NCBI GenBank assembly: GCA_965207365.1
Contig: OZ242281.1
Span: forward strand, 500,362-564,361
Length of the DNA stretch: 64,000 nt
Direction of reading: 5' to 3'
DNA from: Dehalococcoidia bacterium
GTDB taxonomy: Bacteria > Chloroflexota > Dehalococcoidia > Bin125
The translations under genes and the position numbers were made by a program. Of the stretch, positions 1 through 64,000 are shown one piece after another; position 1 is the first letter of the stretch; each line of letters opens with the position of its first letter. The notes below the pieces were generated by a model. The model did not search any database. It worked only from the letters and a program-made list of their open reading frames with translations, and was not told where the DNA came from.

Positions 1-809
1 GGCGGCGCGTTCAGATCCCAGGCGACCGCATGAGCGCCCGACCAGTTGCCGAACGGCTGCGCGCCAGCGTCAATGGCTGCCTGAATCGCATCGCCCGTGT
101 TGAACCGCGAGCCGCGCACCTTCGCCATATCCCAGCCGGGACCCAGGTAGCGAGTCCGCATCTCGATGTTCGCCTCAAAGCCGCCCGCCGCCAGCACCAC
201 AGCGTCCGCTTCCATCTCCTCAACCGCATCATCCGTCCAAAGCTCGACGCCACGGATGCGCCGACCCTCGCGCAACAGATTCACAACCTTGCAGCCGTAG
301 CGCACATGCACACCGACCCGTGCAGCCGCCTCAAACTCCTGGTCCGACAGCCCCTTCCCTGCCCCTACAGCCTCCACCGTCAGACCGCCATAGAAGACCA
401 GCTTCCCACCGACCTCGTTCGCCTGCCGACCGGTCATCAACGTGAACTTGACGCCCTGTCCATGCAACCATTCCATCGTCGGCGCCGCCTCACGTACCAA
501 CGACGAGGCCATGCCATCGTCAATCAATCCATCGGTGACCCGCGCGAGATCATCGCGAAACTTCGCCGTCGTATAGGAACCGACATCGACCCGCTCGATC
601 TCTGCCTCGCTCAAGTCGGGGATGATTCGCAGGATGTCGCTCATCCCCTCGTAGGGAAAGCGAAATCCGCCACCGGTGAAGTACGTGTTGCCGCCGCGCT
701 CGCCTTCCGGCGCCTTCTCCAGCACCGTCACATCAGCCCCGCGCTCCCTCGCCGCCAATGCGGCGCACAATGCTGCATTGCCGGCTCCAACGACGATGAC
801 ATGGGTCAC
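1..809 (-). CDS. FAD-binding dehydrogenase (fumarate reductase/succinate dehydrogenase flavoprotein-like), C-terminus runs off the window start
   Basis: Reverse-strand translation from a GTG at 809 gives VTHVIVVGAGNAALCAALAARERGADVTVLEKAPEG..., a dinucleotide-binding GxGxxA motif and flavoprotein-like body. GGAGGAG lies upstream of the GTG. The gene overlaps the stop of the MFS gene by 4 bp (GTGA). It is absent from the ORF track because there is no stop inside the window. Confidence 0.55.
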   Translation of the reverse strand, partial: MTHVIVVGAGNAALCAALAARERGADVTVLEKAPEGERGGNTYFTGGGFRFPYEGMSDILRIIPDLSEAEIERVDVGSYTTAKFRDDLARVTDGLIDDGMASSLVREAAPTMEWLHGQGVKFTLMTGRQANEVGGKLVFYGGLTVEAVGAGKGLSDQEFEAAARVGVHVRYGCKVVNLLREGRRIRGVELWTDDAVEEMEADAVVLAAGGFEANIEMRTRYLGPGWDMAKVRGSRFNTGDAIQAAIDAGAQPFGNWSGAHAVAWDLNAP

Positions 810-2482
810 TTCGACTCCTCCTCCACCTGAGCGGTGTTCACCGGTCGTGGCTCACTGACGCCATTGAGTCCGTTCTCCCGGCGCAAACTGTTCTCGATGT
901 GCTCACTATGCGATATCGACTTCTGGCCGCGGAACAGGGGCACCATGAGCGAAATCTCGAACTCGATAGCTTCGCGCACGGCCTGAGCCTGTACCGCCGC
1001 CTTCTCCGCCACCTTGCGCACGCCCCGCTGACCACCAACCAATGAGAACAGGATCGCCGGAGCGGTGATCGCGGCTGCCACGATCAACGCGGTTTGGTAG
1101 CCCGCGATGATCGCGCCGGGCGAATCGCTGGCGACATCATTGGCCGCAGCGAAGGAGAGACCGACAGATGCGTAAACCGCGACCGCGATCGCGCCTCCCA
1201 CGGCGTTGCCTATCGTGCGGGCGGTGGTTTGGGCGGCGGAGGCGGTACCCAAACGCTCAGGCGGCACTGCGGACATGATCACCGCGGTATTGGGCGAGCT
1301 GAAGATGGAGGTGCCGATGCCTAGCAGCAGCATCCGTAGGCCGAAATCGACTGGCGACGTGTTCGCGTCGGTCATCGCCAGCAACGCCAGTGCCCCGCAG
1401 ACCATCATCATCCCGACCGTGGTCAGCGGGCGTGAACCCAGACGGTCGGAGAGACGACCCGAAATCGGCGAGACGACGAGCATCGCCAGTGGCATCGGCA
1501 CCATCATGAAGGCGGCGTCGAGGGTGCTGAACTCGCGTCCATCGATGAGCAGGAAGTAACCCAGATAGAGCGATGCGCTCATGCCCATGAACTGCAAGAT
1601 CGCGGCGAGAATGCCGAAACTGAAACCGCGCCCCTTGAACAGGGCCAGATCGACTACTGGCGAGGACGTGCGTCGCTCGACGATGATGAAAAGCACGGTG
1701 AAGATTACGCCGACGGCGAAGAGGGTCAGAATCAGCAGCGAGGTCCAGCCGGCGCTGCTGCCGCGGTTGATGCCGAAGGTGATGCATCCGAGCAGCCCGA
1801 ACAGCAGCACCGCACCGGGGATGTCGAGCCCGCGCGGTCGTTGCTCGCTCGGTGCGTCAACCAGCAGCCGCCAGGCGAGAAACACGCCCACGAGACCGAA
1901 GGGCACGCGCGCCCAGAAGATCGCTCGCCAGTCAAAGAGTTCAATCAGGATCCCCCCAAGCGGCGCGCCGATCGCAACCCCTGCACCGACGGTAGAGACC
2001 ATCAATCCCAGCCCGGTGCCGCGCTTAGAAGGCGGAAAGGAAGCAGCGATGATCGCGGCGCCATTGGCCATTGTCATTGAGGAGCCGATGGCTTGCAGGA
2101 TGCGGGTGCCGATCAGTTCCTCAAGCGAACCGCTGATAGCCGAGAGTCCGGTCGCCAGCGTGAACACGCCGAACCCGGCTGCGTAGATCATCTTGCGGCC
2201 GTAAACGTCGCCGAGCCGGCCCATAGTCAGCGAGAGGCCGGTGCTGACGACGATGAAGGAAAGAGCCACCCAGATCACATCGGAGGTGGAGCGGTCGAAC
2301 TCGTCCTCAAGGGTCGGCAGGGCGACGTTCGTGATCGAGTTGTCAACCACGCCCAGGAATGTGCCGACGCAAACAACAATCGCGGCGACCCAGTAGTAAG
2401 GAATCGGCCCAAGCGACGGCCCGCTGACCAGCGGACGATCATCCTCAACCTGCTGGCCTCCGGCGCCATTCCTCTGCACCAT
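806..2482 (-). CDS. MFS transporter, DHA2 (EmrB/QacA, 14-TMS) drug:H+ antiporter family
   Basis: The 558-aa ORF has about 14 predicted hydrophobic helices and MFS signature stretches (GRLGDVYGRK, the LGSRP region). Confidence 0.85.
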   Translation of the reverse strand: MVQRNGAGGQQVEDDRPLVSGPSLGPIPYYWVAAIVVCVGTFLGVVDNSITNVALPTLEDEFDRSTSDVIWVALSFIVVSTGLSLTMGRLGDVYGRKMIYAAGFGVFTLATGLSAISGSLEELIGTRILQAIGSSMTMANGAAIIAASFPPSKRGTGLGLMVSTVGAGVAIGAPLGGILIELFDWRAIFWARVPFGLVGVFLAWRLLVDAPSEQRPRGLDIPGAVLLFGLLGCITFGINRGSSAGWTSLLILTLFAVGVIFTVLFIIVERRTSSPVVDLALFKGRGFSFGILAAILQFMGMSASLYLGYFLLIDGREFSTLDAAFMMVPMPLAMLVVSPISGRLSDRLGSRPLTTVGMMMVCGALALLAMTDANTSPVDFGLRMLLLGIGTSIFSSPNTAVIMSAVPPERLGTASAAQTTARTIGNAVGGAIAVAVYASVGLSFAAANDVASDSPGAIIAGYQTALIVAAAITAPAILFSLVGGQRGVRKVAEKAAVQAQAVREAIEFEISLMVPLFRGQKSISHSEHIENSLRRENGLNGVSEPRPVNTAQVEEESK

Positions 2483-2574
2483 CGCCGCCTCTTCACAGAC
2501 ACGTCAGAAGCCGTTCCAGACGCGCCGCAGGCTCAGTTTAGATGGTCAGTTCGGCTGGACGAACTAACTGCGTT

Positions 2575-2715
2575 GCGCTCGAGACCTCCCCCGTTGGGGG
2601 ATGCGCCCCGAAGGGGCGGAGGGGGCCCGCCGGAGACTCCGTTCAGCGCCCCACGAGGGCCCCCTCAGTCGCTCCGCGACAGCTCCCCCATTGGGGGAGC
2701 TCTTGGATGCCGCTC
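2575..2715. repeat. GC-rich multi-hairpin intergenic repeat (family B)
   Basis: Nested short palindromes ctcccccgttggggga, gcgccccgaaggggcg, gagggggcc..ggccccctc and ctcccccattgggggag. A related unit occurs at 4365-4460. Confidence 0.5.
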
Positions 2716-2740
2716 AGCCCAACGCTCTAGACTCACCCAC

Positions 2741-3793
2741 ATGACCACCAAGACCCACACTCTCACCGACGAACTCTCCGCGATCGACTGGTGCTACGAG
2801 CAGGGCTGGACCGACGGCCTTCCGGTCGTCCCGCCTGCCCGTGAGCGAGTTGAACGTTTCCTCATCGCCGCCGGACGCCCTCCTGAGGAAATCGTCGCTC
2901 GGCATCCTGCCACCGGACGCGAATGCAGCGTCCAATCGGCCGCTGTCAATGCGGTCATGGCGGGCTGCCTGCCGCAATACTTCCCAACCGTGCTGGCTGC
3001 GCTCGAGGGTCTGAATGAAGACGCCTACAACTTCCACGGTTCGACCGCCAGCACCGGAGGCTCAGCGCCCGTGGTGATCATCTCCGGAGATATCCGCGAC
3101 GAAATCGGGATGAACGCCAGTGTCAACGTGTTCGGTCCTGGAAACCGCGCCAACGCGACCATCGGACGGGCGATGCGCCTGGTGATCATGAACATCTTCC
3201 AGATGATTCCTGGCATCTCCGATCGCTCGACGACCGGCTGGCCCGGAAAGTACGGCTGTTGCATCGCCGAGAACATCCTCAATAGCCCCTGGGAGCCGCT
3301 GCACGTGTCGCTCGATTTCCCACCCGAGGTCTCGACCGCCACCGTCTTCGCCGCCTCCGGCTTCTACAACGTCGAGAATCACTACACCAGCGACCCCGAA
3401 CTCCTGCTCGACACCTTCGCCGACGCCATGGCCTCGCTGGGCGCACTGACCGATGGACAGTCGCTGGTCGTGATGTCGCCGGAGCACGCGCAGATCGCGG
3501 CCTCGAACGGGATGTCCAAACAGGACGTGCAGGCATACCTCTTCGAGCACGCCAGCCGTGATCCCGAAGAAATGCTGAGCAAGGGCAAATGGCCCGCCGG
3601 GCGCCCAGGCGACGGACTCGCCGAAGGCGAGCGTGGCAATGGCGCGTTTCGCCGAGGTCGCACCCCCGACGACATCCTGCTCGTCGTCGCTGGCGGCGAG
3701 GCTGGCGGACACTCGGCCTTCCTGCCCTCGTGGAGTCGCGGACGCAACTCCATCTATCAGACCAAGGCGATCGGCGTCTGTCTCGATTGCTGA
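2741..3793 (+). CDS. hypothetical protein (about 350 aa), probably co-transcribed with the downstream UGSC selenoprotein
   Basis: The long ORF 2093..3793 has an R-rich, non-protein-like N-terminus. The start was chosen at ATG 2741 (MTTKTHTL...) just after the family-B repeat. A 37-bp gap with GGAGG separates it from the next gene. No family was recognised. Confidence 0.55.
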   Translation: MTTKTHTLTDELSAIDWCYEQGWTDGLPVVPPARERVERFLIAAGRPPEEIVARHPATGRECSVQSAAVNAVMAGCLPQYFPTVLAALEGLNEDAYNFHGSTASTGGSAPVVIISGDIRDEIGMNASVNVFGPGNRANATIGRAMRLVIMNIFQMIPGISDRSTTGWPGKYGCCIAENILNSPWEPLHVSLDFPPEVSTATVFAASGFYNVENHYTSDPELLLDTFADAMASLGALTDGQSLVVMSPEHAQIAASNGMSKQDVQAYLFEHASRDPEEMLSKGKWPAGRPGDGLAEGERGNGAFRRGRTPDDILLVVAGGEAGGHSAFLPSWSRGRNSIYQTKAIGVCLDC

Positions 3794-3829
3794 CCGTCCA
3801 GAACAAACTCGACCAAGACGGAGGCCATC

Positions 3830-4357
3830 ATGTCGCTCGTACTCTTCGACCCCACCGGCGAGCCCACGCCGACCGGCTTCTGCGCCGCGCCCAGGCTGAC
3901 TTCAGTCGAGGGCCTGCGCATCGGCATCTTCTCCAACGGGAAGGTCAACGCCGACAAGCTGCTGCGTTACACCGCCGAGGTCTTCGAGCAACAGGCAAAC
4001 TGCAACGTCGTGATCGACTCCGGCAAGCGCAACGCCAGCCGCATCGCTGAGCCACAGGTGCTGGAGCGAATCGCCAACGATGTCGATTTCCTGATCACCG
4101 CGGTGGGTGATTGAGGCTCCTGCTCAACGTGCAGTGTGCACGACGGCATCACCTTCGAGCAGTACGGCAAGCCCGGCCTGGTCCTCTGCACCCACCCATT
4201 CGACCCCACCGGCCGAATGATCGCCAAAACCCTGGGAATGCCCGACTTCAGGTACGCACTCGTCGATCACCCAATCGGAAGCGCCGGAATCGAAGGCCTC
4301 CAGGCCCGCGCAATGGACGCCTATGACCAGGGCAAGCTAATCCTGCTCGGTGCCTGA
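3830..4357 (+). CDS. UGSC family selenoprotein (in-frame UGA read as selenocysteine)
   Basis: ORFs 3830..4114 and 4136..4357 are in the same frame and separated only by TGA at 4112-4114. Read-through translation gives ...ITAVGD-U-GSCSTCSVHDGITFEQYGK..., the Sec-Gly-Ser-Cys motif that names the family. The second ORF begins with GTG rather than ATG. A hairpin follows the TGA. Confidence 0.7.
4120..4161 (+). promoter_or_regulatory. candidate bacterial SECIS-like stem-loop immediately 3' of the UGA
   Basis: ctgctc (4120-4125) pairs with gagcag (4156-4161), enclosing a perfect 6-bp-stem hairpin cgtgca-gtg-tgcacg (4128-4142). It starts 5 nt after the TGA. Confidence 0.35.
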
Positions 4358-4364
4358 TTCCAAA

Positions 4365-4460
4365 GAGCTCCCCCGTCGGGTGTGCTGTCCAGAAGCGAAC
4401 CTTCCCAAGAGCTCCCCCCTCTGGGGGAGCTGTCCCGTAGGGACTGAGGGGGCTCCCGGC
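4365..4460. repeat. GC-rich hairpin repeat (family B)
   Basis: gagctcccccctctgggggagctg and gggactgagggggctccc hairpins, similar in style to 2575-2715. Together they bracket the two-gene selenoprotein module. Confidence 0.45.
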
Positions 4461-4535
4461 ACGGCGTGTGAGGGAACAACTGCCTTCGTAAGCCTGTTGT
4501 CCACTCCAAACAACCCACTATCCCTTCCCAGTCCC

Positions 4536-4645
4536 CGCTTTACGCGGGGACCTGCTCCCTCCCAGCCCCTTCACATACCAATGAGTCTGCTTTTGGCTGG
4601 GCCCCAGACCGAGCGGGTCCCCGCGTGAAGCGGGGACTGGAATTA
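4536..4645. repeat. inverted pair of family-C hairpin units (ccagtccccgcttcacgcggggacc)
   Basis: ccagtccccgctttacgcggggacctgctccc at 4536 and its reverse complement gggtccccgcgtgaagcggggactgg at 4605-4645. The same unit recurs at 40085/40232 and 57400/63910. Confidence 0.6.
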
Positions 4646-4664
4646 CCATTCACTGGTTGTTAGA

Positions 4665-5819
4665 TCACTCCGGACCAACCAACTCCCGACCAATCAACAT
4701 CCGACGAATCTCCGACGTCCCCGCCCCAATCTCCAACAACTTTGCATCCCTCACATACCGCGCCACCCGACTCTCACTCATGTATCCATACCCACCGTGA
4801 ATCTGCACGGCCTTGTCTGCAACGCGACTCGACATCTCTGCCGAATAGAGAATGGCGGCCGCAGCTTCCTTGTTGCTGCGGATGCCTCGTGATGCAGCCT
4901 CTTCAACCACGTGCGCCGTCCGATAGACCAGCCAGCGGGCTGCCTCCAGCTCGGTGTACATATCCGCGAGCATTGCCTGGATCAGTTGGAAGTCGCCGAT
5001 TCGCTGCCCGAACTGCCTTCGATTGCGCGCGTACTCCACTGCCTCATCCAGCGCCGCTTGCGCGATGCCCAGCGGCTCGCCGGCGAGAAATGCTCGCTCC
5101 ACCGCGAGCCCCTGCATCATCACCGAGGCTCCAGAGCCTTCACCGCGCATCACATTGGACGCCGGCACGATGCAGTCTTCGAGAATCAGCTCCGCGGTCG
5201 GCGAGCCACGATGCCCAACCTTGTCCAGCACCTGCCCCACGCTAAAGCCCTCGAATCCCGACTCCACAATGAACGCCGTCACGCCCTGAGAACCCGCCTC
5301 AGGGTCGGTCTTCGCATAGAGCACCAGCGTGTCGGCCACCGACCCATTGGTAATGAACATCTTGCTGCCATTGAGCCGGTACACATCGCCGTCGCGCACG
5401 GCAGTCGTGCGAATCCCCATCGCATCCGATCCAGCCTCGGGTTCAGTCAACGCCAACGCGCCGATCTGCGTGCCGTCGCAGAGTCCGGGAAGATACTGTT
5501 CTTTCTGTGTTTCGCTACCGTTCGAGGCAATGTTGTTCGCGCAGAGGTTGGCGTGGGCGCCGTAAGATAACGCAATCGACGCGCTCGCCCTCGCGATCTC
5601 TTCAGTCGCAATCACACCTGCCAGCAGTCCGGCGTTCGACCCTCCATACTGTTCTTCGATTGTGACACCCAACAGCCCGAGATCGCCGAGCATTGGCCAC
5701 AAGTGTGATGCAAACCGATCTTCGCGATCAATATCATCCGCAATAGGATCGATTTCGGCACGAGCGAAGTCACGTACTGTTTGTTGTATGAGTCGTTGCG
5801 ATTCGTTGAGTTCAATCAT
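4665..5819 (-). CDS. acyl-CoA dehydrogenase
   Basis: Full ACAD architecture with conserved blocks (LTEPEAGSD, GSKMFITNG, YAKT, the QIHGGYGY catalytic-base region). The start was set at ATG 5819 (MIELNESQ) with a GGAG upstream rather than the ORF-track start 5837. Confidence 0.9.
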   Translation of the reverse strand: MIELNESQRLIQQTVRDFARAEIDPIADDIDREDRFASHLWPMLGDLGLLGVTIEEQYGGSNAGLLAGVIATEEIARASASIALSYGAHANLCANNIASNGSETQKEQYLPGLCDGTQIGALALTEPEAGSDAMGIRTTAVRDGDVYRLNGSKMFITNGSVADTLVLYAKTDPEAGSQGVTAFIVESGFEGFSVGQVLDKVGHRGSPTAELILEDCIVPASNVMRGEGSGASVMMQGLAVERAFLAGEPLGIAQAALDEAVEYARNRRQFGQRIGDFQLIQAMLADMYTELEAARWLVYRTAHVVEEAASRGIRSNKEAAAAILYSAEMSSRVADKAVQIHGGYGYMSESRVARYVRDAKLLEIGAGTSEIRRMLIGRELVGPE

Positions 5820-5896
5820 CTTGCATACTCCGTACATCGCTCTGCCAACCGAGCATCTCAGCGAGCATACATCGGCGCGGCTGCTAGACTCCCGGC

Positions 5897-6406
5897 ATGG
5901 TCACGACCAACCAGCGCGCCGCACAGTTCGCCGAGGGCTTGCACGCCGCCCAGGGCGAGTTCCGCCGTTGCGTTTCCTGGGACGACCTCTGGACATTTGC
6001 AACGTCACTGGGCGATGACTCACCCGTCGTCTCGCCTGCAGCATATGAACAGTTACAGCGTGGACAACTGCCCGACGATAGCGATCCGCTTCGATCCATC
6101 GCCGACCGCCCGGTCGGCATCGCCGTGGCGCGACTGGCCATCGCCGAAACCGGCTCGGTACTACTGATCGAACCATCAACGATCGACCGCGCCGTCTCAC
6201 TGCTGACCAGGCATCTCATCGTGGCCGTGCAGGAAACGGACATCCTCGACGACCTCGCCGAAGGCTTCGACTGGCTCGCGCAACAACCACGCGCGGCGGC
6301 CTACGCCACATTCGTCACCGGTCCCTCCCGGACCGCCGATATCGAGCGGTCGCTCACCATCGGTGTCCAGGGTCCCAGCCGGCTGACCGTGGCGGTGCTG
6401 CCATGA
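5897..6406 (+). CDS. lutC: LutC/LUD-domain lactate utilisation protein C-like
   Basis: 169 aa. It overlaps the downstream LutB-like gene by ATGA (6403-6406). This is the typical lutC position and size. Confidence 0.6.
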   Translation: MVTTNQRAAQFAEGLHAAQGEFRRCVSWDDLWTFATSLGDDSPVVSPAAYEQLQRGQLPDDSDPLRSIADRPVGIAVARLAIAETGSVLLIEPSTIDRAVSLLTRHLIVAVQETDILDDLAEGFDWLAQQPRAAAYATFVTGPSRTADIERSLTIGVQGPSRLTVAVLP

Positions 6407-8574
6407 GCACAACATTCAAACAGCGCTATCGACGGTCGGTCGGGGATCCCGACCTGAAACCGCGACTACTGACCTTCCAGCGCTCGTGGAGAGAAAGCCG
6501 CGACGCACAGGTCAAACGTCTGGAGCAGCGCACCGAACGCTCCTTTGACGACCTGCGCCAAGAGTTCGCCGCGGTCAAGGACCACACCCTCGAGCATTGG
6601 GACGACCACATCGCCCAGTTCCGAGCCAACGCCGAGGCGGCAGGCGCAACCGTCGTAGAGCTGAACACCGCTGAGGATGCGGTCAACTACATCGCGAGCG
6701 TCTGCAAGTCGCGCGGCATCGAACTGATCGTCAAGAGCAAATCGATGGTCTCCGAGGAGATCGAGCTCAACCACGAGCTCGAACAACGAGGCATCACGGC
6801 CATCGAGACCGACCTCGGCGAATGGCTGTTACAGCTCGCCGAAGAGCGTCCCTCGCACTTGGTCATGCCCGCGATCCATCAGAAGCGACAGTACGTCGCG
6901 GAAATCCTGGGTAAGGAACTCGACCGCGAATTTGACCCCGACGACATCCCGGCGATGGTGGCCAGCGCACGCGACGGCCTGCGCGGACACTACCTCTCTG
7001 CCGGCGCGGGGCTGACCGGCGCCAACGCGCTGGTCGCCGAGACCGGCAGCATCATGGTCGTCACGAACGAAGGCAACATGCGGCTGGCCACGTCGCTGCC
7101 CGATGTCCATTTCGTCACTGCCGGAATCGAAAAGCTGATCCCCTCCTGGGCCGACGCTGAGCGCCAACTCCAGCTCCTGCCGCGCTCTGCCACCGCGCAA
7201 ACGCTGAGCACTTACACCACCTGCATCACCGGAGCCCAGCCTGGCAAAGAGATGCACATCATCCTGCTCAACAACGGCCGCCGCGCCATGCGTGAAACGG
7301 ACAGCATCGGCGACGCCCTGCGCTGTATCCGCTGCGGCGCCTGCGCCAACGTCTGCCCGCCGTACCAGGTCGTCGGCGGACACACCTTCGGCCACATCTA
7401 CACGGGCGCAATCGGGCTGGTCAACACGACGTTCCACCACGGCATCGAGGAAGCGGCCGGTCCTCAGGGACTGTGTGTCTCCTGCGGCGCCTGCGAGACC
7501 GTGTGTCCGGTTGCGATTCCGCTGCCCAAGCAGATTCTGGACATCCGCCACCGCGCTCACGAGGCGGGTCACGCGCCACTCTGGGAGCGCGCCGCCCTAC
7601 GGCTCTGGGCCAAACCGAGACTGTTTCACCACCTGATGGGCCTCGGCGCGCTCGCTTCAGGGACCGCGAGACTGCTCGGCCTCGTTCGTCGAGACCACCT
7701 TCGACTGCCATTGCCCAAGCGCCTGCGCTGGCGTTCCGTACCAGCGCTGCCGCTTCGCAACGGACAGACGTTGGTCAACAGCCGAACGTCGCAGCAGCCA
7801 ATCGCCGTGTCGCCCGCGACCGGACAATCTGTCGATCTGTTCGCGCAATGCCTGGCCGACCGCATGCTTCCCAGCGCCGTTGATGCCACAGCACGCCTGA
7901 TCGAGGCCGGCGGCGCATCAGTCAGAATCCCGCAATCGCAGCACTGCTGCGGTCTGCCGGCCTTCGACGCTGGCGACCGGGAATCCGCACGCAAGATGGC
8001 TCGACAAACCATCGAGGCATTGGAAGGCGGCTCCAACCAGATCGTCACGCCGGCGCCAAGCTGCGTCATCGCCATGCAGGAGCACTGGCCCGAACTCTTC
8101 AGCGACGACCCTGAAATGCAGCAACGAGCATCGGCTGTCAGCCGTCGCGTCCACGACCTCGCCGCTTGGCTCGACGGACCTGGACGACTCCCCGACGGCT
8201 GCCTCGAGCAGGCCGAGCAGGACTCATGGACAGCGCACCGTTTCTGCCAAGCTTCCAACCGGGGCGACTCCTTCGCCCGAATCGACCAACTCGTCGAGCG
8301 CCTGACCAGCGAAGCTGCGTTGCCGCTCAAAGAGCCCGAGGTCTGCTGCGGCTTCGGCGGCCTCACGTCGATGGCCGCGCCGGAAGTCGGGCAAGGAATC
8401 CTCGAGCGGAAGCTGGATTGCGTCGCCGAGAGCGGCTGCGACACCCTGATCACCAACAACCCCGGCTGCGCGCTGCATCTGCGAGCTGGAGCGGTGGCCA
8501 GCGGAGCAACACACGAAACCATGCACTACGCCGAGTTCCTCGCCGGCCGCCTACCCGAGAATCCGCAACGCTGA
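6403..8574 (+). CDS. lutB: LutB-like iron-sulfur protein fused to a C-terminal LutA-like CCG-domain (Fe-S)-binding region
   Basis: 4Fe-4S ferredoxin motifs CIRCGACANVCP and CVSCGACETVCP. The C-terminal half carries two cysteine-rich CCG-type motifs (CCGLPAFDAGD, CCGFGG). 723 aa. Confidence 0.8.
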   Translation: MSTTFKQRYRRSVGDPDLKPRLLTFQRSWRESRDAQVKRLEQRTERSFDDLRQEFAAVKDHTLEHWDDHIAQFRANAEAAGATVVELNTAEDAVNYIASVCKSRGIELIVKSKSMVSEEIELNHELEQRGITAIETDLGEWLLQLAEERPSHLVMPAIHQKRQYVAEILGKELDREFDPDDIPAMVASARDGLRGHYLSAGAGLTGANALVAETGSIMVVTNEGNMRLATSLPDVHFVTAGIEKLIPSWADAERQLQLLPRSATAQTLSTYTTCITGAQPGKEMHIILLNNGRRAMRETDSIGDALRCIRCGACANVCPPYQVVGGHTFGHIYTGAIGLVNTTFHHGIEEAAGPQGLCVSCGACETVCPVAIPLPKQILDIRHRAHEAGHAPLWERAALRLWAKPRLFHHLMGLGALASGTARLLGLVRRDHLRLPLPKRLRWRSVPALPLRNGQTLVNSRTSQQPIAVSPATGQSVDLFAQCLADRMLPSAVDATARLIEAGGASVRIPQSQHCCGLPAFDAGDRESARKMARQTIEALEGGSNQIVTPAPSCVIAMQEHWPELFSDDPEMQQRASAVSRRVHDLAAWLDGPGRLPDGCLEQAEQDSWTAHRFCQASNRGDSFARIDQLVERLTSEAALPLKEPEVCCGFGGLTSMAAPEVGQGILERKLDCVAESGCDTLITNNPGCALHLRAGAVASGATHETMHYAEFLAGRLPENPQR

Positions 8575-8583
8575 GGTAACTCA

Positions 8584-9498
8584 ATGCCCACCGTCATCGA
8601 TGTCCACGTCCATCTCTGCCGGACGCCCGAGCAAGAGGCGCTCGTCTTTCCGCGTCGCGGTCTGCCGCTGGATTGGCGCTGGGCCAACGGCGACGCCTGC
8701 GGCGAGTACATGACGCGCAACGATGTCGAGGCGATCGTCGGCCTCAACTACATGGTCGTGCCAGAAATGTTCGAGCAGCAACGAGAGCGCCGCCCTGAGG
8801 CTCCGGCCGAAGACTTGCTGGCAATGCTGCACGAGCGCGTGCGCAGCTTCAACACCTGGACGCTCGAACGGCAGGCCGAGGACCCGAGGATTCGCACCTT
8901 TCTCTGCTGCGACATCGGCACCTGGGTCGATACGGACCTGCTTATGGAAGAGCTGGAACGCGGCGTCGCGATGGGCGCACGAGGCGTGAAGATGCACCCT
9001 GGGCTCGGACGCTACTGCCCCGCCGACGAGCGCATGATGCCGCTCTACGCCAGGCTGGAAGAGCTCGGCCTGCCCATCCTCAGCGACACCGGCGCGCTGC
9101 GAGGCGGTCCTGGCGACGACATCTTCGGCATGCCCGACCATTTCATCCCCGTCTTCGAGAGATTTCCCAGGCTGCAGTTCATCATGGCCCACATGCCCGG
9201 CGCATACTGGGATCAGAGAATCGCCATCGCCAAGCGATTCCCGCAAGTCCTCTTTGACACCGCCGGTGGCTTCAACGACGGACACTTCACCTGTCGAGAC
9301 GGCCGCCAAGCCTGCGCGCTCGAAGACGCAGCCCGACTCATACGAACACTCGGTACAGAACGAGTGCTGTTCGGCTCAGATGCACCAGGAGCCGATCAAC
9401 AACCGCAGATACTACAACTGCTAAGAAGCGGGTTACTCGATAGCGAACTCGATCAGATCTTAGTAGAGAACGCTCGCCCTGTTCTCGGACTATCGTGA
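8584..9498 (+). CDS. amidohydrolase-2 family metal-dependent hydrolase (TIM barrel)
   Basis: N-terminal VIDVHVHL metal-binding motif and a C-terminal FGSDAP-like motif. 304 aa. Confidence 0.65.
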   Translation: MPTVIDVHVHLCRTPEQEALVFPRRGLPLDWRWANGDACGEYMTRNDVEAIVGLNYMVVPEMFEQQRERRPEAPAEDLLAMLHERVRSFNTWTLERQAEDPRIRTFLCCDIGTWVDTDLLMEELERGVAMGARGVKMHPGLGRYCPADERMMPLYARLEELGLPILSDTGALRGGPGDDIFGMPDHFIPVFERFPRLQFIMAHMPGAYWDQRIAIAKRFPQVLFDTAGGFNDGHFTCRDGRQACALEDAARLIRTLGTERVLFGSDAPGADQQPQILQLLRSGLLDSELDQILVENARPVLGLS

Positions 9499-9636
9499 TC
9501 CGGCCAGCAGTTTGACAGCCATTGCCAAACTGGGCACAATGGACGGGACGGGAGGCGAGCGCCGCTGACTTCTATCATTGCGGCGGCCCGGCCGAAAGGC
9601 CCGCCTCCTGTCCTTCCGTCTTTCTGGTAGGTCCCG

Positions 9637-10374
9637 ATGCATCTCCTGTATCTCGATGAATCAGGGTCTACTGACGCAAGTCACTTTGTTGTAGCTGGAT
9701 TCATCGTCAACTGGCGGGGCGTCGTGCCTCTCAAGCTGTCGGTGGAGAACATTGTCTCAAATCGGCTCCCCAATGCTGCGGCTATGGAGCTTCATGCCGG
9801 TCACATGCGTGTGGGAAGACGAAGCTGGTCTCGGATTCCACGAGATATCCGACATCAAATCACCGAGGACATAGTGAGACTGATTGTGGGGCAGTCCGGT
9901 GCTGACGAAAATCCCGTGACGTTGGTCGTCGTCGTCGCAGATCAATCCTCCGATTCCTCCTCAGGGCTATACGATCGTTCTTACAGGGCACTGTTTGGAA
10001 TCTGCGAATCCCTCATCCAGGCAGGCCGGAGTGAATCGCCAATCTTGGCCATTGCCGACAAGACGCGCCAAGAACCACTGATTCAAGCGCTGGTGAATCC
10101 AGCCCTCAGCGACCTGACGGTCGACAGTTCGTCGCGAGCGCCGTATTCCTCCTTACTGGAACCGCCACTATTCATCGACAGCCGCATGACCCGCCTTGTG
10201 CAACTCGCCGATTTTGCAGCTCACTGGCTTTACCGAGCTTACGAACACCACGACAACTCAATACTCGACCAGATTCTTCCCGCCTTTGATCGCAGCGGAG
10301 GCAACATGGTTAGTTTGGTTCACCTCACAGACCGAAGTGATTGCTCCTGCCCCGCCTGCGTCTCCCGACGCTGA
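9637..10374 (+). CDS. DUF3800 domain protein
   Basis: Starts MHLLYLDESGS..., the characteristic DUF3800 opening. Local GC is visibly lower than the flanks (9500-10400). Confidence 0.55.
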   Translation: MHLLYLDESGSTDASHFVVAGFIVNWRGVVPLKLSVENIVSNRLPNAAAMELHAGHMRVGRRSWSRIPRDIRHQITEDIVRLIVGQSGADENPVTLVVVVADQSSDSSSGLYDRSYRALFGICESLIQAGRSESPILAIADKTRQEPLIQALVNPALSDLTVDSSSRAPYSSLLEPPLFIDSRMTRLVQLADFAAHWLYRAYEHHDNSILDQILPAFDRSGGNMVSLVHLTDRSDCSCPACVSRR

Positions 10375-10394
10375 CTACGCCCTAGACTCGCCGC

Positions 10395-11573
10395 ATGACC
10401 AACCAACCCGACCGCAGTGCGCTGCGAAATCTCCAGGACAAGACGGCCATCGTCGGCGTCGGCACGACCGAGTTCGGCTCGATCTACCGCGACCTCGACC
10501 CCGAACGCTCAGCCTACGAACTCGGGCTGATCGCCTTTCGTGAGGCCTTGAAAGACGCCGGTCTGAGGCGCACCGACGTCGACGGGGTGATCGTCTCTCG
10601 ACTGCCCCACTACGGTCGGATGTGTGAGATGATCGGCCTGCGTCATCCTCGTTTCGTCAACGTGCTGCCGGGCGAAGGCAGGCAATCCGGCATCGCCTTG
10701 CAGTATGCGGCGCTGGCCGTGGCCAACGGCATGGCCGACGTAGTCGCCTGCATCTACGGCAACAACGGACGCTCGGCCGGCGCGCGATACGGCGGCGAGA
10801 ATCGCGGTATCTCTACCCAGGCCATGTTCGAAGCGCCCTACGGCATGACCTCGCCTGGCGCGGTCACCTCAATGATGTTCCGCCGCCACCAGTACCGCTA
10901 CGGCACCACGACTGAGCCGCTCGGCCACCTCGCCATCTCCAACCGGGCCAACGCAGCGCTCAATCCGAATGCCGTCATGCAGCGCCCGATCACGATGGAC
11001 GACTACCACGGCGCCCGCTACATCGCCGAGCCGCTTTGCCTGTTCGACTACTGCCTGATCAACGATGGCGGCGTTTGTTTCATCGTGACTTCCGCCGAGC
11101 GTGCCCGCGACCTCAAGCACACGCCGGTCCTCATCCATGCCACGTCACAGGCGTCGGACATCACACCCGTGTATGTAGCCGACGACTTCTGGCACGAGCC
11201 GATGTCGCAGATCGCCGACGATCTCTTTACACACTCAGATGTCCAACGCGACGACCTCGCCTTCGCCCAGCTCTACGACAACTTCACGCCCACGATGCTG
11301 TTCACCCTCGAAGGCATGGGCTTCTGCGAGCCCGGCGAAGGCGGTGACTGGATCACGCCCGAACGCATCGGACTACGTGGTGAACTGCCGCTCAACACCG
11401 GTGGCGGGCATACCAGCGAGTCATACATGCAGGGCTGGGCGCTACATGTCGAGGCGGTCAGGCAACTGCGTCAAGAATGCGGTGACCGCCAGGTCAACGA
11501 GGCACAGTACGGCCTGTATGCCTGCGCCGCTCCACTGGCCACGGGGCACATCCTGAAGCGAGACAACTCATGA
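10395..11573 (+). CDS. thiolase-like protein (SCP-x / lipid-transfer-protein type, thiolase fold)
   Basis: 392-aa thiolase-like sequence (AIVGVGTTEFG..., NTGGGHTSESYMQGW). It overlaps a DUF35 OB-fold partner gene by 4 bp. Confidence 0.8.
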   Translation: MTNQPDRSALRNLQDKTAIVGVGTTEFGSIYRDLDPERSAYELGLIAFREALKDAGLRRTDVDGVIVSRLPHYGRMCEMIGLRHPRFVNVLPGEGRQSGIALQYAALAVANGMADVVACIYGNNGRSAGARYGGENRGISTQAMFEAPYGMTSPGAVTSMMFRRHQYRYGTTTEPLGHLAISNRANAALNPNAVMQRPITMDDYHGARYIAEPLCLFDYCLINDGGVCFIVTSAERARDLKHTPVLIHATSQASDITPVYVADDFWHEPMSQIADDLFTHSDVQRDDLAFAQLYDNFTPTMLFTLEGMGFCEPGEGGDWITPERIGLRGELPLNTGGGHTSESYMQGWALHVEAVRQLRQECGDRQVNEAQYGLYACAAPLATGHILKRDNS

Positions 11574-12007
11574 CGACAGAATCGCAATCTGCGGAACTCA
11601 GCTATGAAAAGCCGCTGCCACCGGCCCTTGAACTGACCAAACCGTTCTGGGACGGCTGCCGCGAAGGCATTCTGCAAATCCAGTTCTGCAACATTTGCGA
11701 TCTCCCCTGGTTCCCGCCGGCCGAAGCCTGCCCCCGATGCCTACAGGACGACTGGGAATGGCGGCCGATCTCGGGGCATGGAACAGTCTGGTCCTGGATC
11801 CGCATGTGGCAGAAATACTTCCCCGGCTGGGAACCCGACGAGTACCCCTACACGGTCGCCCTGATCAAACTCGAAGAGGGTCCCTACATGTACTCAACTC
11901 TCGTCGACATCGAGGACCAAGACGTCAGCTGCGACCTCAACGTCGAAGTAGATTTCCGCAAAGTCAGCGATGAAATCACGCTGCCGGTGTTTCGACCGTC
12001 GCGCTGA
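11570..12007 (+). CDS. Zn-ribbon/OB-fold DUF35 protein (partner of the thiolase-like protein)
   Basis: 145 aa with CxxC...CxxC (CNICD...CPRC) followed by an OB-fold-like region. It shows the classical pairing with an SCP-x thiolase. Confidence 0.8.
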   Translation: MTTESQSAELSYEKPLPPALELTKPFWDGCREGILQIQFCNICDLPWFPPAEACPRCLQDDWEWRPISGHGTVWSWIRMWQKYFPGWEPDEYPYTVALIKLEEGPYMYSTLVDIEDQDVSCDLNVEVDFRKVSDEITLPVFRPSR

Positions 12008-12027
12008 ATGCCGAACACAAGACTTCC

Positions 12028-12558
12028 ATGAGCAGAGGAGCCGAAGCCCACGTCCGAACGGATTCTGAACGCTCTGTCGACGCTCGTGACTTCCTACTTG
12101 ATGAGGCGCACCATGCAATAGATGCTCAGATGCGCTTTCTTTCGTCGCAAGATGTGCGCGTTGTTGCAACGTTCACCATCAGCCTGTTGCTCGTCTCTGC
12201 AACGGGGATCGTTGGCGATATTCGCCTATCGGGTGGGCTGGTTTCAGTCCTCACATTGTCGGCGTTGGCGGTCTCAGTCGTAGTCTGGCTTTGCTGTTGG
12301 GCGTCCTATTACACGAGGAAAGTTGCGTTTAGCGTCGAAATCGACATCCTGGCCCGCAGCTACCGAGATGCCAGCACCGACGAAATGCAGGACGCCTCGT
12401 TGGAGGCCCTTGTCGCGGGATTTGAACAGAACAGCGAAACAATCCCTTCGCAACGAAAGTGGCTGCAATACGCGATAGTCGGACTGGGTATCCAATTGGC
12501 GCTTCTTGCGGCGACAACCATTGCCGGTGCACCAACTGGAGCGGCCTTGGGGTCCTGA
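12028..12558 (+). CDS. hypothetical 3-TM membrane protein (low GC), paralogous to 15227..15743
   Basis: ORF with an N-terminal amphipathic helix, two TM helices, a charged helix and a third TM. GC is lower than in neighbours. Confidence 0.4.
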   Translation: MSRGAEAHVRTDSERSVDARDFLLDEAHHAIDAQMRFLSSQDVRVVATFTISLLLVSATGIVGDIRLSGGLVSVLTLSALAVSVVVWLCCWASYYTRKVAFSVEIDILARSYRDASTDEMQDASLEALVAGFEQNSETIPSQRKWLQYAIVGLGIQLALLAATTIAGAPTGAALGS

Positions 12559-12734
12559 CTGCTAGAGACCTCGCTTGTGAAGCTTTAGCGGCAATGGCCG
12601 ACCCGTCCGTTGCTCGCCAGTGGACTTTGAATCATCCTTGTCCGTAACCGGAGCGGGAACTTTGGCATCTGTCGCTTGCTGTGTCGATTCCATAACGCCA
12701 TCTCGATTCGTTGCCACGCTCTCACCTCCCTATC

Positions 12735-13919
12735 CTATCGACCTTGGTCGGCGCCTGACGAATGCAGTTCAGCAAGCACCTCGTCCTGATGCTCTCCGAG
12801 TCCTGGGGCTGGACGCATGTTCGTTGAGACCGGTGTGCCCTCGAAATCCCAGGGCGGTGCGACCTGTTGCAGCATTGAACCGTCTCCCTGCTCCACATCG
12901 ATGATGGCTCCCACGGCTGCAACCTGCGGATCCCGACTGAGCCGTTCGTAGTCGTGCATCGGGAAGGCCCAGCCGCCGTGACGCTCGATGATTTCGATCA
13001 CTCGTTCCGCCTCAAAGCTGGCGAACCCCCGCTCCCAGAGCGGTTTCAGCTCTGCGGCGTATCGTCCTGCGCCTCCGGCTCCGTCGGTCCGGAGCCGATC
13101 GAAGTCCGGACGTGCACGTGCCCACTCCATACCGAGCTCGTCGATCAACGACTCGAACGCGTCTCCGCGGATGCGTGCCAACGAGAAGTAAATCGGCAAG
13201 TCACGACACTGATAGCCGTGGTCGGGTGGTTTCACGTACGAGTCGAGATGGAATCCCCACCACTCATCCGGGTTCGAGAGCGCCACCCACAGCGTCGACC
13301 GCATCGCCAACAGACTGCCGAAGAGTGAGACCTCAATCCGTTGGCCGCCAATCGGCGCGTACGGATCTGAATCGTCGCGAGCGTACAATCCGGCGCAGAT
13401 CGCCTGAATTGCGTAGTTCGCCGCATACATCGAACCGATATCGCCGCCATGGCGAACCGGTTCCTCACCAATCGTCCCCAAAGATGCCGTCGCTTCACTG
13501 GCCAGTTGCGCGGCAAGTTCCGACATCGGACTGTCGCTCCACGAACCGTGAGGACCGAAGCCCGACATCGCGCAATAGACGAGCCCAGGAGCGTCCAGCG
13601 ACTCCCAGCTCAACTCGCTGGACAAGCCGACCTTATCGACGATTGCGACATCCGCGCCGGCCAACAACTGCCGAGCAGTCTCCAGGTCGCCCTCCGACGA
13701 CCAGTCGAGCATGATGCCGCGCTTGTTACGATTCAGCGCCTGGAACAGCGCCGAAGCTCCGCTTTCCGTCTGTGGCGACCAGCCCCGCGCACGGTCTCCG
13801 GTGGGCTGCTCAATCTTGATCACATCTGCGCCACCGTCTCCGAGCGACATCGCCGTGTACGGCCCGGCTACGCCTTCCGCGATCTCGACGACGCGATATC
13901 CATCAAGCGGACCAGCCAC
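12735..13919 (-). CDS. CoA-transferase family III (CaiB/BaiF)
   Basis: 394 aa. Starts MAGPLDGYRVVEIAEGVAGPYTAMSLGDGGADVIKIEQP, the typical CaiB N-terminus. Confidence 0.85.
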   Translation of the reverse strand: MAGPLDGYRVVEIAEGVAGPYTAMSLGDGGADVIKIEQPTGDRARGWSPQTESGASALFQALNRNKRGIMLDWSSEGDLETARQLLAGADVAIVDKVGLSSELSWESLDAPGLVYCAMSGFGPHGSWSDSPMSELAAQLASEATASLGTIGEEPVRHGGDIGSMYAANYAIQAICAGLYARDDSDPYAPIGGQRIEVSLFGSLLAMRSTLWVALSNPDEWWGFHLDSYVKPPDHGYQCRDLPIYFSLARIRGDAFESLIDELGMEWARARPDFDRLRTDGAGGAGRYAAELKPLWERGFASFEAERVIEIIERHGGWAFPMHDYERLSRDPQVAAVGAIIDVEQGDGSMLQQVAPPWDFEGTPVSTNMRPAPGLGEHQDEVLAELHSSGADQGR

Positions 13920-13920
13920 A

Positions 13921-15150
13921 CTAATCGCCGATCACTGGCGTCGGCTCTGCGGTTGACGCTCGGCGCTTGGTGAGATCGTCGAGGATGTCACCCGTGTGCT
14001 CGCCTGGCATCGGCGTGCCGAACCAGCGGGCCGGCGTTCGAGACAGTTCCCAGGGCGGACCACCGGTCCACACATCTCCCCAGCCAGAAGTGGTGATTTC
14101 CTGCAGGTAGCCATTCTCAATGGTTTGCGCATGATGCTGCAGCGACTCGAACGAAATCGGATAGCCGCACGGCACACCTGCGTCGGCGAGCCGCAACATC
14201 CAATAGTGGCGTGGACGCTGAAGGAATGCCTGCTGAAGCAAAGGCGCCAGTACGTCGCGATGCGCGACCCGGTCGAGGTTTGTCGCAAATCGAGGGTCAG
14301 TCACCAGGTCGCTCAGACCATCGACCTGCGCTTCCGACGCATTCAGAGCCTGGCAGAGGCGGCTCCATTCATCCTCGCTCGTTGCTGCGACACCGATCCA
14401 ATCGCCTCCGTGGCACTGGAATGCCTGATCGGGCGCGGCCGCGAATCCGGCTGATCCCAGTGGTTGATGCTGCATACTTGTCGCGAGGTATTCCGCAATC
14501 CGGCCGCTCTGCAAGGCCATCCCCGCTCTCAACATGCCGACGTGAATTCGCTGTCCCCGGCCGGTCCGCTTGCGCGCCAACAGACCCATGAGCACAGCCT
14601 GGGCCGCGACGTTGCCGGTGCTGGCGTCCATCTGTGTGAAGTGCCGGTAGACCTCAGGTTTGCCGTCTCGCTTGCCGTTCACCGACCAGAACCCGGTGAA
14701 GTACTGACACTGCACATCGGCGCCGGGCTTGTCGCGCATCGGCCCGACCTCACCCCAACCCGTAATCGCCGTGTAGACGATGTTGGGATTGGCTGCTGCA
14801 ACCTGCTCATAGCCAACGCCCATGCGCTCGGCTGCTCCGGGACGCATGTTGATCAGGAAGACATCGCAGGTCTGGAGCAACTCATATGCGGTCTGTCGAT
14901 CGGCCTGTGATTTCAGGTCAAGGAACAGTCCGCGCTTGTTCATGTTCCAGCTGATGTAGCCCACGGATGTGCCATTGATCGCCGGAGGAACGCCGGCGCC
15001 AAGCGTCCGAGGATCGACGCCTGGTTGCTCAATGTGAATCACATCGGCGCCCAAAGCGCCGAGCTGCATCGATGCCCAGGGACCCACCATCCACAACGTC
15101 AAATCAAAGACGCGAACTCCATCAAGCGGTCCCGGCATATCGGCCTCCAT
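13921..15150 (-). CDS. CoA-transferase family III (CaiB/BaiF)
   Basis: 409 aa. GPLDGVRVFDLT...GADVIHIEQPG motif. Tandem with the previous gene, with a 1-bp gap. Confidence 0.85.
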   Translation of the reverse strand: MEADMPGPLDGVRVFDLTLWMVGPWASMQLGALGADVIHIEQPGVDPRTLGAGVPPAINGTSVGYISWNMNKRGLFLDLKSQADRQTAYELLQTCDVFLINMRPGAAERMGVGYEQVAAANPNIVYTAITGWGEVGPMRDKPGADVQCQYFTGFWSVNGKRDGKPEVYRHFTQMDASTGNVAAQAVLMGLLARKRTGRGQRIHVGMLRAGMALQSGRIAEYLATSMQHQPLGSAGFAAAPDQAFQCHGGDWIGVAATSEDEWSRLCQALNASEAQVDGLSDLVTDPRFATNLDRVAHRDVLAPLLQQAFLQRPRHYWMLRLADAGVPCGYPISFESLQHHAQTIENGYLQEITTSGWGDVWTGGPPWELSRTPARWFGTPMPGEHTGDILDDLTKRRASTAEPTPVIGD

Positions 15151-15226
15151 CCCAGGTCATTATCCGTCGCCATGATAGGTCTGACCTAGGCTGTACCAAC
15201 TCGGAAAGCAGAGTCACTGTGCATGA

Positions 15227-15743
15227 CAAGACCCTCTTTGAATTGGCCATATGGCGACTAGAAGAGCAGCTTTCGGAGCTTGACAAGCTGGACAGACGGC
15301 TGACCGCGACGTTTACTGCCGCGACCGCTCTCCTGGTGCTCTTTGCCACATTTGGCGACTTGAATGGCTCACCAGATTCTTCAACGACAGCGCTGGTTGT
15401 CATCTTCTCAGGAACAGCGCCGAGCGAGCGTGACATTGAGATTCCGGTGCTGATCCTGCTGGTGGTAGGCGGACTTGGATATGTCACCCTTCTCGTTGCG
15501 ATCCTTCAAGGAATGAGATTCCGGCCGCTGGTCCTTGGAGCAGACTTAGAACGACTAGCGCGCAGGTCTAGATTTTGGGACGACAGTGAGCTGCGAAGTC
15601 AGGCTGCGACAGACATTCTCGACGCGTTGAGCAGGAATGAACTACAGGTCCGGAGGAAGGCCTTATGGACAAGCTTGGCCATCACGTTATGGGCGCTCGA
15701 GGTCCTTGTGCTTGCCTTGGCGGCCTTTTGGAGCGTGTTTTGA
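15227..15743 (+). CDS. hypothetical 3-TM membrane protein (low GC), paralogous to 12028..12558
   Basis: Probable GTG start at 15227 within ORF 15072..15743. Same helix-TM-TM-charged helix-TM architecture. The charged-helix regions align (LARxxRxxSxxE...K.L). Confidence 0.4.
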
Positions 15744-16031
15744 ACCACTCTTGCCACGGGTAGCCCAGAGTTCACGTGCGGCTTTCCAAGGGAGCGGGAT
15801 TCCTCGATCAACAGTGTTTGAGACGTGCCGTTCATTCTTCCGAGTAGTCGTGGAGCTAGTCCGGCTCGACGATGAATGATTGGTTTGAGCCATTTCAAAA
15901 TGTCCGTTTCTGCGTTCATTCTAGCCGGCTGAACTCGCGGGCCTGAAGCATGGCTTCTTCCTTGTGCAGTGTACGGGCCTCAGGGACTTGAGGTCCCTTG
16001 GGGGGCTCGGAGTGGTCAGCAGCTAATGAGT

Positions 16032-16349
16032 TCAGCCTCCGCCGCGATGGGCTTTCATCATGAAGCGTTCGATCAGCGACTCCATCGCCTCCTCCGATCC
16101 TGCCGTGAAGACGAAGTAGTGCTCGTCCATCTTGGTTGGCAGTTGCGGGTGCATCGAGCGCTGCTCGGTCCGCCAGAGGACCGACCAGCCGTCACCCGAC
16201 ATCGCGCCGTCGGGCTGTACCACGCCATCAGGATCGGTCGCGCCTGGCGACGGTGGATCCACGTCGGACGCTCCGAGCTGTTCCAGGTACTGGCGCAGCA
16301 GCCAGATCGGCATGGCGCGCAGCGTGATCTCCCTGACTGCTCGCGACAT
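16032..16349 (-). CDS. hypothetical protein
   Basis: ORF 16032..16451. An internal Met (MSRAVREI...) is preferred as the start. No family recognised. Confidence 0.3.
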   Translation of the reverse strand: MSRAVREITLRAMPIWLLRQYLEQLGASDVDPPSPGATDPDGVVQPDGAMSGDGWSVLWRTEQRSMHPQLPTKMDEHYFVFTAGSEEAMESLIERFMMKAHRGGG

Positions 16350-16467
16350 GGCAAGAATCCCTTCGAATATCCGTGATAACCGCGTTACATTACCTCGTTT
16401 TGATGTATCGTTTCGCTTCATGGGCAACACCGCCCGCGGTCGCGGGGCCACAGTTCAGGAGGAAAGC

Positions 16468-18465
16468 ATGAGCGAGCGTTCCTATTGGCAACGGATGAGT
16501 CGGAAACGGATGAGCCGTCGCGGCATTCTGAGCGCCTCGGCTCGCGCCGGAGTTGGCGCGGCCGGCCTGGCCCTGGTGGGTTGCGGCGACGACGATGACG
16601 ACGGTCAGTCCGTCGCCCAGGTCCAGCAGCAGCAACAGGCCATGCAGCAGCAGGCCCAAGACCAGGCCATGCAGCAACAACAGCAGCAGGCCATGCAGCA
16701 GGACCAGCAACAGCAGGCCCAGCAGCAGGCGATGCAGCAGCAGGCCCAGGAACAGTCGAGCCAGGAACAGGCCGATCAACAGGCTGCGCAACAGCAGGCC
16801 ATGGTCGCCGAGGGCAAGAAGTACGGCGGCTCGATCATCGAGCAGTCGGCCAACGTCTACGAGACTTACGACGCGCAGCGAACAGTCGCGTCGCCGGTGC
16901 TCCAGGTCCTTGCCAACGTGCAGTCGAAGCTGCTGCGCTTCGAGAATCCCAACACCGGTGTCCTCACCGGCGACCTCGCAGAAGGATGGGAACTGCCCGA
17001 CGCCACCACGATCGTGTTGCACATGCGTGGCGGTGTGAACTGGCACGACGCCGGCCCTGGCGCCGACCATCCATCAGCCGCGCCCGGTCGCGCGCTGACG
17101 CCCGCCGACATCGCCTGGAACATCGATCGACAGCGCAACAAGGTACTCGAGAGCGGCGAGGAAGCCAGCAACTTCGGTCGCAGCGCGTACTGGGGCGGCG
17201 TCGGCTCGATGGACTATGACGACGTCAGCCTCACGCTGAATCTGGCCGAGGCGGACGCGACCTTTGTTCAGGGCCTGGCCAACGAGTTCAACCTGATGAA
17301 CCAGCCGGAACTCGTCGGCGGCACCGAGGACCAGTACACGGAAGTGGACGCCTCCAAGGTCATCGGCACCGGCCCGTACATCCTCACCCGGTGGGATCCC
17401 GGTGAGGGCATCTCGGCAGTCAAGAACCCGGACTTCTACGCGCTGCCCGACAAGCCGTATCTTGACGCCAGGGTCTGGGTGCAGACGTTCCAGGACCCCA
17501 ATGCGTACCGGATCGCGTTCGAGCAGAAGCAGGTCGACTTCATGAGCGACCCGGACCCGAACACGACCCTCGCGATCCACGACAGCCTGCAGGATGAGAC
17601 GTATCTCACCTTCCAGGGCGTCGCCAACACCGTGGCGATCTTCACACCGTCGAACAAGGCGCCGTGGAACGACTTGCGCCTGACACGAGCCATCGACCTG
17701 GCCATCAACCGGCGCCAGTTGATTCAGCAGTTGCACAACGGTCTGGGCAAGGTCTCAGGGCCGGTCACCTGGATGCAGGAAGCCTGGGCCATCCCACAGG
17801 AAGACCTCGAGACTTACCCCGGATACCGAATCGACAAGGACCAGGACGTCGAGGAAGCGCGCGCGCTGTGGAACGCCGCCGGCGGTCCCGAGCTCGGCCA
17901 GATCGACTGGGTCACGTCCGAGCTATGGGCCTCACGCGCGGCCTGGTCGGCGACGCCAGGCATCATTGCCGAGATGTTCAACCAGGCCTTCGACACCGAC
18001 CAGTTCAACGGCATCACCAAGCCGTACCTGGAAATCATCCCGTCCTGGATCGCCAAGGACTTCGATCCGTTCTTCAGTTGGATTCCGAACATCGAAATCC
18101 CCGACGCGCGGGCCGACATGATCGGTGCATTCACCACCGACGCCGGCTCGAACTACTGGGAGATCTCGGATCCGTACATCGACGACACGTTGAATGCGGC
18201 CAAGCAGGAACTCGACTACGAGAAGGCCTACCAGATGGTTCGGGAAGTCCAGGAGTATGTGATGGAGCGCGGCCAGTACGGGCGCAGCATCTGTTACAAC
18301 TACATCTACCCGGCCATTCGCTACAACTACAACCATCCGCAGTTGTCCAGTCCCGAAGAGGGTTGGAACTTCCTGCCCTACAGCCTGAACTCTGTTGAGC
18401 AGTGGGTCGACCTCGATGATCCGTCAGCCGAAGGCCGCCAGCCGACCGCTCCGGTACCTCTCTGA
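16468..18465 (+). CDS. ABC transporter substrate-binding lipoprotein, family 5 (DppA/OppA-like), with twin-arginine signal, lipobox and a Gln-rich low-complexity linker
   Basis: AGGAGG lies 6 nt upstream of ATG 16468. The protein has an SRRGIL Tat motif and an LVGC lipobox, followed by DDDDDG and a roughly 60-aa Q-rich stretch with repeated QQQAMQQ (DNA 16618-16800). The remainder is SBP-5-like. The ORF-track N-terminal extension from 16132 was rejected. Confidence 0.85.
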   Translation: MSERSYWQRMSRKRMSRRGILSASARAGVGAAGLALVGCGDDDDDGQSVAQVQQQQQAMQQQAQDQAMQQQQQQAMQQDQQQQAQQQAMQQQAQEQSSQEQADQQAAQQQAMVAEGKKYGGSIIEQSANVYETYDAQRTVASPVLQVLANVQSKLLRFENPNTGVLTGDLAEGWELPDATTIVLHMRGGVNWHDAGPGADHPSAAPGRALTPADIAWNIDRQRNKVLESGEEASNFGRSAYWGGVGSMDYDDVSLTLNLAEADATFVQGLANEFNLMNQPELVGGTEDQYTEVDASKVIGTGPYILTRWDPGEGISAVKNPDFYALPDKPYLDARVWVQTFQDPNAYRIAFEQKQVDFMSDPDPNTTLAIHDSLQDETYLTFQGVANTVAIFTPSNKAPWNDLRLTRAIDLAINRRQLIQQLHNGLGKVSGPVTWMQEAWAIPQEDLETYPGYRIDKDQDVEEARALWNAAGGPELGQIDWVTSELWASRAAWSATPGIIAEMFNQAFDTDQFNGITKPYLEIIPSWIAKDFDPFFSWIPNIEIPDARADMIGAFTTDAGSNYWEISDPYIDDTLNAAKQELDYEKAYQMVREVQEYVMERGQYGRSICYNYIYPAIRYNYNHPQLSSPEEGWNFLPYSLNSVEQWVDLDDPSAEGRQPTAPVPL

Positions 18466-18587
18466 TCGACTGAAGCTCAAGGACGACGGCATAGGTTGCC
18501 ATTCGTCCGTCGCCGATTCGCCCCGCGGCGTATCGGCGGCGGACTGTAGCCTCTGCCTGAAGCATCAACGGATAACCGGGCTGCAGG

Positions 18588-19547
18588 ATGCAGGGCTACA
18601 TCATCCGCAGAATCATCGGCGCGATCTTCGTCGTGTTTCTGGCCGGTACCTTCTCGTTCTTCGCCATCCGCATCTTGCCCGGCGACGCTGCGTCGGCCGC
18701 ATTGGGCCTTGACGCTGGATCGGCCTCCGCTGAGCAGATCGCCGAGCGACGCGCCGAGTACGGCCTGGACAAGCCGCTCGCGACCCAGTACGGAAACTGG
18801 CTCTGGGACACGATCCGGCTCGACCTGGGCAACTCCTTCACCAATCGCGCCAATTCCGTCTGGTACGAGATCGGTCGGTCGCTGCCCTACTCGATCGAAC
18901 TTGGCGTCCTGATCGTCATCGTCGGCTTTGCCGTCGCGTTCCCGGTGGGACTATTGTCGGCGATCTTCCAGGACCGTTGGATTGACTACACCCTGAGGTC
19001 GCTGGCCATTCTGGCACTGGCCGCGCCCGTCTTCTGGACGGCGGCCATCGCTTCGCTGTTTGTCCTCGAGTGGGAACTGTTCCTGATCGACGTGATTGGA
19101 CAACCACACATCTGGGAGAACCCGCAAGACGCGATCACCTGGTACCTGATCCCGATGCTCGCCGGCGGCTTCGCCGGCACCGCCGCGACGATGCGGCTGC
19201 TGCGTTCGCAGATGCTCGAGGTGATGCGCCAGGACTACGTCCGAACCGCGCGAGCCAAGGGCCTGCGCGAATCGGTCGTGATCATTCGTCACGCGCTGCG
19301 CAACGCCCTGCTGCCGGTCCTGACGGTGATGGGCGTGACCGTCGCCACGATCATCGGCTCGCAAGTCATCCTCGAGAACATGTTCAACATCCCCGGGATT
19401 GGCAACCTGATTATCAGTTCGCTGTTCGAGCGCGACAATCCCGTCTTCCAGTCCGTCATCGTCCTGATTGCCGTCTTCGTTGTCTTCACCAATCTGGTCG
19501 TCGACATCCTCTACGGCATCATCGACCCGCGCATTCGATTGTCATAG
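18588..19547 (+). CDS. ABC transporter permease (DppB/OppB-like)
   Basis: 319 aa, multi-TM, with a binding-protein-dependent transport EAA-like region. Confidence 0.85.
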   Translation: MQGYIIRRIIGAIFVVFLAGTFSFFAIRILPGDAASAALGLDAGSASAEQIAERRAEYGLDKPLATQYGNWLWDTIRLDLGNSFTNRANSVWYEIGRSLPYSIELGVLIVIVGFAVAFPVGLLSAIFQDRWIDYTLRSLAILALAAPVFWTAAIASLFVLEWELFLIDVIGQPHIWENPQDAITWYLIPMLAGGFAGTAATMRLLRSQMLEVMRQDYVRTARAKGLRESVVIIRHALRNALLPVLTVMGVTVATIIGSQVILENMFNIPGIGNLIISSLFERDNPVFQSVIVLIAVFVVFTNLVVDILYGIIDPRIRLS

Positions 19548-19556
19548 GAGAGCGCT

Positions 19557-20537
19557 GTGACTGAAGCACGCGGCGAGGTCATCGTCCCCGAGGGCGACCC
19601 CAACCTGCTCGTCAGGCTTGGTTCCGGTCTGCGTAGCGTGCTTCGCTTCATCCGTGGCAAGCCGCTCGGTGGCATCGGCCTGATCATTGCGGTCGCATTC
19701 ATCCTGATCGCCATTTTCGCCAATCAGATTCAGCGCCACGACCAGGACCAGATTTTCGACGCCCCGAACCCCGACTACAAAGCCAATCCGACTACCCTCG
19801 AGCTCGCCCGCAATCCCGACATCGGTTCGCCTGTGGTTGTTGAGCAGTTCGCCGTGCCCTCCGGCAAACATTGGTTTGGGACCGACAAGTTCGGTCGCGA
19901 CATCTGGTCGCAGGTCATCCATGGTGCACGACTCAGCCTGATTGTGGGACTCGGCGCGTCAGTGATCGCCGTAATCGGTGGACTCGTCATCGGGATGATC
20001 TCGGCCTATTACGCAGGAATCCTGGATCTCTTGATTCAGCGCATCGTCGACATGCTCCAGGCGATCCCCTTCCTGGTGCTGGTGCTCGTCTTCACGCAGA
20101 TCTCCGAGCCGAGAGTGAGTTATGTCGTCTTATGGCTCGGAGTTGCCGGACTGGCGATTACCACACGACTGATCCGATCAGCCGTCTTCGCCGTGCGCGA
20201 GAGCGAATTCGTGCTCGCCGCCCGCGTCGTTGGCGCGAGCGACCTCAGGATCATGGTGCGCCACGTGCTGCCCAATGTCGTCGCGGTGCTCATCATCGCC
20301 TTCAGCATCGGCATCGGAGCCTACATTCTGGCCGAGGCGGCAATCTCCTTCCTCGGCGCAGGACCACAGGGCGTCGCGAGTTGGGGCAAGATGGTTCAGG
20401 CCGGACGCGGCTCGCTCGACCTGCATCCATGGCAGACCGTCTTTGCCGGTGGAGCGATCATGATGATCGTGCTGGGCTTCAACCTGCTGGGAGACGCCTT
20501 GCGTGATGTCCTCGACCCACGCCTGCGCGGCGCTTGA
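19557..20537 (+). CDS. ABC transporter permease (DppC/OppC-like)
   Basis: 326 aa. Its end, NLLGDALRDVLDPRLRG, is typical of DppC-type permeases. No ATPase gene follows. Confidence 0.85.
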   Translation: MTEARGEVIVPEGDPNLLVRLGSGLRSVLRFIRGKPLGGIGLIIAVAFILIAIFANQIQRHDQDQIFDAPNPDYKANPTTLELARNPDIGSPVVVEQFAVPSGKHWFGTDKFGRDIWSQVIHGARLSLIVGLGASVIAVIGGLVIGMISAYYAGILDLLIQRIVDMLQAIPFLVLVLVFTQISEPRVSYVVLWLGVAGLAITTRLIRSAVFAVRESEFVLAARVVGASDLRIMVRHVLPNVVAVLIIAFSIGIGAYILAEAAISFLGAGPQGVASWGKMVQAGRGSLDLHPWQTVFAGGAIMMIVLGFNLLGDALRDVLDPRLRGA

Positions 20538-20608
20538 CGCCGGCCAGCCCATCGGCAAGCCTCCTGAACATGACCATGATGTCAGAGTATGTCGCGACTG
20601 GTCGAGCG

Positions 20609-21097
20609 TTACCGCTGCGCTCCTGGAGGATCAATCCTGTTCAACACGATCCATTCGATCCGCTGCTCGCCTAACTGCTGTTCCTCCGCTGCTTCGCGCA
20701 TCGCTGTCGCTGCGTCTTGCCGTCCGGCGCCCCAACCCGCGCGGAATCCGACCGCCCAAGGTTGTTCGCCGCCCAAACCTTCGTCAATCAGCAGTTCACC
20801 CAGACGCTCAGCGTACGCACGCCCATTCTCGCGTTCCATCGCCTCAGTCCATACGTCGCTGTACTGTTCCTCCAACTTGACGGGATCATTGCGCAGATTC
20901 GGTACTCGGTCATCCAGCTTGATGGCTCCGCTCAGGAAGGCAATCAAGACGGGAACAGCTACGCCCAGCAGCACGCCCGCGAATGTGTGAACACCTATCA
21001 AATCGCGCTTTCGACGCCAGCCCGACTCGGCGGCATCGGGACGCGACCACCCGCTCAACCGAGGCGTGCGACGGCTCATTTGAGCAACTCGATCCAC
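20609..21097 (-). CDS. single-pass membrane protein, member 1 of a 6-gene paralog array (GWxxGWxDA family, unknown function)
   Basis: Arg/Trp-rich N-tail, one TM helix, and a C-domain with VGFRAGWGAGRQDAATAMREAA. Confidence 0.55.
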   Translation of the reverse strand: MDRVAQMSRRTPRLSGWSRPDAAESGWRRKRDLIGVHTFAGVLLGVAVPVLIAFLSGAIKLDDRVPNLRNDPVKLEEQYSDVWTEAMERENGRAYAERLGELLIDEGLGGEQPWAVGFRAGWGAGRQDAATAMREAAEEQQLGEQRIEWIVLNRIDPPGAQR

Positions 21098-21600
21098 TGA
21101 GTGCCGTCCGCCGCCGACCGGAGCTGCAGAATCGCCTCATTCGACGAATCGAGGATTAAGAGATTCCAGCCCTGTCGATAACCTGCTTGATAGCCTGATC
21201 GCTCGCTTCGGCCAGCGAGCAACTCTTCCAACGCCTGTTCAGCTTGCATCCGTCCCAGCAATCTCCCCTGTCTAGTCCCCCACGTGAACGCTGCGCTTCG
21301 ATTGCCAGCATCGTTTTCGGACGGCGACTCGCTCAGGCCGTGATACGCCAGATCACCTCCCGAGCCCTGGTCCAGCGCGAATGCACTGACCGCTACCGCC
21401 GTCGAAAGCATCGCGCCGACGAGGAACGCAATCGCCGAGTGTCGTACCAGATCGATCCGCCAGAGCCTTCTGAAGCGCTCCACCTGATCCAACGCGAACG
21501 CACTGACCACTACCACCGTCGAACGCACCGCGCTGACGAGGAACGCAACCGCTGAGTGTCGTATCAGTTCGATCCGCCAGAGCCTTCTGAAGCGCTCCAT
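21076..21600 (-). CDS. paralog array member 2, carrying an in-frame tandem duplication of its N-tail+TM module
   Basis: MERFRRLWRIELIRHSAVAFLVSAV...ALDQV is followed directly by ERFRRLWRIDLVRHSAIAFLVGAM...ALDQG. The C-domain has YQAGYRQGWNLL. It ends TQWIELLK, like member 6. Confidence 0.55.
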   Translation of the reverse strand: MERFRRLWRIELIRHSAVAFLVSAVRSTVVVVSAFALDQVERFRRLWRIDLVRHSAIAFLVGAMLSTAVAVSAFALDQGSGGDLAYHGLSESPSENDAGNRSAAFTWGTRQGRLLGRMQAEQALEELLAGRSERSGYQAGYRQGWNLLILDSSNEAILQLRSAADGTQWIELLK

Positions 21601-21615
21601 CCGCTCTCTGACCGC

Positions 21616-22074
21616 CTACCTCCGGGTCATCTCTTCCAGAACCCGGAATTCAGTGTAGCTAGCGGGCAGGTCCAGTTCCTCAGCTGCTTCCTCCATCGCA
21701 TCCAGGGCGTCGTTCCAACCTTGAATCCAACCTGTCGCGAATTGCTGTGCGTAGGCGGAGTCAACCCCTGTTCCATCGTTGACGATCTCCGCTCCCAGAT
21801 GCTGGACTTCGCCATATGGCAACCCATCGGCATAGCCCTCCGCTTCGACCGCTGCGTAGGCCTCTTCATAGGCCGCCAGCTCGGCTCGCTTGAGATCGTC
21901 TGAGGTGCGCAGATTCATCGGATCAAGCGTCGCGCCGATCAGTGCCGCCATCGCTACGCCGAGCACGACCGCGAACATCGTGTGCCGGCCAATCGGGTCG
22001 TAGCCGCGTTTCCACCAGACACGCTCACGCTCGCCCTGACCCCAGCCTTCCAGCGATCCACGACGGTCCGTCAT
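21616..22074 (-). CDS. paralog array member 3
   Basis: RERVWWKRGYDP N-tail, TM helix, and a C-domain with FATGWIQGWNDALDAMEEAA. Confidence 0.55.
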   Translation of the reverse strand: MTDRRGSLEGWGQGERERVWWKRGYDPIGRHTMFAVVLGVAMAALIGATLDPMNLRTSDDLKRAELAAYEEAYAAVEAEGYADGLPYGEVQHLGAEIVNDGTGVDSAYAQQFATGWIQGWNDALDAMEEAAEELDLPASYTEFRVLEEMTRR

Positions 22075-22466
22075 CGGCGTAGGTCTTCCCAGGACTCGAA
22101 CGCCGACTCGACCTCAAGTTTGTTGCGCTTGGCCTCGTTCAGCGCCGTGTCGATGGCGTCGTTCCAGGAGTAGTCATACGCGGTTTGGAATCCCACAAGG
22201 GGATCGCCCGATGCCAGCAGTTCCGGCAGCGCCAGCGCGGCACGACCAGCGCCGTCGAGCCGTCCTCGCTCAAACGCCGCCTCATAGCCATCGATTCGCC
22301 CCTCTCGCGTCCCACGCACCTCAGCTGAGGCAATCTCTTCCGCCGTGACCTGGTCAAGCACCGAGATCAGCCAACCAATCGCCGCCGTCACCGCCAAAGC
22401 AATCAGAAACGCAAGCGCGACTTGACGAGGCAGGTCGTAGCGCCACCAAGAGCGAACGATAGACAT
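22071..22466 (-). CDS. paralog array member 4
   Basis: MSIVRSWWRYDLPRQ N-tail, TM helix, and AYDYSWNDAIDTALNEA. It overlaps member 3 by 4 bp. Confidence 0.55.
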   Translation of the reverse strand: MSIVRSWWRYDLPRQVALAFLIALAVTAAIGWLISVLDQVTAEEIASAEVRGTREGRIDGYEAAFERGRLDGAGRAALALPELLASGDPLVGFQTAYDYSWNDAIDTALNEAKRNKLEVESAFESWEDLRR

Positions 22467-22510
22467 TGAGTCAGCCTATCCAGCAACGACTGGACAATCG
22501 ACGAGTTTCT

Positions 22511-22996
22511 TTACGGCCTCGCCTGACGCTGCAAGCCTGCGTTGAGCGTCTGCAACTCCAGTGAATCCTCGGTGGCGCCGGCATCGATCGAAGCGGCACG
22601 CATCGCGTCGAGCGCATCATCCCAGCCGTCCGACCATCCCACGCGAAACCCGTTCGCCCAATCCGACTCGGCGCCAACCTGTTGGTCGGACAGTATCCTC
22701 GCAATCTCGATCGTGATGAATTCCTCCTGAGCATCACGAACGGCATCTCCAATGGTCGCATAGAAGGTCGACTGCAAAGCCTCGTAGCGAATCTTGTCAA
22801 TCTGCCCTTCCTGGGACACAGTTGTCTCTCCAATGACCGAAATCACGAGCCAGCCAAGGATGATGGCTGTGACCGCGCCAATCAGGAACCAGGTCAAACT
22901 CGGTCGAATGCGTTCCCGCGGCGGTAAGCGCCGACCCAGCCTCATGGGTTCTCGAGGTCCGTAGGGAGGAGAAGGCTGCGACGTTTCTGTGGTCAT
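22511..22996 (-). CDS. paralog array member 5
   Basis: RLPPRERIRPSLTWF N-tail, TM helix, and GFRVGWSDGWDDALDAMRAA. Confidence 0.55.
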   Translation of the reverse strand: MTTETSQPSPPYGPREPMRLGRRLPPRERIRPSLTWFLIGAVTAIILGWLVISVIGETTVSQEGQIDKIRYEALQSTFYATIGDAVRDAQEEFITIEIARILSDQQVGAESDWANGFRVGWSDGWDDALDAMRAASIDAGATEDSLELQTLNAGLQRQARP

Positions 22997-23403
22997 CGCA
23001 GCAGCTCAATCCACTGCGTGTGCTCTTCCCCGGCGAGCAGTTGTCGCGGCAAGCGCCGTGCGAGCGTGTTGACAGCATCATTCCAGGCATACTCGTACGC
23101 CCGTCGGTAGGCATCGTCGGCGTCGCCGCTGGAGAGTTGAGCTTCGACCTCATCCTCGGCCAGGCGAGGGGCCGCTTCCATGGCGGACTGTCGCGCCTCC
23201 AACTCGGCCAGGTATCGACCGCGGGCGGCGCCGCCAGCAACAGCGTCCTCGCGCACATCCTCAGGAATAGCGTCTGGGAGCTGCAAGGAAACTGCGCCAA
23301 CAATCGCAACCAGCATGCCCGCAACAAGGAAGCCCAACAGGGCAACGCGGAGATTATGAGGCCACGATGGAACAGAGAAGGCTCCCAAACGTCTGAACCT
23401 CAT
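22993..23403 (-). CDS. paralog array member 6
   Basis: Start set at the internal Met (MRFRRLGAF...) of ORF 22993..23673. It has a TM helix, AYEYAWNDAVNTLA, and ends TQWIELLR. Confidence 0.5.
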   Translation of the reverse strand: MRFRRLGAFSVPSWPHNLRVALLGFLVAGMLVAIVGAVSLQLPDAIPEDVREDAVAGGAARGRYLAELEARQSAMEAAPRLAEDEVEAQLSSGDADDAYRRAYEYAWNDAVNTLARRLPRQLLAGEEHTQWIELLR

Positions 23404-23434
23404 TACACCAACAAGGGTAAGCAGGTCGCCGCGC

Positions 23435-23706
23435 TCAGCCGCCGGCGACTGGTGGGAAGATGTCCAGTTCGCTTTCGGGATTGACCCGGCTATCGAGACC
23501 GTCGATATGTCGGATGTCGCGGCCGTCGACCATGATCGCGACGAAACGGCGCACCGTGCCGTCCTCGTCGAAGAGCTGATCGTGCAACCCCTCATACTCG
23601 CAAGCGAGCCGTTCAAGAATGCCCTTGATCGTGTCCGGCGGATCAGACAGATCAACGCTGCGACCACCGACAAGCGGTCGCAGCGTTGCGTAGAAGCGGA
23701 TCTGCA
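23435..23706 (-). CDS. MoaD/ThiS-family ubiquitin-like sulfur-carrier protein (C-terminal GG)
   Basis: MQIRFYATLRPLVGG...IFPPVAGG. It is about 90 aa, ends in Gly-Gly, and lies immediately downstream of the AOR gene. Confidence 0.65.
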
Positions 23707-23714
23707 TAACTGTG

Positions 23715-23835
23715 CGACCCCTCATCCCGGCCCTCTCCCCGAGGGAGAGGGAGTGCAAAGATCGGGCCCATTCCCTTCGCAAGAAGTGCTTCAGTCCCAT
23801 CTCCCTCTGGGAGAGGGTCAGGGTGAGGGTCCTTC
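23715..23835. repeat. GC-rich hairpin repeat (family D) in the AOR-MoaD intergenic region
   Basis: ccctctccccgagggagaggg and ccatctccctctgggagaggg hairpins. Confidence 0.45.
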
Positions 23836-23846
23836 TCAGGGGGAAT

Positions 23847-25727
23847 CTACGAGATGATCTCGAGCTCGCGCAGCTTGGACTCGCCCACGACGCCGTTGTC
23901 CCAACCGCGAGCGTCGTAGTACTGCTCTTTCATCTGGTCGAGTTCGCAGACGTGACCTTCGGCCGGTCCGGTCGCCGGCTCGTTGAGGAAGCGATCGGGC
24001 AGCGAGTCATCGCTGCCGTCAAATCCTGCGAGGTTGTTGTAGTAGCGCTCGAGGTTGTAGATGCGCTCGCCAGCGACCATCACGTCTTCCTCGGACATGG
24101 GGAGGCCGACGACCGTCTCGTACAACGCGGCGTACTCGGGCGCGCCAACCGCGAAGGCTGAGAACTTGCACAGGTCGAGCGAGTCTGAGAATGCATGCAG
24201 GTCCTGGAAGATCTTCAGCAGCGGACCCTTGCCGTCCCATTCGAGCGGGTCGGTCTTGACCGGAATACCGAGCAGCTCGGAGGCGGGCGTGTAGCCACGC
24301 AGGTGGCAGGCGCCGCGGTTCGAGGTCGCGTAGCCGAGCCCCTCGCCCTTGATCCCGCGCGGGTCGTAAGCCGGTACGGCCTGTCCCTTAACGGTCATCG
24401 AAATCTCCGGGTGACCCCAGGAGGCTGCGGCCTTGGCCGGGCCTTGGCCCAGCGCCTGGCCGATCGACCCAGAGGCGTGCGCAATGTCTTCTGCAGCCTG
24501 GACCATACCTGCGCCGTCGCCCCAGTCGAGCGGCGTGTCGACGTAGCCCCGTTCCGAGGCTTCCATGTACATCGAGATGGCGTTGCCAATTTCAATCGCG
24601 TCCATGCCGTAGTCGTTGCATTGGTCGATGATCTTGGCGATGACAGCCGGATCGTCGTTGCCGCAGTTCGCGCCCAGCGACCAGGCCGGCTCGTACTCAA
24701 ACGACTCCATCTTCAGGCCGGCGTGAACGCCTTCGGTGATCTCAACTTCCTTCTTGCAAGCCACCGGACAGGCGTGACAGGTCGGTTCGGCGGTCAGAAA
24801 GTCGGAGCGCATCGTCTCGCCCGAGACCGCGTCTGCCGCTTCAGGGGTCGTCTGCGTCATCTGCGAGTTCTTCGTGCCCAGCCCACCGATCGAGTTGACG
24901 GCGTTCATCAGCACGTTAGTCCCGAAGGCCGAGAGCGCACCAGAGCCGTCCTTGAGCGATCCGTCATCGTTGACCGAGGACGGCGCCGTCACCGGCGACT
25001 CCATGATCAGCTTCAGGTGAGCGCCCTGCGCCGCGCGGAACTTCTGCCGCGCTTCGCCCTGTTCTGGTCGCCAACGACCGTCACGCGTGCCTCGCACGAC
25101 CACACACTTGAGGTTCTTCGACCCAGCCACCGCGCCCGTGCCGCCGCGACCGGCTGCGCGGTCGTCCTCGTTGAGGATCGAGGCGAACAGCACGCCGTTC
25201 TCGCCGGCCTGGCCGATCGACATGACCGAGACATCGGTCTTGTTGCCGCTGTCTGAACCGAAGTGCTTGACGGTGTCGTGGATACCCATCCCCCAGAGGT
25301 GAGAGGCATCCTTGATCTCGACTTCGCCGTTCTCGACTTCGAGATAGACGGGCGCCGCCGCTTTGCCGGTAATCAGAATGGCGTCGAAGCCGGCCCAGCG
25401 GAGTCGAGCCGCTGACCAACCGCCCATGTGCGAGTCGGTCACGGTTCCTGTCAATGGCGACTTGGTCACGAACGCGAGGCGTCCCGACATCGTCACCTCA
25501 GAACCGGTCATCGGCCCGTTGACCAGGGCCAGCATGTTGTCCGGAGACATCGCGGCGGTATTCGGTCCGTTGTCGAGCAGGTACTTCACGCCCAGCCCGC
25601 GAGCGCCGATGTACTTTCGCGCGTCGTCTTCATTGACGCCCTCGTAAGTGACTGTGCGGTCGCTCAGATTGATCCGCGCCACGCGGTCAGCAAATCCCCC
25701 AAGTGCCATGATCGTTCCCTTCATCAA
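23847..25727 (-). CDS. aldehyde:ferredoxin oxidoreductase (tungsten-containing AOR family)
   Basis: 626 aa with the AOR N-terminal domain and catalytic domain blocks (EPTCHACPVACKK Fe-S cysteine region, GLGYATSNRGACHLRG). Confidence 0.85.
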   Translation of the reverse strand: MMKGTIMALGGFADRVARINLSDRTVTYEGVNEDDARKYIGARGLGVKYLLDNGPNTAAMSPDNMLALVNGPMTGSEVTMSGRLAFVTKSPLTGTVTDSHMGGWSAARLRWAGFDAILITGKAAAPVYLEVENGEVEIKDASHLWGMGIHDTVKHFGSDSGNKTDVSVMSIGQAGENGVLFASILNEDDRAAGRGGTGAVAGSKNLKCVVVRGTRDGRWRPEQGEARQKFRAAQGAHLKLIMESPVTAPSSVNDDGSLKDGSGALSAFGTNVLMNAVNSIGGLGTKNSQMTQTTPEAADAVSGETMRSDFLTAEPTCHACPVACKKEVEITEGVHAGLKMESFEYEPAWSLGANCGNDDPAVIAKIIDQCNDYGMDAIEIGNAISMYMEASERGYVDTPLDWGDGAGMVQAAEDIAHASGSIGQALGQGPAKAAASWGHPEISMTVKGQAVPAYDPRGIKGEGLGYATSNRGACHLRGYTPASELLGIPVKTDPLEWDGKGPLLKIFQDLHAFSDSLDLCKFSAFAVGAPEYAALYETVVGLPMSEEDVMVAGERIYNLERYYNNLAGFDGSDDSLPDRFLNEPATGPAEGHVCELDQMKEQYYDARGWDNGVVGESKLRELEIIS

Positions 25728-25824
25728 CGCTCTCGCGAGCTATCCAGTGCGAGGTCAAAGATAGCGGATCGTCAACAAGGATCAGGCAGCCACTTCGGTA
25801 GAATGGAGGTCGGGAGGAAGACGA

Positions 25825-26144
25825 TGACGACTGAATCGAGACCGAGGCCGGAAGAGACAAATCAGATCCAACAGGCAGCCCTCAAAGAGTCCCTCGCCGA
25901 AGCGCGGCGTAATCGCGAGCGATGGCAGCGTGATTGGAAGAGCATCCGCGAGCAATATCCGACTCACTGGATCGCGATCTACGACGGCGGCCAGACAGTC
26001 GTGGCGCACGAGGACGCACAGGCACACTTCGACCACTTGTTTCAACTCGAGGGGCTCAACAGGTCAACTGCCTTTAGGTGGCCCCCGCCACCCAAACCCA
26101 ACACCCACCGCATTACCAGCGCGTTTCGCCGTCGCGCAACGTGA
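25825..26144 (+). CDS. hypothetical small protein (low-GC islet)
   Basis: GGGAGG lies upstream of ATG 25825. 106 aa. It is immediately followed by a retropepsin-like gene. Confidence 0.4.
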
Positions 26145-26149
26145 GGCGA

Positions 26150-26614
26150 GTGCATGGCTGGCTGGGAGCCGAGTCGAACGATCCCGATGATGGCGCGCCC
26201 TTCGTTGGAGTGCGCCTAATCTACGAGGCCGCGTCGCACAGCGTCGATTTCATGATCGACACCGGCTCGGACGCGACGATTCTGATGCCCAGAGATGCGC
26301 ATTGGATATTTGACGATCACTACTTCGAGATGGATTTTCGGTCCCATCCGGAGAGTGTCCCTCTCCAGGGCATTGGCGGACGAGAGATCTACATGACTCC
26401 GCTCGAAGCCACCCTCGTGCTCACGGATGACACTGACAGTCCGATTGAGTTAGCACAGCGCATTTGGATTGCTGAGCCCCTGCCGAACTATCGATCAGAA
26501 GAAGGCAACTGGCTCGTTCCTTCGCTCTTCGGTCGAGACGCCATCAGACCAGGAGAGTTCGAGCTCAGCTACGTGAACCGCACGGTCACCCTGATTCGAC
26601 CGGAAAACGAATAG
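26150..26614 (+). CDS. retropepsin-like aspartic protease (clan AA)
   Basis: FMIDTGSDATIL contains the D-T/S-G-A/S active-site signature. About 154 aa from GTG 26150. Low-GC context. Confidence 0.55.
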   Translation: MHGWLGAESNDPDDGAPFVGVRLIYEAASHSVDFMIDTGSDATILMPRDAHWIFDDHYFEMDFRSHPESVPLQGIGGREIYMTPLEATLVLTDDTDSPIELAQRIWIAEPLPNYRSEEGNWLVPSLFGRDAIRPGEFELSYVNRTVTLIRPENE

Positions 26615-26619
26615 TCGTC

Positions 26620-28272
26620 CTATGGACGCATCCCGTATCTGATCCTCAATCCGACCTGACTCGGCAGCTCCGTCTCATATGCAGTCTCCAGCCACTCGGC
26701 GAGCATTGGCCTCGTCTCACGAGGATCAACGATGTCCTCGACCGCGAATGCTTCGGCTGCCGCGAACGGATCTCGCAGCGCGATCAACCGCTCCTCGATC
26801 GCCGTCCGATGGGCGATCGGATCCTCGGCTGCCTCAATCTCCCGCCGGTAGGCAGCCGCAACGCCACCCTCAATCGGCAGTGAGCCCCACTCGCCCGACG
26901 GCCAGGCGAAGCGGAAGCAGAATCGGCTGAAGTCCTGGTGCGCGCCGCCCGCAACTCCGTACAGCCGACGCACGACGACCGTCGCCCATGGCACCTGCGA
27001 GTCGTTGATCGCGGCCGCGGCCTTGACTCCGGCTCGCAGCGTCCCCGCGCCCTCTCCCGGACGACCGATGAGGAAGCCCGGCTGGTCGGCGAAGTTGACG
27101 ATTGGCAGATGGAACACGTCGCAGAGATCGACGAATTTCTCGAACTTGCGCGCCTCCTTCGCGCCCATCGCTCCGCCGTAATGCATTGGATCGTTGGCTA
27201 GCACACCGATCGGCATCCCACCAATCCGCGCAAGTCCGGTCACCTGCGACCGACCGTAGTAGCGCCCAATCTCAAAGAAAGATCCAAGATCGACGACCAT
27301 TTCCAGCATCCGGCGCACGTTGTAGCCACGATTGCGATGCTTGGGCACGACTGACGCAAGCCGGTCGTCGCGACGGTCGACCGGATCGTCGCAATCGATC
27401 ATCGGAGGGAGCTGGTGCACGTTGGTCGGCAGATAAGAGAGGAATCGCTGAATCTGAGCGATCGCATCAGCCTCGTCGGCGGCGTCGTTGTCGACGACCC
27501 CGCTGCTGCGCGCGTGGACCTCGTAACCACCGAGTTCCTCCTTGGTCAGCTTCTCGCCCATCGATCGCGCAACCAGCGGCGGTCCGCCGGCAAACACCTG
27601 CGAGCTGCCGCGCACCATCACCGAGAAGTGCGACGCAGGCACTTCGGCAGCCGGCAAGCCTGCGACCGATCCCAGCGCTGCCGAGACGACGGGCACTTCG
27701 GCCATCAGCTTGCCCCAACGCTGCGGCCAGAACAGCTCGGGCAGGTAGGTGCGACCCATCTCGGCAGTCGCGCGAATATCGGCGCCGAAGCCGTCGATCA
27801 GGCGGATCATCGGGATCTTCATCTCGATCGCCAGCGACTCGATGTGTCCAGACTTGTCGCCGCCGCTGTGAATCCGAGCCTTGCCGCCATGGCTGCGCTC
27901 CGCCGCCGACCCGCTGCGCGGACGCGAGGTGAAGTCGCCACCCGACACGGCCACCGGACGGCCGCCGATCTTCGCCGTCCCCGTCACCGTTCCGGACGGG
28001 TGAAATCCAACCAGCTCGCCCGACTCGTCGTAGTAGCCCGCGCCCGACAGCACGCCGCGTTCGCGAAACGAGCCATCGTCGGTGAGCAGCTCGATTCGCT
28101 CGCGGACCGTCAGGTTGCCGCGGTCGTGTTGTTCCTGGACTCGGTCTGCGCCGCCCATTTCGCGCGCCAGTTCCCGCCGCCGAGCGATCTGATCGATCTC
28201 CGGCTGCCAGACCGGCTCTCGCGATCCCTTGCTGCTCGACCTATTGCTGCTTGACCCGTTCTTGTTTGCCAT
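26620..28272 (-). CDS. acyl-CoA carboxylase carboxyltransferase subunit (propionyl-CoA carboxylase beta / methylmalonyl-CoA carboxyltransferase family)
   Basis: 550 aa with two carboxyltransferase domains, including the N-domain GGARI-type block (PVAVSGGDF). Confidence 0.85.
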   Translation of the reverse strand: MANKNGSSSNRSSSKGSREPVWQPEIDQIARRRELAREMGGADRVQEQHDRGNLTVRERIELLTDDGSFRERGVLSGAGYYDESGELVGFHPSGTVTGTAKIGGRPVAVSGGDFTSRPRSGSAAERSHGGKARIHSGGDKSGHIESLAIEMKIPMIRLIDGFGADIRATAEMGRTYLPELFWPQRWGKLMAEVPVVSAALGSVAGLPAAEVPASHFSVMVRGSSQVFAGGPPLVARSMGEKLTKEELGGYEVHARSSGVVDNDAADEADAIAQIQRFLSYLPTNVHQLPPMIDCDDPVDRRDDRLASVVPKHRNRGYNVRRMLEMVVDLGSFFEIGRYYGRSQVTGLARIGGMPIGVLANDPMHYGGAMGAKEARKFEKFVDLCDVFHLPIVNFADQPGFLIGRPGEGAGTLRAGVKAAAAINDSQVPWATVVVRRLYGVAGGAHQDFSRFCFRFAWPSGEWGSLPIEGGVAAAYRREIEAAEDPIAHRTAIEERLIALRDPFAAAEAFAVEDIVDPRETRPMLAEWLETAYETELPSQVGLRIRYGMRP

Positions 28273-28366
28273 CGTGTCCCCCCATCGTTCGGTTCAGTAT
28301 CGCTCACGACCGCCACACTTCTTCAGGCCGCTATCTTCGTGCCAAGACCATCAATCGCAATCAAGG

Positions 28367-29185
28367 ATGACCATGTCCACTTCTGCCATCTCCATCGAAC
28401 CGTTGACTCCCTCGATCGGCGCAACCGTCCACGGCGTCGACCTGACCCAGCCGATCGACCAGGAGACATTCCAGTTCATCCACGACGCCTGGATGGAACA
28501 CCTGGTCCTCTTCTTCCGCGACCAGCCGATGTCGCCTGAGGACCACCTGAGTTTCGGACGCATGTTTGGCGACCTGCATATCCACCCGGCTGCGCCGTAC
28601 GAGCATGGCAACCCTGAGCTGATGAAGATCCACACCGACAAGGACTCCTTCCGCAACAACGGTGAGCGATGGCATTCCGACGTCTCAGCCGATGAAGAGC
28701 CGCCGATGGCCTCGATCCTGCACATCAGCAGCATTCCCACACAGGGCGGCGACACCTGTTGGTCGAACATGTACGCCGCCTGGGATGGTCTCTCGCCGCA
28801 GATGCAAGCGCTGCTCGAACCGCTGAGCGCGCTGCACGCAGCCGATTACTCGGGCCAGTACGGCGACCACAAGCCGCAGCGTGAGTCTCCACGCGCAGAG
28901 CACCCAATCGCCCGCACGCATCCCGTGACCGGTCGCAAGGCGCTCTTTGTCAACTCGAGTTTCACCCGTCGGATCATCGGCCTGCCACTCGAGGAGAGCA
29001 ACGCCATCCTCAACTTCTTGTTCGAGCACGTCAAGAACGTCAACTTCCAATGCCGCTTCAAGTGGGACGCCCATTCGGTCGCCCTCTGGGACAACCGCTG
29101 CACCCAACACATGGCCATCTGGGACTACTACCCCGAGTCGAGAAGCGGCATCCGGGTCACGGTCAAAGGCGACAAGCCGTTCTAG
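28367..29185 (+). CDS. TauD/TfdA-family alpha-ketoglutarate-dependent dioxygenase
   Basis: WHSDVS (His-x-Asp) iron motif and a distal His (HSVALWDNRCTQH). The start was chosen at ATG 28367 within ORF 28229..29185. Confidence 0.8.
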   Translation: MTMSTSAISIEPLTPSIGATVHGVDLTQPIDQETFQFIHDAWMEHLVLFFRDQPMSPEDHLSFGRMFGDLHIHPAAPYEHGNPELMKIHTDKDSFRNNGERWHSDVSADEEPPMASILHISSIPTQGGDTCWSNMYAAWDGLSPQMQALLEPLSALHAADYSGQYGDHKPQRESPRAEHPIARTHPVTGRKALFVNSSFTRRIIGLPLEESNAILNFLFEHVKNVNFQCRFKWDAHSVALWDNRCTQHMAIWDYYPESRSGIRVTVKGDKPF

Positions 29186-29247
29186 GCACCAACCAACCTC
29201 TCGCAGAACAACCAAACTCCAACTCACAGATTAGGAGTTCCATACAC

Positions 29248-31755
29248 GTGGCCACTGCATCTACAGCAGACAACACCATCATCGACTTCATCTCAGGCCA
29301 ACCAGTCCGAGCAACTCCCGAAGAGCTTCATGCAGTCCAAGTTTTCTCCAGATCCCTTTTTCACGATTACAAGTATCCCAAGGAGAACATTCACACACGG
29401 CCACAGTGGCGAGTAAAGGCTCGCCCCTCTGATACCAAGAAGGAATATCCAGTTGACATTGCAGTCTTCTCTGATCACAATCACACTGACGACACTTCAC
29501 TCATTCTCGTTGAATGCAAGAAACCCAACCGGCATGATGGACGTAGCCAGCTCGAAGACTACTTACGCTTCTCTCGCGCACGACTTGGAGTCTGGTTCAA
29601 CGGCGAAGAAAAACTCTTCCTCAAGAAGACGGAGCACGACGGTGCCGTTTACTTTGAGGAGATTCCAAACATCCCCCGCTACGGCGAACGCCTCGAAGAC
29701 ATCGGCCTCTACCGCCGCATGGACCTTGAACCCACTCACAATCTGAAAAGCGTCTTCCGCACGATAAGAAACTACCTTGCGGCGAATGCTAAAGGCATCA
29801 CACGCGATGAGGTCTTCGCCCAACAAATCATAAATCTCATCTTCTGCAAGATATACGGCGAACGCTTCACACGACCTACCGACATGGTTCGCTTCAGGGC
29901 GGGGATTGATGAACCTCCACATTCGGTCCGGCAACGAATCCAAGCCCTCTTTGTTGAGGTAAAGAACCAATACAACGACGTGCTGACCCAAGAAGACGAC
30001 CTTCTGCTAGACGACACCTCCCTTGCCTATGCTGTAGGCGAGATGCACCTCTTCTCGCTGATCGATTCCAAACGGGACGCAATCGCGGAAGCCTTCGAGG
30101 TCTTCATCGGGCCGTCGCTGAAGGGTGGGCAGGGCCAATTCTTCACCCCGAGAAATGTCGTCAAACTCCTTGTCGACATGATCGACGTTTCACCCACAGA
30201 CAAAATCATCGATCCGGCTTGCGGTTCAGGTGGATTTCTCGTTGAATCGCTACGCGAGGTATGGGCAAAAATAGATCAACAGGGAGACGACCTCAACTGG
30301 CCAGAACAGGAGATTTTTTCTGAAAGACAACAAGCCGCCATCAAGAACTTTCGAGGGATAGACAAGGACGATTTCCTCGCCAAAGTTGCAAAAGCCTACA
30401 TGGCCATCATCGGTGACGGGCGAGGCGGCGTGTTTTGTGAAAACAGTCTGGAGAGCCACGAAGACTGGCACGCCACTACACGAGAGCAAGTTCAACTAGG
30501 CACGTTCGACGTGGTATTGACCAATCCACCCTACGGAAAGAAACTCAAAATCGACGACCAGTCCACTCTTGGCCCATATGCGTTGGGTCACAAGTGGACC
30601 AAGACAAAAGAGACCGGTGCCTACGAAAAGAAGGACAAACTCCGGGATGCACAGTCTCCCCAGATTCTCTTCATCGAGAGGTGCCTCGCCCTCCTAAAGG
30701 AAGGAGGGCGACTTGGCATAATCGCTCCTGAATCCATGATGTGCAATCCCTCTCACAGATACATCATTCAATATCTCAAATCGGTCGCACGTATCGTCGC
30801 CGTCGTATCTTTCCCTGAAGAGTTGTTTCAGCCGTTCACACATGCTAAGACTTGTGGCGTTATAGTAGAGAAAACACCTTCTGCTGTAGACGAACCCCAT
30901 TCAATCTTTATGGCCATTGCCAAATGGTGCGGGCATGATTCCCGTGGCCACGCGATTCCGCACGACGACATTCCGCTCATTGCTGCGAGGTTTGAGGATT
31001 ACAAGTCAGGCGAGATTCTCGATTATGACCATTTCGGTTTCCTGATTACAGATGACCAGATTGTCGATGACATCTATCTGCCCAAATACTACAATCCTGA
31101 GATGGACGCTAAGATTGATCAGCTCAGGATGACTCACGATGTCCTTACGCTGGGCGAACTAGTGGATGATGGCGTAATCTCGATTGGTACCGGGCATGAA
31201 GTAGGCAAACTCGCGTATGGCACTGGTCCGATCCCGTTTATACGAACTTCGGATATTGCGAACTGGGAGATTAAACTGGACCCCAAGCAAGCAGTAAGTG
31301 TTGACATTTATGAAGGCCTCAAGGATCGCCAAGACGTTCAGGCAGGGGACATTCTTATGGTGCGAGATGGCACCTATCTTGTAGGAACATGCGCGATGAT
31401 TCAGGAAGCTGACACTGGCATTGTTTATCAAAGTCACATTTACAAGATTCGCTCAGAAGATCATCAAAAGATGAATCCGAGTCTGCTCTTGGCAGCGCTG
31501 TCTAGCCCCATAGTCAGGGAACAGATCTACGCAAAGAGGTTTACTCAAGACATTATCGATACGCTCGGAGGCCGGATATCCGAGCTGCAACTCCCAATTC
31601 CGAAGGATAAAGCAACGCGTGACCAAGTCATTGACAATGTGACACGAGCCTTAGAGCTGAAGGCGAGCGCTCGCTCTCTTGCGCGAACTGCCGCACTCAC
31701 GATTGCGCCGCATGACGGTGGTCTCGACCCTGACTTCCTGACTCTCTCAGGCTGA
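29248..31755 (+). CDS. MmeI-like type IIG/IIL restriction-modification enzyme (fused PD-ExK nuclease, N6-adenine methyltransferase and target-recognition domain)
   Basis: N-terminal VDIAVF...ILVECKKPN (PD-ExK, HsdR_N-like). Central IIDPACGSGGFLV (SAM motif I) and NPPYG (motif IV). The C-terminus has an HsdS-like TRD. GTG start at 29248 with AGGAG at -10. GC is markedly lower than in the surroundings. Confidence 0.7.
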   Translation: MATASTADNTIIDFISGQPVRATPEELHAVQVFSRSLFHDYKYPKENIHTRPQWRVKARPSDTKKEYPVDIAVFSDHNHTDDTSLILVECKKPNRHDGRSQLEDYLRFSRARLGVWFNGEEKLFLKKTEHDGAVYFEEIPNIPRYGERLEDIGLYRRMDLEPTHNLKSVFRTIRNYLAANAKGITRDEVFAQQIINLIFCKIYGERFTRPTDMVRFRAGIDEPPHSVRQRIQALFVEVKNQYNDVLTQEDDLLLDDTSLAYAVGEMHLFSLIDSKRDAIAEAFEVFIGPSLKGGQGQFFTPRNVVKLLVDMIDVSPTDKIIDPACGSGGFLVESLREVWAKIDQQGDDLNWPEQEIFSERQQAAIKNFRGIDKDDFLAKVAKAYMAIIGDGRGGVFCENSLESHEDWHATTREQVQLGTFDVVLTNPPYGKKLKIDDQSTLGPYALGHKWTKTKETGAYEKKDKLRDAQSPQILFIERCLALLKEGGRLGIIAPESMMCNPSHRYIIQYLKSVARIVAVVSFPEELFQPFTHAKTCGVIVEKTPSAVDEPHSIFMAIAKWCGHDSRGHAIPHDDIPLIAARFEDYKSGEILDYDHFGFLITDDQIVDDIYLPKYYNPEMDAKIDQLRMTHDVLTLGELVDDGVISIGTGHEVGKLAYGTGPIPFIRTSDIANWEIKLDPKQAVSVDIYEGLKDRQDVQAGDILMVRDGTYLVGTCAMIQEADTGIVYQSHIYKIRSEDHQKMNPSLLLAALSSPIVREQIYAKRFTQDIIDTLGGRISELQLPIPKDKATRDQVIDNVTRALELKASARSLARTAALTIAPHDGGLDPDFLTLSG

Positions 31756-31867
31756 CTTCATTTGCCAATGGCCAACGCCATCAGTTCGACCGCTGCTTCC
31801 CTCAAGCTGCAAAAGTTCGATACCCTGGCACTGCGGTCCGACCAAGTGCGATCGAGGCAGTGTCGGC

Positions 31868-32722
31868 ATGTTCGACATCGCATTAGCAGACACGCCGTAT
31901 GGACTCGCCCTGGACGTGGCGATCATCGTCACGGCGGTCTGCTGGTTGCTCTCGGCCTTGACCCGCGACTACTCCTGGGTCGATCGCATGTGGTCGATCA
32001 TGCCCTCCGTCTACTGCCTGATCGTGGCAATCGATCTGGACTTCGAATCGGCCCGCGTCAACCTCATGACGGCTGTGGCGCTCGCCTGGTCGATTCGGCT
32101 GACACTCAACCTCACGCTGAAGGGCGGATACAAGGTCGGCCATGGGGACTATCGATGGATTTATCTCAGAAACAACCTCGGGGAGCTGAAATTCCAGGTG
32201 CTCAACCTGACGTTCACTTCGTGCGGCCAGATGGCGATTGTGTGGTTGTTCACGGCGCCCGTTCATCAAGCATGGCAACACGTTGGCCAGTCGTTGGGCT
32301 GGCTCGACTACCTTGCCGCCGTGTTGTTCCTGCTCCTGTTGACGATTGAAACCATCGGCGACATCCAGATGCTTCGGTTTCAGAACAACAAGAAGCGACT
32401 CATCAGCGAGGGAGCCGAAATTGAGCAGCCGTTCATCACAACCGGGTTCTTTCGCTTCTGCCGGCATCCCAGCCACACGTGTGAGGTTGCCATGTGGCTG
32501 GTGTTCTACCTGTTCGCCATCTCAGCGGCTGGCGAGATCTGGCACTGGACCGGAATCGGTGGTGTGGTTCTATTGCTGATGTTCCAGATCTCAACGCGAT
32601 TCGGGGAGAAGCTCTCGCTCGAGAAATATCCCTCCTATGCCCGCTATCAGCAAGCGGTCCCGATGTTCCTTCCGAATCCCCTCCGCATCTGGCGCAGCAA
32701 GACCAGCGCCGGGTCCCATTAG
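31868..32722 (+). CDS. DUF1295 / steroid 5-alpha-reductase-like polytopic membrane protein
   Basis: 284 aa, multi-TM, with the C-terminal FFRFCRHPSHT motif typical of the ICMT/DUF1295/5aR superfamily. Confidence 0.55.
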   Translation: MFDIALADTPYGLALDVAIIVTAVCWLLSALTRDYSWVDRMWSIMPSVYCLIVAIDLDFESARVNLMTAVALAWSIRLTLNLTLKGGYKVGHGDYRWIYLRNNLGELKFQVLNLTFTSCGQMAIVWLFTAPVHQAWQHVGQSLGWLDYLAAVLFLLLLTIETIGDIQMLRFQNNKKRLISEGAEIEQPFITTGFFRFCRHPSHTCEVAMWLVFYLFAISAAGEIWHWTGIGGVVLLLMFQISTRFGEKLSLEKYPSYARYQQAVPMFLPNPLRIWRSKTSAGSH

Positions 32723-32755
32723 GCGAGAAAACCCTATGTCAACCGGTCTCTCTCC

Positions 32756-33005
32756 TCGCTCCCCCTTGAAGAGACTGATGCACAACTCCCCTTCTCCCCC
32801 CTTACGGGGGAGATGCCCCCTGCCTACGCAGGGGCAGGCTCCGGCAGAGGGGGGTCCCTGCCTGTTGGCCTATCTGGTCGTCGCCAGCCGACCCCCCCTC
32901 TGTCACGCTGTGACATCTCCCCCCGCAAGGGGGGGAGAGGGGAATCAGAGGATTTGCATCAGGCTCTTGAAGGGGGATTTGCTTAAGGCTGAAGGGGTCC
33001 TGCCC
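32756..33005. repeat. MITE-like palindromic repeat (family A) plus a short sub-unit
   Basis: gactgatgcacaactcccc...ctccccccttacgggggagatg...cagaggggggtc...gaccccccctctg...catctccccccgcaagggggggagagggg, followed by cttgaagggggatttgc..aaggctgaaggggtcc. Confidence 0.7.
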
Positions 33006-33154
33006 CCCTCAACGCATCGTTCGATCGTCAGTGATCCCTTGATCTGGTTTCGCAGATCAACGCGCGCTGGCCTAATCGGCCCAGACCGACCTTGCCGCAC
33101 TTCGCCAAGACCCAATGGCAAAAGCGGCAGGGCATTCAGGACCTTCCCGGCGTC

Positions 33155-33394
33155 TCAGAAGGTACGCGTCAGTAGCGCGATCAGCATCCCGCCGATCACT
33201 GTGACAATCAGGAATGCAGTCCAGCGCATCTCTCGGTGCAAACCGTCGAACTCCCTGCGCAAACCGTCAATCTCGCGGCGAAGATCATCCTTGACCACCA
33301 TGAGGTCGTCCTTGGTCGCCACTGACCCCCGCATTCTCAGCACGATCAATTCGACCGCGGCTCGCAATGCGCGAGCGTGAGGCGCGGTCACACC
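33155..33394 (-). CDS. possible small coiled-coil protein with C-terminal TM anchor
   Basis: The C-terminal 80 aa of ORF 33155..33685 has KDDLMVVKDDLRREIDGLRREFDGL then a hydrophobic helix. The start is uncertain (TTG/GTG). Confidence 0.25.
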   Translation of the reverse strand, partial: GVTAPHARALRAAVELIVLRMRGSVATKDDLMVVKDDLRREIDGLRREFDGLHREMRWTAFLIVTVIGGMLIALLTRTF

Positions 33395-33573
33395 AGCGTC
33401 AACCAACGTTTGCTCAAGACCTTCCCCGACTATGCCGCTGGAGTCTGGAGGATCAGGCCGCGTTTCAGTCGTCACCTGCCGCCTCCATTGGACTTGCGAC
33501 CTATCGAACGCCGGATGTACGTACCGACATCCTAACTGTCGTTGAGTCGCCCGGCGCTTCTCAGGCGCATCCC

Positions 33574-34614
33574 TCAGCGACCAATCGCCAACGCCGCCAG
33601 ATCTCGGGCCGTGTCCCTTGACACATCGGGGCACGCCATCGGAAACACTTCGGTCCCGTGGATTGTGCCCATCACCTGACGACACCGAGCGGGCACGCCG
33701 GAGGCCAGCAGCAACCGATAGTAGGCAATCCCCTCATCACGCAGAGGATCGCACTCGTTCACCGAGATCGTGGTCGGCGGCAGGCCGATCACATCCTCCG
33801 ACGACGCGAACAGCGGCCAGGCCAACGGATCCTCCGCCTCGAAGGCTTCGATCCCGTATCCCATCGCGCCGTTGTTGTGATGCAGACTGAGCAGGATGCC
33901 GTTGTTTTCAACGGTTGACGGCAGATCGTCGCGAGGCCAGCTCCCCGCGATGTAAGGGCAGAGTGCGTACAGACCCTGGACCAGCCCGATATCGCCGTCG
34001 CGCAGCAGTTTCATCCCGGTCGCCAGGGTCAGGTTGCCGCCGCCGCTTTCGCCCGCGATCACGATCCGCGACGCATCAATGCCCAGAACATCCGCGTGAT
34101 CCGAGACCCACTTCAACCCCGAGACGCAGTCGTTCAGACCCGCCGGATACGGCTCGACCTCAGGCGCCGACGAGGCCACCACGCTGTTGCGGAAGTCAAC
34201 CATCGCCACGGCGACGCCGTTCTGCGCGATGATCCGGCCCCAGGCCTTGTAGTTGGGGTCGTAGCAGGACATCTGCGCCATCCCGCCGCCATGGATGTAG
34301 TAGACGCAGGGCAGCGGCTCGTCCGAGTCGGGCCGGATGTACTGGATGTTGACCGTGTTGCCGTCGGGCGATGAGGTGAAGGTCTCGGTCGTGATCGTCA
34401 GGCCGGCCGAGGGCGCGATCTCTTCCGTATCGGACATCGCCAGGAATGCCTGCAGTCCCTCGAACTGCGCGCGGGACTCCTCGCTGTTGGCTCGCTCGAT
34501 CAACTCCTCCCGAGTCGCCACATCTCCAGCAGCCGGTAGGTCAAACGCGCCGAACAGGGCCTTAATCCTCGGATCGATGCGTCGGTCGTCTGAGAGCTTG
34601 CTCACGAAATCCAC
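33574..34614 (-). CDS. alpha/beta hydrolase (HSL-type esterase/lipase)
   Basis: HGGG oxyanion motif (YYIHGGGM) and a GESGG nucleophile elbow. 346 aa. Confidence 0.8.
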   Translation of the reverse strand: MDFVSKLSDDRRIDPRIKALFGAFDLPAAGDVATREELIERANSEESRAQFEGLQAFLAMSDTEEIAPSAGLTITTETFTSSPDGNTVNIQYIRPDSDEPLPCVYYIHGGGMAQMSCYDPNYKAWGRIIAQNGVAVAMVDFRNSVVASSAPEVEPYPAGLNDCVSGLKWVSDHADVLGIDASRIVIAGESGGGNLTLATGMKLLRDGDIGLVQGLYALCPYIAGSWPRDDLPSTVENNGILLSLHHNNGAMGYGIEAFEAEDPLAWPLFASSEDVIGLPPTTISVNECDPLRDEGIAYYRLLLASGVPARCRQVMGTIHGTEVFPMACPDVSRDTARDLAALAIGR

Positions 34615-34724
34615 CTTCCGCTTGCCATTGCGATGAACATCAAGCTACTACCCGGGAACCCGGGCATGATCACTTGGATGCCGAAAATCCATGCGAGGCG
34701 TATCTGTTTTCCACACTCCCACTT

Positions 34725-34960
34725 GCAGGGACTGATGCATAACTCCCCTTCTCCCCCCTTGCGGGGGAGATGCCGAAGGCAGAGGGGGGTTCCCTGCCTG
34801 TTGGCCCTATCTGGTCGTCGCCAGCCGCCCCCCCTCTGTCACTCTGTGACATCTCCCCCCGCAAGGGGGGGAGAGGGGAATCGGAGGATATGCATCAGTC
34901 TCTTGCAGGGGGAGCTGCCGAAGGCTGAGGGGGTCCTGCTCCCCACCGGCAAGGCCGTTT
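34725..34960. repeat. MITE-like palindromic repeat (family A, full copy with terminal gactgatgcataactcc / ggatatgcatcagtct) plus short sub-unit
   Basis: Near-identical to 61007-61215 and 32756-33005. Confidence 0.75.
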
Positions 34961-35036
34961 GGCGCCATCCTTTCTTCACACACCACGCGAACAAACCCTA
35001 ACCTGATTCCCTCAAACAGGAAGGGCAGCGAACCGC

Positions 35037-35360
35037 ATGAGCAACATCGCCATCTGGGTCAAGGTCAAGGTCAAACCGGAGCGGCTGGAGAAGTTTCTCC
35101 ACGCGATTGAGGTCGATGCGCTGGGATCGGAGCAGGACGAGCCAGGCTGCCTGCGCTTCAACGTCTTGCAGGACGCAAGCGACGACCTGACCTACTACTT
35201 CTACGAGGTCTACGAAAACGAAGACGCCCTCGCCGCGCATCGCGCCGCGCCACACTACGCCGTCTGGTCGGCCGCCCGAGACACCCTCGAAGGCGACATC
35301 GAGATTACCCGAACCGCAACCGTCTTCCCGTCCGACCAGGGCTACTGGTCCAAGGGCTAA
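35037..35360 (+). CDS. antibiotic-biosynthesis-monooxygenase (ABM) domain protein / putative quinol monooxygenase
   Basis: 107 aa with a ferredoxin-like ABM pattern (IAIWVKVKVKPE...FYEVYENEDALAAH). Confidence 0.65.
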   Translation: MSNIAIWVKVKVKPERLEKFLHAIEVDALGSEQDEPGCLRFNVLQDASDDLTYYFYEVYENEDALAAHRAAPHYAVWSAARDTLEGDIEITRTATVFPSDQGYWSKG

Positions 35361-35456
35361 CGCCTCTTCCCCTTGCGGGCAGGACGCCAACACTTCCTCC
35401 GTCGTTCCCACGCTTGACGATGAATCTGCACCGGAACACAACGAGTTGAAGGAGCG

Positions 35457-36239
35457 CTAGTGCATCACTAGGCCGCCATCGACGTTGTAGCCCTGGCCAG
35501 TGATATTACGCGCGCCGGGGCCGGCGAGGAAACGCGCCATGGCCGCGATGTCTTCAGGCGTGTTGGCACGACCAATCGGGATCCGAGCGTCACGCGCCTG
35601 CTCCAGCTCGGCGATGCTCACTCCGGTGCTCTCAGCGCGCTGGCGCATGTTGTTGATTGACAGCTCTGTCACCGTAACGCCGGGACAGATGGCGTTGACG
35701 TTGATGTTGTGCGGTGCAAGCTGATGGGCGGCGATCATCGTCATCGCCAGCACCGCGCCCTTGCTCGCGGCGTAGGCCGCATTGGAAGTGCCCGAGTAGC
35801 CCTTGCCGGCGACCGAAGCGATGTTGATGATCCGGCCGCCATCGCCCTGGGCAATCATCTCGCGAGCGGCCCGCTGCATGCAAAAGAACACCCCCTTCGC
35901 GTTGACCCGGTGGATGCGGTCCCAGTCCTCCTCCTCCACGTCCATCACGTAGAGGTACCGAGTCACGCCGGCATTGTTGACAATGATGTCGATTCGCCCA
36001 AACGCGTCTTTGGCTTCCGCGATCATGCGGTCGATGTCGGCAACGCTGCCCATGTCGGCGTGAATGGCGACACTCTCGCGACCCAGCTCCTTGACTTCCT
36101 CGCTCGTGCCCTCGACATGCTCACGGTCGATGTCTGCCACCGCGACATTCGCTCCCGCCTCGGCCAGGTCCAGCGAGATCGCACGACCCATGCCCCGCCC
36201 CGCGCCGGTCACCACGGCGTTCTTGTATTGCAGCTCCAT
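35457..36239 (-). CDS. SDR-family oxidoreductase (FabG-like)
   Basis: TGAGRGMGRA Rossmann motif, NNAG, and an S...YxxxK catalytic motif (YAASKGA). Confidence 0.9.
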   Translation of the reverse strand: MELQYKNAVVTGAGRGMGRAISLDLAEAGANVAVADIDREHVEGTSEEVKELGRESVAIHADMGSVADIDRMIAEAKDAFGRIDIIVNNAGVTRYLYVMDVEEEDWDRIHRVNAKGVFFCMQRAAREMIAQGDGGRIINIASVAGKGYSGTSNAAYAASKGAVLAMTMIAAHQLAPHNINVNAICPGVTVTELSINNMRQRAESTGVSIAELEQARDARIPIGRANTPEDIAAMARFLAGPGARNITGQGYNVDGGLVMH

Positions 36240-36312
36240 CGGTCTCCGCCCTTCTCATGGCATCGTGCGTCAATCCCTAACTCACCGAGGCACCAAGTCG
36301 AAGTCGCCAAAC

Positions 36313-37359
36313 TCAGTCCGGAATGCTGAGGCCCGGGCCCTCCGGCACGAGCACGTGTCCATCCTCCATCGCTGGCAACGGCGTGTCCGAGGCGAATCGC
36401 ACCCCGTCGGGCACCCACGGAATCTCAAACCAGCGCGTCGCCGATGAGGCGAACCCGTACGCCAGCGACGCATAGAGCGACGGCCCCGGTCGGAAGTTAT
36501 GCGGACTGAGCGCCACATTGTGCATCTCGGCCAGCGTCGCGACGCGCTGAGCCGCGCTGATGCCTCCAATCTTCGTCACCTCCGGCTGGAGGTAGGTAAT
36601 CGCCTCGGTACTCAACAGCCGTTCGAAATCCTCGAGCGTGTACTCATTCTCTCCTGCCGCGATATCGACACCTGCCTCGCGCTGCACGCGTCGCATCGCG
36701 CGATGATCACGCATCGGCCGAACCGGTTCCTCAAACCAGGTCGCGCCGAGGTCTGCGAGCTGCCGACCGAAGGCAACCGCCTCAATCGGGTCGAAGTGAC
36801 CGTTGACATCAACCATGATCGCGAGCTCGTCGCCGAAACGCCGACGCAGGCGCTCGACGTGGTCAATCGTCACCTCGTGCAGCTTGACTCCGCTGATGCC
36901 GGCATCAACGGCGCGTTGCGTCTCACTGACGACCAACTCAGGATCGCGCAGCGGCGGCAGGCTGGCATAGGCAGGCACCGCGTCGTGCCGCGATCCGCCT
37001 AGCAGTTGCAGCACAGAGACCCCCAGCGTATTGCCCAGCAGATCCCAGAGCGCGATGTCGAGTCCGGACAGCGCCATCGGATAGATGCCCTGGTCGGCGT
37101 AGCGGTATCCGTAGTCCCACAGCTCAAACCACAGCCGGCCAATCTCGCCGGCCTCGCGTCCCACCACCCGAGGCGCAAGTATGTCATCGACCACCGAGGC
37201 AATCGCACGAGCCTCAGCGCCCGGCCGTTCTCTGTCGGGAATGCCCCACCAGGTCTCCCCGACCCCACTGCGACCCTCACTGTCGGTCACAGTGACAAAC
37301 GTCTGAGTCAGCCGCGTCGAATCGAGAATGGTCGTCCGGACAGCCGAAATCTGGCTCAC
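36313..37359 (-). CDS. enolase-superfamily enzyme (mandelate racemase/muconate lactonizing enzyme family)
   Basis: 348 aa with an MR/MLE N-terminal domain and a barrel bearing metal-ligand acidic residues (MVDVNG, EEP, AGENE). Confidence 0.8.
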   Translation of the reverse strand: MSQISAVRTTILDSTRLTQTFVTVTDSEGRSGVGETWWGIPDRERPGAEARAIASVVDDILAPRVVGREAGEIGRLWFELWDYGYRYADQGIYPMALSGLDIALWDLLGNTLGVSVLQLLGGSRHDAVPAYASLPPLRDPELVVSETQRAVDAGISGVKLHEVTIDHVERLRRRFGDELAIMVDVNGHFDPIEAVAFGRQLADLGATWFEEPVRPMRDHRAMRRVQREAGVDIAAGENEYTLEDFERLLSTEAITYLQPEVTKIGGISAAQRVATLAEMHNVALSPHNFRPGPSLYASLAYGFASSATRWFEIPWVPDGVRFASDTPLPAMEDGHVLVPEGPGLSIPD

Positions 37360-37442
37360 GTTGCATTCCCGTCCATGGCAATCTCACGGCGGAGCATAGC
37401 TGGACCGATGCTCCCGGGACGGCTGCACAATGGTCAGCACTC

Positions 37443-37592
37443 CCAATCCCCTCTCCCCCCCTTGCGGGGGGAGATGCCGAAGGCAGAGGGGGGTTCCCTG
37501 CCTGTGGCCCTATCTGGTCATCACCCGCCGACCCCCCTCTGTCACTCCGTGACATCTCCCCCCGCAAGGGGGGGAGAGGGGATTCGGGAGCC
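37443..37592. repeat. MITE-like palindromic repeat (family A, core only)
   Basis: ctctcccccccttgcggggggagatgccgaaggcagagggggg...cccctctgtcactccgtgacatctccccccgcaagggggggagaggg. Confidence 0.7.
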
Positions 37593-37654
37593 TTGCAAAG
37601 GTCTCCTACACGCGGGGACGAGCTCCTTCGCCAGGATCAGGAGCGAACAAGAGG

Positions 37655-38707
37655 TCAGGCAAGCGCCAGGATCGCAGCCGGATTCTCCAGCGTAATCGCC
37701 CGAATCTCAGCCTCCCAGAAGCCTTTGCGCCGCATCGTCGGCACGATGTTCTGCAGGATGTGTCCGTATCCATGCCCGCCATATGTCACCAGCCGATGCT
37801 TGGTGAATATGTCATGCCCCAGGACTACGCGGTCGCCATAGCCCGCATCGATCATCCGTCTGACGAACACAAGCCGCTGGGCATCGCTGGGCATGTCTAG
37901 ATTGGCTTGCGGATAGTACGAGCCTTCGTTGCCAAACAGATCCCATTCCAGGTAACACCCCGACTCAGCGATGCGCAGCAGCGTGTCGACGTCAAACACC
38001 GTCCGGTCCAAATGTCCCATGATGACCCGTGATGTATCTGCCCCATTCTCTGCCAGCAACTCCAGGATCTCTGATGGCGCATCCGGGCTTCGGCCGGGAT
38101 GAATCGATATCGCCGCACCCGTCTCTTGCTGCGCGATGGCAGCGGCCGATAACGACTTCCGCTCGTTGGTGGTCAGCGGCCAGCTGCAACCGATCTCGCC
38201 AATGATGCCGGCCTTGGTCCCGCTGCCGTCGACGCCCTCGGTCAGATCCTCGATGATCTCGCGAGCCAGGTCGTACACGCTCCGCTCGTCCATGTCGGGA
38301 GGATGCAGCGCATCGACATAGAATCCGGAGCCCATGACGATGTGGACTCCCGACTCCTGCGAAACCCGCAGCAGCGCGTCCGGATCGCGGCCAATCCTGG
38401 TCGACGTGGCATCCACGATCGCGCCACCGCCCAGCTCGCGGTACTTCACGACTTCCCTAATCGTCGTTTCCAGATCCGTCAACTGCAGATTCGAGCGGTT
38501 GCTGTAGTAGTGACGCCGAATCCAACCCAGATGCTCCATGACCACGGGCGCGTTAGACAGCTCCTCCGACGGTGAGTCCTGTGCCGGACGAAGCATGTAG
38601 GAGAAGTCGGCATACAGGTGCTCGTGCGTCGAGGTGGGACCAAGCTCAGTCGGTGGGATGAGCCCCAGCACCGTTTGAATCAGGCCGCGTCGCTCGTCTC
38701 TGCTCAT
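37655..38707 (-). CDS. phosphotriesterase-family (PTE/Php) metal-dependent hydrolase
   Basis: THEHL metal-binding motif near the N-terminus of the trimmed ORF. The start was set at the internal Met (MSRDERRG) of ORF 37655..38977. Confidence 0.7.
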   Translation of the reverse strand: MSRDERRGLIQTVLGLIPPTELGPTSTHEHLYADFSYMLRPAQDSPSEELSNAPVVMEHLGWIRRHYYSNRSNLQLTDLETTIREVVKYRELGGGAIVDATSTRIGRDPDALLRVSQESGVHIVMGSGFYVDALHPPDMDERSVYDLAREIIEDLTEGVDGSGTKAGIIGEIGCSWPLTTNERKSLSAAAIAQQETGAAISIHPGRSPDAPSEILELLAENGADTSRVIMGHLDRTVFDVDTLLRIAESGCYLEWDLFGNEGSYYPQANLDMPSDAQRLVFVRRMIDAGYGDRVVLGHDIFTKHRLVTYGGHGYGHILQNIVPTMRRKGFWEAEIRAITLENPAAILALA

Positions 38708-38885
38708 CGGCTCCCTCCCGTCCTCAGCGCAGCCCACAGGTGCGATCCGACCAAACTGCATGTGCAACACTGACGATGTCTGGAGGCGTCGACAGGTCCA
38801 CAGCGTCTGGGAAGGGTAGTTGAGTGACGGCTCGTCGCAACGACCTGACATCACAGACTTCCCCACGGGTTGGGAACTCGTCGCC

Positions 38886-40019
38886 ATGAGATTCGCCGCC
38901 TTCACGACCGTCGCAGCCTCAGCCGGAGCATCCACCAGCAGCGCCGGACTATTGGACAACCTCAGACAGCAAACCATCCTGGCCGAAGAGCTCGGCTTTG
39001 AGGCGATCTGGCTCGGCGAGCACCACTTCGGTCCCTACGGCGTCGGCGATATCCCCAATCCAATCCTGCTCGGCGCCGACCTCGCAGCCCGGACCTCGAC
39101 GATTCGCATCGGACAGATGGCGAACATCGCCCCATGGTGGCATCCAATCCGGCTAGCGGAAGACCTCGCGACCCTGGACAACATGTCCGGCGGACGATTA
39201 GAGGTCGGATTCGGTCGCGGCATCTGGCCCTATGAAGGTCCCCAGTTCCATCCCCACGCCGACCCGCGCAAGGACAAAGAAAACCGCGCGCTGTTCGCCG
39301 AGACCATCGACATCGTGCGCGAGATCTGGACCAACGAGTACTTCTCCCACGAGGGGCCTAACTATCGCTTCCCGGTCGAGGACACGGTCTTTTCGCATCC
39401 GCTCTATCCATCAAATCCGGACTGGCAGGACGGTGACAGCGTCACGAAGTTGCGGGTGACACCGAGGCCTATGCAGCAGCCGCACCCGCCAATGTGGATG
39501 ACCGTTTCCACCGACCGATCGGTTGCGACCGCTGCAGAGCTGGGACTACAGGCCTGCTATTGGCAGCCTCCACCGCTGAGGATTCGACAGCGAATGGAGA
39601 TCTACGCCAACGTTCGGTCGGAACGAGAAGGACGATCCTTCGCCGTCGGTGAAGATCAGGCCGTCATGCGCTCGACGTATGTCGCATCATCAATGGCCGA
39701 GGCGCGCCGCGACGCAGAGGAAGGGATTATGTCGTCCTTCGTCTTCAACGACCCGTTCCGCGGCCGGCAGGTATTCACAAACCCGGACGAGGAACTGGAC
39801 CCAGAAGTGAAGCTCGACTGGGACTTCCTGGAACCGCGCACCCTGCTGGTCGGCTCCCCCGACCAGGTAGTCGAAAAAGTCCATGAGCTGCAAGACACCT
39901 GCAATCTCGAATACCTGCTCGTCGAGTTCACGCACATGGGCATCCCCTTGCACAAAACGCTCCGCAATCTCGAGACCTTTGCCACGAAGGTGATGCCCCA
40001 CTTCGCCGAGAGTCGCTGA
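38886..40019 (+). CDS. LLM-class flavin-dependent oxidoreductase (luciferase-like monooxygenase)
   Basis: LGFEAIWLGEHHF motif. The start was chosen at ATG 38886 (MRFAAFTT) within ORF 38820..40019. Confidence 0.75.
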   Translation: MRFAAFTTVAASAGASTSSAGLLDNLRQQTILAEELGFEAIWLGEHHFGPYGVGDIPNPILLGADLAARTSTIRIGQMANIAPWWHPIRLAEDLATLDNMSGGRLEVGFGRGIWPYEGPQFHPHADPRKDKENRALFAETIDIVREIWTNEYFSHEGPNYRFPVEDTVFSHPLYPSNPDWQDGDSVTKLRVTPRPMQQPHPPMWMTVSTDRSVATAAELGLQACYWQPPPLRIRQRMEIYANVRSEREGRSFAVGEDQAVMRSTYVASSMAEARRDAEEGIMSSFVFNDPFRGRQVFTNPDEELDPEVKLDWDFLEPRTLLVGSPDQVVEKVHELQDTCNLEYLLVEFTHMGIPLHKTLRNLETFATKVMPHFAESR

Positions 40020-40084
40020 TTCTCGTTCTCAGCGACTGACACACAACTCCCCTCCCCTCATGAGCCTGATGTTTAACCCGGATT

Positions 40085-40235
40085 CCAGTCCCCGCTTCAC
40101 GCGGGGACCCGCTCCTTCCTCGGCTCCATCGAAGCGAATCTACTTGTCGTCCATCTCTGGTCAACCGGTATCGGTCGTAGCTGACGCGGGCTGGCCAAAG
40201 CGGGTCCTTGCGTGAAGCGGGGACTGGACCATCAG
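40085..40235. repeat. inverted pair of family-C hairpin units
   Basis: ccagtccccgcttcacgcggggacccgctcc (40088-) and gcgggtccttgcgtgaagcggggactgg (40198-40232). Confidence 0.6.
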
Positions 40236-40242
40236 TAATGCA

Positions 40243-40340
40243 TTGGTCTCTTGTAGGGGCGACCCTTGTGGTCGCCCACTCTGGAGGACCTCACTGGTCA
40301 GTCTTGCTATCGACAAGGCGGGCAACCACAAGGGTCGCCC
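40243..40340. terminator. perfect 20-bp inverted repeat (gtaggggcgacccttgtggt / accacaagggtcgcccctac) in a convergent intergenic region
   Basis: The arms are separated by about 55 bp. It lies between the 3' ends of the LLM (+) and proline dehydrogenase (-) genes. Confidence 0.3.
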
Positions 40341-40474
40341 CTACAGGAACACGCAGCAATGTTGGTTTCGTTCACGCACAGGTCTCCACGGGGAGAGAGG
40401 CCGGAAGCGAATGGCAGGCGCCTTGCGCGCAGATCTACCTTGCGGAGAGCATGCGATTCATGCACCAGTCTCAA

Positions 40475-41404
40475 CTAGCGGCCGACCACGGCCCGCAGAG
40501 CAAACAGTGCGTTTGAGGGCCGCTCGGCGATCCGCCGCATGAGATACGGATACCAACGTTCGCCGTAGGGAATACTCACGCGCAGTCGCTCTCCTCGCGC
40601 TCGCATCGACTGTCCCAACTCGGGCCGCACTCCGTAGAGCATCTGGAACTCCCAGGAGCCGACGACGGACGTGTCCGCTGCCAGCCGTCGCGCCGCGCGA
40701 TGCAAGACCGGATCGTGTGTCGCCACGCCGACATCCGCCCCGGCCTGCCAAAGCTGAGCCAACAACTCCTGATATGCCCGCCGAATCGGGCCTGCCCCGC
40801 TATGCGCGATTCGGCTCGGTTCGCTGTAAGCGCCCTTGACCAGGCGCACTCGGGCGATCCCCCCATCGATCAGCGCCTGCGCGTCGTCAGGCGTCCGACG
40901 CAGATACGCCTGCAAGGCCACTCCAGTCTGCTCCGATCTCGCCGCCGCGGCGCGATACAGCTCCAGCGTCGCATCCACGGTGTCCGACGCCTCCATGTCG
41001 AGTTCGACGGTCACATCGTGCTCCATCGCCGTCTCGACGATCCTCAGCAGCCCGCGTTCCGCCGTCTGCTGCGAGATGTCCAGGCCCAGCAACGTCGGTT
41101 TGACCGCGACTCGAGCGTCAAGTTGTGGGGATTCACCGATAGCGGCCGCCAAGGTGCAATACTCAGCCACGGCTTGCTCGGCCTCTGTTGGGTCGGTAAC
41201 CGCCTCTCCCAGAAGCGAGAACATCGCCGCCGCTCCGGGAATGCCATTGGCCATCCGGGACATCCCTCGCGCCACTGCCAGCGCCTCGGCGCTCGTGTCT
41301 CCAGCGACGAAGCGGCGCACCAGCAGGCGTTCCACTCCGGCCGAGCGGGCGCCGCGTTCTGCCCACTCCTGTTGCGAGAGCCAGATCAGCCCTGGCCGCA
41401 GCAT
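40475..41404 (-). CDS. proline dehydrogenase family protein
   Basis: 309 aa. C-terminal blocks (GVATHDPVL, FQMLYGVRPE, YPYLMRRIAERP) are typical of monofunctional PutA-type ProDH. Confidence 0.65.
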   Translation of the reverse strand: MLRPGLIWLSQQEWAERGARSAGVERLLVRRFVAGDTSAEALAVARGMSRMANGIPGAAAMFSLLGEAVTDPTEAEQAVAEYCTLAAAIGESPQLDARVAVKPTLLGLDISQQTAERGLLRIVETAMEHDVTVELDMEASDTVDATLELYRAAAARSEQTGVALQAYLRRTPDDAQALIDGGIARVRLVKGAYSEPSRIAHSGAGPIRRAYQELLAQLWQAGADVGVATHDPVLHRAARRLAADTSVVGSWEFQMLYGVRPELGQSMRARGERLRVSIPYGERWYPYLMRRIAERPSNALFALRAVVGR

Positions 41405-41497
41405 GATCGCCTCAGATCCATCAGCCCCCGCTCGCGGACGCGCAAGCTAGGGCGTGTTCACATAGATGTTGACAACCCATGCTTGGCGCGCCAGCAT

Positions 41498-41560
41498 TCC
41501 CCGCTCCCCCTTGCAGGGGGAGCTGCCGAAGGCTGAGGGGGTCCCACTCCCCATCGACAA
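41498..41560. repeat. short family-A sub-unit (cttgcagggggagctgccgaaggctgagggggtcc)
   Basis: Same about 55-bp unit as at 34905-34960 and 43590-43645. Confidence 0.6.
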
Positions 41561-41748
41561 TGCCCTACACCACCCATACGGTTGTTCGCTTCCCCATGTG
41601 AACAGACCCTAGCAGCGCATTTGCAAGCCGATGAAACCTGCTGCGACGCCGATCAACCTGACTTGCAGCGACCTTTCATTCACTGCTCCGCCACAGCCAT
41701 TATTCTGCACCAACGCCGCAGGCGGCGAAGTCCTGCGGCTCAGCGACC

Positions 41749-42180
41749 GTGAGACAGGAGGAACTGATGGCCAAGCAAGGTGTCGTGCCGGACAGCCTCA
41801 GCCAGCCATTCTGGGACGCCGCGAATGAAGAGCGTCTCGTCATCCAGTACTGCGTGGATTGCGATCAGTTGCAGCACCCGCCCGCGGATACCTGTCGCGG
41901 CTGCACGAAGGGCGATGAACTCGAGTGGAAGACGGTGAGCGGGCGAGGCACGATCTACAACTACGGAGTCGTGCACGACTGTCCCGTACGGTTGCTGCAA
42001 CAAGACCAGCCCTTCAACCTGGCCGTGATCATGCTGGAGGAGGATCCGGGCATCCAGATGTTCTCGCATCTGCCCGGCGTGCCTGTCGACGATGTACCGA
42101 TCGGCGCGGCCGTCGAAGTGATCTTCGAACCCTCAGCCAACGGTCAACTCGTGCCCGAGTGGCGCGTGATCGCCGATTGA
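41749..42180 (+). CDS. Zn-ribbon/OB-fold DUF35 protein (second copy)
   Basis: CVDCD...CRGC zinc ribbon plus an OB-fold. Paired with the downstream thiolase-like gene. Confidence 0.8.
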   Translation: MRQEELMAKQGVVPDSLSQPFWDAANEERLVIQYCVDCDQLQHPPADTCRGCTKGDELEWKTVSGRGTIYNYGVVHDCPVRLLQQDQPFNLAVIMLEEDPGIQMFSHLPGVPVDDVPIGAAVEVIFEPSANGQLVPEWRVIAD

Positions 42181-42222
42181 TCCCGATCTCAGCGACAGCC
42201 CTTATGGCTTGGAGTACTTGCT

Positions 42223-43545
42223 ATGACGACACCAGTTGCAACTGACGCGATGTACCGCAACGACGAAGGACTAGGAATCTGGGAGCACCGAGGAAAAGTC
42301 GCCGCGGTCGGTGTCGGCCATGCGCCGACAGCGCGCCGCTGGGACGGCCGTCCCGAGACCTGCGTCGGCGCGATCAGCATTCAGGCGTTGCGCCAGGCGA
42401 TTGCCGACGCAGGCGTCGCGCCCGATCAGATCGATGGACTGGTCGTCGTCCGCGAAACCACGACCGGCGCGTTCTGGGAAGACGGCAAGCCGCTTCCGAT
42501 GGACGTGATCCAGAGCTTCCAACAGACGGACGATCCACTCGACGGCATCGCAAAGCTCAGCGCCGAGTGGCTGCTGGCCAACATGCCTGAGCTGAGCAAT
42601 GTCAAGTTCACGATGTACGGTCCCGGCTGCATGTCGAATGCACTCAACGTGACGGCCCAGGCCGTCGGCGACGGTCTCGCACACACCTGCCTGGTCGTCA
42701 AGAGCTGGCACAACTTCGAGGGTCGCTACTACCAGGGTGGAGCCAATGCCGGCGAAGCGCTGCCTGGCACCCCCGCCATCACTCAGCTCTGGGGCGGTCC
42801 CGCCTCGTACAGCACGGCGTTGCAATTCGCCGAATATTGCCGCAAGTACGGCAAGACCCACGAGATGATGGCGCCCTTCATGGAGAACTCGCGCCGCAAC
42901 GGCCTCAGGTTCCCCGAGGGCTATTGGGCCCAGCACCGGCCCGAGGAACTGGGACCGGAGGACTATCTCGCCTCGCGCTGGATCGCCAAGCCGGCCAACC
43001 TGTTCGACAACGACATTCCGATCATGATGTCCGGCGCATACCTGTTCTCGACGGCCGAACGCGCCGCCGACATGAAGCAGAAGCCGGTCTACATCCTCAA
43101 TCACGCCTCCAGCAACACGAGGCCGCGCAGCTTGCTGCCCACGCTCGATGAGGTCGAAGACGACACGGCCCGCACCGGCCGCAAGATCTACGAGGGCGCA
43201 GGCATCACCGCCGACGATCTCTCCTTCGAGAACATGTACGACGGCTTCTCACTCTTCCACCAGTTCCACCTGGAAGGCCTGGGTTATCGCGGGATCAAGT
43301 TCGGCGAGGCGCTGGACTTCTATGCGACCGATATCAGCATCGAAGGCCCCAACCCGGTCTCGCCCAGCGGCGGCAACGTCGGCAGCGGACGCAGCCGAGT
43401 CTGGATGCACACCGACTGCATCCAACAACTCCAGGGCCGAGCCGGGGAGAGGCAGGTCACCGGCGTCAAGCCAGAAGTCGCCGTCTCGGGAGGGCCAACG
43501 CCCCTCGGAGGAAACTTCACCGTCTGGAGCGCCAGCCCCGACTAA
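42223..43545 (+). CDS. thiolase-like protein (SCP-x / lipid-transfer-protein type), second copy
   Basis: 440 aa with a thiolase-like fold. Confidence 0.75.
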   Translation: MTTPVATDAMYRNDEGLGIWEHRGKVAAVGVGHAPTARRWDGRPETCVGAISIQALRQAIADAGVAPDQIDGLVVVRETTTGAFWEDGKPLPMDVIQSFQQTDDPLDGIAKLSAEWLLANMPELSNVKFTMYGPGCMSNALNVTAQAVGDGLAHTCLVVKSWHNFEGRYYQGGANAGEALPGTPAITQLWGGPASYSTALQFAEYCRKYGKTHEMMAPFMENSRRNGLRFPEGYWAQHRPEELGPEDYLASRWIAKPANLFDNDIPIMMSGAYLFSTAERAADMKQKPVYILNHASSNTRPRSLLPTLDEVEDDTARTGRKIYEGAGITADDLSFENMYDGFSLFHQFHLEGLGYRGIKFGEALDFYATDISIEGPNPVSPSGGNVGSGRSRVWMHTDCIQQLQGRAGERQVTGVKPEVAVSGGPTPLGGNFTVWSASPD

Positions 43546-43587
43546 GACCATCACACGTGGTCGCGTCCTACCCACCTCGAGCGCACC

Positions 43588-43645
43588 CCCTACTCCCCGC
43601 TCCCCCTTGCAGGGGGAGCTGCCGTAGGCTGAGGGGGTCCCGCTC
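43588..43645. repeat. short family-A sub-unit
   Basis: ctccccgctcccccttgcagggggagctgccgtaggctgagggggtcccgctccc. Confidence 0.6.
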
Positions 43646-43726
43646 CCACTAGCAACCCCATAAGATCAGCATCCATCGTCTCATTCCCCTTGTCTGCGCG
43701 TTTCTCTCACCGACCAGGAGTGGCTC

Positions 43727-44080
43727 ATGGCAATCCTCATCAGCTTCGACATCGACGGCACATTAGAAGTCGGCGATCCACCCGGCCCATTGACGATGGA
43801 CATGGTCCGCCTGGTCCGCGACAAAGGATTCCTGATCGGTAGCTGTTCCGACCGCACGCTGAGCGGTCAGCGGGGCATTTGGGCCACGCACGAGATCGAG
43901 GTCGACTTCGTCATCTCGAAGCACATGCTGCCGGACGTCAAGGCCAAGTTCGAGGCGGACACCTACGTACACATCGGCGATCGCGAGGACCTCGACCGCC
44001 AGTACGCGCTCAAGGCCGGATTCGACTTCCTCTGGCCCGACGAGGCCGTGGCCCATGACTACTTCCAGCCAACGCCCTGA
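43727..44080 (+). CDS. small HAD-superfamily hydrolase
   Basis: FDIDGTL motif I at the N-terminus and an HIGD motif near the C-terminus. 117 aa. Confidence 0.55.
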   Translation: MAILISFDIDGTLEVGDPPGPLTMDMVRLVRDKGFLIGSCSDRTLSGQRGIWATHEIEVDFVISKHMLPDVKAKFEADTYVHIGDREDLDRQYALKAGFDFLWPDEAVAHDYFQPTP

Positions 44081-44171
44081 TCGGCTGACGCCGTCCAGGG
44101 AAAGCGACTCGAACGACCGTCCACGAGCACGAAATCCGAATCCCGGCCCCGCGCAAAGGAGAGTTTTGAAG

Positions 44172-44332
44172 CACTCCCCCTCTCCCCCCCTTGCGGGGGG
44201 AGATGCCGAAGGCAGAGGGGGGGGGTCCGCTGTTCGGGAGCCATATCTGGTCATTGTCAACCGACCCCCCCCCTCTGTCACTCCGTGACATCTCCCCCCG
44301 CAAGGGGGGGAGAGGGGAATCGGGAGTTTTTC
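44172..44332. repeat. MITE-like palindromic repeat (family A core)
   Basis: ctctccccccccttgcggggggagatgccgaaggcagaggggggggg...ccccccccctctgtcactccgtgacatctccccccgcaagggggggagagggg. Confidence 0.7.
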
Positions 44333-44373
44333 GAAGCCCTCCCCAATGCGGACACGGAGAATCAGTCAGCCTG

Positions 44374-44640
44374 CTACTTCTTGGCCCGAATCGGCTCATC
44401 CCAATCGATCCCACAGTTCGAGCACCATCGATTGAGCCACACGTCGCCGGCCGAACTCTCGTCTCCGCGTTCCGCGTGGATCTGTCCGCCGCAGCGGCAC
44501 GGTCGAGGGAACCTGGACAAGCAACCGGCGCAGCGATCATCGTCCTGATGCGTCTGTACGAACTGCGGGTGCAAGGACAAGCTCATCCCCGAGCACCTCT
44601 CCCCCTCGTCTGGAATCGACAGTCTAACGCCTGTTCGCAT
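44374..44640 (-). CDS. small Cys-rich (zinc-ribbon-like) protein
   Basis: CAGC...CRC...CSNC pairs. It lies downstream of the EBP-like gene on the same strand, and the start may be an internal Met. Confidence 0.3.
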   Translation of the reverse strand: MRTGVRLSIPDEGERCSGMSLSLHPQFVQTHQDDDRCAGCLSRFPRPCRCGGQIHAERGDESSAGDVWLNRWCSNCGIDWDEPIRAKK

Positions 44641-44662
44641 CCCGCTCTCGATCGAGCTCGCA

Positions 44663-45373
44663 CTAATCCATGCCCAACACGCTGTAGTCGCCGTCCAGGA
44701 TCAGGCGAATGGAGATGTACATTCCCACGATCGGAATCAACACCCAGACGGCGTTTGGGCCCATGATGTAGATGTAGAACTGCCTCGGGGTGATACGGCT
44801 CCATTTCTGACCGACGAAGAAGCTGACCAGATAAAGCGACGACGCATAGACCCACTGCCAGAACAGCATCGCCCCAACAATGCCGACAGCAACGGCCGGC
44901 AGCACGCCGGCCGTGTACGCCGCGTACAGGACCGCTGTCGACGCAGGAGTGGTGAACCCATTCGCGATATCGATGTTGAATCCGTACGTGTTTCGATCGG
45001 CGTACGCCGAATCAAACATCGAGTAGGTCGCCCAAACATCAACCCAGACCGTCGGAGACAGGACTCGGGCGAGCGGCACCCGCGTGGTCAGGAACACGAG
45101 GGCAGGTGTCCGGCCAGTAGCGCTCCACTCTCTGCGCCAGTGTTCCGCGCGCTCCTCGATGTAGTCCCTGCGGAAGTAGAGGCACACTTCCCAGAAGCAG
45201 ATCAGCAGGTTGGTCGCGAAGAACACGCTGAACAGGAATTGAAAGGCGTTCAGATCGCCATGGATGTAGTAGCGAACGAGGATGCCCGGCAACGCCAGGA
45301 GCGCGATCGCCAGCACTGCGAGCAGACCTGCCGGCGCGCCCCATCCGCCCGTTTGCTCGCTCGCGCTACTCAA
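44663..45373 (-). CDS. EBP-like (EXPERA domain) sterol delta8-delta7 isomerase candidate
   Basis: 236-aa 4-TM protein. FYIYIMGPNAVWVLIPIVG parallels human EBP FWFYFVFMNALWLVLIPGILV. FWEVCLYF...EHW parallels EGWFVLYY...LWKEY. Sterol-pathway context supports it. Confidence 0.5.
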   Translation of the reverse strand: MSSASEQTGGWGAPAGLLAVLAIALLALPGILVRYYIHGDLNAFQFLFSVFFATNLLICFWEVCLYFRRDYIEERAEHWRREWSATGRTPALVFLTTRVPLARVLSPTVWVDVWATYSMFDSAYADRNTYGFNIDIANGFTTPASTAVLYAAYTAGVLPAVAVGIVGAMLFWQWVYASSLYLVSFFVGQKWSRITPRQFYIYIMGPNAVWVLIPIVGMYISIRLILDGDYSVLGMD

Positions 45374-45581
45374 ACCGACAGACCTTCTTCGCTACACAGA
45401 TTGACCCGACCACTCCCGCCAGATCAAGTGTGCATCATAGCGACACTTCACCTCTTCAGAGTCGCTTTGCGCAAGTCGGGTCGCCTGACACTGTCCGTTC
45501 CGATCTTGAAGGTCTACCTGGCAGCGATTATCTTCGACTTCATCCACACCCTGTCAGCCCAATGCACAGTGTGAGAGCCAC

Positions 45582-46676
45582 ATGGACTCAGAGCGATCTG
45601 ACATCGCCTCCGGCACATCAGCGCCGCCCTTGTTCCTGACGGGGGCGGCTGGCCATGTCGGGGCCAATCTGGTGCGCCGCTTGCTCGATGACGGCGCTCG
45701 GGTCCGGGTGCTGCTGAGACACGAGGACAACAACGAAGCCATAGATGGGCTCGACGTCGAGCGCGTCTATGGCGACATCCGCGATCTAGAAGCGACGCGG
45801 CAAGCGCTCGCCGGATGTCATGGCGTCTTCCACACGGCCGCGCTCGTATCCACAATCGACGGCGACGATACGCATCGGCGCGATGTCTTCGAGAGCAACG
45901 TGATCGGCACTCGTAACGTGCTCCAGGCAGCGCAAGAGTTCGACGCTGGACGAGTAGTAGTCACCGGCTCGTTTAGCGCAGTTGGCTACGACCTCGACGA
46001 TCCGTCAGCTCCGTCCAAGGAGTCGATGCCGTTCTTTCCCATGGAACGCACGATGCCATACGAGCGCAGCAAGGCGATGGTCGAAACCGAGTGCTGGCAT
46101 GCGGCGGCAAACGGTCAAGATGTTGTGATTGCCACGTCCTGTGCGGTCGTCGGCGGCAACGACTTCATGCCCTCGCGCATGGGTCGGACGCTGGTCGACT
46201 TCGCCAACGGCAAGCTGCACGCCTATGTCGATGGTGGGTTCGAGTTCGTCGCGGCGGAAGACATCGTGCAGGGACATATGCTCAGCATGGAGCGCGGGCG
46301 AACAGGGCAGAAGTACATCTTCAGCTCCGAGTACCAGACGATCTCCAACATGTTGGATCTGTTTCAGGAGGTTTCGGGCATACGGCGACCGCGGCGGCAG
46401 ATACCCGTCAGCCTGATGTTGCCGATGTCAGTCGTGGTGAGCAACGTCCTCAGCCGGCTGCGCCCAAACGACCCACAGCGATTCACCCCTGGCGCGATCC
46501 GACTCCTGCAGAAGTGCCGTCACGCCGACACCAGCAAGGCGAAAGAGGAATTGGGCTTTCAGCCGACAACGATGCGCGCCGCGGTTCGCGACGCGTACGC
46601 GTTCCACTATCAGCGCAAGGCCATCACCAATTCACGGGCGAAGCGCCCCGAATCGATCGTCCCGGAGGATGAGTAG
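45582..46676 (+). CDS. NAD(P)-dependent 3beta-hydroxysteroid dehydrogenase / epimerase-dehydratase family (SdmB/ERG26-like C-4 demethylation component)
   Basis: Extended-SDR GAAGHVG Rossmann motif and YERSK catalytic motif. Adjacent to a Rieske oxygenase, as in the described bacterial SdmA/SdmB pair. Confidence 0.75.
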   Translation: MDSERSDIASGTSAPPLFLTGAAGHVGANLVRRLLDDGARVRVLLRHEDNNEAIDGLDVERVYGDIRDLEATRQALAGCHGVFHTAALVSTIDGDDTHRRDVFESNVIGTRNVLQAAQEFDAGRVVVTGSFSAVGYDLDDPSAPSKESMPFFPMERTMPYERSKAMVETECWHAAANGQDVVIATSCAVVGGNDFMPSRMGRTLVDFANGKLHAYVDGGFEFVAAEDIVQGHMLSMERGRTGQKYIFSSEYQTISNMLDLFQEVSGIRRPRRQIPVSLMLPMSVVVSNVLSRLRPNDPQRFTPGAIRLLQKCRHADTSKAKEELGFQPTTMRAAVRDAYAFHYQRKAITNSRAKRPESIVPEDE

Positions 46677-46710
46677 TCATGACCAGTCCAGTGACCGCCG
46701 CAACTTCTGA

Positions 46711-47832
46711 ATGGCTCGCGACATGAGTGTCGATACAGATGCAACAACGGTCCGGCCGCCGGCCTTTGGCAGTGAGGGCAACCTGCGCCAACAGGCGCGC
46801 GCGGCGGGCATGAACCCGGACTACTGGTACGCCGTCGAGGAAGTGCGGAACGTCAAGCCGGGCGCGGTGACCGAAGTAGTGTTCTGGAAGCAATCAATCG
46901 CGCTCTACCGGTCGGAGGACGGCTCATTTCACGCGATTGAGAATCGTTGCCTGCACCGCCAGGTCAAACTCTCGCTAGGCGAGGTCGAAGGTTGCCAACT
47001 CGTCTGTGGCTACCACGGCTGGCAGTACGACGAAGACGGCAAGGTCGCTGACATTCCCGACCTGTTCGGTCGCAACCAGGTACCGAAGCTCTCTGTGCGG
47101 TCCTATCCGGTGCAAGTCCGCTACGGACTGGTCTGGATCTTCCCAGGAGATCCAGCACTATCGGAGGAGCGCCAGATCCCGGAAATCCCCGAGCTCGAAG
47201 GGTCCGGGCGATGGGCCTGTGTACCCCTGACGTTCGACCTTGCGGCACACCACTCGATCATCATCGACAACGTGAGCGATTTCTCTCACGCCTACCTGCA
47301 TCGTCAATATCGACCGTTCGACGGCGCCACGCTAACGCGGCATGAGACGATCGGCGACGACGTGCACTTGGCCTACGAGACCCGTGTCGGGCGCGGACGC
47401 ATCTCTGGATTGTTCGTCGATCACGATCGCCTCAACACGAATCACATGGAGCTCTGCTTCGAGTATCCCTACCAGCGATCAAACACAGATGACGAAATCA
47501 AACACTGGCTCTTCGTCCTACCCATCGATGAGCGGAGGACGCGAACGTTCTTCCTCTTCTACTTCAGGTCGCTCAAAATCCCCATGCTTCCGGTTCGCAT
47601 TCCTCGTTGGGCCATGACCACCGTCCTGCGCCTGGCCAATCGCATGTTGATCGGCCCACTGCTCTCACAGGACCGCTGGGCGGTGGAGGCTGAGCAAACG
47701 GGTTACGAGACGAACTGGGATGCCGCTCCCATCGAGGTCAATCCGGTCGTTCGCTCGTTCCAGCAGGTGACAGTCCGCAAGTGGCAGGAGCACCTGGACC
47801 GCGAAACCGCCACAAGCGCGAACGATGCCTGA
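46711..47832 (+). CDS. Rieske [2Fe-2S] non-heme iron oxygenase (SdmA-like sterol C-4 methyl oxidase candidate)
   Basis: CLHR...CGYHGW Rieske motif and a DNVSDFSHAYLH mononuclear-iron motif. 373 aa. Confidence 0.75.
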   Translation: MARDMSVDTDATTVRPPAFGSEGNLRQQARAAGMNPDYWYAVEEVRNVKPGAVTEVVFWKQSIALYRSEDGSFHAIENRCLHRQVKLSLGEVEGCQLVCGYHGWQYDEDGKVADIPDLFGRNQVPKLSVRSYPVQVRYGLVWIFPGDPALSEERQIPEIPELEGSGRWACVPLTFDLAAHHSIIIDNVSDFSHAYLHRQYRPFDGATLTRHETIGDDVHLAYETRVGRGRISGLFVDHDRLNTNHMELCFEYPYQRSNTDDEIKHWLFVLPIDERRTRTFFLFYFRSLKIPMLPVRIPRWAMTTVLRLANRMLIGPLLSQDRWAVEAEQTGYETNWDAAPIEVNPVVRSFQQVTVRKWQEHLDRETATSANDA

Positions 47833-48922
47833 TATCCCCTCGGAGTGGACGGCCGTATCAGGCCAGCGCCTGCTCGAGGCAGCGGGGATATTCCTGCTGT
47901 TCGTCGGAGTTCTGCTGCTCGGTTCAAAATATGTACCGGGCCGCAAGGCGGTAGGCAGGCCTGATCCTGACGGCGTGACGCGCACTTACAACCTCAACGG
48001 GCTGGCGCTGTTCTTGTTCGTCATGCTGCTGGCCGTGCTCGGCGATGTCTTCGACGTCATCTCACTCTCGGTGCTGCACACACACTTTGCCGAGCTGTTC
48101 ATCGTGGCCAACGTCTTCGCCTGTCTACTCTCAGCCGGGTTGTATTGGCAAGGGTCGCGTCTCCGAAGCGAATCGCCCGGTCTGCTGCGCGGGTTCTTTT
48201 TCGGCCGCCAGCTCAATCCATCCTGGCTTGGGGTCGACCTGAAGCTGTTTAGCTACCGACCATCCCTCATTTCGCTGGCATTGTTCAATGTGTCGTTTGC
48301 CGCAGTCCAGTACGACACGCACGGTGAGTTCACGCTACAGATGCTCTTGTACCAGGCGTTCACGTTCATATACGTCCTGAACTACTTTCAGTTTGAGCAT
48401 GGCATGATCTTCACCTGGGACATCGTCGCTGAGCGCTTTGGCTGGATGTTGATCTGGGGAGACTATGTCCTGGTGCCGTTCTTCTATTGCCTGGCAGGAT
48501 GGTGGTTGTTGGATACCACGGACTCGATACCGATCTGGGCGGCGCTATTGATCTGCTTGCTGTTTGTCGTGGGATTCTGCATGTTCCGCGGCGCCAACGA
48601 ACAGAAGCACCGGTTCAAGCAGAATGCGGAGAGTTCTATCTGGGGACGGCCGGCCGAGACACTTGACGGGCGACTGCTGGTGTCCGGCTTCTGGGGTGTA
48701 GGCCGACATCTGAATTACTCCGGCGAGATTTGCGTGTACGTTGCATTTGCGCTGACGACCGCGTTCGCGTCCTGGATCCCGTTTGCATTGCCGGTCTGGC
48801 TGACGGCGCTGTTGTGGCATCGTGCGTGGCGCGACGACCGTCGCTGCCGAACCAAGTACGGCGAACTCTGGGAGCGCTACACGCAGCGGGTACCATACGC
48901 ATTGATCCCGCGCGTCTACTAG
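47825..48922 (+). CDS. sterol reductase, ERG4/ERG24 family (C-14 reductase candidate)
   Basis: C-terminal LLVSGFWGVGRHLNYSGEI...RAWRDDRRCRTKYGELWERYTQRVPYALIPRVY is the family hallmark. It overlaps the upstream gene by 8 bp. Confidence 0.8.
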   Translation: MPDIPSEWTAVSGQRLLEAAGIFLLFVGVLLLGSKYVPGRKAVGRPDPDGVTRTYNLNGLALFLFVMLLAVLGDVFDVISLSVLHTHFAELFIVANVFACLLSAGLYWQGSRLRSESPGLLRGFFFGRQLNPSWLGVDLKLFSYRPSLISLALFNVSFAAVQYDTHGEFTLQMLLYQAFTFIYVLNYFQFEHGMIFTWDIVAERFGWMLIWGDYVLVPFFYCLAGWWLLDTTDSIPIWAALLICLLFVVGFCMFRGANEQKHRFKQNAESSIWGRPAETLDGRLLVSGFWGVGRHLNYSGEICVYVAFALTTAFASWIPFALPVWLTALLWHRAWRDDRRCRTKYGELWERYTQRVPYALIPRVY

Positions 48923-48954
48923 AGTCGGCGCTTCAGGGTCTGTTGAGGTCAGAG

Positions 48955-50343
48955 ATGGTTCAACTGCGCAGCGCTCCGACGGCTCCACAAGATGAACGGG
49001 CACTTCCGGAGCTGAGTGGCGGGGCGCCGCTGATTGGTCACCTGCGGGACTTTCAACGCGACCCGGTGGCCATGATCAGCCGCGGTTGGGATCAGTTGGG
49101 CGAACTGTTCCGATTCCGACTTGGTCCCCGCCAGTTTGTGCTCTTCTGCGGACCCGAGGCGCATGACGCCTTCTTCAGCGCACCCGAGGACCAACTGAAC
49201 GCCAAGGAGGTCTATCAGTTCACCGTTCCAATCTTCGGTCGTGGCGTGGCCTACGATGTCGCGCCCTCGATCATGGACGAGCAGCTCGGCTTTCTCTATC
49301 CAGCACTCCGGGAATCCGCGATGCAAGAGTTCGCCCGGATCATGTACGAGGAAACGGCGCTCCTCGCCGATTCCCTCGGCGAGGAAGGCGTGCTCGATCT
49401 GCCGGAAGCGATGAACGAACTGACCGTGAATATCGCCAGTCGCAGTCTGATCGGACAGGAAGTCCGCGATCAGGTGGACGCGGGCTTCGCCGATGCCTAT
49501 CACGACCTGCAGAAAGGCATCAACACCCTGGGTTTCTTTCTGCCCCGGCTTCCCACTCCCGCGCATCGCAGCCGCGACCGGGCACGTAAACAGGTAGCCG
49601 AAATCTTTGGCCGGATTATGTCGGCCCGTCGTCGTGCCGATGCACGCCCTGACGACTTCATGCAAACGCTCATGGACGCGACCTACAGCGATGGCCGCTC
49701 GTTGAGTGATGACGAGATCACGGGAATCCTCTTGACCGTGTTGTTCGCCGGTCAGCACACCAGCGCAGTGCTCGCCACCTGGACCGGCCTGGAACTCGTC
49801 AAAGCTTCCTCGTACGCGGAACGTGTCAGAGATGAAACGGCCGCCGTGTACGGCGATACCGGGAACATGAGCCTTGAGGGCCTGAGACAACAGGTGACCA
49901 TGGAGCATGCCGTACGCGAGGGGGAACGTCTCCACCCGCCGCTGATCATCCTGATCCGCAAGGTGCTCAAGCCGATGCGCTACGGAGACTACGTGGTGCC
50001 TGAAGGTGCGCTAGCGATGGTCTCGCCGGCGGTTTCTCACCGGTTGCCGCATCTGTTCGCCAACCCGGACCAATTCGACCCGGACCGCTACGCTGAACCC
50101 GCTCGCGAGGACAAACAGCATCCCTACGCCTTGATCGGCTTCGGCGGAGGCAAGCATCGCTGTATGGGCAAGCACTTTGCCGAGATGCAGGTCAAAGCCA
50201 TCTGGACCGTGCTGCTCGATCGCTTCGACTTCAGTCCCGACACTGAGTTTCCGACCCCCAACTACGGCAGTTGGGTCACTGGTCCCGTGACACCCTGCCG
50301 CATCCGATACCGGCGCCGCTCGTCAGGCAGAGTCTTCCGGTGA
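48955..50343 (+). CDS. cyp51: cytochrome P450 CYP51 (sterol 14-alpha-demethylase)
   Basis: FGGGKHRCMG heme-binding loop and the AGQHTS helix-I signature typical of CYP51. The start was chosen at ATG 48955. Confidence 0.8.
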   Translation: MVQLRSAPTAPQDERALPELSGGAPLIGHLRDFQRDPVAMISRGWDQLGELFRFRLGPRQFVLFCGPEAHDAFFSAPEDQLNAKEVYQFTVPIFGRGVAYDVAPSIMDEQLGFLYPALRESAMQEFARIMYEETALLADSLGEEGVLDLPEAMNELTVNIASRSLIGQEVRDQVDAGFADAYHDLQKGINTLGFFLPRLPTPAHRSRDRARKQVAEIFGRIMSARRRADARPDDFMQTLMDATYSDGRSLSDDEITGILLTVLFAGQHTSAVLATWTGLELVKASSYAERVRDETAAVYGDTGNMSLEGLRQQVTMEHAVREGERLHPPLIILIRKVLKPMRYGDYVVPEGALAMVSPAVSHRLPHLFANPDQFDPDRYAEPAREDKQHPYALIGFGGGKHRCMGKHFAEMQVKAIWTVLLDRFDFSPDTEFPTPNYGSWVTGPVTPCRIRYRRRSSGRVFR

Positions 50344-53300
50344 CTGAGACCGGCTTGAGCCGATACGACGTGGCGATCGTCGGCGCCGGACCTGTCGGCA
50401 GCCTGTGCGCGATTGCTCACGCACGCAAGGGTTATCGAGTCGCGCTCTTTGAGGCGAATCCGTCCGCGTCTGAACGACTGGCCGGTGAGTGGCTGCATCC
50501 TCCAGCCGCACGAATCCTGCGTGATTTCGGGATATCGGTTCATGCCGAAGCTCGGGACGGCTCGGGCAAAGGCTTCGCGGTGTTCCCGGATGACGGCCAC
50601 GAGCCAATCGTGCTTCCCTACTCGGACGGATCGCGCGGGTTGGTGTGTGAACACGCGACGCTGGTCACACGCCTACGCGAGACGGCGGACGCGGAGCACG
50701 GTGTCGACCTCAGACTTCACGCCCGCGTACACACCGTCGAAGACGAGCGGATGACGTACTCGCAGGACGGCGCAAGCCACACCGTTGTCGCAGAGCGGAT
50801 CGTCGGCGCCGACGGCCGATCGTCTGTGGTCCGTCGTTCCTTGGGCCTGGCAACAAGATCGAAAACTGCTTCGCGCATGATTGCGCTCACGTTGGAGGGC
50901 GCCCGGCTGCCGCTGGAGGGCTACGGGCACGTCGTGTGTGGCGCTCCGGGCCCGATGCTGATCTATCGCCTGAGCGACGATCTCGTCCGGGCCGTCATTG
51001 ACATCCCACTGGACCATGCGCCTCAAGACTGGAAGGGCCTCCTGTCGGACTCGTATGCCCGCTGGTTGCCGGAACCGCTCCGGGCGCCGTTCGTCGAGGC
51101 GTGGTCGGAAGACCGTGTACACGCCGCCGCCAATGCCGTCAGCCCACGGGTCACCTACGGCACCTCTCGTCGAGTGCTGATTGGCGATGCGGCGGGACAC
51201 TACCACCCCTTGACCGCCACGGGACTCACGCTGGGCTTTGGCGACGCCATCGCACTGGCGGAGAGCGAACAGTTCGAAGACTTTCGGAACGAGCGATTCG
51301 AGGCGACGAGAGTTCCGGAACTGCTGGCGATGGGACTCTACGAGGCGTTTGCCGATCAGCGGGCCGAAGCGGCCGTGCTGCGGCAGGCGATGTTTGGTCG
51401 CTGGAGGACCAGTGCAGCGGTACGTAACCACACCGTGCGGCTGCTTGCCTGTGAAGATACCTCGGTGGCCAGGCTGAGTCGGGAGTTCTCGATGACGGTG
51501 GCCTGGGCGCTAAAGGCCGCTGTCCCGAGATCGCTCGACCCTCTAGCCTGGAGCCGCTTCGGCGAGGTCGCTCGCGGACTGAGCAACCGGATGGGCTGGC
51601 TCCTGCGAGGCGCCTGGAATCTGCACAGCGTCAGACGATCCGGCAAAGCCGGACCCGAACGGCCCACCGAGACGCTGTCCCGCGCATTTCTGACCTCCAT
51701 GCCATCGGCGCCGTCCATGCCATCGGCGCCAACAGGGCGGCCACGAGACGGCGACCTGCGTCAGGCCGATGCCCTGTCGCCCGATGCCGTGCCACCTGAT
51801 GCTGGTCCGGCGATCCAGGACGCCGCCGCGCGTCTGTTGGACCTCCAGGCCGAGGATGGCAGTTGGGAAGGCGAGATGGTCTGGTGCCCAATGATCACGG
51901 CGCAGTGGGTACTGCTGCAACACATCATTGGACGGCCCATCGATCCCAAGCGACGCGAGCAGATCCTGCGTTACTTCGAGCAGTCCCGGTTGCCGGAGGG
52001 ATCGTGGGGCTTGCACGACCACTCACATCCCTATGTGTTTGTCACCGCCCTGGTCTACGTGGCGTCACGACTGCTCAGCGTTGAGCGGGACGATCCGCTG
52101 GTCGAGCCGGCGCGACGATTCCTCCAGCAGGAAGGCACTCTGAGCATCCCAAGCTGGGGCAAGTTCTGGCTGGCGCTGCTCAATCTCTACGAGTGGAGTG
52201 GAATCCATCCCGTGCTCCCCGAGCTCTGGAGCCTACCCCGCCAACTGCCATTGCATCCCTCGAACTGGTATTGCCACACTCGGCTGATCTACATGGCCAT
52301 GGCCGCGATCTACCCGCGTCGGTTCCAGACGCCTGTCACACCACTGATCGAGTCTTTGCGGGAAGAATTGTTCCCCCAGGGGTTTGAAACCATCGACTTT
52401 CCAGCGCAACGCAACCACCTGCGCCAGGCCGACCTCTTCGCCAAGCCGACAGCATTGCTGAGAGCGGGGTACCGGGGCGCGGAGCTGCTGGAGCGATTCC
52501 ATAGCAAAGGCCTACGCGCCAGGTCGATGGATGAGCTGATCGGTCAGATCAAGTGGGAACTGAACACGACTGATCACACGAGCATCTCTCCGGTCAGCGG
52601 CCTGCTCAACATCCTCGCCTTGTGGCTGCACGATCCCGACGACGGCGACTGCAACCGAGCGCTGGAGCAGGTCAACCAATGGTTCTGGGAAGACGAGGAG
52701 CATGGCGCCCGCATGACCGGCGCCAGAAGCGCCTCGTGGGACACCGGTTTCGCGCTGCAGGCGCTGTCGACGGCGCCTCAGATTGGCGACTTGCCCGACG
52801 CGTTACAGCGCGGGACTACTTACCTGCGCCAGCAGCAGGTCGGTACCAGCGTTCCGGGCTATCGCGAGGCGTATCGGAACGACCCGAAGGGCGGTTGGTG
52901 TTTCGCGGCGCAATGGCACGGTTGGCCGGTGACGGACTGCACGGCGGAAGCCGTGCTGGGGATTCTGGCAGCCGATCCCACATCGATCAGCGCGACGGCA
53001 CTCCGCGATGCGATTGGCTTCATGCTGCGTGGCCAGAATCGCGATGGCGGATTCGGCAGCTACGAGGCGCAGCGCTCCAGGATCGAACTCGAGCGAGTCA
53101 ATCCCGCCGAGATGTTCGGCGAATCAATGACCGAGCACTCATTTGTCGAATGCACGGCATCCTGCCTGGCCGCACTCGTCGCTTGCCGGACGCACTTCCC
53201 GGAGATCATCGATCGGGACACGGAACGCGCCATCTTGCAAGCGGACGCCTGCCTCCGCCGGACTCAGCACAGCGACGGCTCCTGGCGCGGAGTGTGGGGT

Positions 53301-53729
53301 GTGCAGTTCATCTACGGCACGTTCTTCGGGATCAAAGGCCTGGTCGCCAATGGAGCGCAGCCGAATGATCCGGCGCTCAACGCGGCATGCAGATGGCTAT
53401 TGGATCGCCAAAAGGACGACGGAGGATGGGGCGAGCATCACAGCGGTTGCATGACCGGCCAGTACGTCCAACACGAGGAGAGTCAGGTGATCCAGACCGC
53501 CTGGGCGTTAATCGCCTTGCTGGAGGCAGGCGCGTCGGACTGGCAGGCCATTGCGCGTGGCGCTCAGTTCCTGATCGACCGGCAGTGCCCGGATGGGACC
53601 TGGCCCAAACAAGACATGGCCGGGGTCTTTTTCCGCACCGCACTGCTGGATTACGTCCTCTACCGCCAGTACTTCCCGTTGCACGCCCTCGGCTTGTACG
53701 AAGAGCGGCGCAAGACCCGCAGCGTCTGA
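50340..53729 (+). CDS. fused squalene monooxygenase (epoxidase) - oxidosqualene cyclase
   Basis: The N-half has a DVAIVGAGPVGS FAD fold and GDAAGHYHPLTATGLTLG (SQMO motif). A linker carries a tandem MPSAPS repeat. The C-half has the VTDCTAEAV (DCTAE) catalytic motif and QW repeats (GGWGEH, DGSWRGVWG). GTG start at 50340 overlaps the CYP51 stop. Confidence 0.85.
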   Translation: MTETGLSRYDVAIVGAGPVGSLCAIAHARKGYRVALFEANPSASERLAGEWLHPPAARILRDFGISVHAEARDGSGKGFAVFPDDGHEPIVLPYSDGSRGLVCEHATLVTRLRETADAEHGVDLRLHARVHTVEDERMTYSQDGASHTVVAERIVGADGRSSVVRRSLGLATRSKTASRMIALTLEGARLPLEGYGHVVCGAPGPMLIYRLSDDLVRAVIDIPLDHAPQDWKGLLSDSYARWLPEPLRAPFVEAWSEDRVHAAANAVSPRVTYGTSRRVLIGDAAGHYHPLTATGLTLGFGDAIALAESEQFEDFRNERFEATRVPELLAMGLYEAFADQRAEAAVLRQAMFGRWRTSAAVRNHTVRLLACEDTSVARLSREFSMTVAWALKAAVPRSLDPLAWSRFGEVARGLSNRMGWLLRGAWNLHSVRRSGKAGPERPTETLSRAFLTSMPSAPSMPSAPTGRPRDGDLRQADALSPDAVPPDAGPAIQDAAARLLDLQAEDGSWEGEMVWCPMITAQWVLLQHIIGRPIDPKRREQILRYFEQSRLPEGSWGLHDHSHPYVFVTALVYVASRLLSVERDDPLVEPARRFLQQEGTLSIPSWGKFWLALLNLYEWSGIHPVLPELWSLPRQLPLHPSNWYCHTRLIYMAMAAIYPRRFQTPVTPLIESLREELFPQGFETIDFPAQRNHLRQADLFAKPTALLRAGYRGAELLERFHSKGLRARSMDELIGQIKWELNTTDHTSISPVSGLLNILALWLHDPDDGDCNRALEQVNQWFWEDEEHGARMTGARSASWDTGFALQALSTAPQIGDLPDALQRGTTYLRQQQVGTSVPGYREAYRNDPKGGWCFAAQWHGWPVTDCTAEAVLGILAADPTSISATALRDAIGFMLRGQNRDGGFGSYEAQRSRIELERVNPAEMFGESMTEHSFVECTASCLAALVACRTHFPEIIDRDTERAILQADACLRRTQHSDGSWRGVWGVQFIYGTFFGIKGLVANGAQPNDPALNAACRWLLDRQKDDGGWGEHHSGCMTGQYVQHEESQVIQTAWALIALLEAGASDWQAIARGAQFLIDRQCPDGTWPKQDMAGVFFRTALLDYVLYRQYFPLHALGLYEERRKTRSV

Positions 53730-53759
53730 CCCTGTCCGCAATGTTCCTCGCCGCGTGGC

Positions 53760-54791
53760 TCAGTTCTCGGTCTGTTCGGGCTTTCGGGCCAGGTAGTAGA
53801 ACATCGGCGTAAACACGCCGGCCTCCCCGCCCTCGACCAGCGCATCCGCGCCCGCATTCAACACGCTGCTGATCTCCCGAGCGCCCTCAGGAACGATCCG
53901 CAGCTTCTCTCCGACTCGCAACGTCAGATTGGTCAAGGCTCGGCCAATCGGCGTTCGTGGCAAACTCGCCAAGCTCAGATCACGGCCCTGCAAGGGGCGA
54001 TACCAGGGGGTCTCCGAATCCGATTCGGGGGCGAGGTCGCGAGCTTCCACGACCTCGAACCCTGCTGCAACCAGCGCCGAACTGATCTCCGATGTGTGCG
54101 CAATATCCGGAAGTCCGTTGCCCTTCATGACGTCCTGCTTGATGCGCACGTGTTCGGCGTTCTCGGGATCGTAAGAATCCGTGAGACACCATTCGAAGCC
54201 GGCAAACTCGCCGCCCGGACGCAGCACGCGGAAGATCTCCCGGAACACTGCGGTCTTGTCGGGCGCGTGCGGTGTGGCTTCGATGTTGATCGCAGCGTCA
54301 AACTGGTCGTCAGCTTCAGGAATGTCCATGTAGTCGCCGTGAATGAATCGGCACTGCGACTGCAAATCCCTCGTGTGGTGTTTGGCGCGATCGATCTGGT
54401 ACGCGTTCAGATTGATTCCAACAAAGTTCGCTCCAGTGCGGCGGGCCAAATTGGCCATCGGTCCGCCGACCCCACAGCCAACATCCAGCACCTGCATGCC
54501 CGAGTTCATGGCTAACTGTTGGGCGAGAAAGTGCTCGTGCCGCAGCATCGATTCGTTGAAACTCTCGCCGCGGCGTCGGGGCGCAAAGTGAAATGACCGA
54601 CCCCAACCGAACTCGTAGAAATCAGTCGCAAGGTTGTAGTAGTGATTGACGACCGCGTGATAGCGATCTTTGCGTTGTTCGAGGCTCCCATCGAACAGCC
54701 CCGAATAGTCCTCAACCGCAGGCTTGATCTCCTCAGGATCCAGGTCGCCAACAGAGCGACCACTCGACCGCTTGGCAAACAGACGGCTCAT
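53760..54791 (-). CDS. sterol 24-C-methyltransferase (ERG6/SMT family)
   Basis: YEFGWGRSFHFA (SMT region I) and LDVGCGVGGP SAM motif. 343 aa. Confidence 0.8.
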   Translation of the reverse strand: MSRLFAKRSSGRSVGDLDPEEIKPAVEDYSGLFDGSLEQRKDRYHAVVNHYYNLATDFYEFGWGRSFHFAPRRRGESFNESMLRHEHFLAQQLAMNSGMQVLDVGCGVGGPMANLARRTGANFVGINLNAYQIDRAKHHTRDLQSQCRFIHGDYMDIPEADDQFDAAINIEATPHAPDKTAVFREIFRVLRPGGEFAGFEWCLTDSYDPENAEHVRIKQDVMKGNGLPDIAHTSEISSALVAAGFEVVEARDLAPESDSETPWYRPLQGRDLSLASLPRTPIGRALTNLTLRVGEKLRIVPEGAREISSVLNAGADALVEGGEAGVFTPMFYYLARKPEQTEN

Positions 54792-55141
54792 GGCCTCTCT
54801 CCTACGGCGCGGCCTGGAGCGCCATCGAAACCAGGAAAATGCCAGTTCCGTCGAGATTTGCGCGCCACCTCAAACTCCCTCATTGCTTTACAAAGACCCT
54901 GGAGTCGACTGGATCGCAACCATGTTAGGCCCTGTGCGCATCGCGTCGACGTTCTGGTAGACCAGCGATGGCAAGCATCGCGACCTCCCCGAGACAACCG
55001 ATCAGGCACGTTCCGCGCAGATGTTGCTCACCAGAAGCTAGGGTCTGGTCACATGGGGAAGCGAACATCCGTGTGGGTGGTTGAGGGCATTGTCGATGGG
55101 GAGTGGGACCCCCACAGCCGTCGGCAGCTCCCCCTGTTAGA

Positions 55142-55340
55142 GAACGATGCATAACTCCCCTTCTCCCCCTTGCGGGGGAGATGCCGAAGGCAGAGGGGGG
55201 TGCCCTGTTTGCTCGCCTATCTGGTCAGCATCGGCCGCCCCCCCTTCTGTCACTCCGTGACATCTCCCCCCGCAGGGGGGGGAGAGGAGAATTGCGGGTT
55301 ATGCATCGGTCTCTGTTAGGGGGAGCGGGGAATGCTGGCG
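55142..55340. repeat. MITE-like palindromic repeat (family A, full copy with gatgcataactcc / ggttatgcatcggtct termini)
   Basis: Highly similar to 34725-34925 and 61007-61205. Confidence 0.75.
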
Positions 55341-55378
55341 CGCCAAGCATGGGTTGTTGGCATCGATGTGAACACGCC

Positions 55379-56468
55379 CTAGGCGACCGATCGCTTGGCG
55401 ATCACCTCTCGGCCGAAGTCGGCGACCAAATCGCGCGCGCCGGCGGCGTTCGTACAGGCAATGGCGACGTTGTCAATGCCGTCCGCTTCCATCTGCTCGA
55501 GCCGTTCGATGATCTGCGCCGGTGTGCCGGTCAGCGTCTGGCCAATCGAGGTCTCGCTGATGAACTGTTCCTCTCCCGGCTTGAGAAAGACCATGTGGCC
55601 CGTATGCACGTCCAGATACCGCCGATCTGGCTGACTGCCACGTGCGTCGCCGTACTCCACGATGTAGCGATGGAACGCAGCAGCAGCGTCGGGATCCTCG
55701 ATCCCCAGGTTCGCTCCCGGCCCATAGTGAGACTCCCACATCGCATGCAGACCCGGTAGCGCGTTCGGGCCCACCCGCTCGACCACACGCGGGGACATGA
55801 GCGACTCGCCGCCGCGCAGCACACAGCCACTGGTCAAGCCGACCGTGTACGGCTTGTCGGTCGACCGCCCGGCGGCGGCAGCGGCGACGCGTATCGTTTC
55901 GAAGCCCGTCTCGAGGTCGCGTGTGAGTGCGCCGGTCACCCAGCCGTCGGCGAGTTCGCCCGTCGCTGCCAGCGCCCTCGGACCATTCGCGGCGAGATAG
56001 ATCGGGATGTCGTCCTCGATATTGATGAAATCTCCACGATCCGGATGCAGCAACCGAATCCAACGCTCTCGCGTGCCTTCGCGAATCAGCACTTCCTCGC
56101 CCTGCAGCAGGCCGCGGACTTGCTGCGTGTACTCGCGGAACTCCGCGGCCGGCACGGCTGGCAGACCCATGGTGTTGCGACCGGTGTAGCCCGTGCCCAG
56201 ACCCAGAATGACCCGTCCGGGCGCCAGGTAGTTGATCGTGGCGATGGCGGAAGCTGTCACCGCCGGGATGCGGTTGCTCGGGATCGCCACCAGGGTGCCC
56301 AGCTTGATCCGGCTGGTGTGCTCCGCCGCCAAAGCCATGGTGGCGTAGACATCGCTGTAGATCAGTTGCGAATCAAAGAACCAGGCGTGCGTGAAGCCCG
56401 CCGCTTCAGCCGCGGCCGCGTCGCGCCACGCATCGATGTATGAGGGAAAGGCAATGCCGTAGTCCATG
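55379..56468 (-). CDS. LLM-class (luciferase-like) flavin/F420-dependent oxidoreductase
   Basis: The start was chosen at the internal Met (MDYGIAFPSY) of ORF 55379..56590. TIM-barrel LLM pattern (WFFDSQL, GLGTGYTG). Confidence 0.7.
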
Positions 56469-56639
56469 GAGCCTCCTGAAGTCGGATCGATTTCGCAAGG
56501 AAGATAGACGACCACAATCTCCCCCCCCCACCTCCCGCGACTGGGTGCCATCGACGCTGTTTCATTTCGTCGGAGCCCGGCCGCTTGCAACGCAAACCAG
56601 GCTCAACCGATGCCATACTGCATCCAAAGGGAACTCAGG

Positions 56640-57155
56640 ATGCGCATCGACATCGGAACCTGTCAGATTCGCCCCTACCGGCAGGACGATGCCCGCTCGA
56701 TGGCTGCGGCGGCCAACAACCGCAACATCTGGCGGAACATGCAGGACGGATTTCCGCATCCCTTCACCCTGGCCGACGCCCAGGCCCGGATCGCACTGAC
56801 GGTGAATCAGGTTCCGCAGCAGACCTTCGCGATCGCTTCCCGGGAGCAGGTCATCGGCGGCATCGGCCTGGAACTCCGCCAGGATGTGTTCCGTCGCTCG
56901 GCCGAGATTGGCTATTGGCTAGGTGAGTCGCATTGGGGCCAGGGCATCGCGACCGCCGCAGTCCGAGCGTTGACGAAGTTCGCCTTCGAGCAGTTCGATC
57001 TGGTCAGGATCGACGCCAGCGTGTTCGAGTGGAATCCGGCATCATGCCGCGTCCTCGAGAAGGCTGGCTACGTGCAGGAGGCGCGCTTGCGCCAGGCCGT
57101 CTACAAGGACGGTGAGACCATCGACCGCCTGATCTACGCCAGGCTGCGCGCCTAG
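56640..57155 (+). CDS. GNAT-family N-acetyltransferase
   Basis: Acetyl-CoA binding motif region (WGQGIATAAVRAL). About 171 aa from ATG 56640. Confidence 0.7.
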   Translation: MRIDIGTCQIRPYRQDDARSMAAAANNRNIWRNMQDGFPHPFTLADAQARIALTVNQVPQQTFAIASREQVIGGIGLELRQDVFRRSAEIGYWLGESHWGQGIATAAVRALTKFAFEQFDLVRIDASVFEWNPASCRVLEKAGYVQEARLRQAVYKDGETIDRLIYARLRA

Positions 57156-57295
57156 CCTGTTCGGATGGGGAGTGAGACACCGGACGAGTGTTACACAGCA
57201 TGGCTGGTGGGGAGCGCGACCCCCTTCAGCCTCAGTCAGCTCCCACTGCAATACATCGATGCCTAACCTGGAATCCGCCCCCGCCTCCGAGGAGA

Positions 57296-57400
57296 CCATT
57301 GAAAACTCCCCTTCTCCCCCCTTACGGCGGGAGCTGCCGAATCCCTGTCCCCTTTCTCCCCCCTTACGGAGACTGATGCATAACTGAGTTTCCCGTCCCC
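57296..57400. repeat. deleted variant of the family-A MITE
   Basis: ctccccttctccccccttacggcgggagctgccgaatccctgtcccctttctccccccttacggagactgatgcataactg. Confidence 0.55.
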
Positions 57401-57540
57401 GCCCCCGAGCGGGGACCCGCTTTGGCCTGGCCCGGGCAGCACGGATCAGTTCCTGTTGACCAGATACGAGCGACAAGCATGGCCGCCGAGCAGAAGCCGG
57501 GGAAGGAACAGGCCCCCGCTCGGAGGCGGGGCCGGTTGAG
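57400..57540. repeat. 140-bp family-C element, left copy of an inverted pair (partner at 63770-63910)
   Basis: cccgtccccgcccccgagcggggacccgctttggcctggcccgggcagcacggatcagttcctgttgaccagatacgagcgacaagcatggccgccgagcagaagccggggaaggaacaggcccccgctcggaggcggggccgg is the reverse complement of 63770-63910. Confidence 0.7.
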
Positions 57541-57542
57541 AG

Positions 57543-57745
57543 GTTGTGCATCAGTCTCTTACGGCGGGAGCTGCCGAATCCCTGTCCCCTTTCTCCCCCC
57601 CTTGCGGGGGGAGATGCCGAAGGCAGAGGGGGGGCCGGCTTGGGCACGAGAGGTGAGATCCGGTGTTGGGAGGTTGCGCGACGTACCCCCCCCTCTGTCG
57701 CAAGGCGACATCTCCCCCCGCAGGGGGGAGAGGGTATTCGGGAGT
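57543..57745. repeat. MITE-like palindromic repeat (family A variant)
   Basis: gtgcatcagtctcttacggcgggagctgccg...ctcccccccttgcggggggagatgccgaaggcagaggggggg...ccccccctctgtcgcaaggcgacatctccccccgcaggggggagaggg. Confidence 0.65.
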
Positions 57746-57896
57746 TTTGCAAAGGCATCCCTCCGAGCGGGAATTGTAGGCGAGCCCTACGTTTGTTCCA
57801 GACAACCATTTGCACACGACCCGGCCAACGCGCCGCCGTCGGTTGCAACGGTTTCGCCGCGGGCCTAGCCTTGCCCTCGAACACGGGAGGGTGTGG

Positions 57897-58211
57897 ATGC
57901 CGTCTCAGTATCCGATCGATCCAAGCCGAACCGATCTCGCTCGAGAGTTCATGGCCAACCCCATGGGTCCTCATAGCGCCGCGCTGCAGCGCATCGTCAC
58001 CCGGATGCGCGACACCGAAGCGGCCGGTCGTTACGTCCTCGTCACGCTGGTGCCCTACAAGGAGTGGGGTCTCGCCCGGCTCTCCGGTCAGCGTGGCGTT
58101 GATGTCACCCTCGACGAGGACCAGGTCTTCACGTCAATCGAAGACGGAGAACGCGCGGTGTTCAAACTGCGCTGGGAACTGATCACCGGCGCCCCACTCA
58201 GCCTCGACTGA
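57897..58211 (+). CDS. hypothetical small protein, possibly the small subunit partner of the downstream DMFase-like protein
   Basis: GGAGG lies upstream of ATG 57897. 104 aa. It is immediately upstream of the large gene. The function is inferred from gene order only. Confidence 0.3.
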   Translation: MPSQYPIDPSRTDLAREFMANPMGPHSAALQRIVTRMRDTEAAGRYVLVTLVPYKEWGLARLSGQRGVDVTLDEDQVFTSIEDGERAVFKLRWELITGAPLSLD

Positions 58212-58232
58212 TGTGGCCAAAGGGAGCGATCC

Positions 58233-60479
58233 ATGCTGGAAAAGAAGATCGCGGGCTACAGCGACGAGATCAGCGTGGCTCCGGGCGAACGTATCCGCTT
58301 CATGGTTAGCTGCGAGCCCGGCGTCGATCGCTACCAGGCCGATATCGTCCGCCTCATCTCCGGCGATCGCCAACCCGGCGGGCCCGGTTATCGCGACGAA
58401 CTCCTGCCAACATCCGTCAGCGGCGAGTACCCAGGCCGCAGGCAAGAGACCTACTGCGGCTCATACGCCATCGTTCCGCACGGTCCGGCCTTTGACGGCC
58501 TTGCCGATCTCTCCCTCCAAGCGACCATCTTTCCTACGCTCCCGAGCCTTCGTCGTGCATGCGTCATCTCCAAGATGGACGTCGACGACGGCCGCGGATT
58601 CGCCCTCTGGACCGATCCCGCAGACGGCCTGGTCCTGCAACTCGGCGACGGTGACGGAGGACTGCAAGAATTCGCCCTCGGCCAGCCCTTCGTCAGCCGC
58701 GAGTGGTACCTGGTCAACGCGACGTACGACGCCGCGACCGGTGAAGTCCACTTGCGGCAACAACTGTTGGGCTCCTACGCGCTGGACACTTCCAGTGGCG
58801 AGGCCGAACACACCAGCGACAAGACCGCTGTCGTCGCCAGCGACGCGCCACTCCTGATCGCGGCCGCCAGTCGTGAAGAGGCTCGCGGAAGACCGATCGG
58901 CGAGATGATCTTCAACGGTCGCATTGAGCGGCCGGTCGTCGCTTCCCGAGTCCTGACGCAGAGCGAGATTGAAGCACTGCGCAGCGAGGATCTTCCCGTC
59001 GCCTTGCGAGTCGACATCTGCGCCGCCTGGGACTTCGCCCGCGCATTCGAGACGGACGAGATCATCGATATCTCGCCCAACCGCGCACACGGCCAGCTCG
59101 TCAACCTCCCGATTCGCGCCGTACGCGGCTCCACCTGGACCGGCGATGAGCTCAGTTTTCGCCACGCGCCGGATCAGTATGCCGCGATCCATTTCCTCGA
59201 CGACTCGCTCTACGACTGCGAGTGGGACGCCGACTTCGAACTGAAAATCCCCGCCGACACGCCGAGCGGCCTCTACGCCGCCCGGATCAGGGCCGGTGAT
59301 CAAGAAGACCACATCACCTTCGTCGTGCGGCCTCCGCGTGAAATCATTGGTCAGAGTCGGGCCGCCGCGTCGCTGGCGTTTCTCATCCCAACGGCCAGCT
59401 ACATGGCATACGGCAACTCGCGCGGCGGGATCGAGACCGGCAATGAGTTGCTTTCCAACAGCCTCCACGTCGTCTCGCCGGACGAACGCTACCTCAACCG
59501 ACACCCGGAGTATGGCAACTCCATGTATGACGTCCACAACGACGGCACGGGCGTCTGTTACTCCTCCCGGCTGCGACCGCTAATCAATATCCGCCCGACC
59601 CACCCCTGGCTCTGGCAACTCAGCGCCGACATGCACCTCGTCGAGTGGCTCGAAGCGCAAGACATCCCCTTCGATGTCATCACCGACGAAGACATGCACC
59701 AGGATGGCGTCTCGCTGCTGGAGCGCTACTCCTGCGTCATGACCTGCAGCCACCCCGAGTACTACTCCACCCCCATGTGGGACGCGGTACACGCCTTCAC
59801 CCAGCGCGGCGGGCGGCTGATGTACATGGGCGGCAACGGCTTCTACTGGCGCGTCGCCTACCGAGATGACAAACCCGGCGCCATGGAGATGCGACGGACC
59901 GAAGACGGATCCCGCTCCTGGGCCAGCGAGCCGGGCGAGTACTACATGGCCTTCACCGGCGAGTACGGCGGACTCTGGTGGCGCGCCGGACGCACCCCGC
60001 AGTCCCTGGTCGGCAACGGATTCATCGCCCAGGGCTTCGACCACTCCTCCTACTTCCGCCGCGCCCCCGGCAGCGACGACCCTCGCGCCGCATTCATCTT
60101 CGAGGGCGTCGACGACGAGATCATCGGCGACTTCGGTCTGATCGGCGGCGGCGCAGCCGGCCTCGAGCTTGACTGGGCCAGCCGTGCCTACGGCACTCCG
60201 CCTCATGCCCTGGTCGTCGCGACCTCCGAGCAGCACACCGACGCCTACATCCGTGTGAACGAGGACATCGGTCACATGCTGCCCGCGATCGGCGGACAGG
60301 ACGATCCCCGAGTGCATGCCGACGTGGTTTTCTTTGAGACGCCGCGCGGTGGCGCTGTGTTCTCCACCGGGTCGATCGGCTGGAGTTCCGCCCTGTTCCA
60401 CAACAATCACGACAACAACATCTCGCGGATCACGCGCAACGTGCTCGACCGATTCCTCGACACCACCGCGTTCACATAG
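58233..60479 (+). CDS. N,N-dimethylformamidase large (beta) subunit-family protein (tentative)
   Basis: 748-aa protein whose size and small-then-large gene arrangement match dmfA1-dmfA2. The C-terminal region has a class-I glutamine-amidotransferase-like block (CVMTCSHPEYYSTPMWDAVHAFTQRGGRLMYMGGNGFYWRV). The assignment rests on recall of the family and was not verified by search. Confidence 0.4.
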   Translation: MLEKKIAGYSDEISVAPGERIRFMVSCEPGVDRYQADIVRLISGDRQPGGPGYRDELLPTSVSGEYPGRRQETYCGSYAIVPHGPAFDGLADLSLQATIFPTLPSLRRACVISKMDVDDGRGFALWTDPADGLVLQLGDGDGGLQEFALGQPFVSREWYLVNATYDAATGEVHLRQQLLGSYALDTSSGEAEHTSDKTAVVASDAPLLIAAASREEARGRPIGEMIFNGRIERPVVASRVLTQSEIEALRSEDLPVALRVDICAAWDFARAFETDEIIDISPNRAHGQLVNLPIRAVRGSTWTGDELSFRHAPDQYAAIHFLDDSLYDCEWDADFELKIPADTPSGLYAARIRAGDQEDHITFVVRPPREIIGQSRAAASLAFLIPTASYMAYGNSRGGIETGNELLSNSLHVVSPDERYLNRHPEYGNSMYDVHNDGTGVCYSSRLRPLINIRPTHPWLWQLSADMHLVEWLEAQDIPFDVITDEDMHQDGVSLLERYSCVMTCSHPEYYSTPMWDAVHAFTQRGGRLMYMGGNGFYWRVAYRDDKPGAMEMRRTEDGSRSWASEPGEYYMAFTGEYGGLWWRAGRTPQSLVGNGFIAQGFDHSSYFRRAPGSDDPRAAFIFEGVDDEIIGDFGLIGGGAAGLELDWASRAYGTPPHALVVATSEQHTDAYIRVNEDIGHMLPAIGGQDDPRVHADVVFFETPRGGAVFSTGSIGWSSALFHNNHDNNISRITRNVLDRFLDTTAFT

Positions 60480-60645
60480 CAGGGACGTCGGAAGCCCCCG
60501 CACGGATGCCAAGCGCTCGCCAAGCGCTCACATCCGCTACACGTCGTCGCACGTCGTCGCAGAGCACTAGCATTCAACGTAGGCCGGTAGGTCGCATGTC
60601 TGCAACACACGCAGACGAGCGGACTGCCGCACTACGGAGGTTCTC

Positions 60646-60951
60646 ATGAAGACGTTAGTCATGGAGATCATCACACTGGTCGTCTTCTGGCCGCTGCGAA
60701 TCGTCTCTCGACTGTTCGGTCGTCGGGCCAACGCCAAGGTACGCCAGTGGCAGGACAACACCTGGACCTGGTGGTTGGGAGCGGCCGCCGTGGGCTACAT
60801 GGTCGGCGACCATCACCTGGGAAGCGACCAGGGACAAGGCGTCGGCGGTTACGAAGGCGGACACTACGACGGCGGACACTCCGGCGGTGGTCACGACGTC
60901 GGCGGCGGCTTCGACGGCGGCGGATTCGGCGGCGACATCGGCAGCTTCTAA
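60646..60951 (+). CDS. small membrane protein with Gly/His-rich low-complexity C-terminal tail
   Basis: N-terminal hydrophobic helix, then GGYEGGHYDGGHSGGGHDVGGGFDGGGFGGDIGSF. Confidence 0.35.
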   Translation: MKTLVMEIITLVVFWPLRIVSRLFGRRANAKVRQWQDNTWTWWLGAAAVGYMVGDHHLGSDQGQGVGGYEGGHYDGGHSGGGHDVGGGFDGGGFGGDIGSF

Positions 60952-61006
60952 GCAACCGCCCGACTCGAGCAGCGGCCATATGACCAGGCGCACCTGGATT
61001 CCCCGC

Positions 61007-61215
61007 TCCCCCTTGCAGAGACTGATGCACAACTCCCCTTCTCCCCCCTTGCGGGGGAGATGCCGAAGGCAGAGGGGGGTCCCTGCCTGTTGGCCCTATC
61101 TGGTCGTCGCCAGCCGACCCCCCCTCTGTCACTCCGTGACATCTCCCCCCGCAAGGGGGGGAGAGGGGAATCGGAGGTTATGCATCAGTCCCTGCAAGGG
61201 GGAGCGGGGAATCCA
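61007..61215. repeat. MITE-like palindromic repeat (family A, full copy with agactgatgcacaactcc / ggaggttatgcatcagtcc termini) plus short sub-unit
   Basis: Reference copy. It is internally self-complementary along its whole length (ctcccccttgcgggggagatg pairs with catctccccccgcaagggggggagagg, and cagaggggggtc pairs with gaccccccctctg). Confidence 0.8.
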
Positions 61216-61522
61216 GGTGCGCTTTGCATAGGCTCTTAGCATCCATGTGAACTGACCCTAGCTACGTGCACTGGAATTCTGATTGCCTGCCTCGTCAGTT
61301 CGGGGCTGGTCACGGCGCCGGCTCGTCGGCCAGGAACTCGGTACACGAGCACAGGTCTTGCTGCTCCGCCGCGACTCCTGGGTGAGGACGTCTCGACCGC
61401 GTATGGATGCAAACGGCCGATGTGCATAGGCTACGGATTCGGACAGATCGAAGAGAGCATGGAGGGGGAGTGGAATGATGACTGATCGACCCAGACCACA
61501 CAGCGCTAACTCGCGCGGACGT

Positions 61523-61537
61523 GGGGGGGGGGGGGGG
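61523..61537 (+). repeat. 15-nt poly-G homopolymer inside the 5' end of a secreted-protein gene
   Basis: GTG at 61521 is followed by G15. The downstream signal-peptide frame is +1 relative to this GTG. A tract of 14 G would give M-GGGG-VRLPRRHRPWFALAAVAALALLAAVATLNSQPAEA, a complete signal peptide. Confidence 0.6.
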
Positions 61538-61581
61538 TACGCCTGCCACGGCGGCACCGACCCTGGTTCGCCCTGGCCGCA

Positions 61582-63549
61582 GTGGCGGCGCTGGCACTGC
61601 TGGCAGCCGTCGCGACGCTGAATAGCCAACCCGCTGAAGCGCAGTGGCAACCCTGTGTCTTCGTGCATCCCACAAGCGTCACCGTCACGGAAGGCGAAGC
61701 GGCCGAGCTGACGCTGACGACGACCACCGTCCTCAAGAAAGCGGTCGAGGTGACCTTGATAGCAGTAGGCGGAACGGCCACAAGAGGAGACAACGACTTC
61801 CCCAGCGCCCCGCTGACGGCAACGATTCGTGCGAACCAGTTCAGGACCACAGTAAACTTCCCGACAACCTGGAATGCCCCGACTGAACCAGATGAGTCGT
61901 TCGAGGTGGACATCCTCGTAACCGGCCTAAACGCTGACCTGGTGCCGTGTGAGAATCGTAGCCGCGCGACGATTACGATCGAGGATGTCCCACAATCCAC
62001 CGTCCATATCACCGGCCGCACGCCGCTGCAGCCATGGTACGAAGGCAACAGCCTCACCTTCGGCGTCTTCGTCGACGACGCTGTGGTCCAACCGATCGAC
62101 TACACCGTTCGCGTGAACCTCAGTGGCGCGACCAACTTCCTGGCCCCGGGCGAGAGCACCACTCGCAACGTCAGGATCAAAAAAGGCTCCATTGGCACGC
62201 ATTTCAAGGTGCGGACGATAGACGACGGCGTCAGCGAATCCGACGGAGACATCACCGCGACGCTGGCGACGCCAGCGACAAGTGCCCGTTATGTGCTGGA
62301 CAGTGACACGTCGCGGCGCTCCCGTGCGCTACGCGTCTCCGACAACGACGGCTCGTCGGGTTTCTCTTCCACGGTGACGTTGGGCGGCACAACCGCCACG
62401 AGCACGACGATCTCCGAGGGCTTCCTGCCACCACGTGAGCAGACGGGCACTCCTGCCAGTACGTACGGCAACGTGGCGAACCTGGCGCTGGCCACGACCG
62501 GCTCATTCGAGCAGGGTCTGGTGCGACTGTTCCTCGAAGTTGGCGGCACCGCCGAGTACGGGGTCGACTATCTGCTGCAAGTCTGGGACCCGGGCTTTGT
62601 CGGCGGCTGGTACAACCTGTCCCGGTCGTACATTCGCCCGCCCGCGGGCGGCAAACTCGGTCAGGTGGAGTGGGTCCCATTCTCGCGGAACAGCCACCTC
62701 CGAGTGGTCGCCCTGGCTGATCGCGACACCGATACCGGCGAAACCATCACGATCAAGGTGGTCAATTGGAACACCACGAAGCTGTACCATCCCCGTGCGC
62801 ACGTGACTCTGTCGAACAATGTCGCCCACACCATCACCATCGGTACGGACATCGTCGGCACGGTGCGGCTCTCCTCCAGTGAGCCGTCAGGTGAGATTGG
62901 CGAGACCAATGGGCACGGAGAGCCGGCCAAGCAGACCGTCGACCCGACGCCGCAGCCGCCATTGGAGAAGTACGCCGCGCTGGTCAAGTCGTTCTACGAC
63001 CGCATCAGCGCCAAGAACCAGCACGGCGACAGCGCCGGCGGCGGCTGGAACAAGCGCTTCCTCAAGGCGATGGGTCACCCGGAGTACGTCGACTACCCGC
63101 AGCCCGCAGTGACGGTCGCGGATGCGACAAGGCTCTGGAATCACGGCGGACAGGGCGCCAACACAGCCTGGGACGGCACGGTCGAAGCGGTAACCTACGC
63201 CAACCAGTACGTCGCGCCCACGCCGACACCAACGCCGACACCCACTCCGACTCCGACGCCCACTCCGACTCCGACGGTCGAGCCTGAGCCGACGCCGCAG
63301 CCGCCGCTCGAGAAGTACGCGACGCTGATCGCGCGGATCAAGACGGACATGCAGAGTCCGAACTACGGCAACGAGGCACACGACCTGAAGCGGGTGCTGA
63401 AGACGCTCGGCGTGCCCGAGTACGCCAACTACGACGGCAACCCGGTCGGAGTGCAAGAGGCGACCAACCGTCGCACGAAGCCCAACGACAACCCGCACTG
63501 GGCAGGCATCGCCGAGGCGATTCAGTACGCGCAGTCGTACACGCCATAG
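61582..63549 (+). CDS. secreted repeat protein with Calx-beta-like domains, a (PT)n linker and duplicated C-terminal domains; the 5' end is apparently frameshifted or phase-variable at the G-tract
   Basis: TVTEGEAAELTLTTT-type Calx-beta signatures. PTPTPTPTPTPTPTPTPT linker. Two homologous roughly 90-aa C-terminal modules each start TPQPPLEKYA. As written the ORF starts at GTG 61582 with a truncated signal peptide. Confidence 0.55.
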   Translation: MAALALLAAVATLNSQPAEAQWQPCVFVHPTSVTVTEGEAAELTLTTTTVLKKAVEVTLIAVGGTATRGDNDFPSAPLTATIRANQFRTTVNFPTTWNAPTEPDESFEVDILVTGLNADLVPCENRSRATITIEDVPQSTVHITGRTPLQPWYEGNSLTFGVFVDDAVVQPIDYTVRVNLSGATNFLAPGESTTRNVRIKKGSIGTHFKVRTIDDGVSESDGDITATLATPATSARYVLDSDTSRRSRALRVSDNDGSSGFSSTVTLGGTTATSTTISEGFLPPREQTGTPASTYGNVANLALATTGSFEQGLVRLFLEVGGTAEYGVDYLLQVWDPGFVGGWYNLSRSYIRPPAGGKLGQVEWVPFSRNSHLRVVALADRDTDTGETITIKVVNWNTTKLYHPRAHVTLSNNVAHTITIGTDIVGTVRLSSSEPSGEIGETNGHGEPAKQTVDPTPQPPLEKYAALVKSFYDRISAKNQHGDSAGGGWNKRFLKAMGHPEYVDYPQPAVTVADATRLWNHGGQGANTAWDGTVEAVTYANQYVAPTPTPTPTPTPTPTPTPTPTVEPEPTPQPPLEKYATLIARIKTDMQSPNYGNEAHDLKRVLKTLGVPEYANYDGNPVGVQEATNRRTKPNDNPHWAGIAEAIQYAQSYTP

Positions 63550-63577
63550 CCGGTCGGCCGCAACACCGCCCGCGAAT

Positions 63578-63760
63578 CCTCTCTCCCCCCCTCGCGGGGG
63601 GAGATGTCACGACTCCCGAATCCTCTCTCCCCCCCTTGCGGGGGGAGATGCCGAAGGCAGAGGGGGGGTCCGCTGTTCAGCAGCCCTATCTGGTCATCAG
63701 CAGCCGACCCCCCCTCTGTCACTCCGTGACATCTCCCCCCGCAAGAGACTGATGCACAAC
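63578..63760. repeat. MITE-like palindromic repeat (family A)
   Basis: ctctcccccccttgcggggggagatgccgaaggcagagggggggtcc...gaccccccctctgtcactccgtgacatctccccccgcaagagactgatgcacaacc. Confidence 0.7.
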
Positions 63761-63769
63761 CTCTCAACC

Positions 63770-63910
63770 GCCCCCGCCTCCGAGCGGGGCCTGTTCCTTC
63801 CCCGGCTTCTGCTCGGCGGCCATGCTTGTCGCTCGTATCTGCTCAACAGGAACTGATCCGTGCTGCCCAGGCCAGGCCAAAGCGGGTCCCCGCTCGGGGG
63901 CGGGGACGGG
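63770..63910. repeat. 140-bp family-C element, right copy (inverted relative to 57400-57540)
   Basis: Reverse complement of 57400-57540 across its whole length. Confidence 0.7.
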
Positions 63911-64000
63911 AAACTCAGTTATGCATCAGTCTCTTGCGGGGGGAGATGTCACGACTCCCGAATCCCCTCTCCCCCCCTTGCGGAGACTGATGCATAACTC
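63905..64000. repeat. partial family-A MITE copies running off the window end
   Basis: actcagttatgcatcagtctcttgcggggggagatgtcacgactcccgaatcccctctcccccccttgcggagactgatgcataactc. Confidence 0.55.

What the first reader, a model, noticed from the sequence alone, without database searches (positions are those of the whole stretch)
44374..54791. Near-complete eukaryote-like sterol biosynthesis cluster with a single-polypeptide squalene epoxidase-oxidosqualene cyclase fusion
Seven sterol-pathway genes are contiguous within about 10 kb.
- An EBP-like 4-TM protein (44663-45373) whose C-terminal helix matches the EBP sterol 8,7-isomerase (NAVWVLIPIVG vs NALWLVLIPG).
- An SdmB-like 3beta-HSD/epimerase (45582-46676) next to an SdmA-like Rieske oxygenase (46711-47832). 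This is the bacterial C-4 demethylation pair.
- An ERG4/ERG24-family sterol reductase (47825-48922).
- CYP51 with AGQHTS and FGGGKHRCMG (48955-50343).
- One ORF of about 1130 aa (50340-53729) that fuses a squalene monooxygenase (GDAAGHYHPLTATGLTLG) to an oxidosqualene cyclase (VTDCTAEAV, QW motifs) through a MPSAPSMPSAPS linker.
- A convergent ERG6-type C-24 sterol methyltransferase (YEFGWGRSFHFA, LDVGCGVGGP) at 53760-54791.

Start/stop overlaps (GTGA at 50340-50343, an 8-bp overlap at 47825-47832) indicate translational coupling. Bacterial sterol producers are rare. Having C-24 methylation, an EBP isomerase and a physical SQMO-OSC fusion together in one cluster is unusual. It bears on the use of 24-alkyl steranes as eukaryote biomarkers.
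Basis: partly seen in the sequence, partly recalled or inferred. Interest (0 to 1): 0.85.

Follow-up and report, generated by a model that had tools for sequence, protein, structure and literature searches.

The report
Sponge-symbiont bacterial sterol gene cluster
This is a real seven-gene bacterial sterol-synthesis cluster of a type already described in sponge symbionts, fused epoxidase-cyclase included; the one apparently undescribed part is a small membrane protein with the fold of the eukaryotic sterol isomerase EBP.

Summary
All seven ORFs exist at the stated coordinates, and every cited motif and both start/stop overlaps are present. Six assignments are firm: SdmB-like, SdmA-like Rieske, Δ14-sterol reductase, CYP51, one 1129-aa squalene epoxidase–oxidosqualene cyclase (SE-OSC) fusion, and a sterol C-24 methyltransferase. 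The fusion is not an artefact: 78 of 80 related loci carry it as one uninterrupted ORF.

The novelty claim does not hold. [quoted passage not shown] Methyltransferases from such clusters were assayed by Brown 2023. The window is about 93% identical to a public Chloroflexi MAG.

The parts
44663..45373 (-). EBP-like membrane protein (236 aa, five predicted TM helices). It belongs to an unannotated EXPERA-fold family and is a candidate sterol delta8->delta7 isomerase.
45582..46676 (+). SdmB-like NAD(P)-dependent 3beta-hydroxysteroid dehydrogenase/decarboxylase (bacterial C-4 demethylation).
   Evidence: Pfam Epimerase and 3Beta_HSD. Best NCBIfam hit is SdmB NF052578 at 308 bits, below the 600-bit equivalog cut-off. 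Conserved in 67 of 80 loci.
46711..47832 (+). SdmA-like Rieske oxygenase (4-methylsterol monooxygenase).
   Evidence: Pfam Rieske + VanA_C. Best NCBIfam hit is SdmA NF052579 at 402 bits, below the 600-bit cut-off. CxH...CxxH motif at aa 80-102. Conserved in 67 of 80 loci.
47825..48922 (+). Delta14-sterol reductase (ERG24 type). Its start overlaps the sdmA stop by 8 bp.
   Evidence: PF01222, 230 bits. Best PDB hit 4QUV, delta(14)-sterol reductase, E 7e-73. Overlap ATGCCTGA read directly.
48955..50343 (+). CYP51 sterol 14alpha-demethylase.
   Evidence: p450, 184 bits. PDB hits at E<=1e-30 are almost all CYP51; best E 3.7e-103. AGQHTS and FGGGKHRCMG motifs present.
50340..51689 (+). Squalene epoxidase half of the fusion protein (aa 1-450). 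It includes FAD motifs and a C-terminal tail that is probably membrane-associated.
   Evidence: PF08491 SE and PF01494. Human SQLE 6C6N, E 7e-24. VGAGPVG and GDAAGHYHP motifs conserved across 81 sequences. The GTG start overlaps the CYP51 stop.
51690..51809 (+). Pro/Ser/Ala-rich linker of the fusion (about aa 451-490, includes MPSAPSMPSAP).
   Evidence: Least conserved stretch of the protein. Mean column identity is 0.23 for aa 451-480, against 0.45-0.86 elsewhere.
51810..53729 (+). Oxidosqualene cyclase half of the fusion (aa 491-1129).
   Evidence: SQHop_cyclase_N/C. TIGR01787, 519 bits, above cut-off. Human lanosterol synthase 1W6K, E 2e-137. Catalytic D455/C456 and the A/H/V pattern at human positions 381/449/453 are invariant in 81 of 81 sequences.
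53760..54791 (-). Sterol C-24 methyltransferase (ERG6/SMT type), convergent with the fusion gene across a 30-bp gap.
   Evidence: Methyltransf_11 + Sterol_MT_C, 72 bits against a 21.7-bit cut-off. YEFGWGRSFHFA and LDVGCGVGGP motifs present. An SMT is found in 56 of 80 loci.
44170..44322 (.). Copy of a ~140-nt palindromic MITE/REP-like repeat just outside the EBP-like gene. It marks the left boundary and is not a pathway part. Coordinates are approximate.
   Evidence: Core match at 44200-44223, one of 7 copies in the window with 0 expected by chance. Alignment A4.
55148..55300 (.). Second copy of the same repeat, just outside the SMT gene (right boundary). Coordinates are approximate.
   Evidence: Core match at 55178-55201. 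Folds as a long hairpin, -98 kcal/mol, z -7.0.

Best explanation
The region is a bacterial sterol-biosynthesis cluster of the sponge-symbiont type, published as the msb locus and as 'clusters of steroid genes' (CSGs). It sits in a Dehalococcoidia (Chloroflexota) genome closely related to a public Chloroflexi MAG.

Inferred pathway:
1. Squalene is made elsewhere in the genome.
2. The N-terminal flavoprotein half of the fusion epoxidises it.
3. The C-terminal half cyclises 2,3-oxidosqualene to a lanosterol-type protosterol. Joining the two monotopic membrane enzymes plausibly hands over the epoxide directly.
4. CYP51 removes the 14alpha-methyl group.
5. The ERG24-type reductase saturates delta14.
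6. SdmA and SdmB remove C-4 methyl group(s).
7. The SMT alkylates C-24.
8. The seventh gene encodes a divergent EXPERA-fold membrane protein, which I propose shifts the nuclear double bond from delta8 to delta7. The expected product is a 24-alkylated delta7 (or delta8) 4-desmethyl or 4-methyl sterol.

What is shown: gene identities, the integrity and conservation of the fusion, the fold of the seventh protein and its linkage to sterol genes. What is inferred: every enzymatic step, the cyclase product, and above all the isomerase activity. Confidence in the cluster identity is about 0.9. Confidence that the seventh protein is a sterol double-bond isomerase is about 0.5.
For: Cluster and fusion:
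- Domain and structure-sequence matches for six genes. Motifs and overlaps verified.
- The same gene order sdmB-sdmA-ERG24-CYP51-fusion occurs in about 60 loci of more than 8 phyla. The fusion protein is 60-93% identical across them.
- The fusion is a single ORF in 78 of 80 loci and the linker is its most variable part.
- The window is 93% nucleotide-identical and syntenic to MPNM01000011, Chloroflexi bin125.
- Published descriptions of the same cluster: PMC7074536, PMC9531527, PMC10070321.

Seventh gene:
- hhalign 78-80% probability. It pairs W114~W101, Y117~Y104, D121~D108, Y124~Y111, D135~E122, N207~N193 and W210~W196 confidently, and E62~E80 with low confidence. That covers 8 of the 11 alanine-scan determinants listed in PMC4263179.
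- These residues are invariant or at least 90% conserved across a 57-member divergent alignment.
- The gene is a median 210 bp from a sterol gene in 33 loci, in three different arrangements.
- Distant members sit in other sterol or steroid contexts (L081, L087).
Against: - No enzyme activity has been measured for any gene in this window.
- The EBP-like protein fails Pfam's EBP/EXPERA model.
- The family has no conserved histidine. The proposed EBP proton donor His76 aligns, in a low-confidence stretch, with Ile58. H76A abolishes EBP activity (PMC6549186). R110 and T125 also differ.
- Other EXPERA proteins (TMEM97, TM6SF2) are not demonstrated isomerases.
- Only 33 of 80 loci have the gene within 10 kb.
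- The cyclase pattern A/H/V at human positions 381/449/453 is neither the canonical lanosterol nor the cycloartenol pattern, so the protosterol is uncertain.
- The SdmA and SdmB scores are below NCBIfam equivalog cut-offs.
- No squalene synthase or redox partners lie in the window.
Confidence: 0.85

Rival explanations
1. The seventh protein is not an isomerase. It is a non-catalytic sterol-binding, sensing or trafficking membrane protein like sigma-2/TMEM97, or it catalyses a different rearrangement, for example delta8->delta8(14), delta9(11)->delta8 after a parkeol-type cyclisation, or a side-chain double-bond shift.
For: His76, the proposed general acid of EBP, has no counterpart, and no histidine is conserved in the family. 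EXPERA members other than EBP have no proven isomerase activity (PMC4263179). More than half of the related loci lack the gene nearby. The cyclase residue pattern is atypical, so the substrate's double-bond position is not certain.
Confidence: 0.35
2. The cluster makes the aglycone of a specialised triterpenoid, a sarasinoside-like norlanostane saponin, rather than membrane sterols. This was proposed for the homologous msb locus.
For: Mohanty et al. 2020 assigned the homologous msb locus to sarasinoside biosynthesis. Kelly et al. report that locus as the best public BLASTn match to their clusters.
Against: None of the window's major ORFs annotated here is a glycosyltransferase. The cluster occurs in symbionts of many sponge genera and phyla. 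Brown et al. showed that SMTs from such clusters methylate ordinary sterol side chains at C-24. The msb-to-sarasinoside link in the paper is itself only a hypothesis.
Confidence: 0.1
3. The locus is eukaryotic (sponge host or alga) DNA mis-binned into a bacterial contig, or the 1129-aa ORF is an assembly artefact joining two genes.
For: Five of the seven proteins belong to families best known from eukaryotes.
Against: Genes overlap by 4 and 8 bp, are intron-free, and are flanked by typical bacterial genes. The same cluster lies inside complete 2-7 Mb bacterial chromosomes. C-4 demethylation is the bacterial SdmAB type. The fusion is intact in 78 of 80 independent assemblies.
Confidence: 0.01

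Closest known systems
msb locus of a gamma-proteobacterial symbiont of the sponge Melophlus sarasinorum (MT026193; Mohanty et al. 2020, PMC7074536)
   Same: [quoted passage not shown] Squalene synthase is encoded elsewhere.
   Different: The host phylum differs (Chloroflexota here). The authors found no sterol-related genes at either end of msb, whereas this window has the EXPERA-fold gene 208 bp upstream of sdmB. They proposed a saponin aglycone as the product.
Clusters of steroid genes (CSGs) of sponge-symbiont MAGs (Kelly et al. 2022, PMC9531527) and the SMT-containing sterol clusters of Brown et al. 2023 (PMC10070321)
   Same: ERG24-CYP51-LSS core, flanked 5' by 'DFR' (= sdmB) and a hypothetical protein (= sdmA) and 3' by an opposite-strand SMT. 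Found in Dehalococcoidia among 10 phyla, with evidence for horizontal transfer and purifying selection. Brown's tables show a single gene matching both ERG1 and ERG7 and mention 'fused SMO/OSC homologs'. SMTs from such clusters were shown to make 24-methyl to 24-isopropyl side chains.
   Different: Neither paper describes the EBP-like gene. Kelly mentions ERG2 in some clusters, which is an unrelated fold. This window has one SMT, whereas several published clusters have two.
Human EBP (3beta-hydroxysteroid delta8,delta7-isomerase; PDB 6OHT) and the EXPERA superfamily (EBP, TMEM97/sigma-2, TM6SF1/2)
   Different: About 10% identity. Not detected by Pfam PF05241. There is an insertion of about 30 residues after TM2. 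His76 is replaced by Ile, Arg110 by Ala and Thr125 by an invariant Asn. The family is mainly bacterial with some apparently eukaryotic members. [quoted passage not shown]
Methylococcus capsulatus / Methylotuvimicrobium sterol pathway (separate SQMO and OSC, CYP51, SdmAB, sterol reductase MaSR1)
   Same: Bacterial SdmA/SdmB C-4 demethylation. CYP51 and the delta14-reductase are the closest solved structures (6MCW/7JJ1 and 4QUV).
   Different: There the epoxidase and cyclase are separate genes, CYP51 is fused to a ferredoxin, and there is no SMT. The reported C-8 isomerase is not shown to belong to this family.

Membership tests
Sponge-symbiont sterol cluster (msb / CSG type) | Gene content and order: sdmB-sdmA-ERG24-CYP51-(SE-OSC), with an SMT on the opposite strand at the 3' end | tested here: met
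   ORF map, domains, identical order in about 60 related loci. Matches the descriptions.
Sponge-symbiont sterol cluster (msb / CSG type) | Host is a sponge-associated bacterium | tested here: inconclusive
   The window's source is not given and its fusion protein is not on record. It is 93% identical to MPNM01000011, Chloroflexi bin125. Many related records carry sponge-symbiont names. Kelly et al. list a Chloroflexota A. aerophoba MAG with a CSG. That MPNM bins come from Aplysina is from my memory only.
Squalene epoxidase-oxidosqualene cyclase fusion (MsbE type) | A single uninterrupted ORF with SE/FAD domains N-terminal and both cyclase domains C-terminal | tested here: met
   Single ORF in 78 of 80 loci.
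Oxidosqualene cyclase, lanosterol-synthase type | Catalytic Asp in DCTAE (human D455) and neighbouring Cys | tested here: met
   VTDCTAEA aligned to human 1W6K. Invariant in 81 of 81 sequences.
Oxidosqualene cyclase, lanosterol-synthase type | Product-specificity residues T381 / C or Q449 / V453 (human numbering) | tested here: inconclusive
   The window has A / H / V. V453 fits lanosterol, which is the criterion Mohanty et al. used. H449 is the cycloartenol-synthase residue and A381 is neither (the residue roles are from my own knowledge of CAS1 mutagenesis). The product must be measured.
CYP51 sterol 14alpha-demethylase | Closest relatives are CYP51s; I-helix AGQHTS and heme-Cys signature present | tested here: met
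   PDB hits at E<=1e-30 are almost all CYP51; best 3.7e-103. Motifs found.
ERG4/ERG24 sterol reductase (delta14 type) | PF01222 above threshold and closest to characterised delta14-reductases | tested here: met
   230 bits against a 27-bit cut-off. 4QUV at E 7e-73. Regiospecificity (delta14 versus delta7 or delta24) was not tested.
SdmA/SdmB bacterial C-4 demethylase pair | Adjacent Rieske oxygenase and NAD(P) 3beta-HSD-type genes whose best family hits are SdmA and SdmB | tested here: inconclusive
   They are the best NCBIfam hits but score below the equivalog cut-offs (402 and 308 bits against 600). The Rieske motif is intact. Whether one or both C-4 methyls are removed is not testable here.
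Sterol C-24 methyltransferase (ERG6/SMT) | Class I SAM-MTase domain plus the sterol-MT C-terminal domain and the Region I motif YEFGWG | tested here: met
   PF08498, 72 bits against a 21.7-bit cut-off. Motifs found.
Sterol C-24 methyltransferase (ERG6/SMT) | Methylates the sterol side chain (number of methyl transfers) | not testable with these tools
   Homologues from similar clusters were active in vitro (PMC10070321). This protein was not compared with them because no sequences are held.
EBP / EXPERA superfamily | EXPERA fold (five-TM EBP-like bundle) | tested here: met
EBP / EXPERA superfamily | Sequence match to Pfam PF05241 at the gathering threshold | tested here: not met
   No hit for the window protein at E<=10. 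Only sub-threshold hits in 9 of 57 relatives, best E 0.0029. Profile-profile comparison gives 78-80% probability.
EBP / EXPERA superfamily | Superfamily-wide acidic residues at EBP positions 80 and 108 | tested here: met
   D121~D108 lies in the confident part of the alignment. E62~E80 lies in the low-confidence extension, with the same register in two alignment modes. Both are at least 90% conserved.
EBP sterol delta8,delta7-isomerase proper | Catalytic set H76, E80, E122, W196 (plus N193) | tested here: not met
   E80, E122 (as Asp), N193 and W196 have equivalents. H76 aligns with Ile58 and no His is conserved in the family. H76A inactivates EBP. It therefore should not be filed as an EBP orthologue, though it may still work as an isomerase with a different proton donor.
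EBP sterol delta8,delta7-isomerase proper | Isomerase activity on delta8-sterols | not testable with these tools
   Needs erg2-deletion complementation or an in vitro assay.

The most novel reading that the evidence does not exclude
The EBP-like ORF founds an unrecognised, histidine-less branch of the EXPERA superfamily that acts as the nuclear double-bond (delta8->delta7) isomerase of bacterial sterol pathways. It travels by horizontal transfer with the sterol cluster among sponge symbionts of many phyla. It also occurs in other bacterial steroid-modifying operons and in some microbial eukaryotes. If so, EBP-type isomerisation is not a purely eukaryotic invention. It would also mean uncultured symbionts can push 24-alkyl sterols one step further towards 'eukaryote-like' end products than the published six-gene model allows.
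Probability: 0.45. Interest if true: 0.6.

Novelty: new member of a known kind. Interest (0 to 1): 0.42.

Why it matters
The cluster bears on whether 24-alkyl steranes, including the 24-isopropylcholestane 'sponge biomarker', can be read as strictly eukaryotic or animal signals. That point has already been made and partly tested by others, so this window adds one more instance, from a Chloroflexota symbiont.

What this analysis adds is a candidate for a missing step. The published bacterial models stop at C-14 and C-4 demethylation plus C-24 alkylation and list no nuclear double-bond isomerase in these clusters. An EXPERA-fold protein that standard annotation cannot see is the most frequent extra neighbour of the cluster found here. 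It would explain how symbionts could make delta7-sterols, and it gives experimenters a specific gene to add to heterologous pathway reconstructions.

It also offers a natural test of the EBP mechanism, because the family retains the carboxylates and the cation-pi tryptophan but lacks the proposed histidine proton donor.

The natural epoxidase-cyclase fusion is known but biochemically uncharacterised. It is a ready-made system for studying channelling of oxidosqualene.

Tried and rejected
EBP-like ORF:
- Pfam at E<=10 and NCBIfam gave nothing.
- An HMMER profile of the sponge-type family against all PDB sequences gave only a chance hit to ArcB.
- hhalign with a shallow 38-sequence profile aligned only the last helix: probability 7% against one EBP sequence and 29% against an EBP profile. 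A deeper 57-sequence profile from the exhaustive search was required.
- The AFDB50 fold library was unavailable.
- Model coordinates are not exposed, so the His76 question rests on a low-confidence sequence alignment and not on a superposition.

Other dead ends:
- The look-up of encoding contigs has no record of the window's fusion protein.
- Brown et al.'s supplements hold no sequences, so the window's SMT could not be matched to an assayed enzyme.
- Promoter and terminator scans across the cluster were at or below chance.
- No Rfam family matches anywhere in the window.
- EBP-like and fusion identities correlate across loci (rho 0.77), but only because Dehalococcoidia differ from the rest. 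Within the other phyla rho is about 0, so this is not evidence of co-transfer.

Considered and rejected:
- Fusion as an assembly artefact.
- Eukaryotic contamination.
- ERG2-type isomerase as a recurrent alternative neighbour: none was found among ORF families present in at least 5 loci.
- The upstream thiolase-like gene as part of the cluster: it is conserved only in the closest relatives.

Full report

Yes.

Six assignments are secure.
- 45582-46676: Pfam Epimerase/3beta-HSD. The best NCBIfam hit is SdmB.
- 46711-47832: Rieske + VanA_C, with an intact CxH...CxxH motif. The best NCBIfam hit is SdmA.
- 47825-48922: ERG4_ERG24 at 230 bits. The best PDB hit is the delta14-sterol reductase 4QUV, E 7e-73.
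- 48955-50343: a P450 whose PDB hits at E<=1e-30 are almost all CYP51, best 3.7e-103.
- 50340-53729: one open frame. SE/FAD domains occupy residues 9-383 and both cyclase domains occupy residues 492-1121. The halves match human squalene monooxygenase (7e-24) and human lanosterol synthase (2e-137).
- 53760-54791, minus strand: a class I methyltransferase domain plus the sterol-specific C-terminal domain at 72 bits.

Every quoted motif is present. Both start/stop overlaps can be read in the DNA. The seventh ORF (44663-45373, minus strand) has no Pfam or NCBIfam match even at permissive thresholds.

**2. Is the fusion genuine?**

A scan of one genome per GTDB species found 410 stretches encoding a relative. 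The 80 best loci carry the full-length protein at 60-93% identity.
- In 78 of these 80 loci a single stop-free frame spans both halves. The other two are truncated by contig ends.
- Many of the loci lie in complete multi-megabase chromosomes.
- The Pro/Ser/Ala-rich linker (about aa 451-490) is the least conserved stretch. Mean column identity is 0.23 for aa 451-480.
- The FAD motifs and the cyclase catalytic Asp-Cys are invariant.

**3. Where does it come from, and is it new?**

The window is 93% nucleotide-identical and syntenic over about 20 kb with MPNM01000011, 'Chloroflexi bacterium bin125'. It is 72-91% identical at protein level to other Dehalococcoidia MAGs.

The same gene order (sdmB-sdmA-ERG24-CYP51-fusion, usually with an SMT nearby) recurs in about 60 loci. 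These are assigned to Binatia, Nitrospirales, Gamma- and Alphaproteobacteria, Acidobacteriota, Verrucomicrobiota, Bacteroidota, Thermodesulfobacteriota and others. Many carry sponge-symbiont names.

This is a published phenomenon.
- Mohanty et al. 2020 described the msb locus of a Melophlus symbiont. [quoted passage not shown] Squalene synthase is encoded elsewhere.
- Kelly et al. 2022 found such 'clusters of steroid genes' in 115 of 537 Ircinia MAGs from 10 phyla, Dehalococcoidia included. The clusters had the same flanking genes and were absent from Tara Oceans MAGs. They showed signs of horizontal transfer and purifying selection. Two Aplysina aerophoba MAGs also had them, one of them Chloroflexota.
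- Brown et al. 2023 list clusters in which one gene matches both ERG1 and ERG7, mention 'fused SMO/OSC homologs', and showed in vitro that SMTs from such clusters build 24-methyl to 24-isopropyl side chains.

The core cluster, the fusion and the biomarker argument are therefore already known. This window is a further member.

**4. The seventh gene**

This is the part that earlier papers did not recognise. Mohanty et al. state that genes at either end of msb bear no resemblance to sterol genes.

Family and linkage:
- It belongs to a family of 419 proteins at 90% clustering, all 'hypothetical' and none with a Pfam domain.
- An exhaustive HMMER search widens the family to 324 clusters at 50% identity.
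- Among the 80 related loci it is the most frequent neighbour after the six core genes, present in 33 loci.
- It lies a median 210 bp (maximum 4.5 kb) from a core gene, in three different arrangements: beside sdmB in Dehalococcoidia, and beside the SMT or the fusion gene in at least seven other lineages. Linkage that survives rearrangement argues for a shared function.
- A member only 42% identical sits beside squalene synthase, the fusion, P450, ERG24, sdmA and sdmB on a 3.4-Mb contig.
- A 32%-identical member sits in a P450-Rieske-Rieske-X-3betaHSD run.
- Others lie among P450s, or near a 3beta-HSD gene and beside a SnoaL/LEH-type gene.
- One 22%-identical member is on a contig with Nop16 and WD40 genes, which suggests a eukaryotic origin.

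**5. What is the seventh protein?**

Sequence methods alone fail. A profile search of PDB sequences finds nothing. Foldseek finds nothing.

With a deeper 57-sequence profile:
- hhalign matches a vertebrate EBP profile at 78% probability (E 1.8e-5) over 112 columns.
- With greedier settings it reaches 80% over 194 columns.
- Nine of the 57 members give sub-threshold Pfam EBP hits, more than for any other family.

Mapping onto the 11 alanine-scan determinants of EBP activity (H76, E80, W101, Y104, D108, R110, Y111, E122, T125, N193, W196; PMC4263179):
- Identical: W114~W101, Y117~Y104, D121~D108, Y124~Y111, N207~N193, W210~W196. E62~E80 is also identical but lies in the low-confidence N-terminal extension.
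- Conservative: D135~E122.
- Different: I58~H76 (also in the low-confidence extension), A123~R110, N138~T125.

The matched residues are invariant or at least 90% conserved across the divergent family. In EBP, His76 is the proposed proton donor to C9, Trp196 stabilises the C8 carbocation, Glu80 removes the C7 proton and Glu122 supports Glu80. H76A and E80A are inactive (PMC6549186).

The family therefore keeps the carboxylates, the cation-pi tryptophan and the cavity aromatics, but has no histidine. My reading is that it is a divergent EXPERA-fold enzyme that most probably isomerises the nuclear double bond (delta8->delta7) using a carboxylate as the acid. It should not be filed as an EBP orthologue. 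A non-catalytic sterol-binding role, or a different rearrangement, remains a serious rival.

The literature I could search holds no description of this family.
- Hoshino and Gaucher infer that EBP evolved within eukaryotes.
- Canonical EBP homologues are reported in Nannocystis.
- Other bacterial 'C-8 isomerases' are mentioned without reference to this family.

Absence from the searched library does not prove that the family is undescribed.

**6. How the cluster most likely works (inferred)**

- Squalene, made elsewhere, is epoxidised and cyclised by the two halves of one polypeptide. Both parent enzymes are monotopic membrane proteins, so the fusion plausibly passes oxidosqualene directly and fixes a 1:1 stoichiometry.
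- The cyclase has Val at human position 453, the criterion used for 'lanosterol'. It has His at 449 and Ala at 381, a pattern that is invariant in all 81 sequences. The product (lanosterol, parkeol or a mixture) needs measuring.
- CYP51 and the ERG24-type reductase then remove the 14-methyl group and saturate delta14.
- SdmA and SdmB remove one or both C-4 methyls. Their scores are below the methanotroph-based equivalog cut-offs.
- The SMT alkylates C-24.
- The EXPERA-fold protein would give delta7 sterols.
- No C-5 desaturase, delta7-reductase or delta24-reductase, no squalene synthase and no redox partners are in the window. 'Near-complete' applies only up to delta8/delta7 24-alkyl sterols.
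- The tight spacing and overlaps fit an sdmB-to-fusion operon, with the EBP-like gene divergent and the SMT convergent. Consensus promoter and terminator scans were uninformative.

**7. Verdict**

- Observation: confirmed.
- Interpretation: partly supported. The identities are right, but the rarity and novelty are overstated.
- Novelty: a new member of a known kind.
- Residual novelty: a plausibly unrecognised EXPERA-fold family linked to sterol clusters.
- Interest: moderate. A specialist would not be surprised by the cluster or the fusion. They would probably want to test the seventh gene.

Noticed in passing
window ~34735-34885, 37440-37590, 44170-44322, 55148-55300, 57580-57730, 61025-61175, 63615-63765 (core matches at 34767, 37471, 44200, 55178, 57611, 61057, 63645): A ~140-nt GC-rich palindromic MITE/REP-like element with long terminal inverted repeats. 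There are 7 intergenic copies, all in the 3' half of the window, with 0 expected by chance. Two copies bracket the sterol cluster exactly. It is also present in the related MAG contig L001. It folds as a long hairpin (-98 kcal/mol, z -7) and has no Rfam match.
   Followed up: partly
window 28000-32722: A low-GC patch (0.52-0.57 against about 0.62) holds a 901-aa single-chain restriction-modification enzyme (N6_Mtase, Eco57I and MmeI-like domains, 29050-31755). A DUF1295 membrane protein follows at 31868-32722; the ERG24-type reductase in this window also gives a secondary hit to that Pfam family. This looks like a horizontally acquired island. No link to the sterol cluster was found.
   Followed up: no
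window 42223-43627 and the wider window (4665-5837, 10395-15150, 35457-40019, 55379-56590): A thiolase-like 'lipid-transfer protein' ORF, with an overlapping small ORF, sits just upstream of the cluster. It is conserved only in the closest relatives. The window is rich in luciferase-like monooxygenases (3), family III CoA-transferases (2), an acyl-CoA dehydrogenase, an enolase-superfamily enzyme and a phosphotriesterase. From memory, this catabolic repertoire is typical of SAR202-type Chloroflexota.
   Followed up: no
L036:13382-15403 and 22 other related loci (e.g. L014, L017, L043, L061): A 673-aa protein that fuses an N-terminal GPP34 (Golgi phosphoprotein 3-like, lipid-binding) domain to a cytochrome P450 recurs next to the SE-OSC fusion in 23 loci. 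These include loci that lack the CYP51/ERG24/SdmAB genes. It may be a different tailoring route. It is not present in the window.
   Followed up: partly
L032:2268-4562 (10 loci) and L040:13424-14851 (16 loci): Two other recurrent neighbours of the cluster in other phyla. One is an MMPL/RND transporter with a sterol-sensing-domain match, a candidate sterol exporter. The other is an amine-oxidase-type flavoprotein. The flavoprotein in L081, beside a squalene synthase, carries the same Pfam domain but was not shown to belong to this group.
   Followed up: partly
L026, L028, L041 (Acidimicrobiia) and L029: In some genomes the SE-OSC fusion gene stands alone, with none of the other core sterol genes within 10 kb. 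This suggests protosterol-only producers or dispersed pathways.
   Followed up: no
L087:2410-8062 and L088:10001-10828: Distant members of the EBP-like family occur in a P450-Rieske(KshA-like)-Rieske-X-3betaHSD operon on a non-sponge metagenome contig. One also occurs on a contig with Nop16 and WD40 genes that looks eukaryotic. Several distant members carry Ser/Arg-rich N-terminal extensions. The family may span both domains.
   Followed up: partly
window 52722-52724, 52917-52919, 52929-52931 (fusion aa 795, 860, 864): The cyclase product-specificity positions read Ala/His/Val (human 381/449/453) and are invariant in all 81 fused cyclases. This combination is neither the canonical lanosterol-synthase pattern nor the cycloartenol-synthase pattern.
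   Followed up: partly

What the first reader, a model, noticed from the sequence alone, without database searches (positions are those of the whole stretch)
57400..63910. 6.4-kb segment bounded by perfect-orientation 140-bp inverted repeats (family C), carrying a DMFase-like module and a secreted repeat protein
The 140-bp sequence at 57400-57540 reappears as its exact reverse complement at 63770-63910. The same hairpin core (ccagtccccgcttcacgcggggacc) occurs as tight inverted pairs at 4536/4645 and 40088/40232, so it is a second mobile or structured repeat family.

The bounded interval contains four genes and an internal family-A MITE (61007-61215):
- a 104-aa gene of unknown function;
- a 748-aa N,N-dimethylformamidase-large-subunit-like gene;
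- a Gly/His-tailed small membrane protein;
- a secreted Calx-beta/PT-repeat protein.

Both IR copies also abut family-A MITEs on their outer sides. No transposase is inside, so this is not a canonical composite transposon. The arrangement is still that of a cassette delimited by inverted elements and could be prone to inversion or excision by recombination between the IRs.
Basis: seen in the sequence. Interest (0 to 1): 0.55.

Follow-up and report, generated by a model that had tools for sequence, protein, structure and literature searches.

The report
Two MITE copies, not a cassette
The inverted repeats are real, but they are two separately inserted copies of a 190-bp miniature transposon that lands in the hairpin loops of other intergenic repeats, and the genes between them do not form a mobile unit.

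Summary
The repeat is real. Arms 57369-57573 and 63730-63933 match as reverse complements. They are not exact: the 190-bp element proper (57369-57558 vs 63745-63933) is 97.9% identical.

Each arm is a complete MITE-like element. It has terminal inverted repeats GAGACTGATGCAYAAC/GTTRTGCATCAGTCTC, two subterminal GTCCCCGC hairpins and no ORF. The "family-A MITEs" share these termini.

About 18 such elements (window, related MAGs, metagenomes) nearly all sit in the loop of a C-run/G-run hairpin belonging to another repeat. Nine have perfect 5-bp target duplications. This produces nested repeat clusters.

The left copy has its own intact duplication (TTACG), so it inserted alone and has not recombined with the right copy since. 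A related Dehalococcoidia MAG (about 90% nt identity) has GNAT-DMFalpha-DMFbeta-101aa contiguous, with 28 bp where the window has 645 bp of repeats. Three other relatives share only the 2.65-kb DMFase operon. The Calx-beta gene has no close orthologue.

The 6.4-kb block is therefore not a conserved or demonstrably mobile cassette. Homologous inversion between the copies remains physically possible but untested. The right copy's discordant flanks suggest past recombination among such elements. No autonomous transposase was found.

The finding is ordinary. The hairpin-loop targeting is mildly interesting.

The parts
57369..57558 (+). Young C-type 'T-arm' MITE, copy 1 (190 bp). It has termini GAGACTGATGCATAAC...GTTGTGCATCAGTCTC and subterminal hairpins GTCCCCGC-CCCCGA-GCGGGGAC at 57395-57416 and its complement at 57511-57535.
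   Evidence: Folds as one long hairpin, -59.7 kcal/mol, z = -5.1.
57364..57368 (.). Left target-site duplication TTACG of copy 1. The right copy of the duplication is at 57559-57563. It lies in the loop of the hairpin CTCCCCCC-TTACG-GCGGGAG.
   Evidence: An uninterrupted paralogous hairpin lies 43 bp upstream (about 57314-57333).
63745..63933 (-). Young C-type T-arm MITE, copy 2 (189 bp), in reverse orientation. It is 97.9% identical to copy 1. Its flanks are CGCAA (63740-63744) and TTGCG (63934-63938), which are reverse complements of each other, not a direct duplication.
57292..57759 (+). Older A-type element with variant termini (GAGACCATTGAAAAC ... GTTTTGCAAAGGCATC). It hosts copy 1 and is flanked by the direct repeat CCTCCGAG (57284-57291 / 57760-57767).
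   Evidence: sequence parsing; A-core similarity
57252..57291 (-). Remnant end of an old C-type element (TACATCGATGCCTAAC-CTGGAAT-CCGCCCCCGCCTCCGAG). The loop of its hairpin received the A-type element. A 28-bp relic of it is the only repeat left at this site in the relative L001 (9564-9591).
57322..57363 (+). 42-43-bp hairpin-plus-linker unit repeated 100% identically at 57559-57600, on either side of copy 1 (a tandem hairpin unit).
   Evidence: (D9)
63573..63744 (+). REP-like hairpin unit (63573-63616) plus an A-type core without its own T-arms (63617-63744). Copy 2 sits in the loop of its last hairpin.
63934..63982 (.). 49-bp stretch between copy 2 and the next T-arm element. Its reverse complement is exactly what a normal CGCAA duplication plus the hairpin's right half would give. 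It is read here as a footprint of recombination between T-arm elements.
   Evidence: inference from sequence
63983..64000 (+). Start of a further T-arm element (GAGACTGATGCATAACTC...), cut by the window end.
61018..61192 (+). Its flanks TTGCA|...|TGCAA are compatible with a 4-bp TGCA duplication.
   Evidence: (I3)
60986..61261 (.). Degenerate outer ('level-1') MITE that hosts the 61018-61192 element. Its right end is ATGTGAACTGACCC|TAG at 61245-61258. The same terminus type is found on an IS5-family IS in L001.
57897..58211 (+). DMFase small-subunit homologue (104 aa).
   Evidence: Orthologues of the same length and position carry PF26354 DMF_alpha. No hit in the local Pfam copy.
58233..60479 (+). 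DMFase large-subunit-family amidohydrolase (748 aa).
   Evidence: PF20254, E = 7.5e-94. PDB 6lvb_A, E = 2.4e-144 over the full length.
60646..60951 (+). 101-aa small protein with a Gly/His-rich tail. Conserved next to the operon in L001, and a protein of similar size follows in L010.
61582..63549 (+). 655-aa secreted protein with a weak Calx-beta match and a Pro/Thr linker. Lineage-specific.
   Evidence: Best homologue is 50% identical over 70% of the query.
40062..40250 (-). Old C-type element, about 70% identical to the young copies. It is orthologous to one in Chloroflexi bin125 (L005 2035-2223, 96.8% identical).
4528..4640 (.). Short degenerate C-type element: both hairpins are present, the core is shortened and the T-arms are decayed.

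Best explanation
The two arms are two separately inserted copies of a non-autonomous, MITE-like transposable element of about 190 bp (called C-type here).

Anatomy. The element has 16-bp terminal inverted repeats (GAGACTGATGCAYAAC, the 'T-arm'). Inside these are two subterminal GC-rich hairpins and a roughly 90-bp core that codes for nothing. The whole element can fold into one long hairpin. The more abundant 'family-A' elements (about 175 bp) use the same termini around a different core. That core is made of two inverted CTCCCCCC-loop-GGGGGGAG hairpins.

Target choice. Elements with these termini insert into the loop of such C-run/G-run hairpins and duplicate about 5 bp of the loop. Family-A cores and other local repeats carry these hairpins, so every insertion creates new targets and intergenic regions fill up with nested, Russian-doll clusters. 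Both arms of the finding are the innermost, youngest layer of two such clusters. One cluster lies between the GNAT gene and the DMFase operon. The other lies after the Calx-beta gene.

Consequence. The genes in between are ordinary chromosomal genes: a two-subunit DMFase-family amidohydrolase operon, a small membrane protein and a fast-evolving secreted protein. They are not cargo.

Shown: the repeat, the termini, the duplications, the hairpin targets, nesting, absence of the repeats in a relative, and lack of a shared 6.4-kb unit.
Inferred: cut-and-paste or copy-in by a DDE-type transposase supplied in trans (none was found), and the direction 'insertion in this lineage' rather than 'deletion in the relative' for the older layers.
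For: - Repeat and element limits.
- The same architecture is seen in nine C-type copies from five Dehalococcoidia/Chloroflexi MAGs. The termini and hairpin stems are conserved, and changes between the two arms are compensatory.
- Long-hairpin fold: z = -5.1.
- Target duplications: 9 of about 18 non-redundant T-arm elements have 5/5 identical flanking pentamers (TTGAA, TTGCA, TGTTA, TTACG, TTGCG, TGCAA x2, CGCAA), against a chance of 1/1024 each. Three more fit TGCA in a palindromic TTGCAA loop. Nearly all have complementary C-run/G-run stems outside the duplication.
- Paralogous empty sites: the same hairpin is uninterrupted at 41498-41530 and interrupted at 55140/55313 and 34728/34902. An uninterrupted twin hairpin lies 43 bp upstream of copy 1.
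- Synteny: L001 has GNAT-DMFalpha-DMFbeta-101aa, with window 57179-57823 reduced to 28 bp. L002, L009 and L010 share only about 57841-60480, with different neighbours.
- The Calx-beta gene has no close orthologue.
- No known RNA family was found, no promoter-like sites and no transposase domain in the block.
- The window copies are no closer to each other (97.9%) than copy 1 is to a copy in another MAG, L004 (98.4%). Both therefore descend from a conserved source rather than homogenising each other.
Against: - No autonomous element with these termini was found in any fetched DNA or among the 94 metagenome hits; only pairs 170-200 bp apart were seen. The transposase, and therefore the mechanism, is inferred.
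- Copy 2 lacks a direct duplication.
- Older copies (40k, L005, L102, L047) have decayed or unclear duplications.
- The source genome was not available, so genome-wide copy number is unknown. If the young C-type subfamily is rare (only 1-2 pattern matches per related genome), two copies 6.2 kb apart is unlikely by chance (my rough estimate is a few per cent). That hints at local hopping or some link between the two copies.
- The 'empty' site in L001 keeps a 28-bp relic of an old C-type end, so part of the difference could be deletion in L001.
Confidence: 0.8

Rival explanations
1. MITE-bracketed composite transposon. The outer ends of the two copies would be used together by a transposase acting in trans, so the DMFase/Calx-beta block moves as one unit. 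This is what was shown for integrons bracketed by IMU or other MITE pairs.
For: - Two near-identical copies in inverted orientation, each with complete termini, bracket four genes.
- The DMFase operon has different neighbours in four relatives, so the region is fluid.
- A precedent is described in PMC3184786 (IMU, 5-bp duplication).
- The two young copies lie unusually close if the subfamily is low-copy.
Against: - The left copy has its own duplication, TTACG|TTACG. The outer flanks of the pair are TTACG and TTGCG, a 4/5 match expected anyway because all target loops resemble TTGCG.
- The GNAT gene outside the block is syntenic with genes inside it in L001.
- The unit shared among relatives (57841-60480) does not coincide with the repeats.
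- The Calx-beta gene is found next to the operon in no relative.
Confidence: 0.05
2. REPIN-type elements. The two inverted GTCCCCGC hairpins would be a REP doublet moved as single-stranded DNA by a RAYT (Y1/HUH) transposase, and the T-arms would be incidental flanks.
For: - Each C-type element holds two REP-like palindromes in inverted orientation about 95 nt apart and folds into a long hairpin.
- The A-type core is likewise a doublet of inverted hairpins.
- Hairpin units also occur in tandem without T-arms, in a BIME-like arrangement at 63573-63660.
Against: - Copies are always bounded by the T-arm termini, not by the hairpins.
- They carry direct 5-bp duplications, which HUH/IS200-IS605-type transposition does not make (established knowledge; see PMC3333891 and PMC2817692, listed).
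- No RAYT gene was seen, although the whole window and genome were not screened.
Confidence: 0.08
3. A functional invertible or excisable segment. The 190-205-bp inverted repeats would serve as recombination sites that flip the 6.2-kb block, for example to switch expression of the secreted protein or the DMFase operon.
For: - About 200 bp at 98% identity is enough for RecA-dependent inversion (established knowledge).
- Copy 2 shows a flank discordance best explained by recombination among T-arm elements.
Against: - No recombinase or invertase lies in or beside the block.
- No promoter-like site was found in the left cluster.
- The left copy's duplication is intact, so no net inversion between these two copies has occurred since it inserted.
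- The gene orientation matches the relatives.
Confidence: 0.05
4. Structured non-coding RNA or regulatory element (terminator, attenuator or sRNA) conserved for function rather than mobility.
For: - Strong predicted fold and compensatory changes between arms.
- The core positions TTGAC-CAGA and GACAA are invariant across nine copies.
Against: - No Rfam match.
- Copies occur in both orientations and in unrelated intergenic contexts, nested inside other repeats, with target duplications.
- Arm-to-arm covariation is expected for any element whose two ends must both be recognised.
- There is no T-tract terminator of note.
Confidence: 0.02

Closest known systems
Bacterial MITEs (e.g. Nezha, Chunjie, Correia/CREE, RUP, ERIC), as reviewed in PMC3184786
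   Same: - Less than 200 bp and non-coding.
- Terminal inverted repeats and short direct target duplications.
- Thermodynamically stable hairpin fold.
- Multiple dispersed intergenic copies.
- Filled versus empty sites between relatives.
   Different: - No cognate IS with the same termini was found.
- The target is a structural feature (the loop of a C-run/G-run hairpin of another repeat) rather than a short sequence such as TA.
- Two families with unrelated cores share one pair of termini.
- Heavy self-nesting.
REP/BIME-targeting insertion sequences (IS1397, ISKpn1, IS621, ISPpu9/10, ISPa11, ISRm19/22), PMC1525189 and PMC3184786
   Same: Insertion is directed to extragenic palindromic repeats. 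For IS1397, insertion into the REP itself is documented in the cited review; that it is specifically the loop is from my memory. The repeats act as hot spots that concentrate mobile DNA in intergenic regions.
   Different: - Those are autonomous ISs of the IS3 or IS110 families in Proteobacteria; here only miniature derivatives are seen, in Dehalococcoidia.
- IS110-family members make no inverted termini and use a guide RNA.
- The 5-bp duplication here differs from the 3-4 bp of IS1397 (that figure is from my memory).
MITE- or IMU-bracketed composite elements (integron mobilization units; MITE-flanked class 1 integrons)
   Same: Two copies of a miniature element with complete termini bracket a few kb of genes. 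The 5-bp duplication size is the same as reported for IMU.
   Different: - In those cases the pair shares one duplication and the bracketed block is found transposed.
- Here the left copy has its own duplication and an outside gene is syntenic with inside genes in a relative.
- The block is not found as a unit elsewhere.
REPINs / RAYT system (PMC2817692, PMC3333891)
   Same: Doublets of inverted REP-like hairpins that fold into a long hairpin. They are clustered and sometimes tandem hairpin units in intergenic DNA.
   Different: Target duplications and conserved outer inverted termini are present. No RAYT gene was identified.
N,N-dimethylformamidase (PDB 6LVB) and N-acetyl-(R)-beta-phenylalanine acylase (PDB 8HUY)
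   Same: - The large subunit aligns end to end (E = 2.4e-144 and 1.6e-140).
- A small-subunit gene lies immediately upstream.
- The residues aligned with Tyr399, Tyr440 and Glu521 of 6LVB are Tyr, Tyr and Glu. Their role as metal ligands is from my memory of the structure paper.
   Different: - Roughly 40-45% identity by eye from the printed alignment (not computed), so the substrate is unknown.
- The family has more than 1,200 homologues at E <= 1e-50 in many phyla.
- This is cargo-neutral context and not part of the repeat biology.

Membership tests
MITE (miniature inverted-repeat transposable element) | Terminal inverted repeats | tested here: met
   GAGACTGATGCAYAAC / GTTRTGCATCAGTCTC at both ends of both copies and of about 18 related elements.
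MITE (miniature inverted-repeat transposable element) | Direct target-site duplication flanking each copy | tested here: inconclusive
   Copy 1 has TTACG/TTACG, a perfect duplication. Copy 2 has CGCAA/TTGCG, which is not direct. Across the family, 9 of about 18 have 5/5 matches and 3 more fit a 4-bp TGCA duplication.
MITE (miniature inverted-repeat transposable element) | Small size and no transposase | tested here: met
   189-190 bp. The only ORFs across it are spurious read-throughs of GC-rich repeat DNA.
MITE (miniature inverted-repeat transposable element) | Multiple copies, with filled and empty sites | tested here: met
   - C-type copies occur in five MAGs.
- The young copies and the A-type host are absent at the orthologous L001 site.
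- Paralogous empty hairpins exist.
- An orthologous old copy is shared with bin125.
MITE (miniature inverted-repeat transposable element) | An autonomous IS sharing the termini | tested here: not met
   No T-arm pair 0.25-4 kb apart at the GC content of these genomes was found in the window, 10 related loci or the 94 metagenome hits. This was a limited search and the source genome was not available.
Composite transposon / MITE-bracketed mobile unit | One target duplication shared by the outer ends of the pair, with inner flanks unrelated | tested here: not met
   The outer flanks are TTACG and TTGCG. The left copy's inner flank equals its own outer flank.
Composite transposon / MITE-bracketed mobile unit | The bracketed block occurs as a unit, in other contexts or present/absent as a whole | tested here: not met
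   L001 keeps GNAT plus three of the four genes without the repeats. L002, L009 and L010 share only the DMFase operon. The Calx-beta gene is absent from all.
REPIN / RAYT-mobilised REP doublet | Two REPs in inverted orientation forming a hairpin | tested here: met
   GTCCCCGC-loop-GCGGGGAC at both subtermini.
REPIN / RAYT-mobilised REP doublet | No target duplication and no outer inverted termini | tested here: not met
   5-bp duplications and conserved T-arm termini are present.
REPIN / RAYT-mobilised REP doublet | A cognate RAYT gene in the genome | not testable with these tools
   The source genome is not available, and the window was not fully screened for Y1 transposases.
DMFase-family two-subunit amidohydrolase | Large subunit with the DMFA2_C domain, aligned to solved DMFase over its full length | tested here: met
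   PF20254, E = 7.5e-94. 6lvb_A residues 5-755 aligned.
DMFase-family two-subunit amidohydrolase | Small (alpha) subunit gene adjacent | tested here: met
   A 104-aa ORF lies 21 bp upstream. Its orthologues carry PF26354 DMF_alpha. There is no sequence hit to the PDB small subunit.
DMFase-family two-subunit amidohydrolase | Activity on N,N-dimethylformamide | not testable with these tools
   The closest solved relatives have different substrates (DMF; N-acetyl-beta-phenylalanine).

The most novel reading that the evidence does not exclude
The T-arm elements (A-type and C-type) may be moved by a so-far unidentified transposase that recognises DNA structure, namely the loop of a C-run/G-run hairpin or cruciform, rather than a sequence. 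Because the elements carry such hairpins themselves, the family would be self-targeting. It would build nested repeat 'nests' that act as safe havens in the compact genomes of uncultivated sponge-symbiont Dehalococcoidia. Those nests would then be the breakpoints at which neighbouring operons, such as the DMFase operon, are reshuffled between strains.
Probability: 0.3. Interest if true: 0.5.

Novelty: new member of a known kind. Interest (0 to 1): 0.27.

Why it matters
For the finding as posed, it matters little. There is no evidence that the DMFase/Calx-beta block is a mobile or switchable cassette. Annotation should treat the repeats as two MITE insertions.

The by-product is of some use in three ways.
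- It defines an undescribed MITE family with exact termini, a 5-bp duplication and a clear hairpin-loop target preference, in an uncultivated sponge-symbiont lineage where mobile elements are essentially uncharacterised.
- It explains the mosaic intergenic repeats that fragment short-read assemblies of these genomes.
- It gives a reading frame, intact versus discordant duplications, for spotting past recombination at such repeats.

The window also carries a full sterol-synthesis cluster next door. That cluster is more likely to interest biologists than the repeat itself.

Tried and rejected
- **Source contig:** an exact-protein look-up for the source contig failed; the 748-aa protein is not on record. 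The source genome, its copy numbers and the DNA beyond position 64000 could therefore not be examined.
- **Rfam:** a scan of the whole window found nothing.
- **Small subunit:** a PDB sequence search with the 104-aa/133-aa ORF gave only a chance hit, and the local Pfam copy has no hit. Its identity rests on the precomputed PF26354 hits of orthologues.
- **Right boundary:** looking for an orthologue of the Calx-beta gene, to compare the right boundary in relatives, gave a best hit of 50% over 70% of the query and nothing in the fetched loci. The right boundary therefore has no empty-site comparison.
- **Autonomous element:** the metagenome scan with the 17-nt T-arm returned 94 hits, mostly chance matches in unrelated GC contexts. 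The real ones were all 170-200-bp elements.
- **Inversion between the two copies:** this was considered as the cause of copy 2's odd flanks and rejected, because copy 1 would then also be discordant.
- **Flanking repeat length:** the flanking repeat was first read as 7 bp. It was revised to 5 bp plus the terminal G/C of the termini after more copies were seen. This also resolved the apparent exception at 61018-61192 (TGCA in a palindromic loop).
- **Promoter/terminator scan:** the scan of the left cluster gave nothing above shuffles.
- **Literature:** searches for nested MITEs in bacteria were swamped by plant papers.
- **L001 IS:** a tblastx of the L001 IS5-family element against the window found no copy.

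Full report
**Observation**

The repeat finder on 56-64 kb and on the whole window reports an inverted repeat with arms 57369-57516 / 63786-63933 (148 nt, 99% complementary). It continues after a 1-nt indel as 57514-57573 / 63730-63789 (60 nt, 93%). It is the longest inverted repeat in the window.

The match is also not exact: over the element proper (57369-57558 vs the reverse complement of 63745-63933) there are 3 substitutions and 1 indel, or 97.9% identity.

The hairpin core recurs at 4528-4552/4616-4640 and at 40085-40109/40203-40227, with none expected in shuffles.

The four ORFs are as described:
- The 748-aa protein has PF20254 DMFA2_C (E = 7.5e-94) and aligns end to end with the DMFase large subunit 6lvb_A (E = 2.4e-144).
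- The 104-aa ORF is the small subunit, because its orthologues carry PF26354.
- The 655-aa protein has a sub-threshold Calx-beta match.

No transposase or recombinase domain is present in the block.

**What each arm is**

I aligned the two arms with the 40-kb and 4.5-kb copies and with six copies fetched from related genomes. This shows one element type. From the outside in, it consists of:
- a 16-bp terminal inverted repeat, GAGACTGATGCAYAAC ... GTTRTGCATCAGTCTC, called the T-arm here;
- a 7-8-nt linker;
- a GC-rich hairpin, GTCCCCGC-loop-GCGGGGAC;
- a core of about 90 nt;
- the mirror hairpin, linker and T-arm.

The element folds into one long hairpin (DNA parameters -59.7 kcal/mol, z = -5.1). 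The hairpin loops change in a compensatory way between the two arms across family members. There is no Rfam match.

That core is itself a doublet of inverted CTCCCCCC-loop-GGGGGGAG hairpins.

**Target and duplication**

With the termini defined as above, the flanking pentamers are identical for 9 of about 18 non-redundant elements collected from the window, the related MAGs and metagenome contigs: TTGAA, TTGCA, TGTTA, TTACG, TTGCG, TGCAA (twice), CGCAA. Chance for each is 1 in 1024.

Three more, including 61018-61192, have TTGCA|...|TGCAA. This is what a 4-bp TGCA duplication in a palindromic TTGCAA loop gives. The remainder are old, diverged copies.

In nearly all cases the duplication is the loop of a hairpin whose C-run and G-run stems lie just outside it (stem complementarity column). 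Uninterrupted versions of the same hairpins exist in paralogous repeats. For example, CTCCCCCTTGCAGGGGGAGCTGCCGAAGGCTGAGGGGG is intact at 41.5 kb and split by an insertion at 34.7 kb and 55.1 kb.

So T-arm elements behave as transposons that insert into hairpin loops of other repeats. A-type cores bring two new hairpins with each insertion, so clusters grow by nesting.

**The two clusters**

The left cluster has three layers:
1. An old C-type end at 57252-57291.
2. An A-type element with variant termini at 57292-57759, sitting in the loop of the old element's hairpin and flanked by CCTCCGAG on both sides.
3. The young C-type copy at 57369-57558, inside the A-type element's first hairpin. It is flanked by TTACG on both sides and by a 42-43-bp hairpin-plus-linker unit that is 100% identical on both sides.

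In the right cluster, copy 2 (63745-63933) sits in the last hairpin of an A-type core (63617-63744). Its flanks are CGCAA and TTGCG, which are reverse complements rather than a direct repeat.

The reverse complement of the 49 bp that follow copy 2 (63934-63982) is exactly what a normal CGCAA duplication plus the right half of that hairpin would look like. A further T-arm element then starts at 63983.

I read this as a footprint of recombination between T-arm elements. It could be a deletion between two direct copies that had inserted into oppositely oriented hairpins, or an inversion between copy 2 and its neighbour. This is inference, and the window ends before it can be checked.

**Is the 6.4 kb a unit?**

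The source genome is not in the protein index, but close relatives are.

L001 (Dehalococcoidia MAG OZ244071.1) is collinear with the window at 90-92% nt identity from 45991 to 60950. There are two gaps:
- Window 54964-56600 is missing from L001. This stretch is a MITE nest plus a luciferase-like monooxygenase gene.
- Window 57179-57823 is represented by 28 bp that retain only a relic of the old C-type end.

L001 thus has GNAT, DMFalpha, DMFbeta and the 101-aa gene contiguous without the repeats. None of the repeat motifs occur in its 22 kb. Collinearity ends at 60950. At that point L001 carries an 879-bp IS5-family element and the window carries a degenerate MITE with the same kind of terminus.

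Three further relatives at 86-87% identity (L002, L009, L010) share only about 57841-60480, the two-gene operon, with different neighbours on both sides. The Calx-beta gene has no homologue better than 50% identity over 70% of its length and none in any fetched locus.

The conserved unit is therefore the 2.65-kb operon, which does not coincide with the repeats.

Copy 1's intact duplication also shows that it arrived as a single 190-bp element and that no net inversion between the two copies has happened since. The outer flanks of the pair (TTACG, TTGCG) match at 4 of 5 positions, but all target loops resemble TTGCG, so this carries no weight.

**Age and source**

Copy 1 is 98.4% identical to a copy in another MAG (L004, OZ247431.1) and 97.9% identical to copy 2. 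The two window copies therefore descend from a conserved source rather than from each other by conversion.

The 40-kb copy is about 70% identical to them. It is orthologous to one in Chloroflexi bin125 (L005), whose surrounding DNA is 93-94% identical to window 35399-42447. The family is thus older than the split of these lineages and has been active since.

bin125 comes from the sponge Aplysina aerophoba (PMC5649159). Two of the metagenome hits are from the A. aerophoba metagenome JGIcombinedJ30088 (metagenome identity from PMC10070321). The organism is thus very likely a sponge-associated Dehalococcoidia/Chloroflexi symbiont.

**Mechanism and its limits**

Inverted termini plus a fixed-length duplication point to a DDE-type transposase acting in trans. 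I could not find one. No T-arm pair of IS length at the right GC content occurs in the window, the ten related loci or the 94 metagenome hits.

Insertion of ISs into REP/BIME palindromes is well documented in Proteobacteria (PMC1525189, PMC3184786). The behaviour therefore has precedent, but here it is shown by miniature elements in a different phylum.

The REPIN/RAYT alternative fits the hairpin doublets but not the termini and duplications.

A MITE-bracketed composite, as with IMU-bracketed integrons, is mechanistically conceivable but has no support here.

Homologous inversion across about 200 bp at 98% identity is physically possible. It remains untested because no reads were available.

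One residual oddity favours some link between the copies. If young C-type copies are as rare as the 1-2 pattern matches per related genome suggest, two copies within 6.2 kb would be unlikely by chance. Local hopping into nearby nests would explain it.

**Verdict**

The repeat is real but ordinary in kind. It consists of two copies of a previously undescribed MITE family embedded in nested repeat clusters. The cassette interpretation is not supported. The hairpin-loop targeting and self-nesting are the only mildly novel aspects.

Noticed in passing
window 45582-54791: A complete bacterial sterol-synthesis gene cluster lies just upstream of the finding. It comprises:
- an NAD-dependent epimerase / 3-beta-HSD-like reductase;
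- a Rieske oxygenase;
- an ERG4/ERG24-type reductase;
- a cytochrome P450;
- a 1152-aa fusion of squalene epoxidase and oxidosqualene cyclase;
- a sterol methyltransferase with the Sterol_MT_C domain.

It is syntenic in L001. Bacterial SMTs from the Aplysina aerophoba metagenome were shown to make 24-isopropyl sterols (PMC10070321). This lineage may be their source.
   Followed up: partly
L001 12782-13660; window 41450-41609, 55041-55379, 61245-61258: A third, outermost MITE family has termini GGGCGTGTTCACAT.../...ATGTGAACAGACCC and a TA duplication inside CTAG. The copy at 41450-41609 is absent from the orthologous site in bin125 (L005). An 879-bp IS5-family element with the same termini sits in L001 exactly after the stop codon of the 101-aa gene, where the window has a degenerate MITE of this type.
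   Followed up: partly
window 54964-56600: A MITE nest plus a luciferase-like monooxygenase gene (403 aa, PF00296) is present in the window but precisely absent from L001 (junction at 8982/8985). In L009 the orthologous monooxygenase gene lies near the DMFase operon. This is a gene-sized indel bordered by repeats.
   Followed up: partly
window 57841-60480 vs L001, L002, L009, L010: The DMFalpha-DMFbeta operon is conserved at 86-92% nt identity but has different neighbours in each of four related genomes. L010 also has A-type repeats just upstream of it, at 9280-9480. The operon's surroundings are rearrangement-prone across the clade.
   Followed up: partly
window 58233-60479: In the alignment to DMFase 6lvb_A, the positions aligned with Tyr399, Tyr440 and Glu521 are Tyr, Tyr and Glu. 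From my memory of the structure paper these are the iron ligands, so the enzyme is probably catalytically competent. Its substrate is unknown.
   Followed up: partly
window 40250-40340: Another small inverted repeat, AGGGGCGACCCTTGTGGTCGCC ... GGCAACCACAAGGGTCGCCCCT, lies directly beside the old C-type element. The C-type element appears to be inserted at its edge. It may be yet another repeat family.
   Followed up: no
window 16630-16811 and 21366-21599: There is a Gln/Ala-rich coding microsatellite-like repeat (CAGCAG/GCC periodicity of 12-15) and a 117-bp tandem duplication at 90% identity.
   Followed up: no
window 62941-62985 and 63286-63330: The Calx-beta protein contains an internal duplication of a C-terminal module of about 115 aa (PTPQPPLEKYA...), separated by a (PT)n linker. 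Homologues share mostly this C-terminal part (14-34% query coverage at 60-82% identity). This suggests a shuffled domain family.
   Followed up: no

What the first reader, a model, noticed from the sequence alone, without database searches (positions are those of the whole stretch)
61507..61600. 15-G homopolymer tract separates the start codon from the signal peptide of a secreted Calx-beta protein (phase-variation switch or homopolymer error)
The only in-frame start for the signal-peptide-encoding frame lies beyond an upstream in-frame stop (TAA 61507-61509). GTG 61521, preceded by the ggac of 61517-61520, is followed by G15 (61523-61537) and is out of frame by +1.

With 14 G the product would begin M-GGGG-VRLPRRHRP-WFALAAVAALALLAAVATL-NSQPAEA. 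That is a textbook signal peptide with a basic n-region, h-region and AxA cleavage site. With 15 G, translation can start only at GTG 61582, giving a truncated signal peptide without an n-region.

Long poly-G tracts at 5' ends of surface-protein genes are classic slipped-strand phase-variation switches. The alternative is an assembly homopolymer miscount.
Basis: seen in the sequence. Interest (0 to 1): 0.6.

Follow-up and report, generated by a model that had tools for sequence, protein, structure and literature searches.

The report
Hypervariable poly-G switch before secreted-protein gene
The 15-G run is real and belongs to a conserved class of very long, length-variable G or C runs at the front of secreted-protein genes in uncultured, probably sponge-associated, bacteria, and it most likely turns the gene on and off by shifting the reading frame.

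Summary
G15 lies at 61523-61537 and is the only homopolymer longer than 9 nt in the 64 kb window. It separates every start codon that could supply a complete signal peptide from the 655-aa ORF (61582-63549).

The phase-switch idea is supported by comparison. All three full-length homologues carry a long G/C run at the equivalent 5' position. So do nearly all Chloroflexota and Acidimicrobiales genes that share this protein's C-terminal 85-aa domain. Run lengths range from 9 to 23 nt, as poly-C or poly-G. Of 16 G/C runs of 10 nt or more in 386 kb of such loci, 15 sit in these 5' leaders. Near-identical leaders differ mainly or only in run length (C23 vs C10, C21 vs C18, G15 vs G10).

ATG 61475 has a strong Shine-Dalgarno site, and both are conserved in the closest leader (L030). 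It fuses to the full preprotein with G16 or G13. As assembled, G15 is an OFF state or a 1-nt miscount, which cannot be resolved without reads.

This is a new member of a known kind (pilC-type homopolymer phase variation), in a lineage where it has apparently not been described.

The parts
61461..61470 (+). Shine-Dalgarno-like GGAGGGGGAG, ending 4 nt before ATG 61475
   Evidence: Read. It is conserved with L030 (GGAGGAGGAG, alignment A6). An SD core is present at 14 of 15 leader starts against a 9.6% background.
61475..61480 (+). ATG-ATG, the probable true start codon of the preprotein and of the leader ORF
   Evidence: It is conserved as ATGATGA in L030.
61475..61621 (+). 48-aa dead-end ORF produced with G15 (MMTDRPRPHSANSRGRGGGGGYACHGG...*). 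It overruns GTG 61582 in another frame.
61507..61509 (+). TAA in the main-ORF frame, closing that frame upstream
61521..61523 (+). It is in frame only with G14, has no SD, and is out of frame with ATG 61475.
   Evidence: and comparison with L030.
61523..61537 (+). G15 homopolymer, the hypermutable tract
   Evidence: Homologous tracts are documented.
61537..61581 (+). Main-frame codons for VRLPRRHRPWFALAA: the basic n-region and the start of the h-region of the signal peptide. They are reachable only by translation through the tract.
   Evidence: L030 reads GGGVRLAPRRLRSLLG at the same place.
61582..63549 (+). Longest canonical ORF (655 aa, GTG start). It begins inside the h-region (MAALALLAAVATLNSQPAEA|Q).
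   Evidence: Homologues are 41-50% identical.
61651..61986 (+). Calx-beta-like domain (aa 24-135), below the Pfam gathering score
   Evidence: E = 3.8e-5, 24.1 bits against a cut-off of 27.
62956..63210 (+). Conserved 85-aa domain (PPLEKYAALVKSFYDRI...GGWNKRFLKAMGHPEYV...) shared across phyla
63301..63540 (+). Second, diverged copy of the same domain (38% identical to copy 1), following a Pro/Thr-rich linker at 63215-63297
60988..61222 (.). Upstream cluster of nested palindromic REP-like repeats that bounds the locus
63573..63999 (.). Downstream cluster of the same REP-like repeats

Best explanation
The G15 run is a hypermutable contingency tract in the N-terminal coding region of a secreted, probably surface-associated, protein. 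I infer that translation starts at ATG 61475, which has the Shine-Dalgarno site GGAGGGGGAG, and then crosses the G run as poly-glycine. If the run length is 1 mod 3 (G13, G16), translation continues into VRLPRRHRPWF-ALAAVAALALLAAVATL-NSQPAEA|Q and the mature protein. With G15 the ribosome ends in a 48-aa dead-end ORF that overruns GTG 61582, so the gene is OFF or makes only a product with a crippled signal peptide. G14 would place the SD-less GTG 61521 in frame. I infer that slipped-strand mispairing at replication changes the run length and so switches expression reversibly within the population.

Shown: the anatomy, the conservation of the design, and the length variability between related sequences. 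Inferred: the start codon, the switching within a population, and the effect on expression. The assembled length of 15 may itself be off by one.
For: (1) The tract is unique in the window.

(2) All three full-length homologues carry a long G/C run (C15, C11, C16) upstream of their signal-peptide coding region. In each case it is the only homopolymer of 9 nt or more in its 12-14 kb locus.

(3) Genes sharing the C-terminal domain in Dehalococcoidia, Tepidiformaceae and Acidimicrobiales MAGs carry G10-G12 or C10-C23 runs at their 5' ends. Of 16 G/C runs of 10 nt or more in 386 kb, 15 are in such leaders. None of that length occurs in 257 kb of proteobacterial, acidobacterial and Thermodesulfobacteriota loci carrying the same domain.

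(4) Near-identical flanks carry different run lengths: L027 C23, L024 C10 and L028 C16 (A4); L025 C21 and L026 C18 (A5); window G15 and L030 G10, which share SD+ATGATG and G(n)TACGC (A6).

(5) Both orientations occur (poly-G and poly-C on the coding strand). The tract therefore encodes Gly or Pro indifferently, which points to a DNA-level property rather than an RNA or peptide motif.

(6) An SD core lies upstream of 14 of 15 leader starts, against 9.6% of all ATG/GTG. The tract is therefore transcribed and translated.

(7) In silico length changes toggle between the full preprotein and short dead-end ORFs in every locus but L006, where no length reaches the main frame.

(8) There is no RNA-structure signal (z-scores -0.4 to +2.0), no Rfam family and no sigma-70 consensus.

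(9) There is precedent. The pilC genes of Neisseria gonorrhoeae carry a poly-G tract within the signal-peptide sequence that gives phase-variable expression (PMC13017665). Homopolymeric tracts at 5' ends of genes act as reversible inactivation switches (PMC2831843).
Against: No read-level data are available, so heterogeneity within a population has not been shown.

All five loci in which fusion is the only route to a full signal peptide (window, L030, L001, L002, L021) are out of frame in their assemblies. The chance of that under random frames is about 0.13. It could instead mean that another decoding mechanism operates, or that consensus lengths are systematically wrong.

The length differences seen are between different MAGs or species, not between cells of one strain.

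The leader peptides are poorly conserved, so use of ATG 61475 rests on the SD site and on conservation of the SD plus ATG-ATG in a single homologous leader.

The sequencing platform of the window is unknown.
Confidence: 0.55

Rival explanations
1. Pure consensus error. The real genome has a fixed in-frame run (most likely G16), the gene is simply ON, and the apparent frameshift is a long-read homopolymer miscount.
For: Several related loci come from chromosome-scale MAGs or hifiasm-style contigs. From general knowledge, long-read consensus is least reliable in homopolymers longer than 10 nt. The window, L030, L001, L003 and L027 would all fuse to the main ORF with exactly one more base.
Against: The error is not systematic. 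Seven loci need -1 or +2 instead, and two are in frame. A 15-nt G run could hardly be stable in vivo. A miscount explains neither why the run exists nor why it is conserved at this position in 11 assemblies. This rival concerns only the exact length and is compatible with the main explanation.
Confidence: 0.15
2. Decoding at the RNA or ribosome level. The DNA is stably out of frame. RNA polymerase slippage on the long G/C run, or ribosomal frameshifting, yields a fraction of in-frame product, so the encoded frame matters little.
For: Runs of 10-23 nt are far longer than slipped-strand switching needs. The frames of leader relative to main ORF are spread over all three states (2 fused, 5 needing +1, 7 needing -1). 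All five fusion-dependent loci are out of frame. From general knowledge, transcriptional slippage rescues frameshifted genes at poly-A tracts in insect endosymbionts, and is used in Thermus dnaX, Shigella mxiE and IS elements.
Against: The required direction of shift is not conserved, whereas programmed cases keep a fixed out-of-frame arrangement. From general knowledge, slippage is documented mainly for A/T runs. The tools here give no transcript data.
Confidence: 0.15
3. The tract is a 5'-UTR or regulatory element and not coding. Translation starts downstream of it, at GTG 61582 or at the non-canonical CTG 61543, with the G run acting as a Shine-Dalgarno mimic 5 nt upstream. Run length would tune expression or be neutral.
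For: In the class A and B loci and in L003, the main ORF has its own ATG or GTG with a complete signal peptide 17-23 nt after the tract. In L153 a G21 run lies 6 nt before the ATG of an MmeI-like gene, at SD distance. In the window, CTG 61543 would give MPRRHRPWF...
Against: The equivalent codon in L030 is TTA, which is not a start. Poly-C runs cannot act as an SD. GTG 61582 gives a signal peptide with no basic n-region even though that n-region is encoded in frame immediately upstream. SD+ATG leader ORFs precede the tract at 14 of 15 leader starts, in 8 of 9 homology groups.
Confidence: 0.1
4. Decaying pseudogene. The frameshift is a fixed inactivating mutation.
For: The gene is out of frame with every good start codon.
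Against: The 655-aa ORF is otherwise intact and aligns over its length with homologues. The tract is conserved among homologues rather than being a lineage-specific lesion.
Confidence: 0.03

Closest known systems
Neisseria gonorrhoeae pilC1/pilC2 poly-G tract in the signal-peptide coding region
   Same: A homopolymeric G run lies between the start codon and the signal-peptide or mature part of a surface protein. Frameshifts in the run give ON/OFF expression (PMC13017665).
   Different: Here the run is as long or longer across the family (9-23 nt, against about 11-13 for pilC by my recollection). It occurs as G or C. It lies before the n-region rather than inside the signal peptide. The organisms are uncultured Chloroflexota and Actinobacteriota symbionts. 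Switching has not been demonstrated.
Bordetella pertussis fim2/fim3 promoter poly-C stretch
   Same: A very long C run, about 13-15 nt by my recollection, lies upstream of a surface-structure gene. Single-C changes alter expression (PMC10172299 and PMC1891110).
   Different: The Bordetella tract is in the promoter and acts on transcription. Here an SD plus start codon precedes the tract, so it appears to be transcribed and translated. No promoter consensus was found.
Poly-G/C contingency genes of Campylobacter jejuni, Helicobacter pylori and Haemophilus, and the 5' homopolymeric tracts surveyed by Orsi et al.
   Same: Intragenic homopolymers near the 5' end act as reversible inactivation switches (PMC2831843).
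   Different: By my recollection those tracts are typically 7-13 nt. Here there is also a second architecture, in which the tract lies in a separate leader ORF whose stop overlaps the main start (TGATG or GTGA) in one of the three frames.
Transcriptional-slippage decoding (Thermus dnaX, Shigella mxiE, endosymbiont poly-A tracts)
   Same: A long homopolymer lies in a gene that is out of frame in the DNA.
   Different: The direction of shift required is not conserved among homologues here. The runs are G/C rather than A/T. There are no RNA data.

Membership tests
Homopolymer (SSR) translational phase-variable gene, pilC type | Homopolymer long enough for slipped-strand mispairing (about 7-9 nt or more) | tested here: met
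   G15 at 61523-61537.
Homopolymer (SSR) translational phase-variable gene, pilC type | The tract lies between the start codon and the functional part of the ORF, so that a 1-nt change toggles the frame | tested here: met
   Simulated G13 and G16 give the full preprotein from ATG 61475. G14, G15 and G17 give 48-50-aa dead ends from that start. G14 puts GTG 61521 in frame.
Homopolymer (SSR) translational phase-variable gene, pilC type | Tract length differs between related sequences while the flanks are conserved | tested here: met
   G15 vs G10 (A6). C23, C10 and C16 (A4). C21 vs C18 (A5). The comparisons are between MAGs, not between cells of one strain.
Homopolymer (SSR) translational phase-variable gene, pilC type | Length heterogeneity within one population, and reversible ON/OFF expression | not testable with these tools
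   No reads, transcripts or cultures are available.
Promoter-spacer homopolymer switch (Bordetella fim, Neisseria porA/opc type) | Tract located between promoter elements or activator sites, upstream of the transcription start | tested here: inconclusive
   No sigma-70-like site was found in 60950-64000. An SD plus ATG precedes the tract in the window and at 14 of 15 leader starts, which argues that the tract is transcribed. No TSS data exist.
Programmed transcriptional slippage or ribosomal frameshift gene | A conserved out-of-frame arrangement that needs the same shift in all homologues | tested here: not met
   Among 14 loci, 5 need +1, 7 need -1 or +2, and 2 are in frame.
Calx-beta domain protein (PF03160) | Pfam match at or above the gathering score | tested here: not met
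   24.1 bits against a cut-off of 27, E = 3.8e-5, aa 24-135. Homologues P0001 and P0002 carry the precomputed PF03160 hit, so the fold assignment is plausible but marginal for this protein.
Secreted protein with a cleavable N-terminal signal peptide | Basic n-region, hydrophobic h-region and AxA cleavage motif | tested here: met
   RLPRRHRPW / FALAAVAALALLAAVATL / NSQPAEA-Q was read from the translation. Homologue P0003 has MIRRGT-LMGLLLMVASALALLTLL-PTNSPDASA-Q. No signal-peptide predictor was available.
Known RNA leader or riboswitch | Match to an Rfam model, or a fold more stable than shuffled sequence | tested here: not met
   Only sub-threshold matches to unrelated families, mostly miRNA-type hits on the REP palindromes. 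Leader folds have z-scores of -0.4 to +2.0.

The most novel reading that the evidence does not exclude
Symbiotic Dehalococcoidia, Tepidiformaceae and Acidimicrobiales, probably from sponges, run a multi-locus contingency system. Very long G/C homopolymers (10-23 nt) are embedded in Shine-Dalgarno-equipped leader ORFs in front of a horizontally shared family of large secreted or adhesin-like proteins. Run length selects among three translational states. In the first, the leader is fused to the preprotein. In the second, the leader stop overlaps the main start (TGATG or GTGA), giving termination-reinitiation coupling. In the third, the leader overruns the start and occludes it. This would be the first SSR phase-variation system described in sponge symbionts or in Chloroflexota, and it would control candidate host-interaction proteins. 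Alternatively, the runs are decoded by polymerase slippage, so that each cell hedges at the RNA level.
Probability: 0.4. Interest if true: 0.75.

Novelty: new member of a known kind. Interest (0 to 1): 0.58.

Why it matters
Phase variation through simple repeats is a hallmark of pathogens and some commensals that face host immunity or phage. My full-text search found nothing on it for sponge symbionts or for Chloroflexota.

Here a single rule holds across the Chloroflexota- and Actinobacteriota-type assemblies examined, with L005 the one intact exception. The one long G/C run in a 12-64 kb locus sits at the 5' end of a gene for a large secreted protein. That protein carries a rare 85-aa domain shared at about 80% DNA identity across phyla.

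If the runs do switch, these uncultured symbionts vary their surface or secreted repertoire stochastically. That bears on host recognition, phagocytosis evasion and phage pressure in the sponge.

There is also a practical point for annotation. Gene callers truncate these genes. For example, P0034 starts inside the h-region, and P0001 and P0002 start after the signal peptide. Frameshifts at these runs should not be called pseudogenes or 'corrected' blindly.

Tried and rejected
- **Scans with the full-length family.** I scanned genome contigs and metagenome contigs with the full-length alignment A1. No relatives were found, so the full-length family is very rare.
- **Exact-protein look-ups.** Look-ups for the window's ORF and for its neighbour found nothing on record, so the source genome could not be identified directly.
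- **Metagenome DNA scan.** None encodes the domain, and similarity to the leader is confined to the G run and a few adjacent bases.
- **RNA-structure ideas.** I tested whether poly-C sequesters the G-rich SD, and whether there is a riboswitch or attenuator. The leaders fold no better than shuffled sequence, and there is no Rfam hit.
- **Poly-proline stalling leader peptide.** Rejected as a general mechanism, because four leader groups (five loci) carry poly-G (Gly) instead.
- **Promoter scan.** No sigma-70 consensus was found. Upstream DNA is not conserved between the window and L030 beyond the SD (A7).
- **Systematic 'one base short' artefact.** Rejected as the sole explanation, because the shift needed to restore frame is not uniform across loci.
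- **Function of the C-terminal domain.** There is no Pfam, NCBIfam or PDB sequence hit. The AlphaFold model (pLDDT 84.5, helical) has no Foldseek match in the PDB.
- **P0005.** The look-up found no record.
- **P0009 locus.** It shows no tract at that gene.
Full report
**1. The observation**

The window contains a run of exactly 15 G at 61523-61537. It is the only homopolymer longer than 9 nt in 64 kb. The other runs, of 7-9 G or C, mostly lie in or next to copies of a REP-like palindromic repeat.

TAA 61507-61509 closes the frame of the long ORF. That frame then reads LARTWGGGGVRLPRRHRPWFALAAV without any ATG, GTG or TTG until GTG 61582. The longest canonical ORF (61582-63549, 655 aa) therefore begins MAALALLAAVATLNSQPAEA|Q. 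That is an h-region and an AxA site with no basic n-region. The n-region (RLPRRHRPW) is encoded in frame immediately upstream.

**2.

An ATG-ATG at 61475-61480 is preceded by GGAGGGGGAG (61461-70). It opens a 48-aa ORF that runs through the tract.

With G16 or G13 this start fuses to the whole preprotein, MMTDRPRPHSANSRGRGGGG(G)VRLPRRHRPWFALAAV... With G14, G15 or G17 it ends after 48-50 codons. GTG 61521 has no comparable ribosome-binding site.

**3. Homologues**

Only three full-length relatives exist among 5.8 billion protein clusters (41-50% identity). I fetched the DNA of all three.
- L001 has C15.
- L002 has C11.
- L003 has C16.

Each run lies just upstream of the signal-peptide coding region. 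Each is the only homopolymer of 9 nt or more in its 12-14 kb locus.

P0001 and P0002 were called without their signal peptides, because the frame is broken at the run. P0003 has a normal signal peptide (MIRRGTLMGLLLMVASALALLTLLPTNSPDASAQ).

**4. A wider family**

A profile search showed that the window protein's C-terminal 85-aa module (PPLEKYAALVKSFYDRI..HGD..GGWNKRFLKAMGHPEYV.YPQ.AVT..HGGPGANTAW.GT.EA..Y; window 62956-63210, with a diverged second copy at 63301-63540) is shared with other large secreted proteins.

A scan of one genome per GTDB species found 26 loci. They lie in MAGs labelled Thermodesulfobacteriota, Alphaproteobacteria, Arenicellales, Vicinamibacteria, Acidimicrobiales, Tepidiformaceae and Dehalococcoidia. 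Amino-acid identity is 67-87% and DNA identity is about 80%.

The module is rare. It matches 53 representatives among 1.84 billion proteins. It has no Pfam, NCBIfam or PDB match.

One locus comes from an 'SB0661' bin. The same SB06xx bin series supplies bins of Poribacteria, a group I know as sponge symbionts. A sponge origin for the whole set is an inference.

**5. The key result**

In the Dehalococcoidia, Tepidiformaceae and Acidimicrobiales loci, most genes that carry the module have one long G/C run at their 5' end. L005 lacks one, and in L032 only a 69-aa fragment remains. The runs are listed below.

| Locus | Run |
|---|---|
| L021 | G12 |
| L004 (= L022) | C17 |
| L023 | C13 |
| L024 | C10 |
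| L025 | C21 |
| L026 | C18 |
| L027 | C23 |
| L028 | C16 |
| L029 (minus strand) | C10 |
| L030 | G10 |
| L031 | C20 |
| L006 | G9 |

Across 386 kb of such loci there are 16 G/C runs of 10 nt or more, and 15 of them are in these leaders. Across 257 kb of the proteobacterial, acidobacterial and Thermodesulfobacteriota loci there are none of that length, and a single C9 (L011). Single MAGs carry two or three such loci: OY763410.1 has C13, C21 and C20, and OY760104.1 has C23 and C16.

**6. Length variability**

Leaders with near-identical flanks differ mainly or only in run length.
- L027 C23, L024 C10 and L028 C16 (A4).
- L025 C21 and L026 C18 (A5).
- The window and L030, a Dehalococcoidia MAG. 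They share the SD, the ATGATG start and the G(n)TACGC junction, but have G15 and G10 (A6).

Upstream of the SD nothing is conserved between the window and L030 (A7).

The REP-like repeat of the window also occurs in L029, which is from the same MAG as L030. The window is therefore probably from a related Dehalococcoidia bacterium.

**7. Architecture**

Fourteen of the 15 leaders have an SD core 5-12 nt before an ATG or GTG that lies upstream of the run. The background rate is 9.6% of all ATG/GTG. The leaders fall into nine homology groups, and I picked the starts by eye, so the nominal p-value overstates the case. The tract therefore appears to be translated.

Two designs exist.

*Type I (window, L030, L001, L002, L021).* No canonical start lies between the run and the n-region, so only the fused frame gives a complete signal peptide.

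*Type II (L003, L004, L023-L028, L031).* The main ORF has its own ATG or GTG, with a full signal peptide, 17-23 nt after the run. The three frames of the leader ORF give three outcomes:
- a fusion with the main ORF;
- a stop that overlaps the main start (TGATG, or GTGA in L003);
- an overrun of 30-40 codons into the main ORF.

The functional meaning of these three states (fused, coupled, occluding) is my inference.

**8. Frame states as assembled**

| State | Loci |
|---|---|
| Fused | L025, L026 |
| One base short of fusion | window, L030, L001, L003, L027 |
| One base too long, or two short | L002, L004, L021, L023, L024, L028, L031 |

This spread is what random or rapidly changing lengths would give. 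It is not what a uniform 'one base under-called' artefact would give. It also does not fit a programmed frameshift with a fixed direction.

All five type I loci are out of frame. With p about 0.13 this is not significant, but it keeps RNA-level decoding and assembly error alive as rivals.

**9. Mechanisms considered**

Poly-C and poly-G both occur on the coding strand, encoding poly-Pro or poly-Gly. This argues against a specific peptide (for example a proline-stalling leader) or a specific RNA motif. It argues for a strand-symmetric DNA property, namely slippage.

The leader RNAs fold no better than shuffled controls. No Rfam family matches. No sigma-70 consensus is present.

The best explanation is therefore a classical slipped-strand contingency tract acting at the level of translation. 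The closest precedent is the poly-G tract in the signal-peptide sequence of gonococcal pilC (PMC13017665). The long poly-C tracts of the Bordetella fim promoters resemble it in length but act on transcription (PMC10172299, PMC1891110). Homopolymers at 5' ends of genes as reversible switches are a known general principle (PMC2831843).

**10. Verdict for the window**

The tract is real, conserved and, across relatives, hypervariable. The gene as assembled is OFF, or the count is off by one.

The ON lengths are most likely G16 or G13 with ATG 61475. G14 with GTG 61521 is a weaker possibility.

Whether the population is heterogeneous cannot be decided without reads. A full-text search found no description of repeat-mediated phase variation in sponge symbionts.

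I class this as a new member of a known kind. The lineage-wide pattern, and the leader-ORF variant with a stop-start overlap, deserve follow-up.

Noticed in passing
window 62956-63210 (and 63301-63540); loci L007-L032: An uncharacterised 85-aa helical module (GGWNKRFLKAMGHPEY core) is shared at 67-87% amino-acid and about 80% DNA identity. The proteins that carry it are large secreted or autotransporter-like proteins in MAGs of at least six phyla. Only 53 of 1.84 billion representative proteins have it. It has no Pfam, NCBIfam or PDB match. It looks like a horizontally exchanged module specific to symbionts, probably of sponges.
   Followed up: partly
window 45582-54791: A bacterial sterol-biosynthesis gene cluster. 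It contains a 3-beta-HSD/epimerase, a Rieske oxygenase, an ERG4/ERG24 reductase, a cytochrome P450, a 1152-aa squalene epoxidase-oxidosqualene cyclase fusion (50271-53729), and a sterol methyltransferase with a Sterol_MT_C domain (53760-54791, minus strand). It is relevant to the debate on bacterial sterol methyltransferases and sponge biomarkers (PMC10070321 appeared).
   Followed up: partly
window 60988-61222, 63573-63999, and near 32.9, 34.8, 37.5, 44.2, 55.2 and 57.6 kb: A family of nested palindromic REP/MITE-like intergenic repeats, with motifs GTTATGCATCAGTCTCTTGC, GACATCTCCCCCCGCAAG and GATGCCGAAGGCAGAGGGGGG. It occurs at eight or more intergenic sites and brackets the gene on both sides. 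A related copy is in L029 (Dehalococcoidia MAG OZ219805.1).
   Followed up: partly
L153 14203-14223: A G21 run lies at the very end of an SNF2-helicase ORF and 6 nt before the ATG of an MmeI/Eco57I-like restriction-modification gene. It is a possible phase-variable defence system, or an SD mimic, in another organism that carries the domain.
   Followed up: partly
L024 15308-15321: A C14 run that is not next to any recognisable gene start on either strand. It is the only long G/C run in the set that the leader pattern does not explain.
   Followed up: partly
L029 5747-5756 (minus strand): A C10 run lies 45 nt upstream of the ATG of a secreted protein. The mature part of that protein begins with a diverged copy of the module (YYDVNKHRSPGYGENWKRVLIA). 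The leader resembles class B (C(n)ACGATTCTCG).
   Followed up: partly
L011 6886-6894: A C9 run lies in the open frame about 180 nt upstream of the first start of an Arenicellales (Gammaproteobacteria) family member. It is the only hint of the same device outside Chloroflexota and Actinobacteriota.
   Followed up: no
window 60646-60951: A small ORF (101 aa) with a hydrophobic N-terminus and a Gly/His/Asp-rich tail built from a degenerate 15-nt repeat (GGxHYDGGHSGGGHDVGGGFDGGGFGG). It has no Pfam match and lies directly upstream of the REP cluster.
   Followed up: no
window 21366-21599: A 117-bp tandem duplication with 2.0 copies at 89% identity.
   Followed up: no
P0009 / L153 6001-8361; L024 about 6440-10000: Family members with internal frameshifts. 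The C-terminus of P0009 is an out-of-frame translation of the usual tail, and the L024 gene breaks after a T7 run. These are either assembly indels or decaying copies.
   Followed up: no
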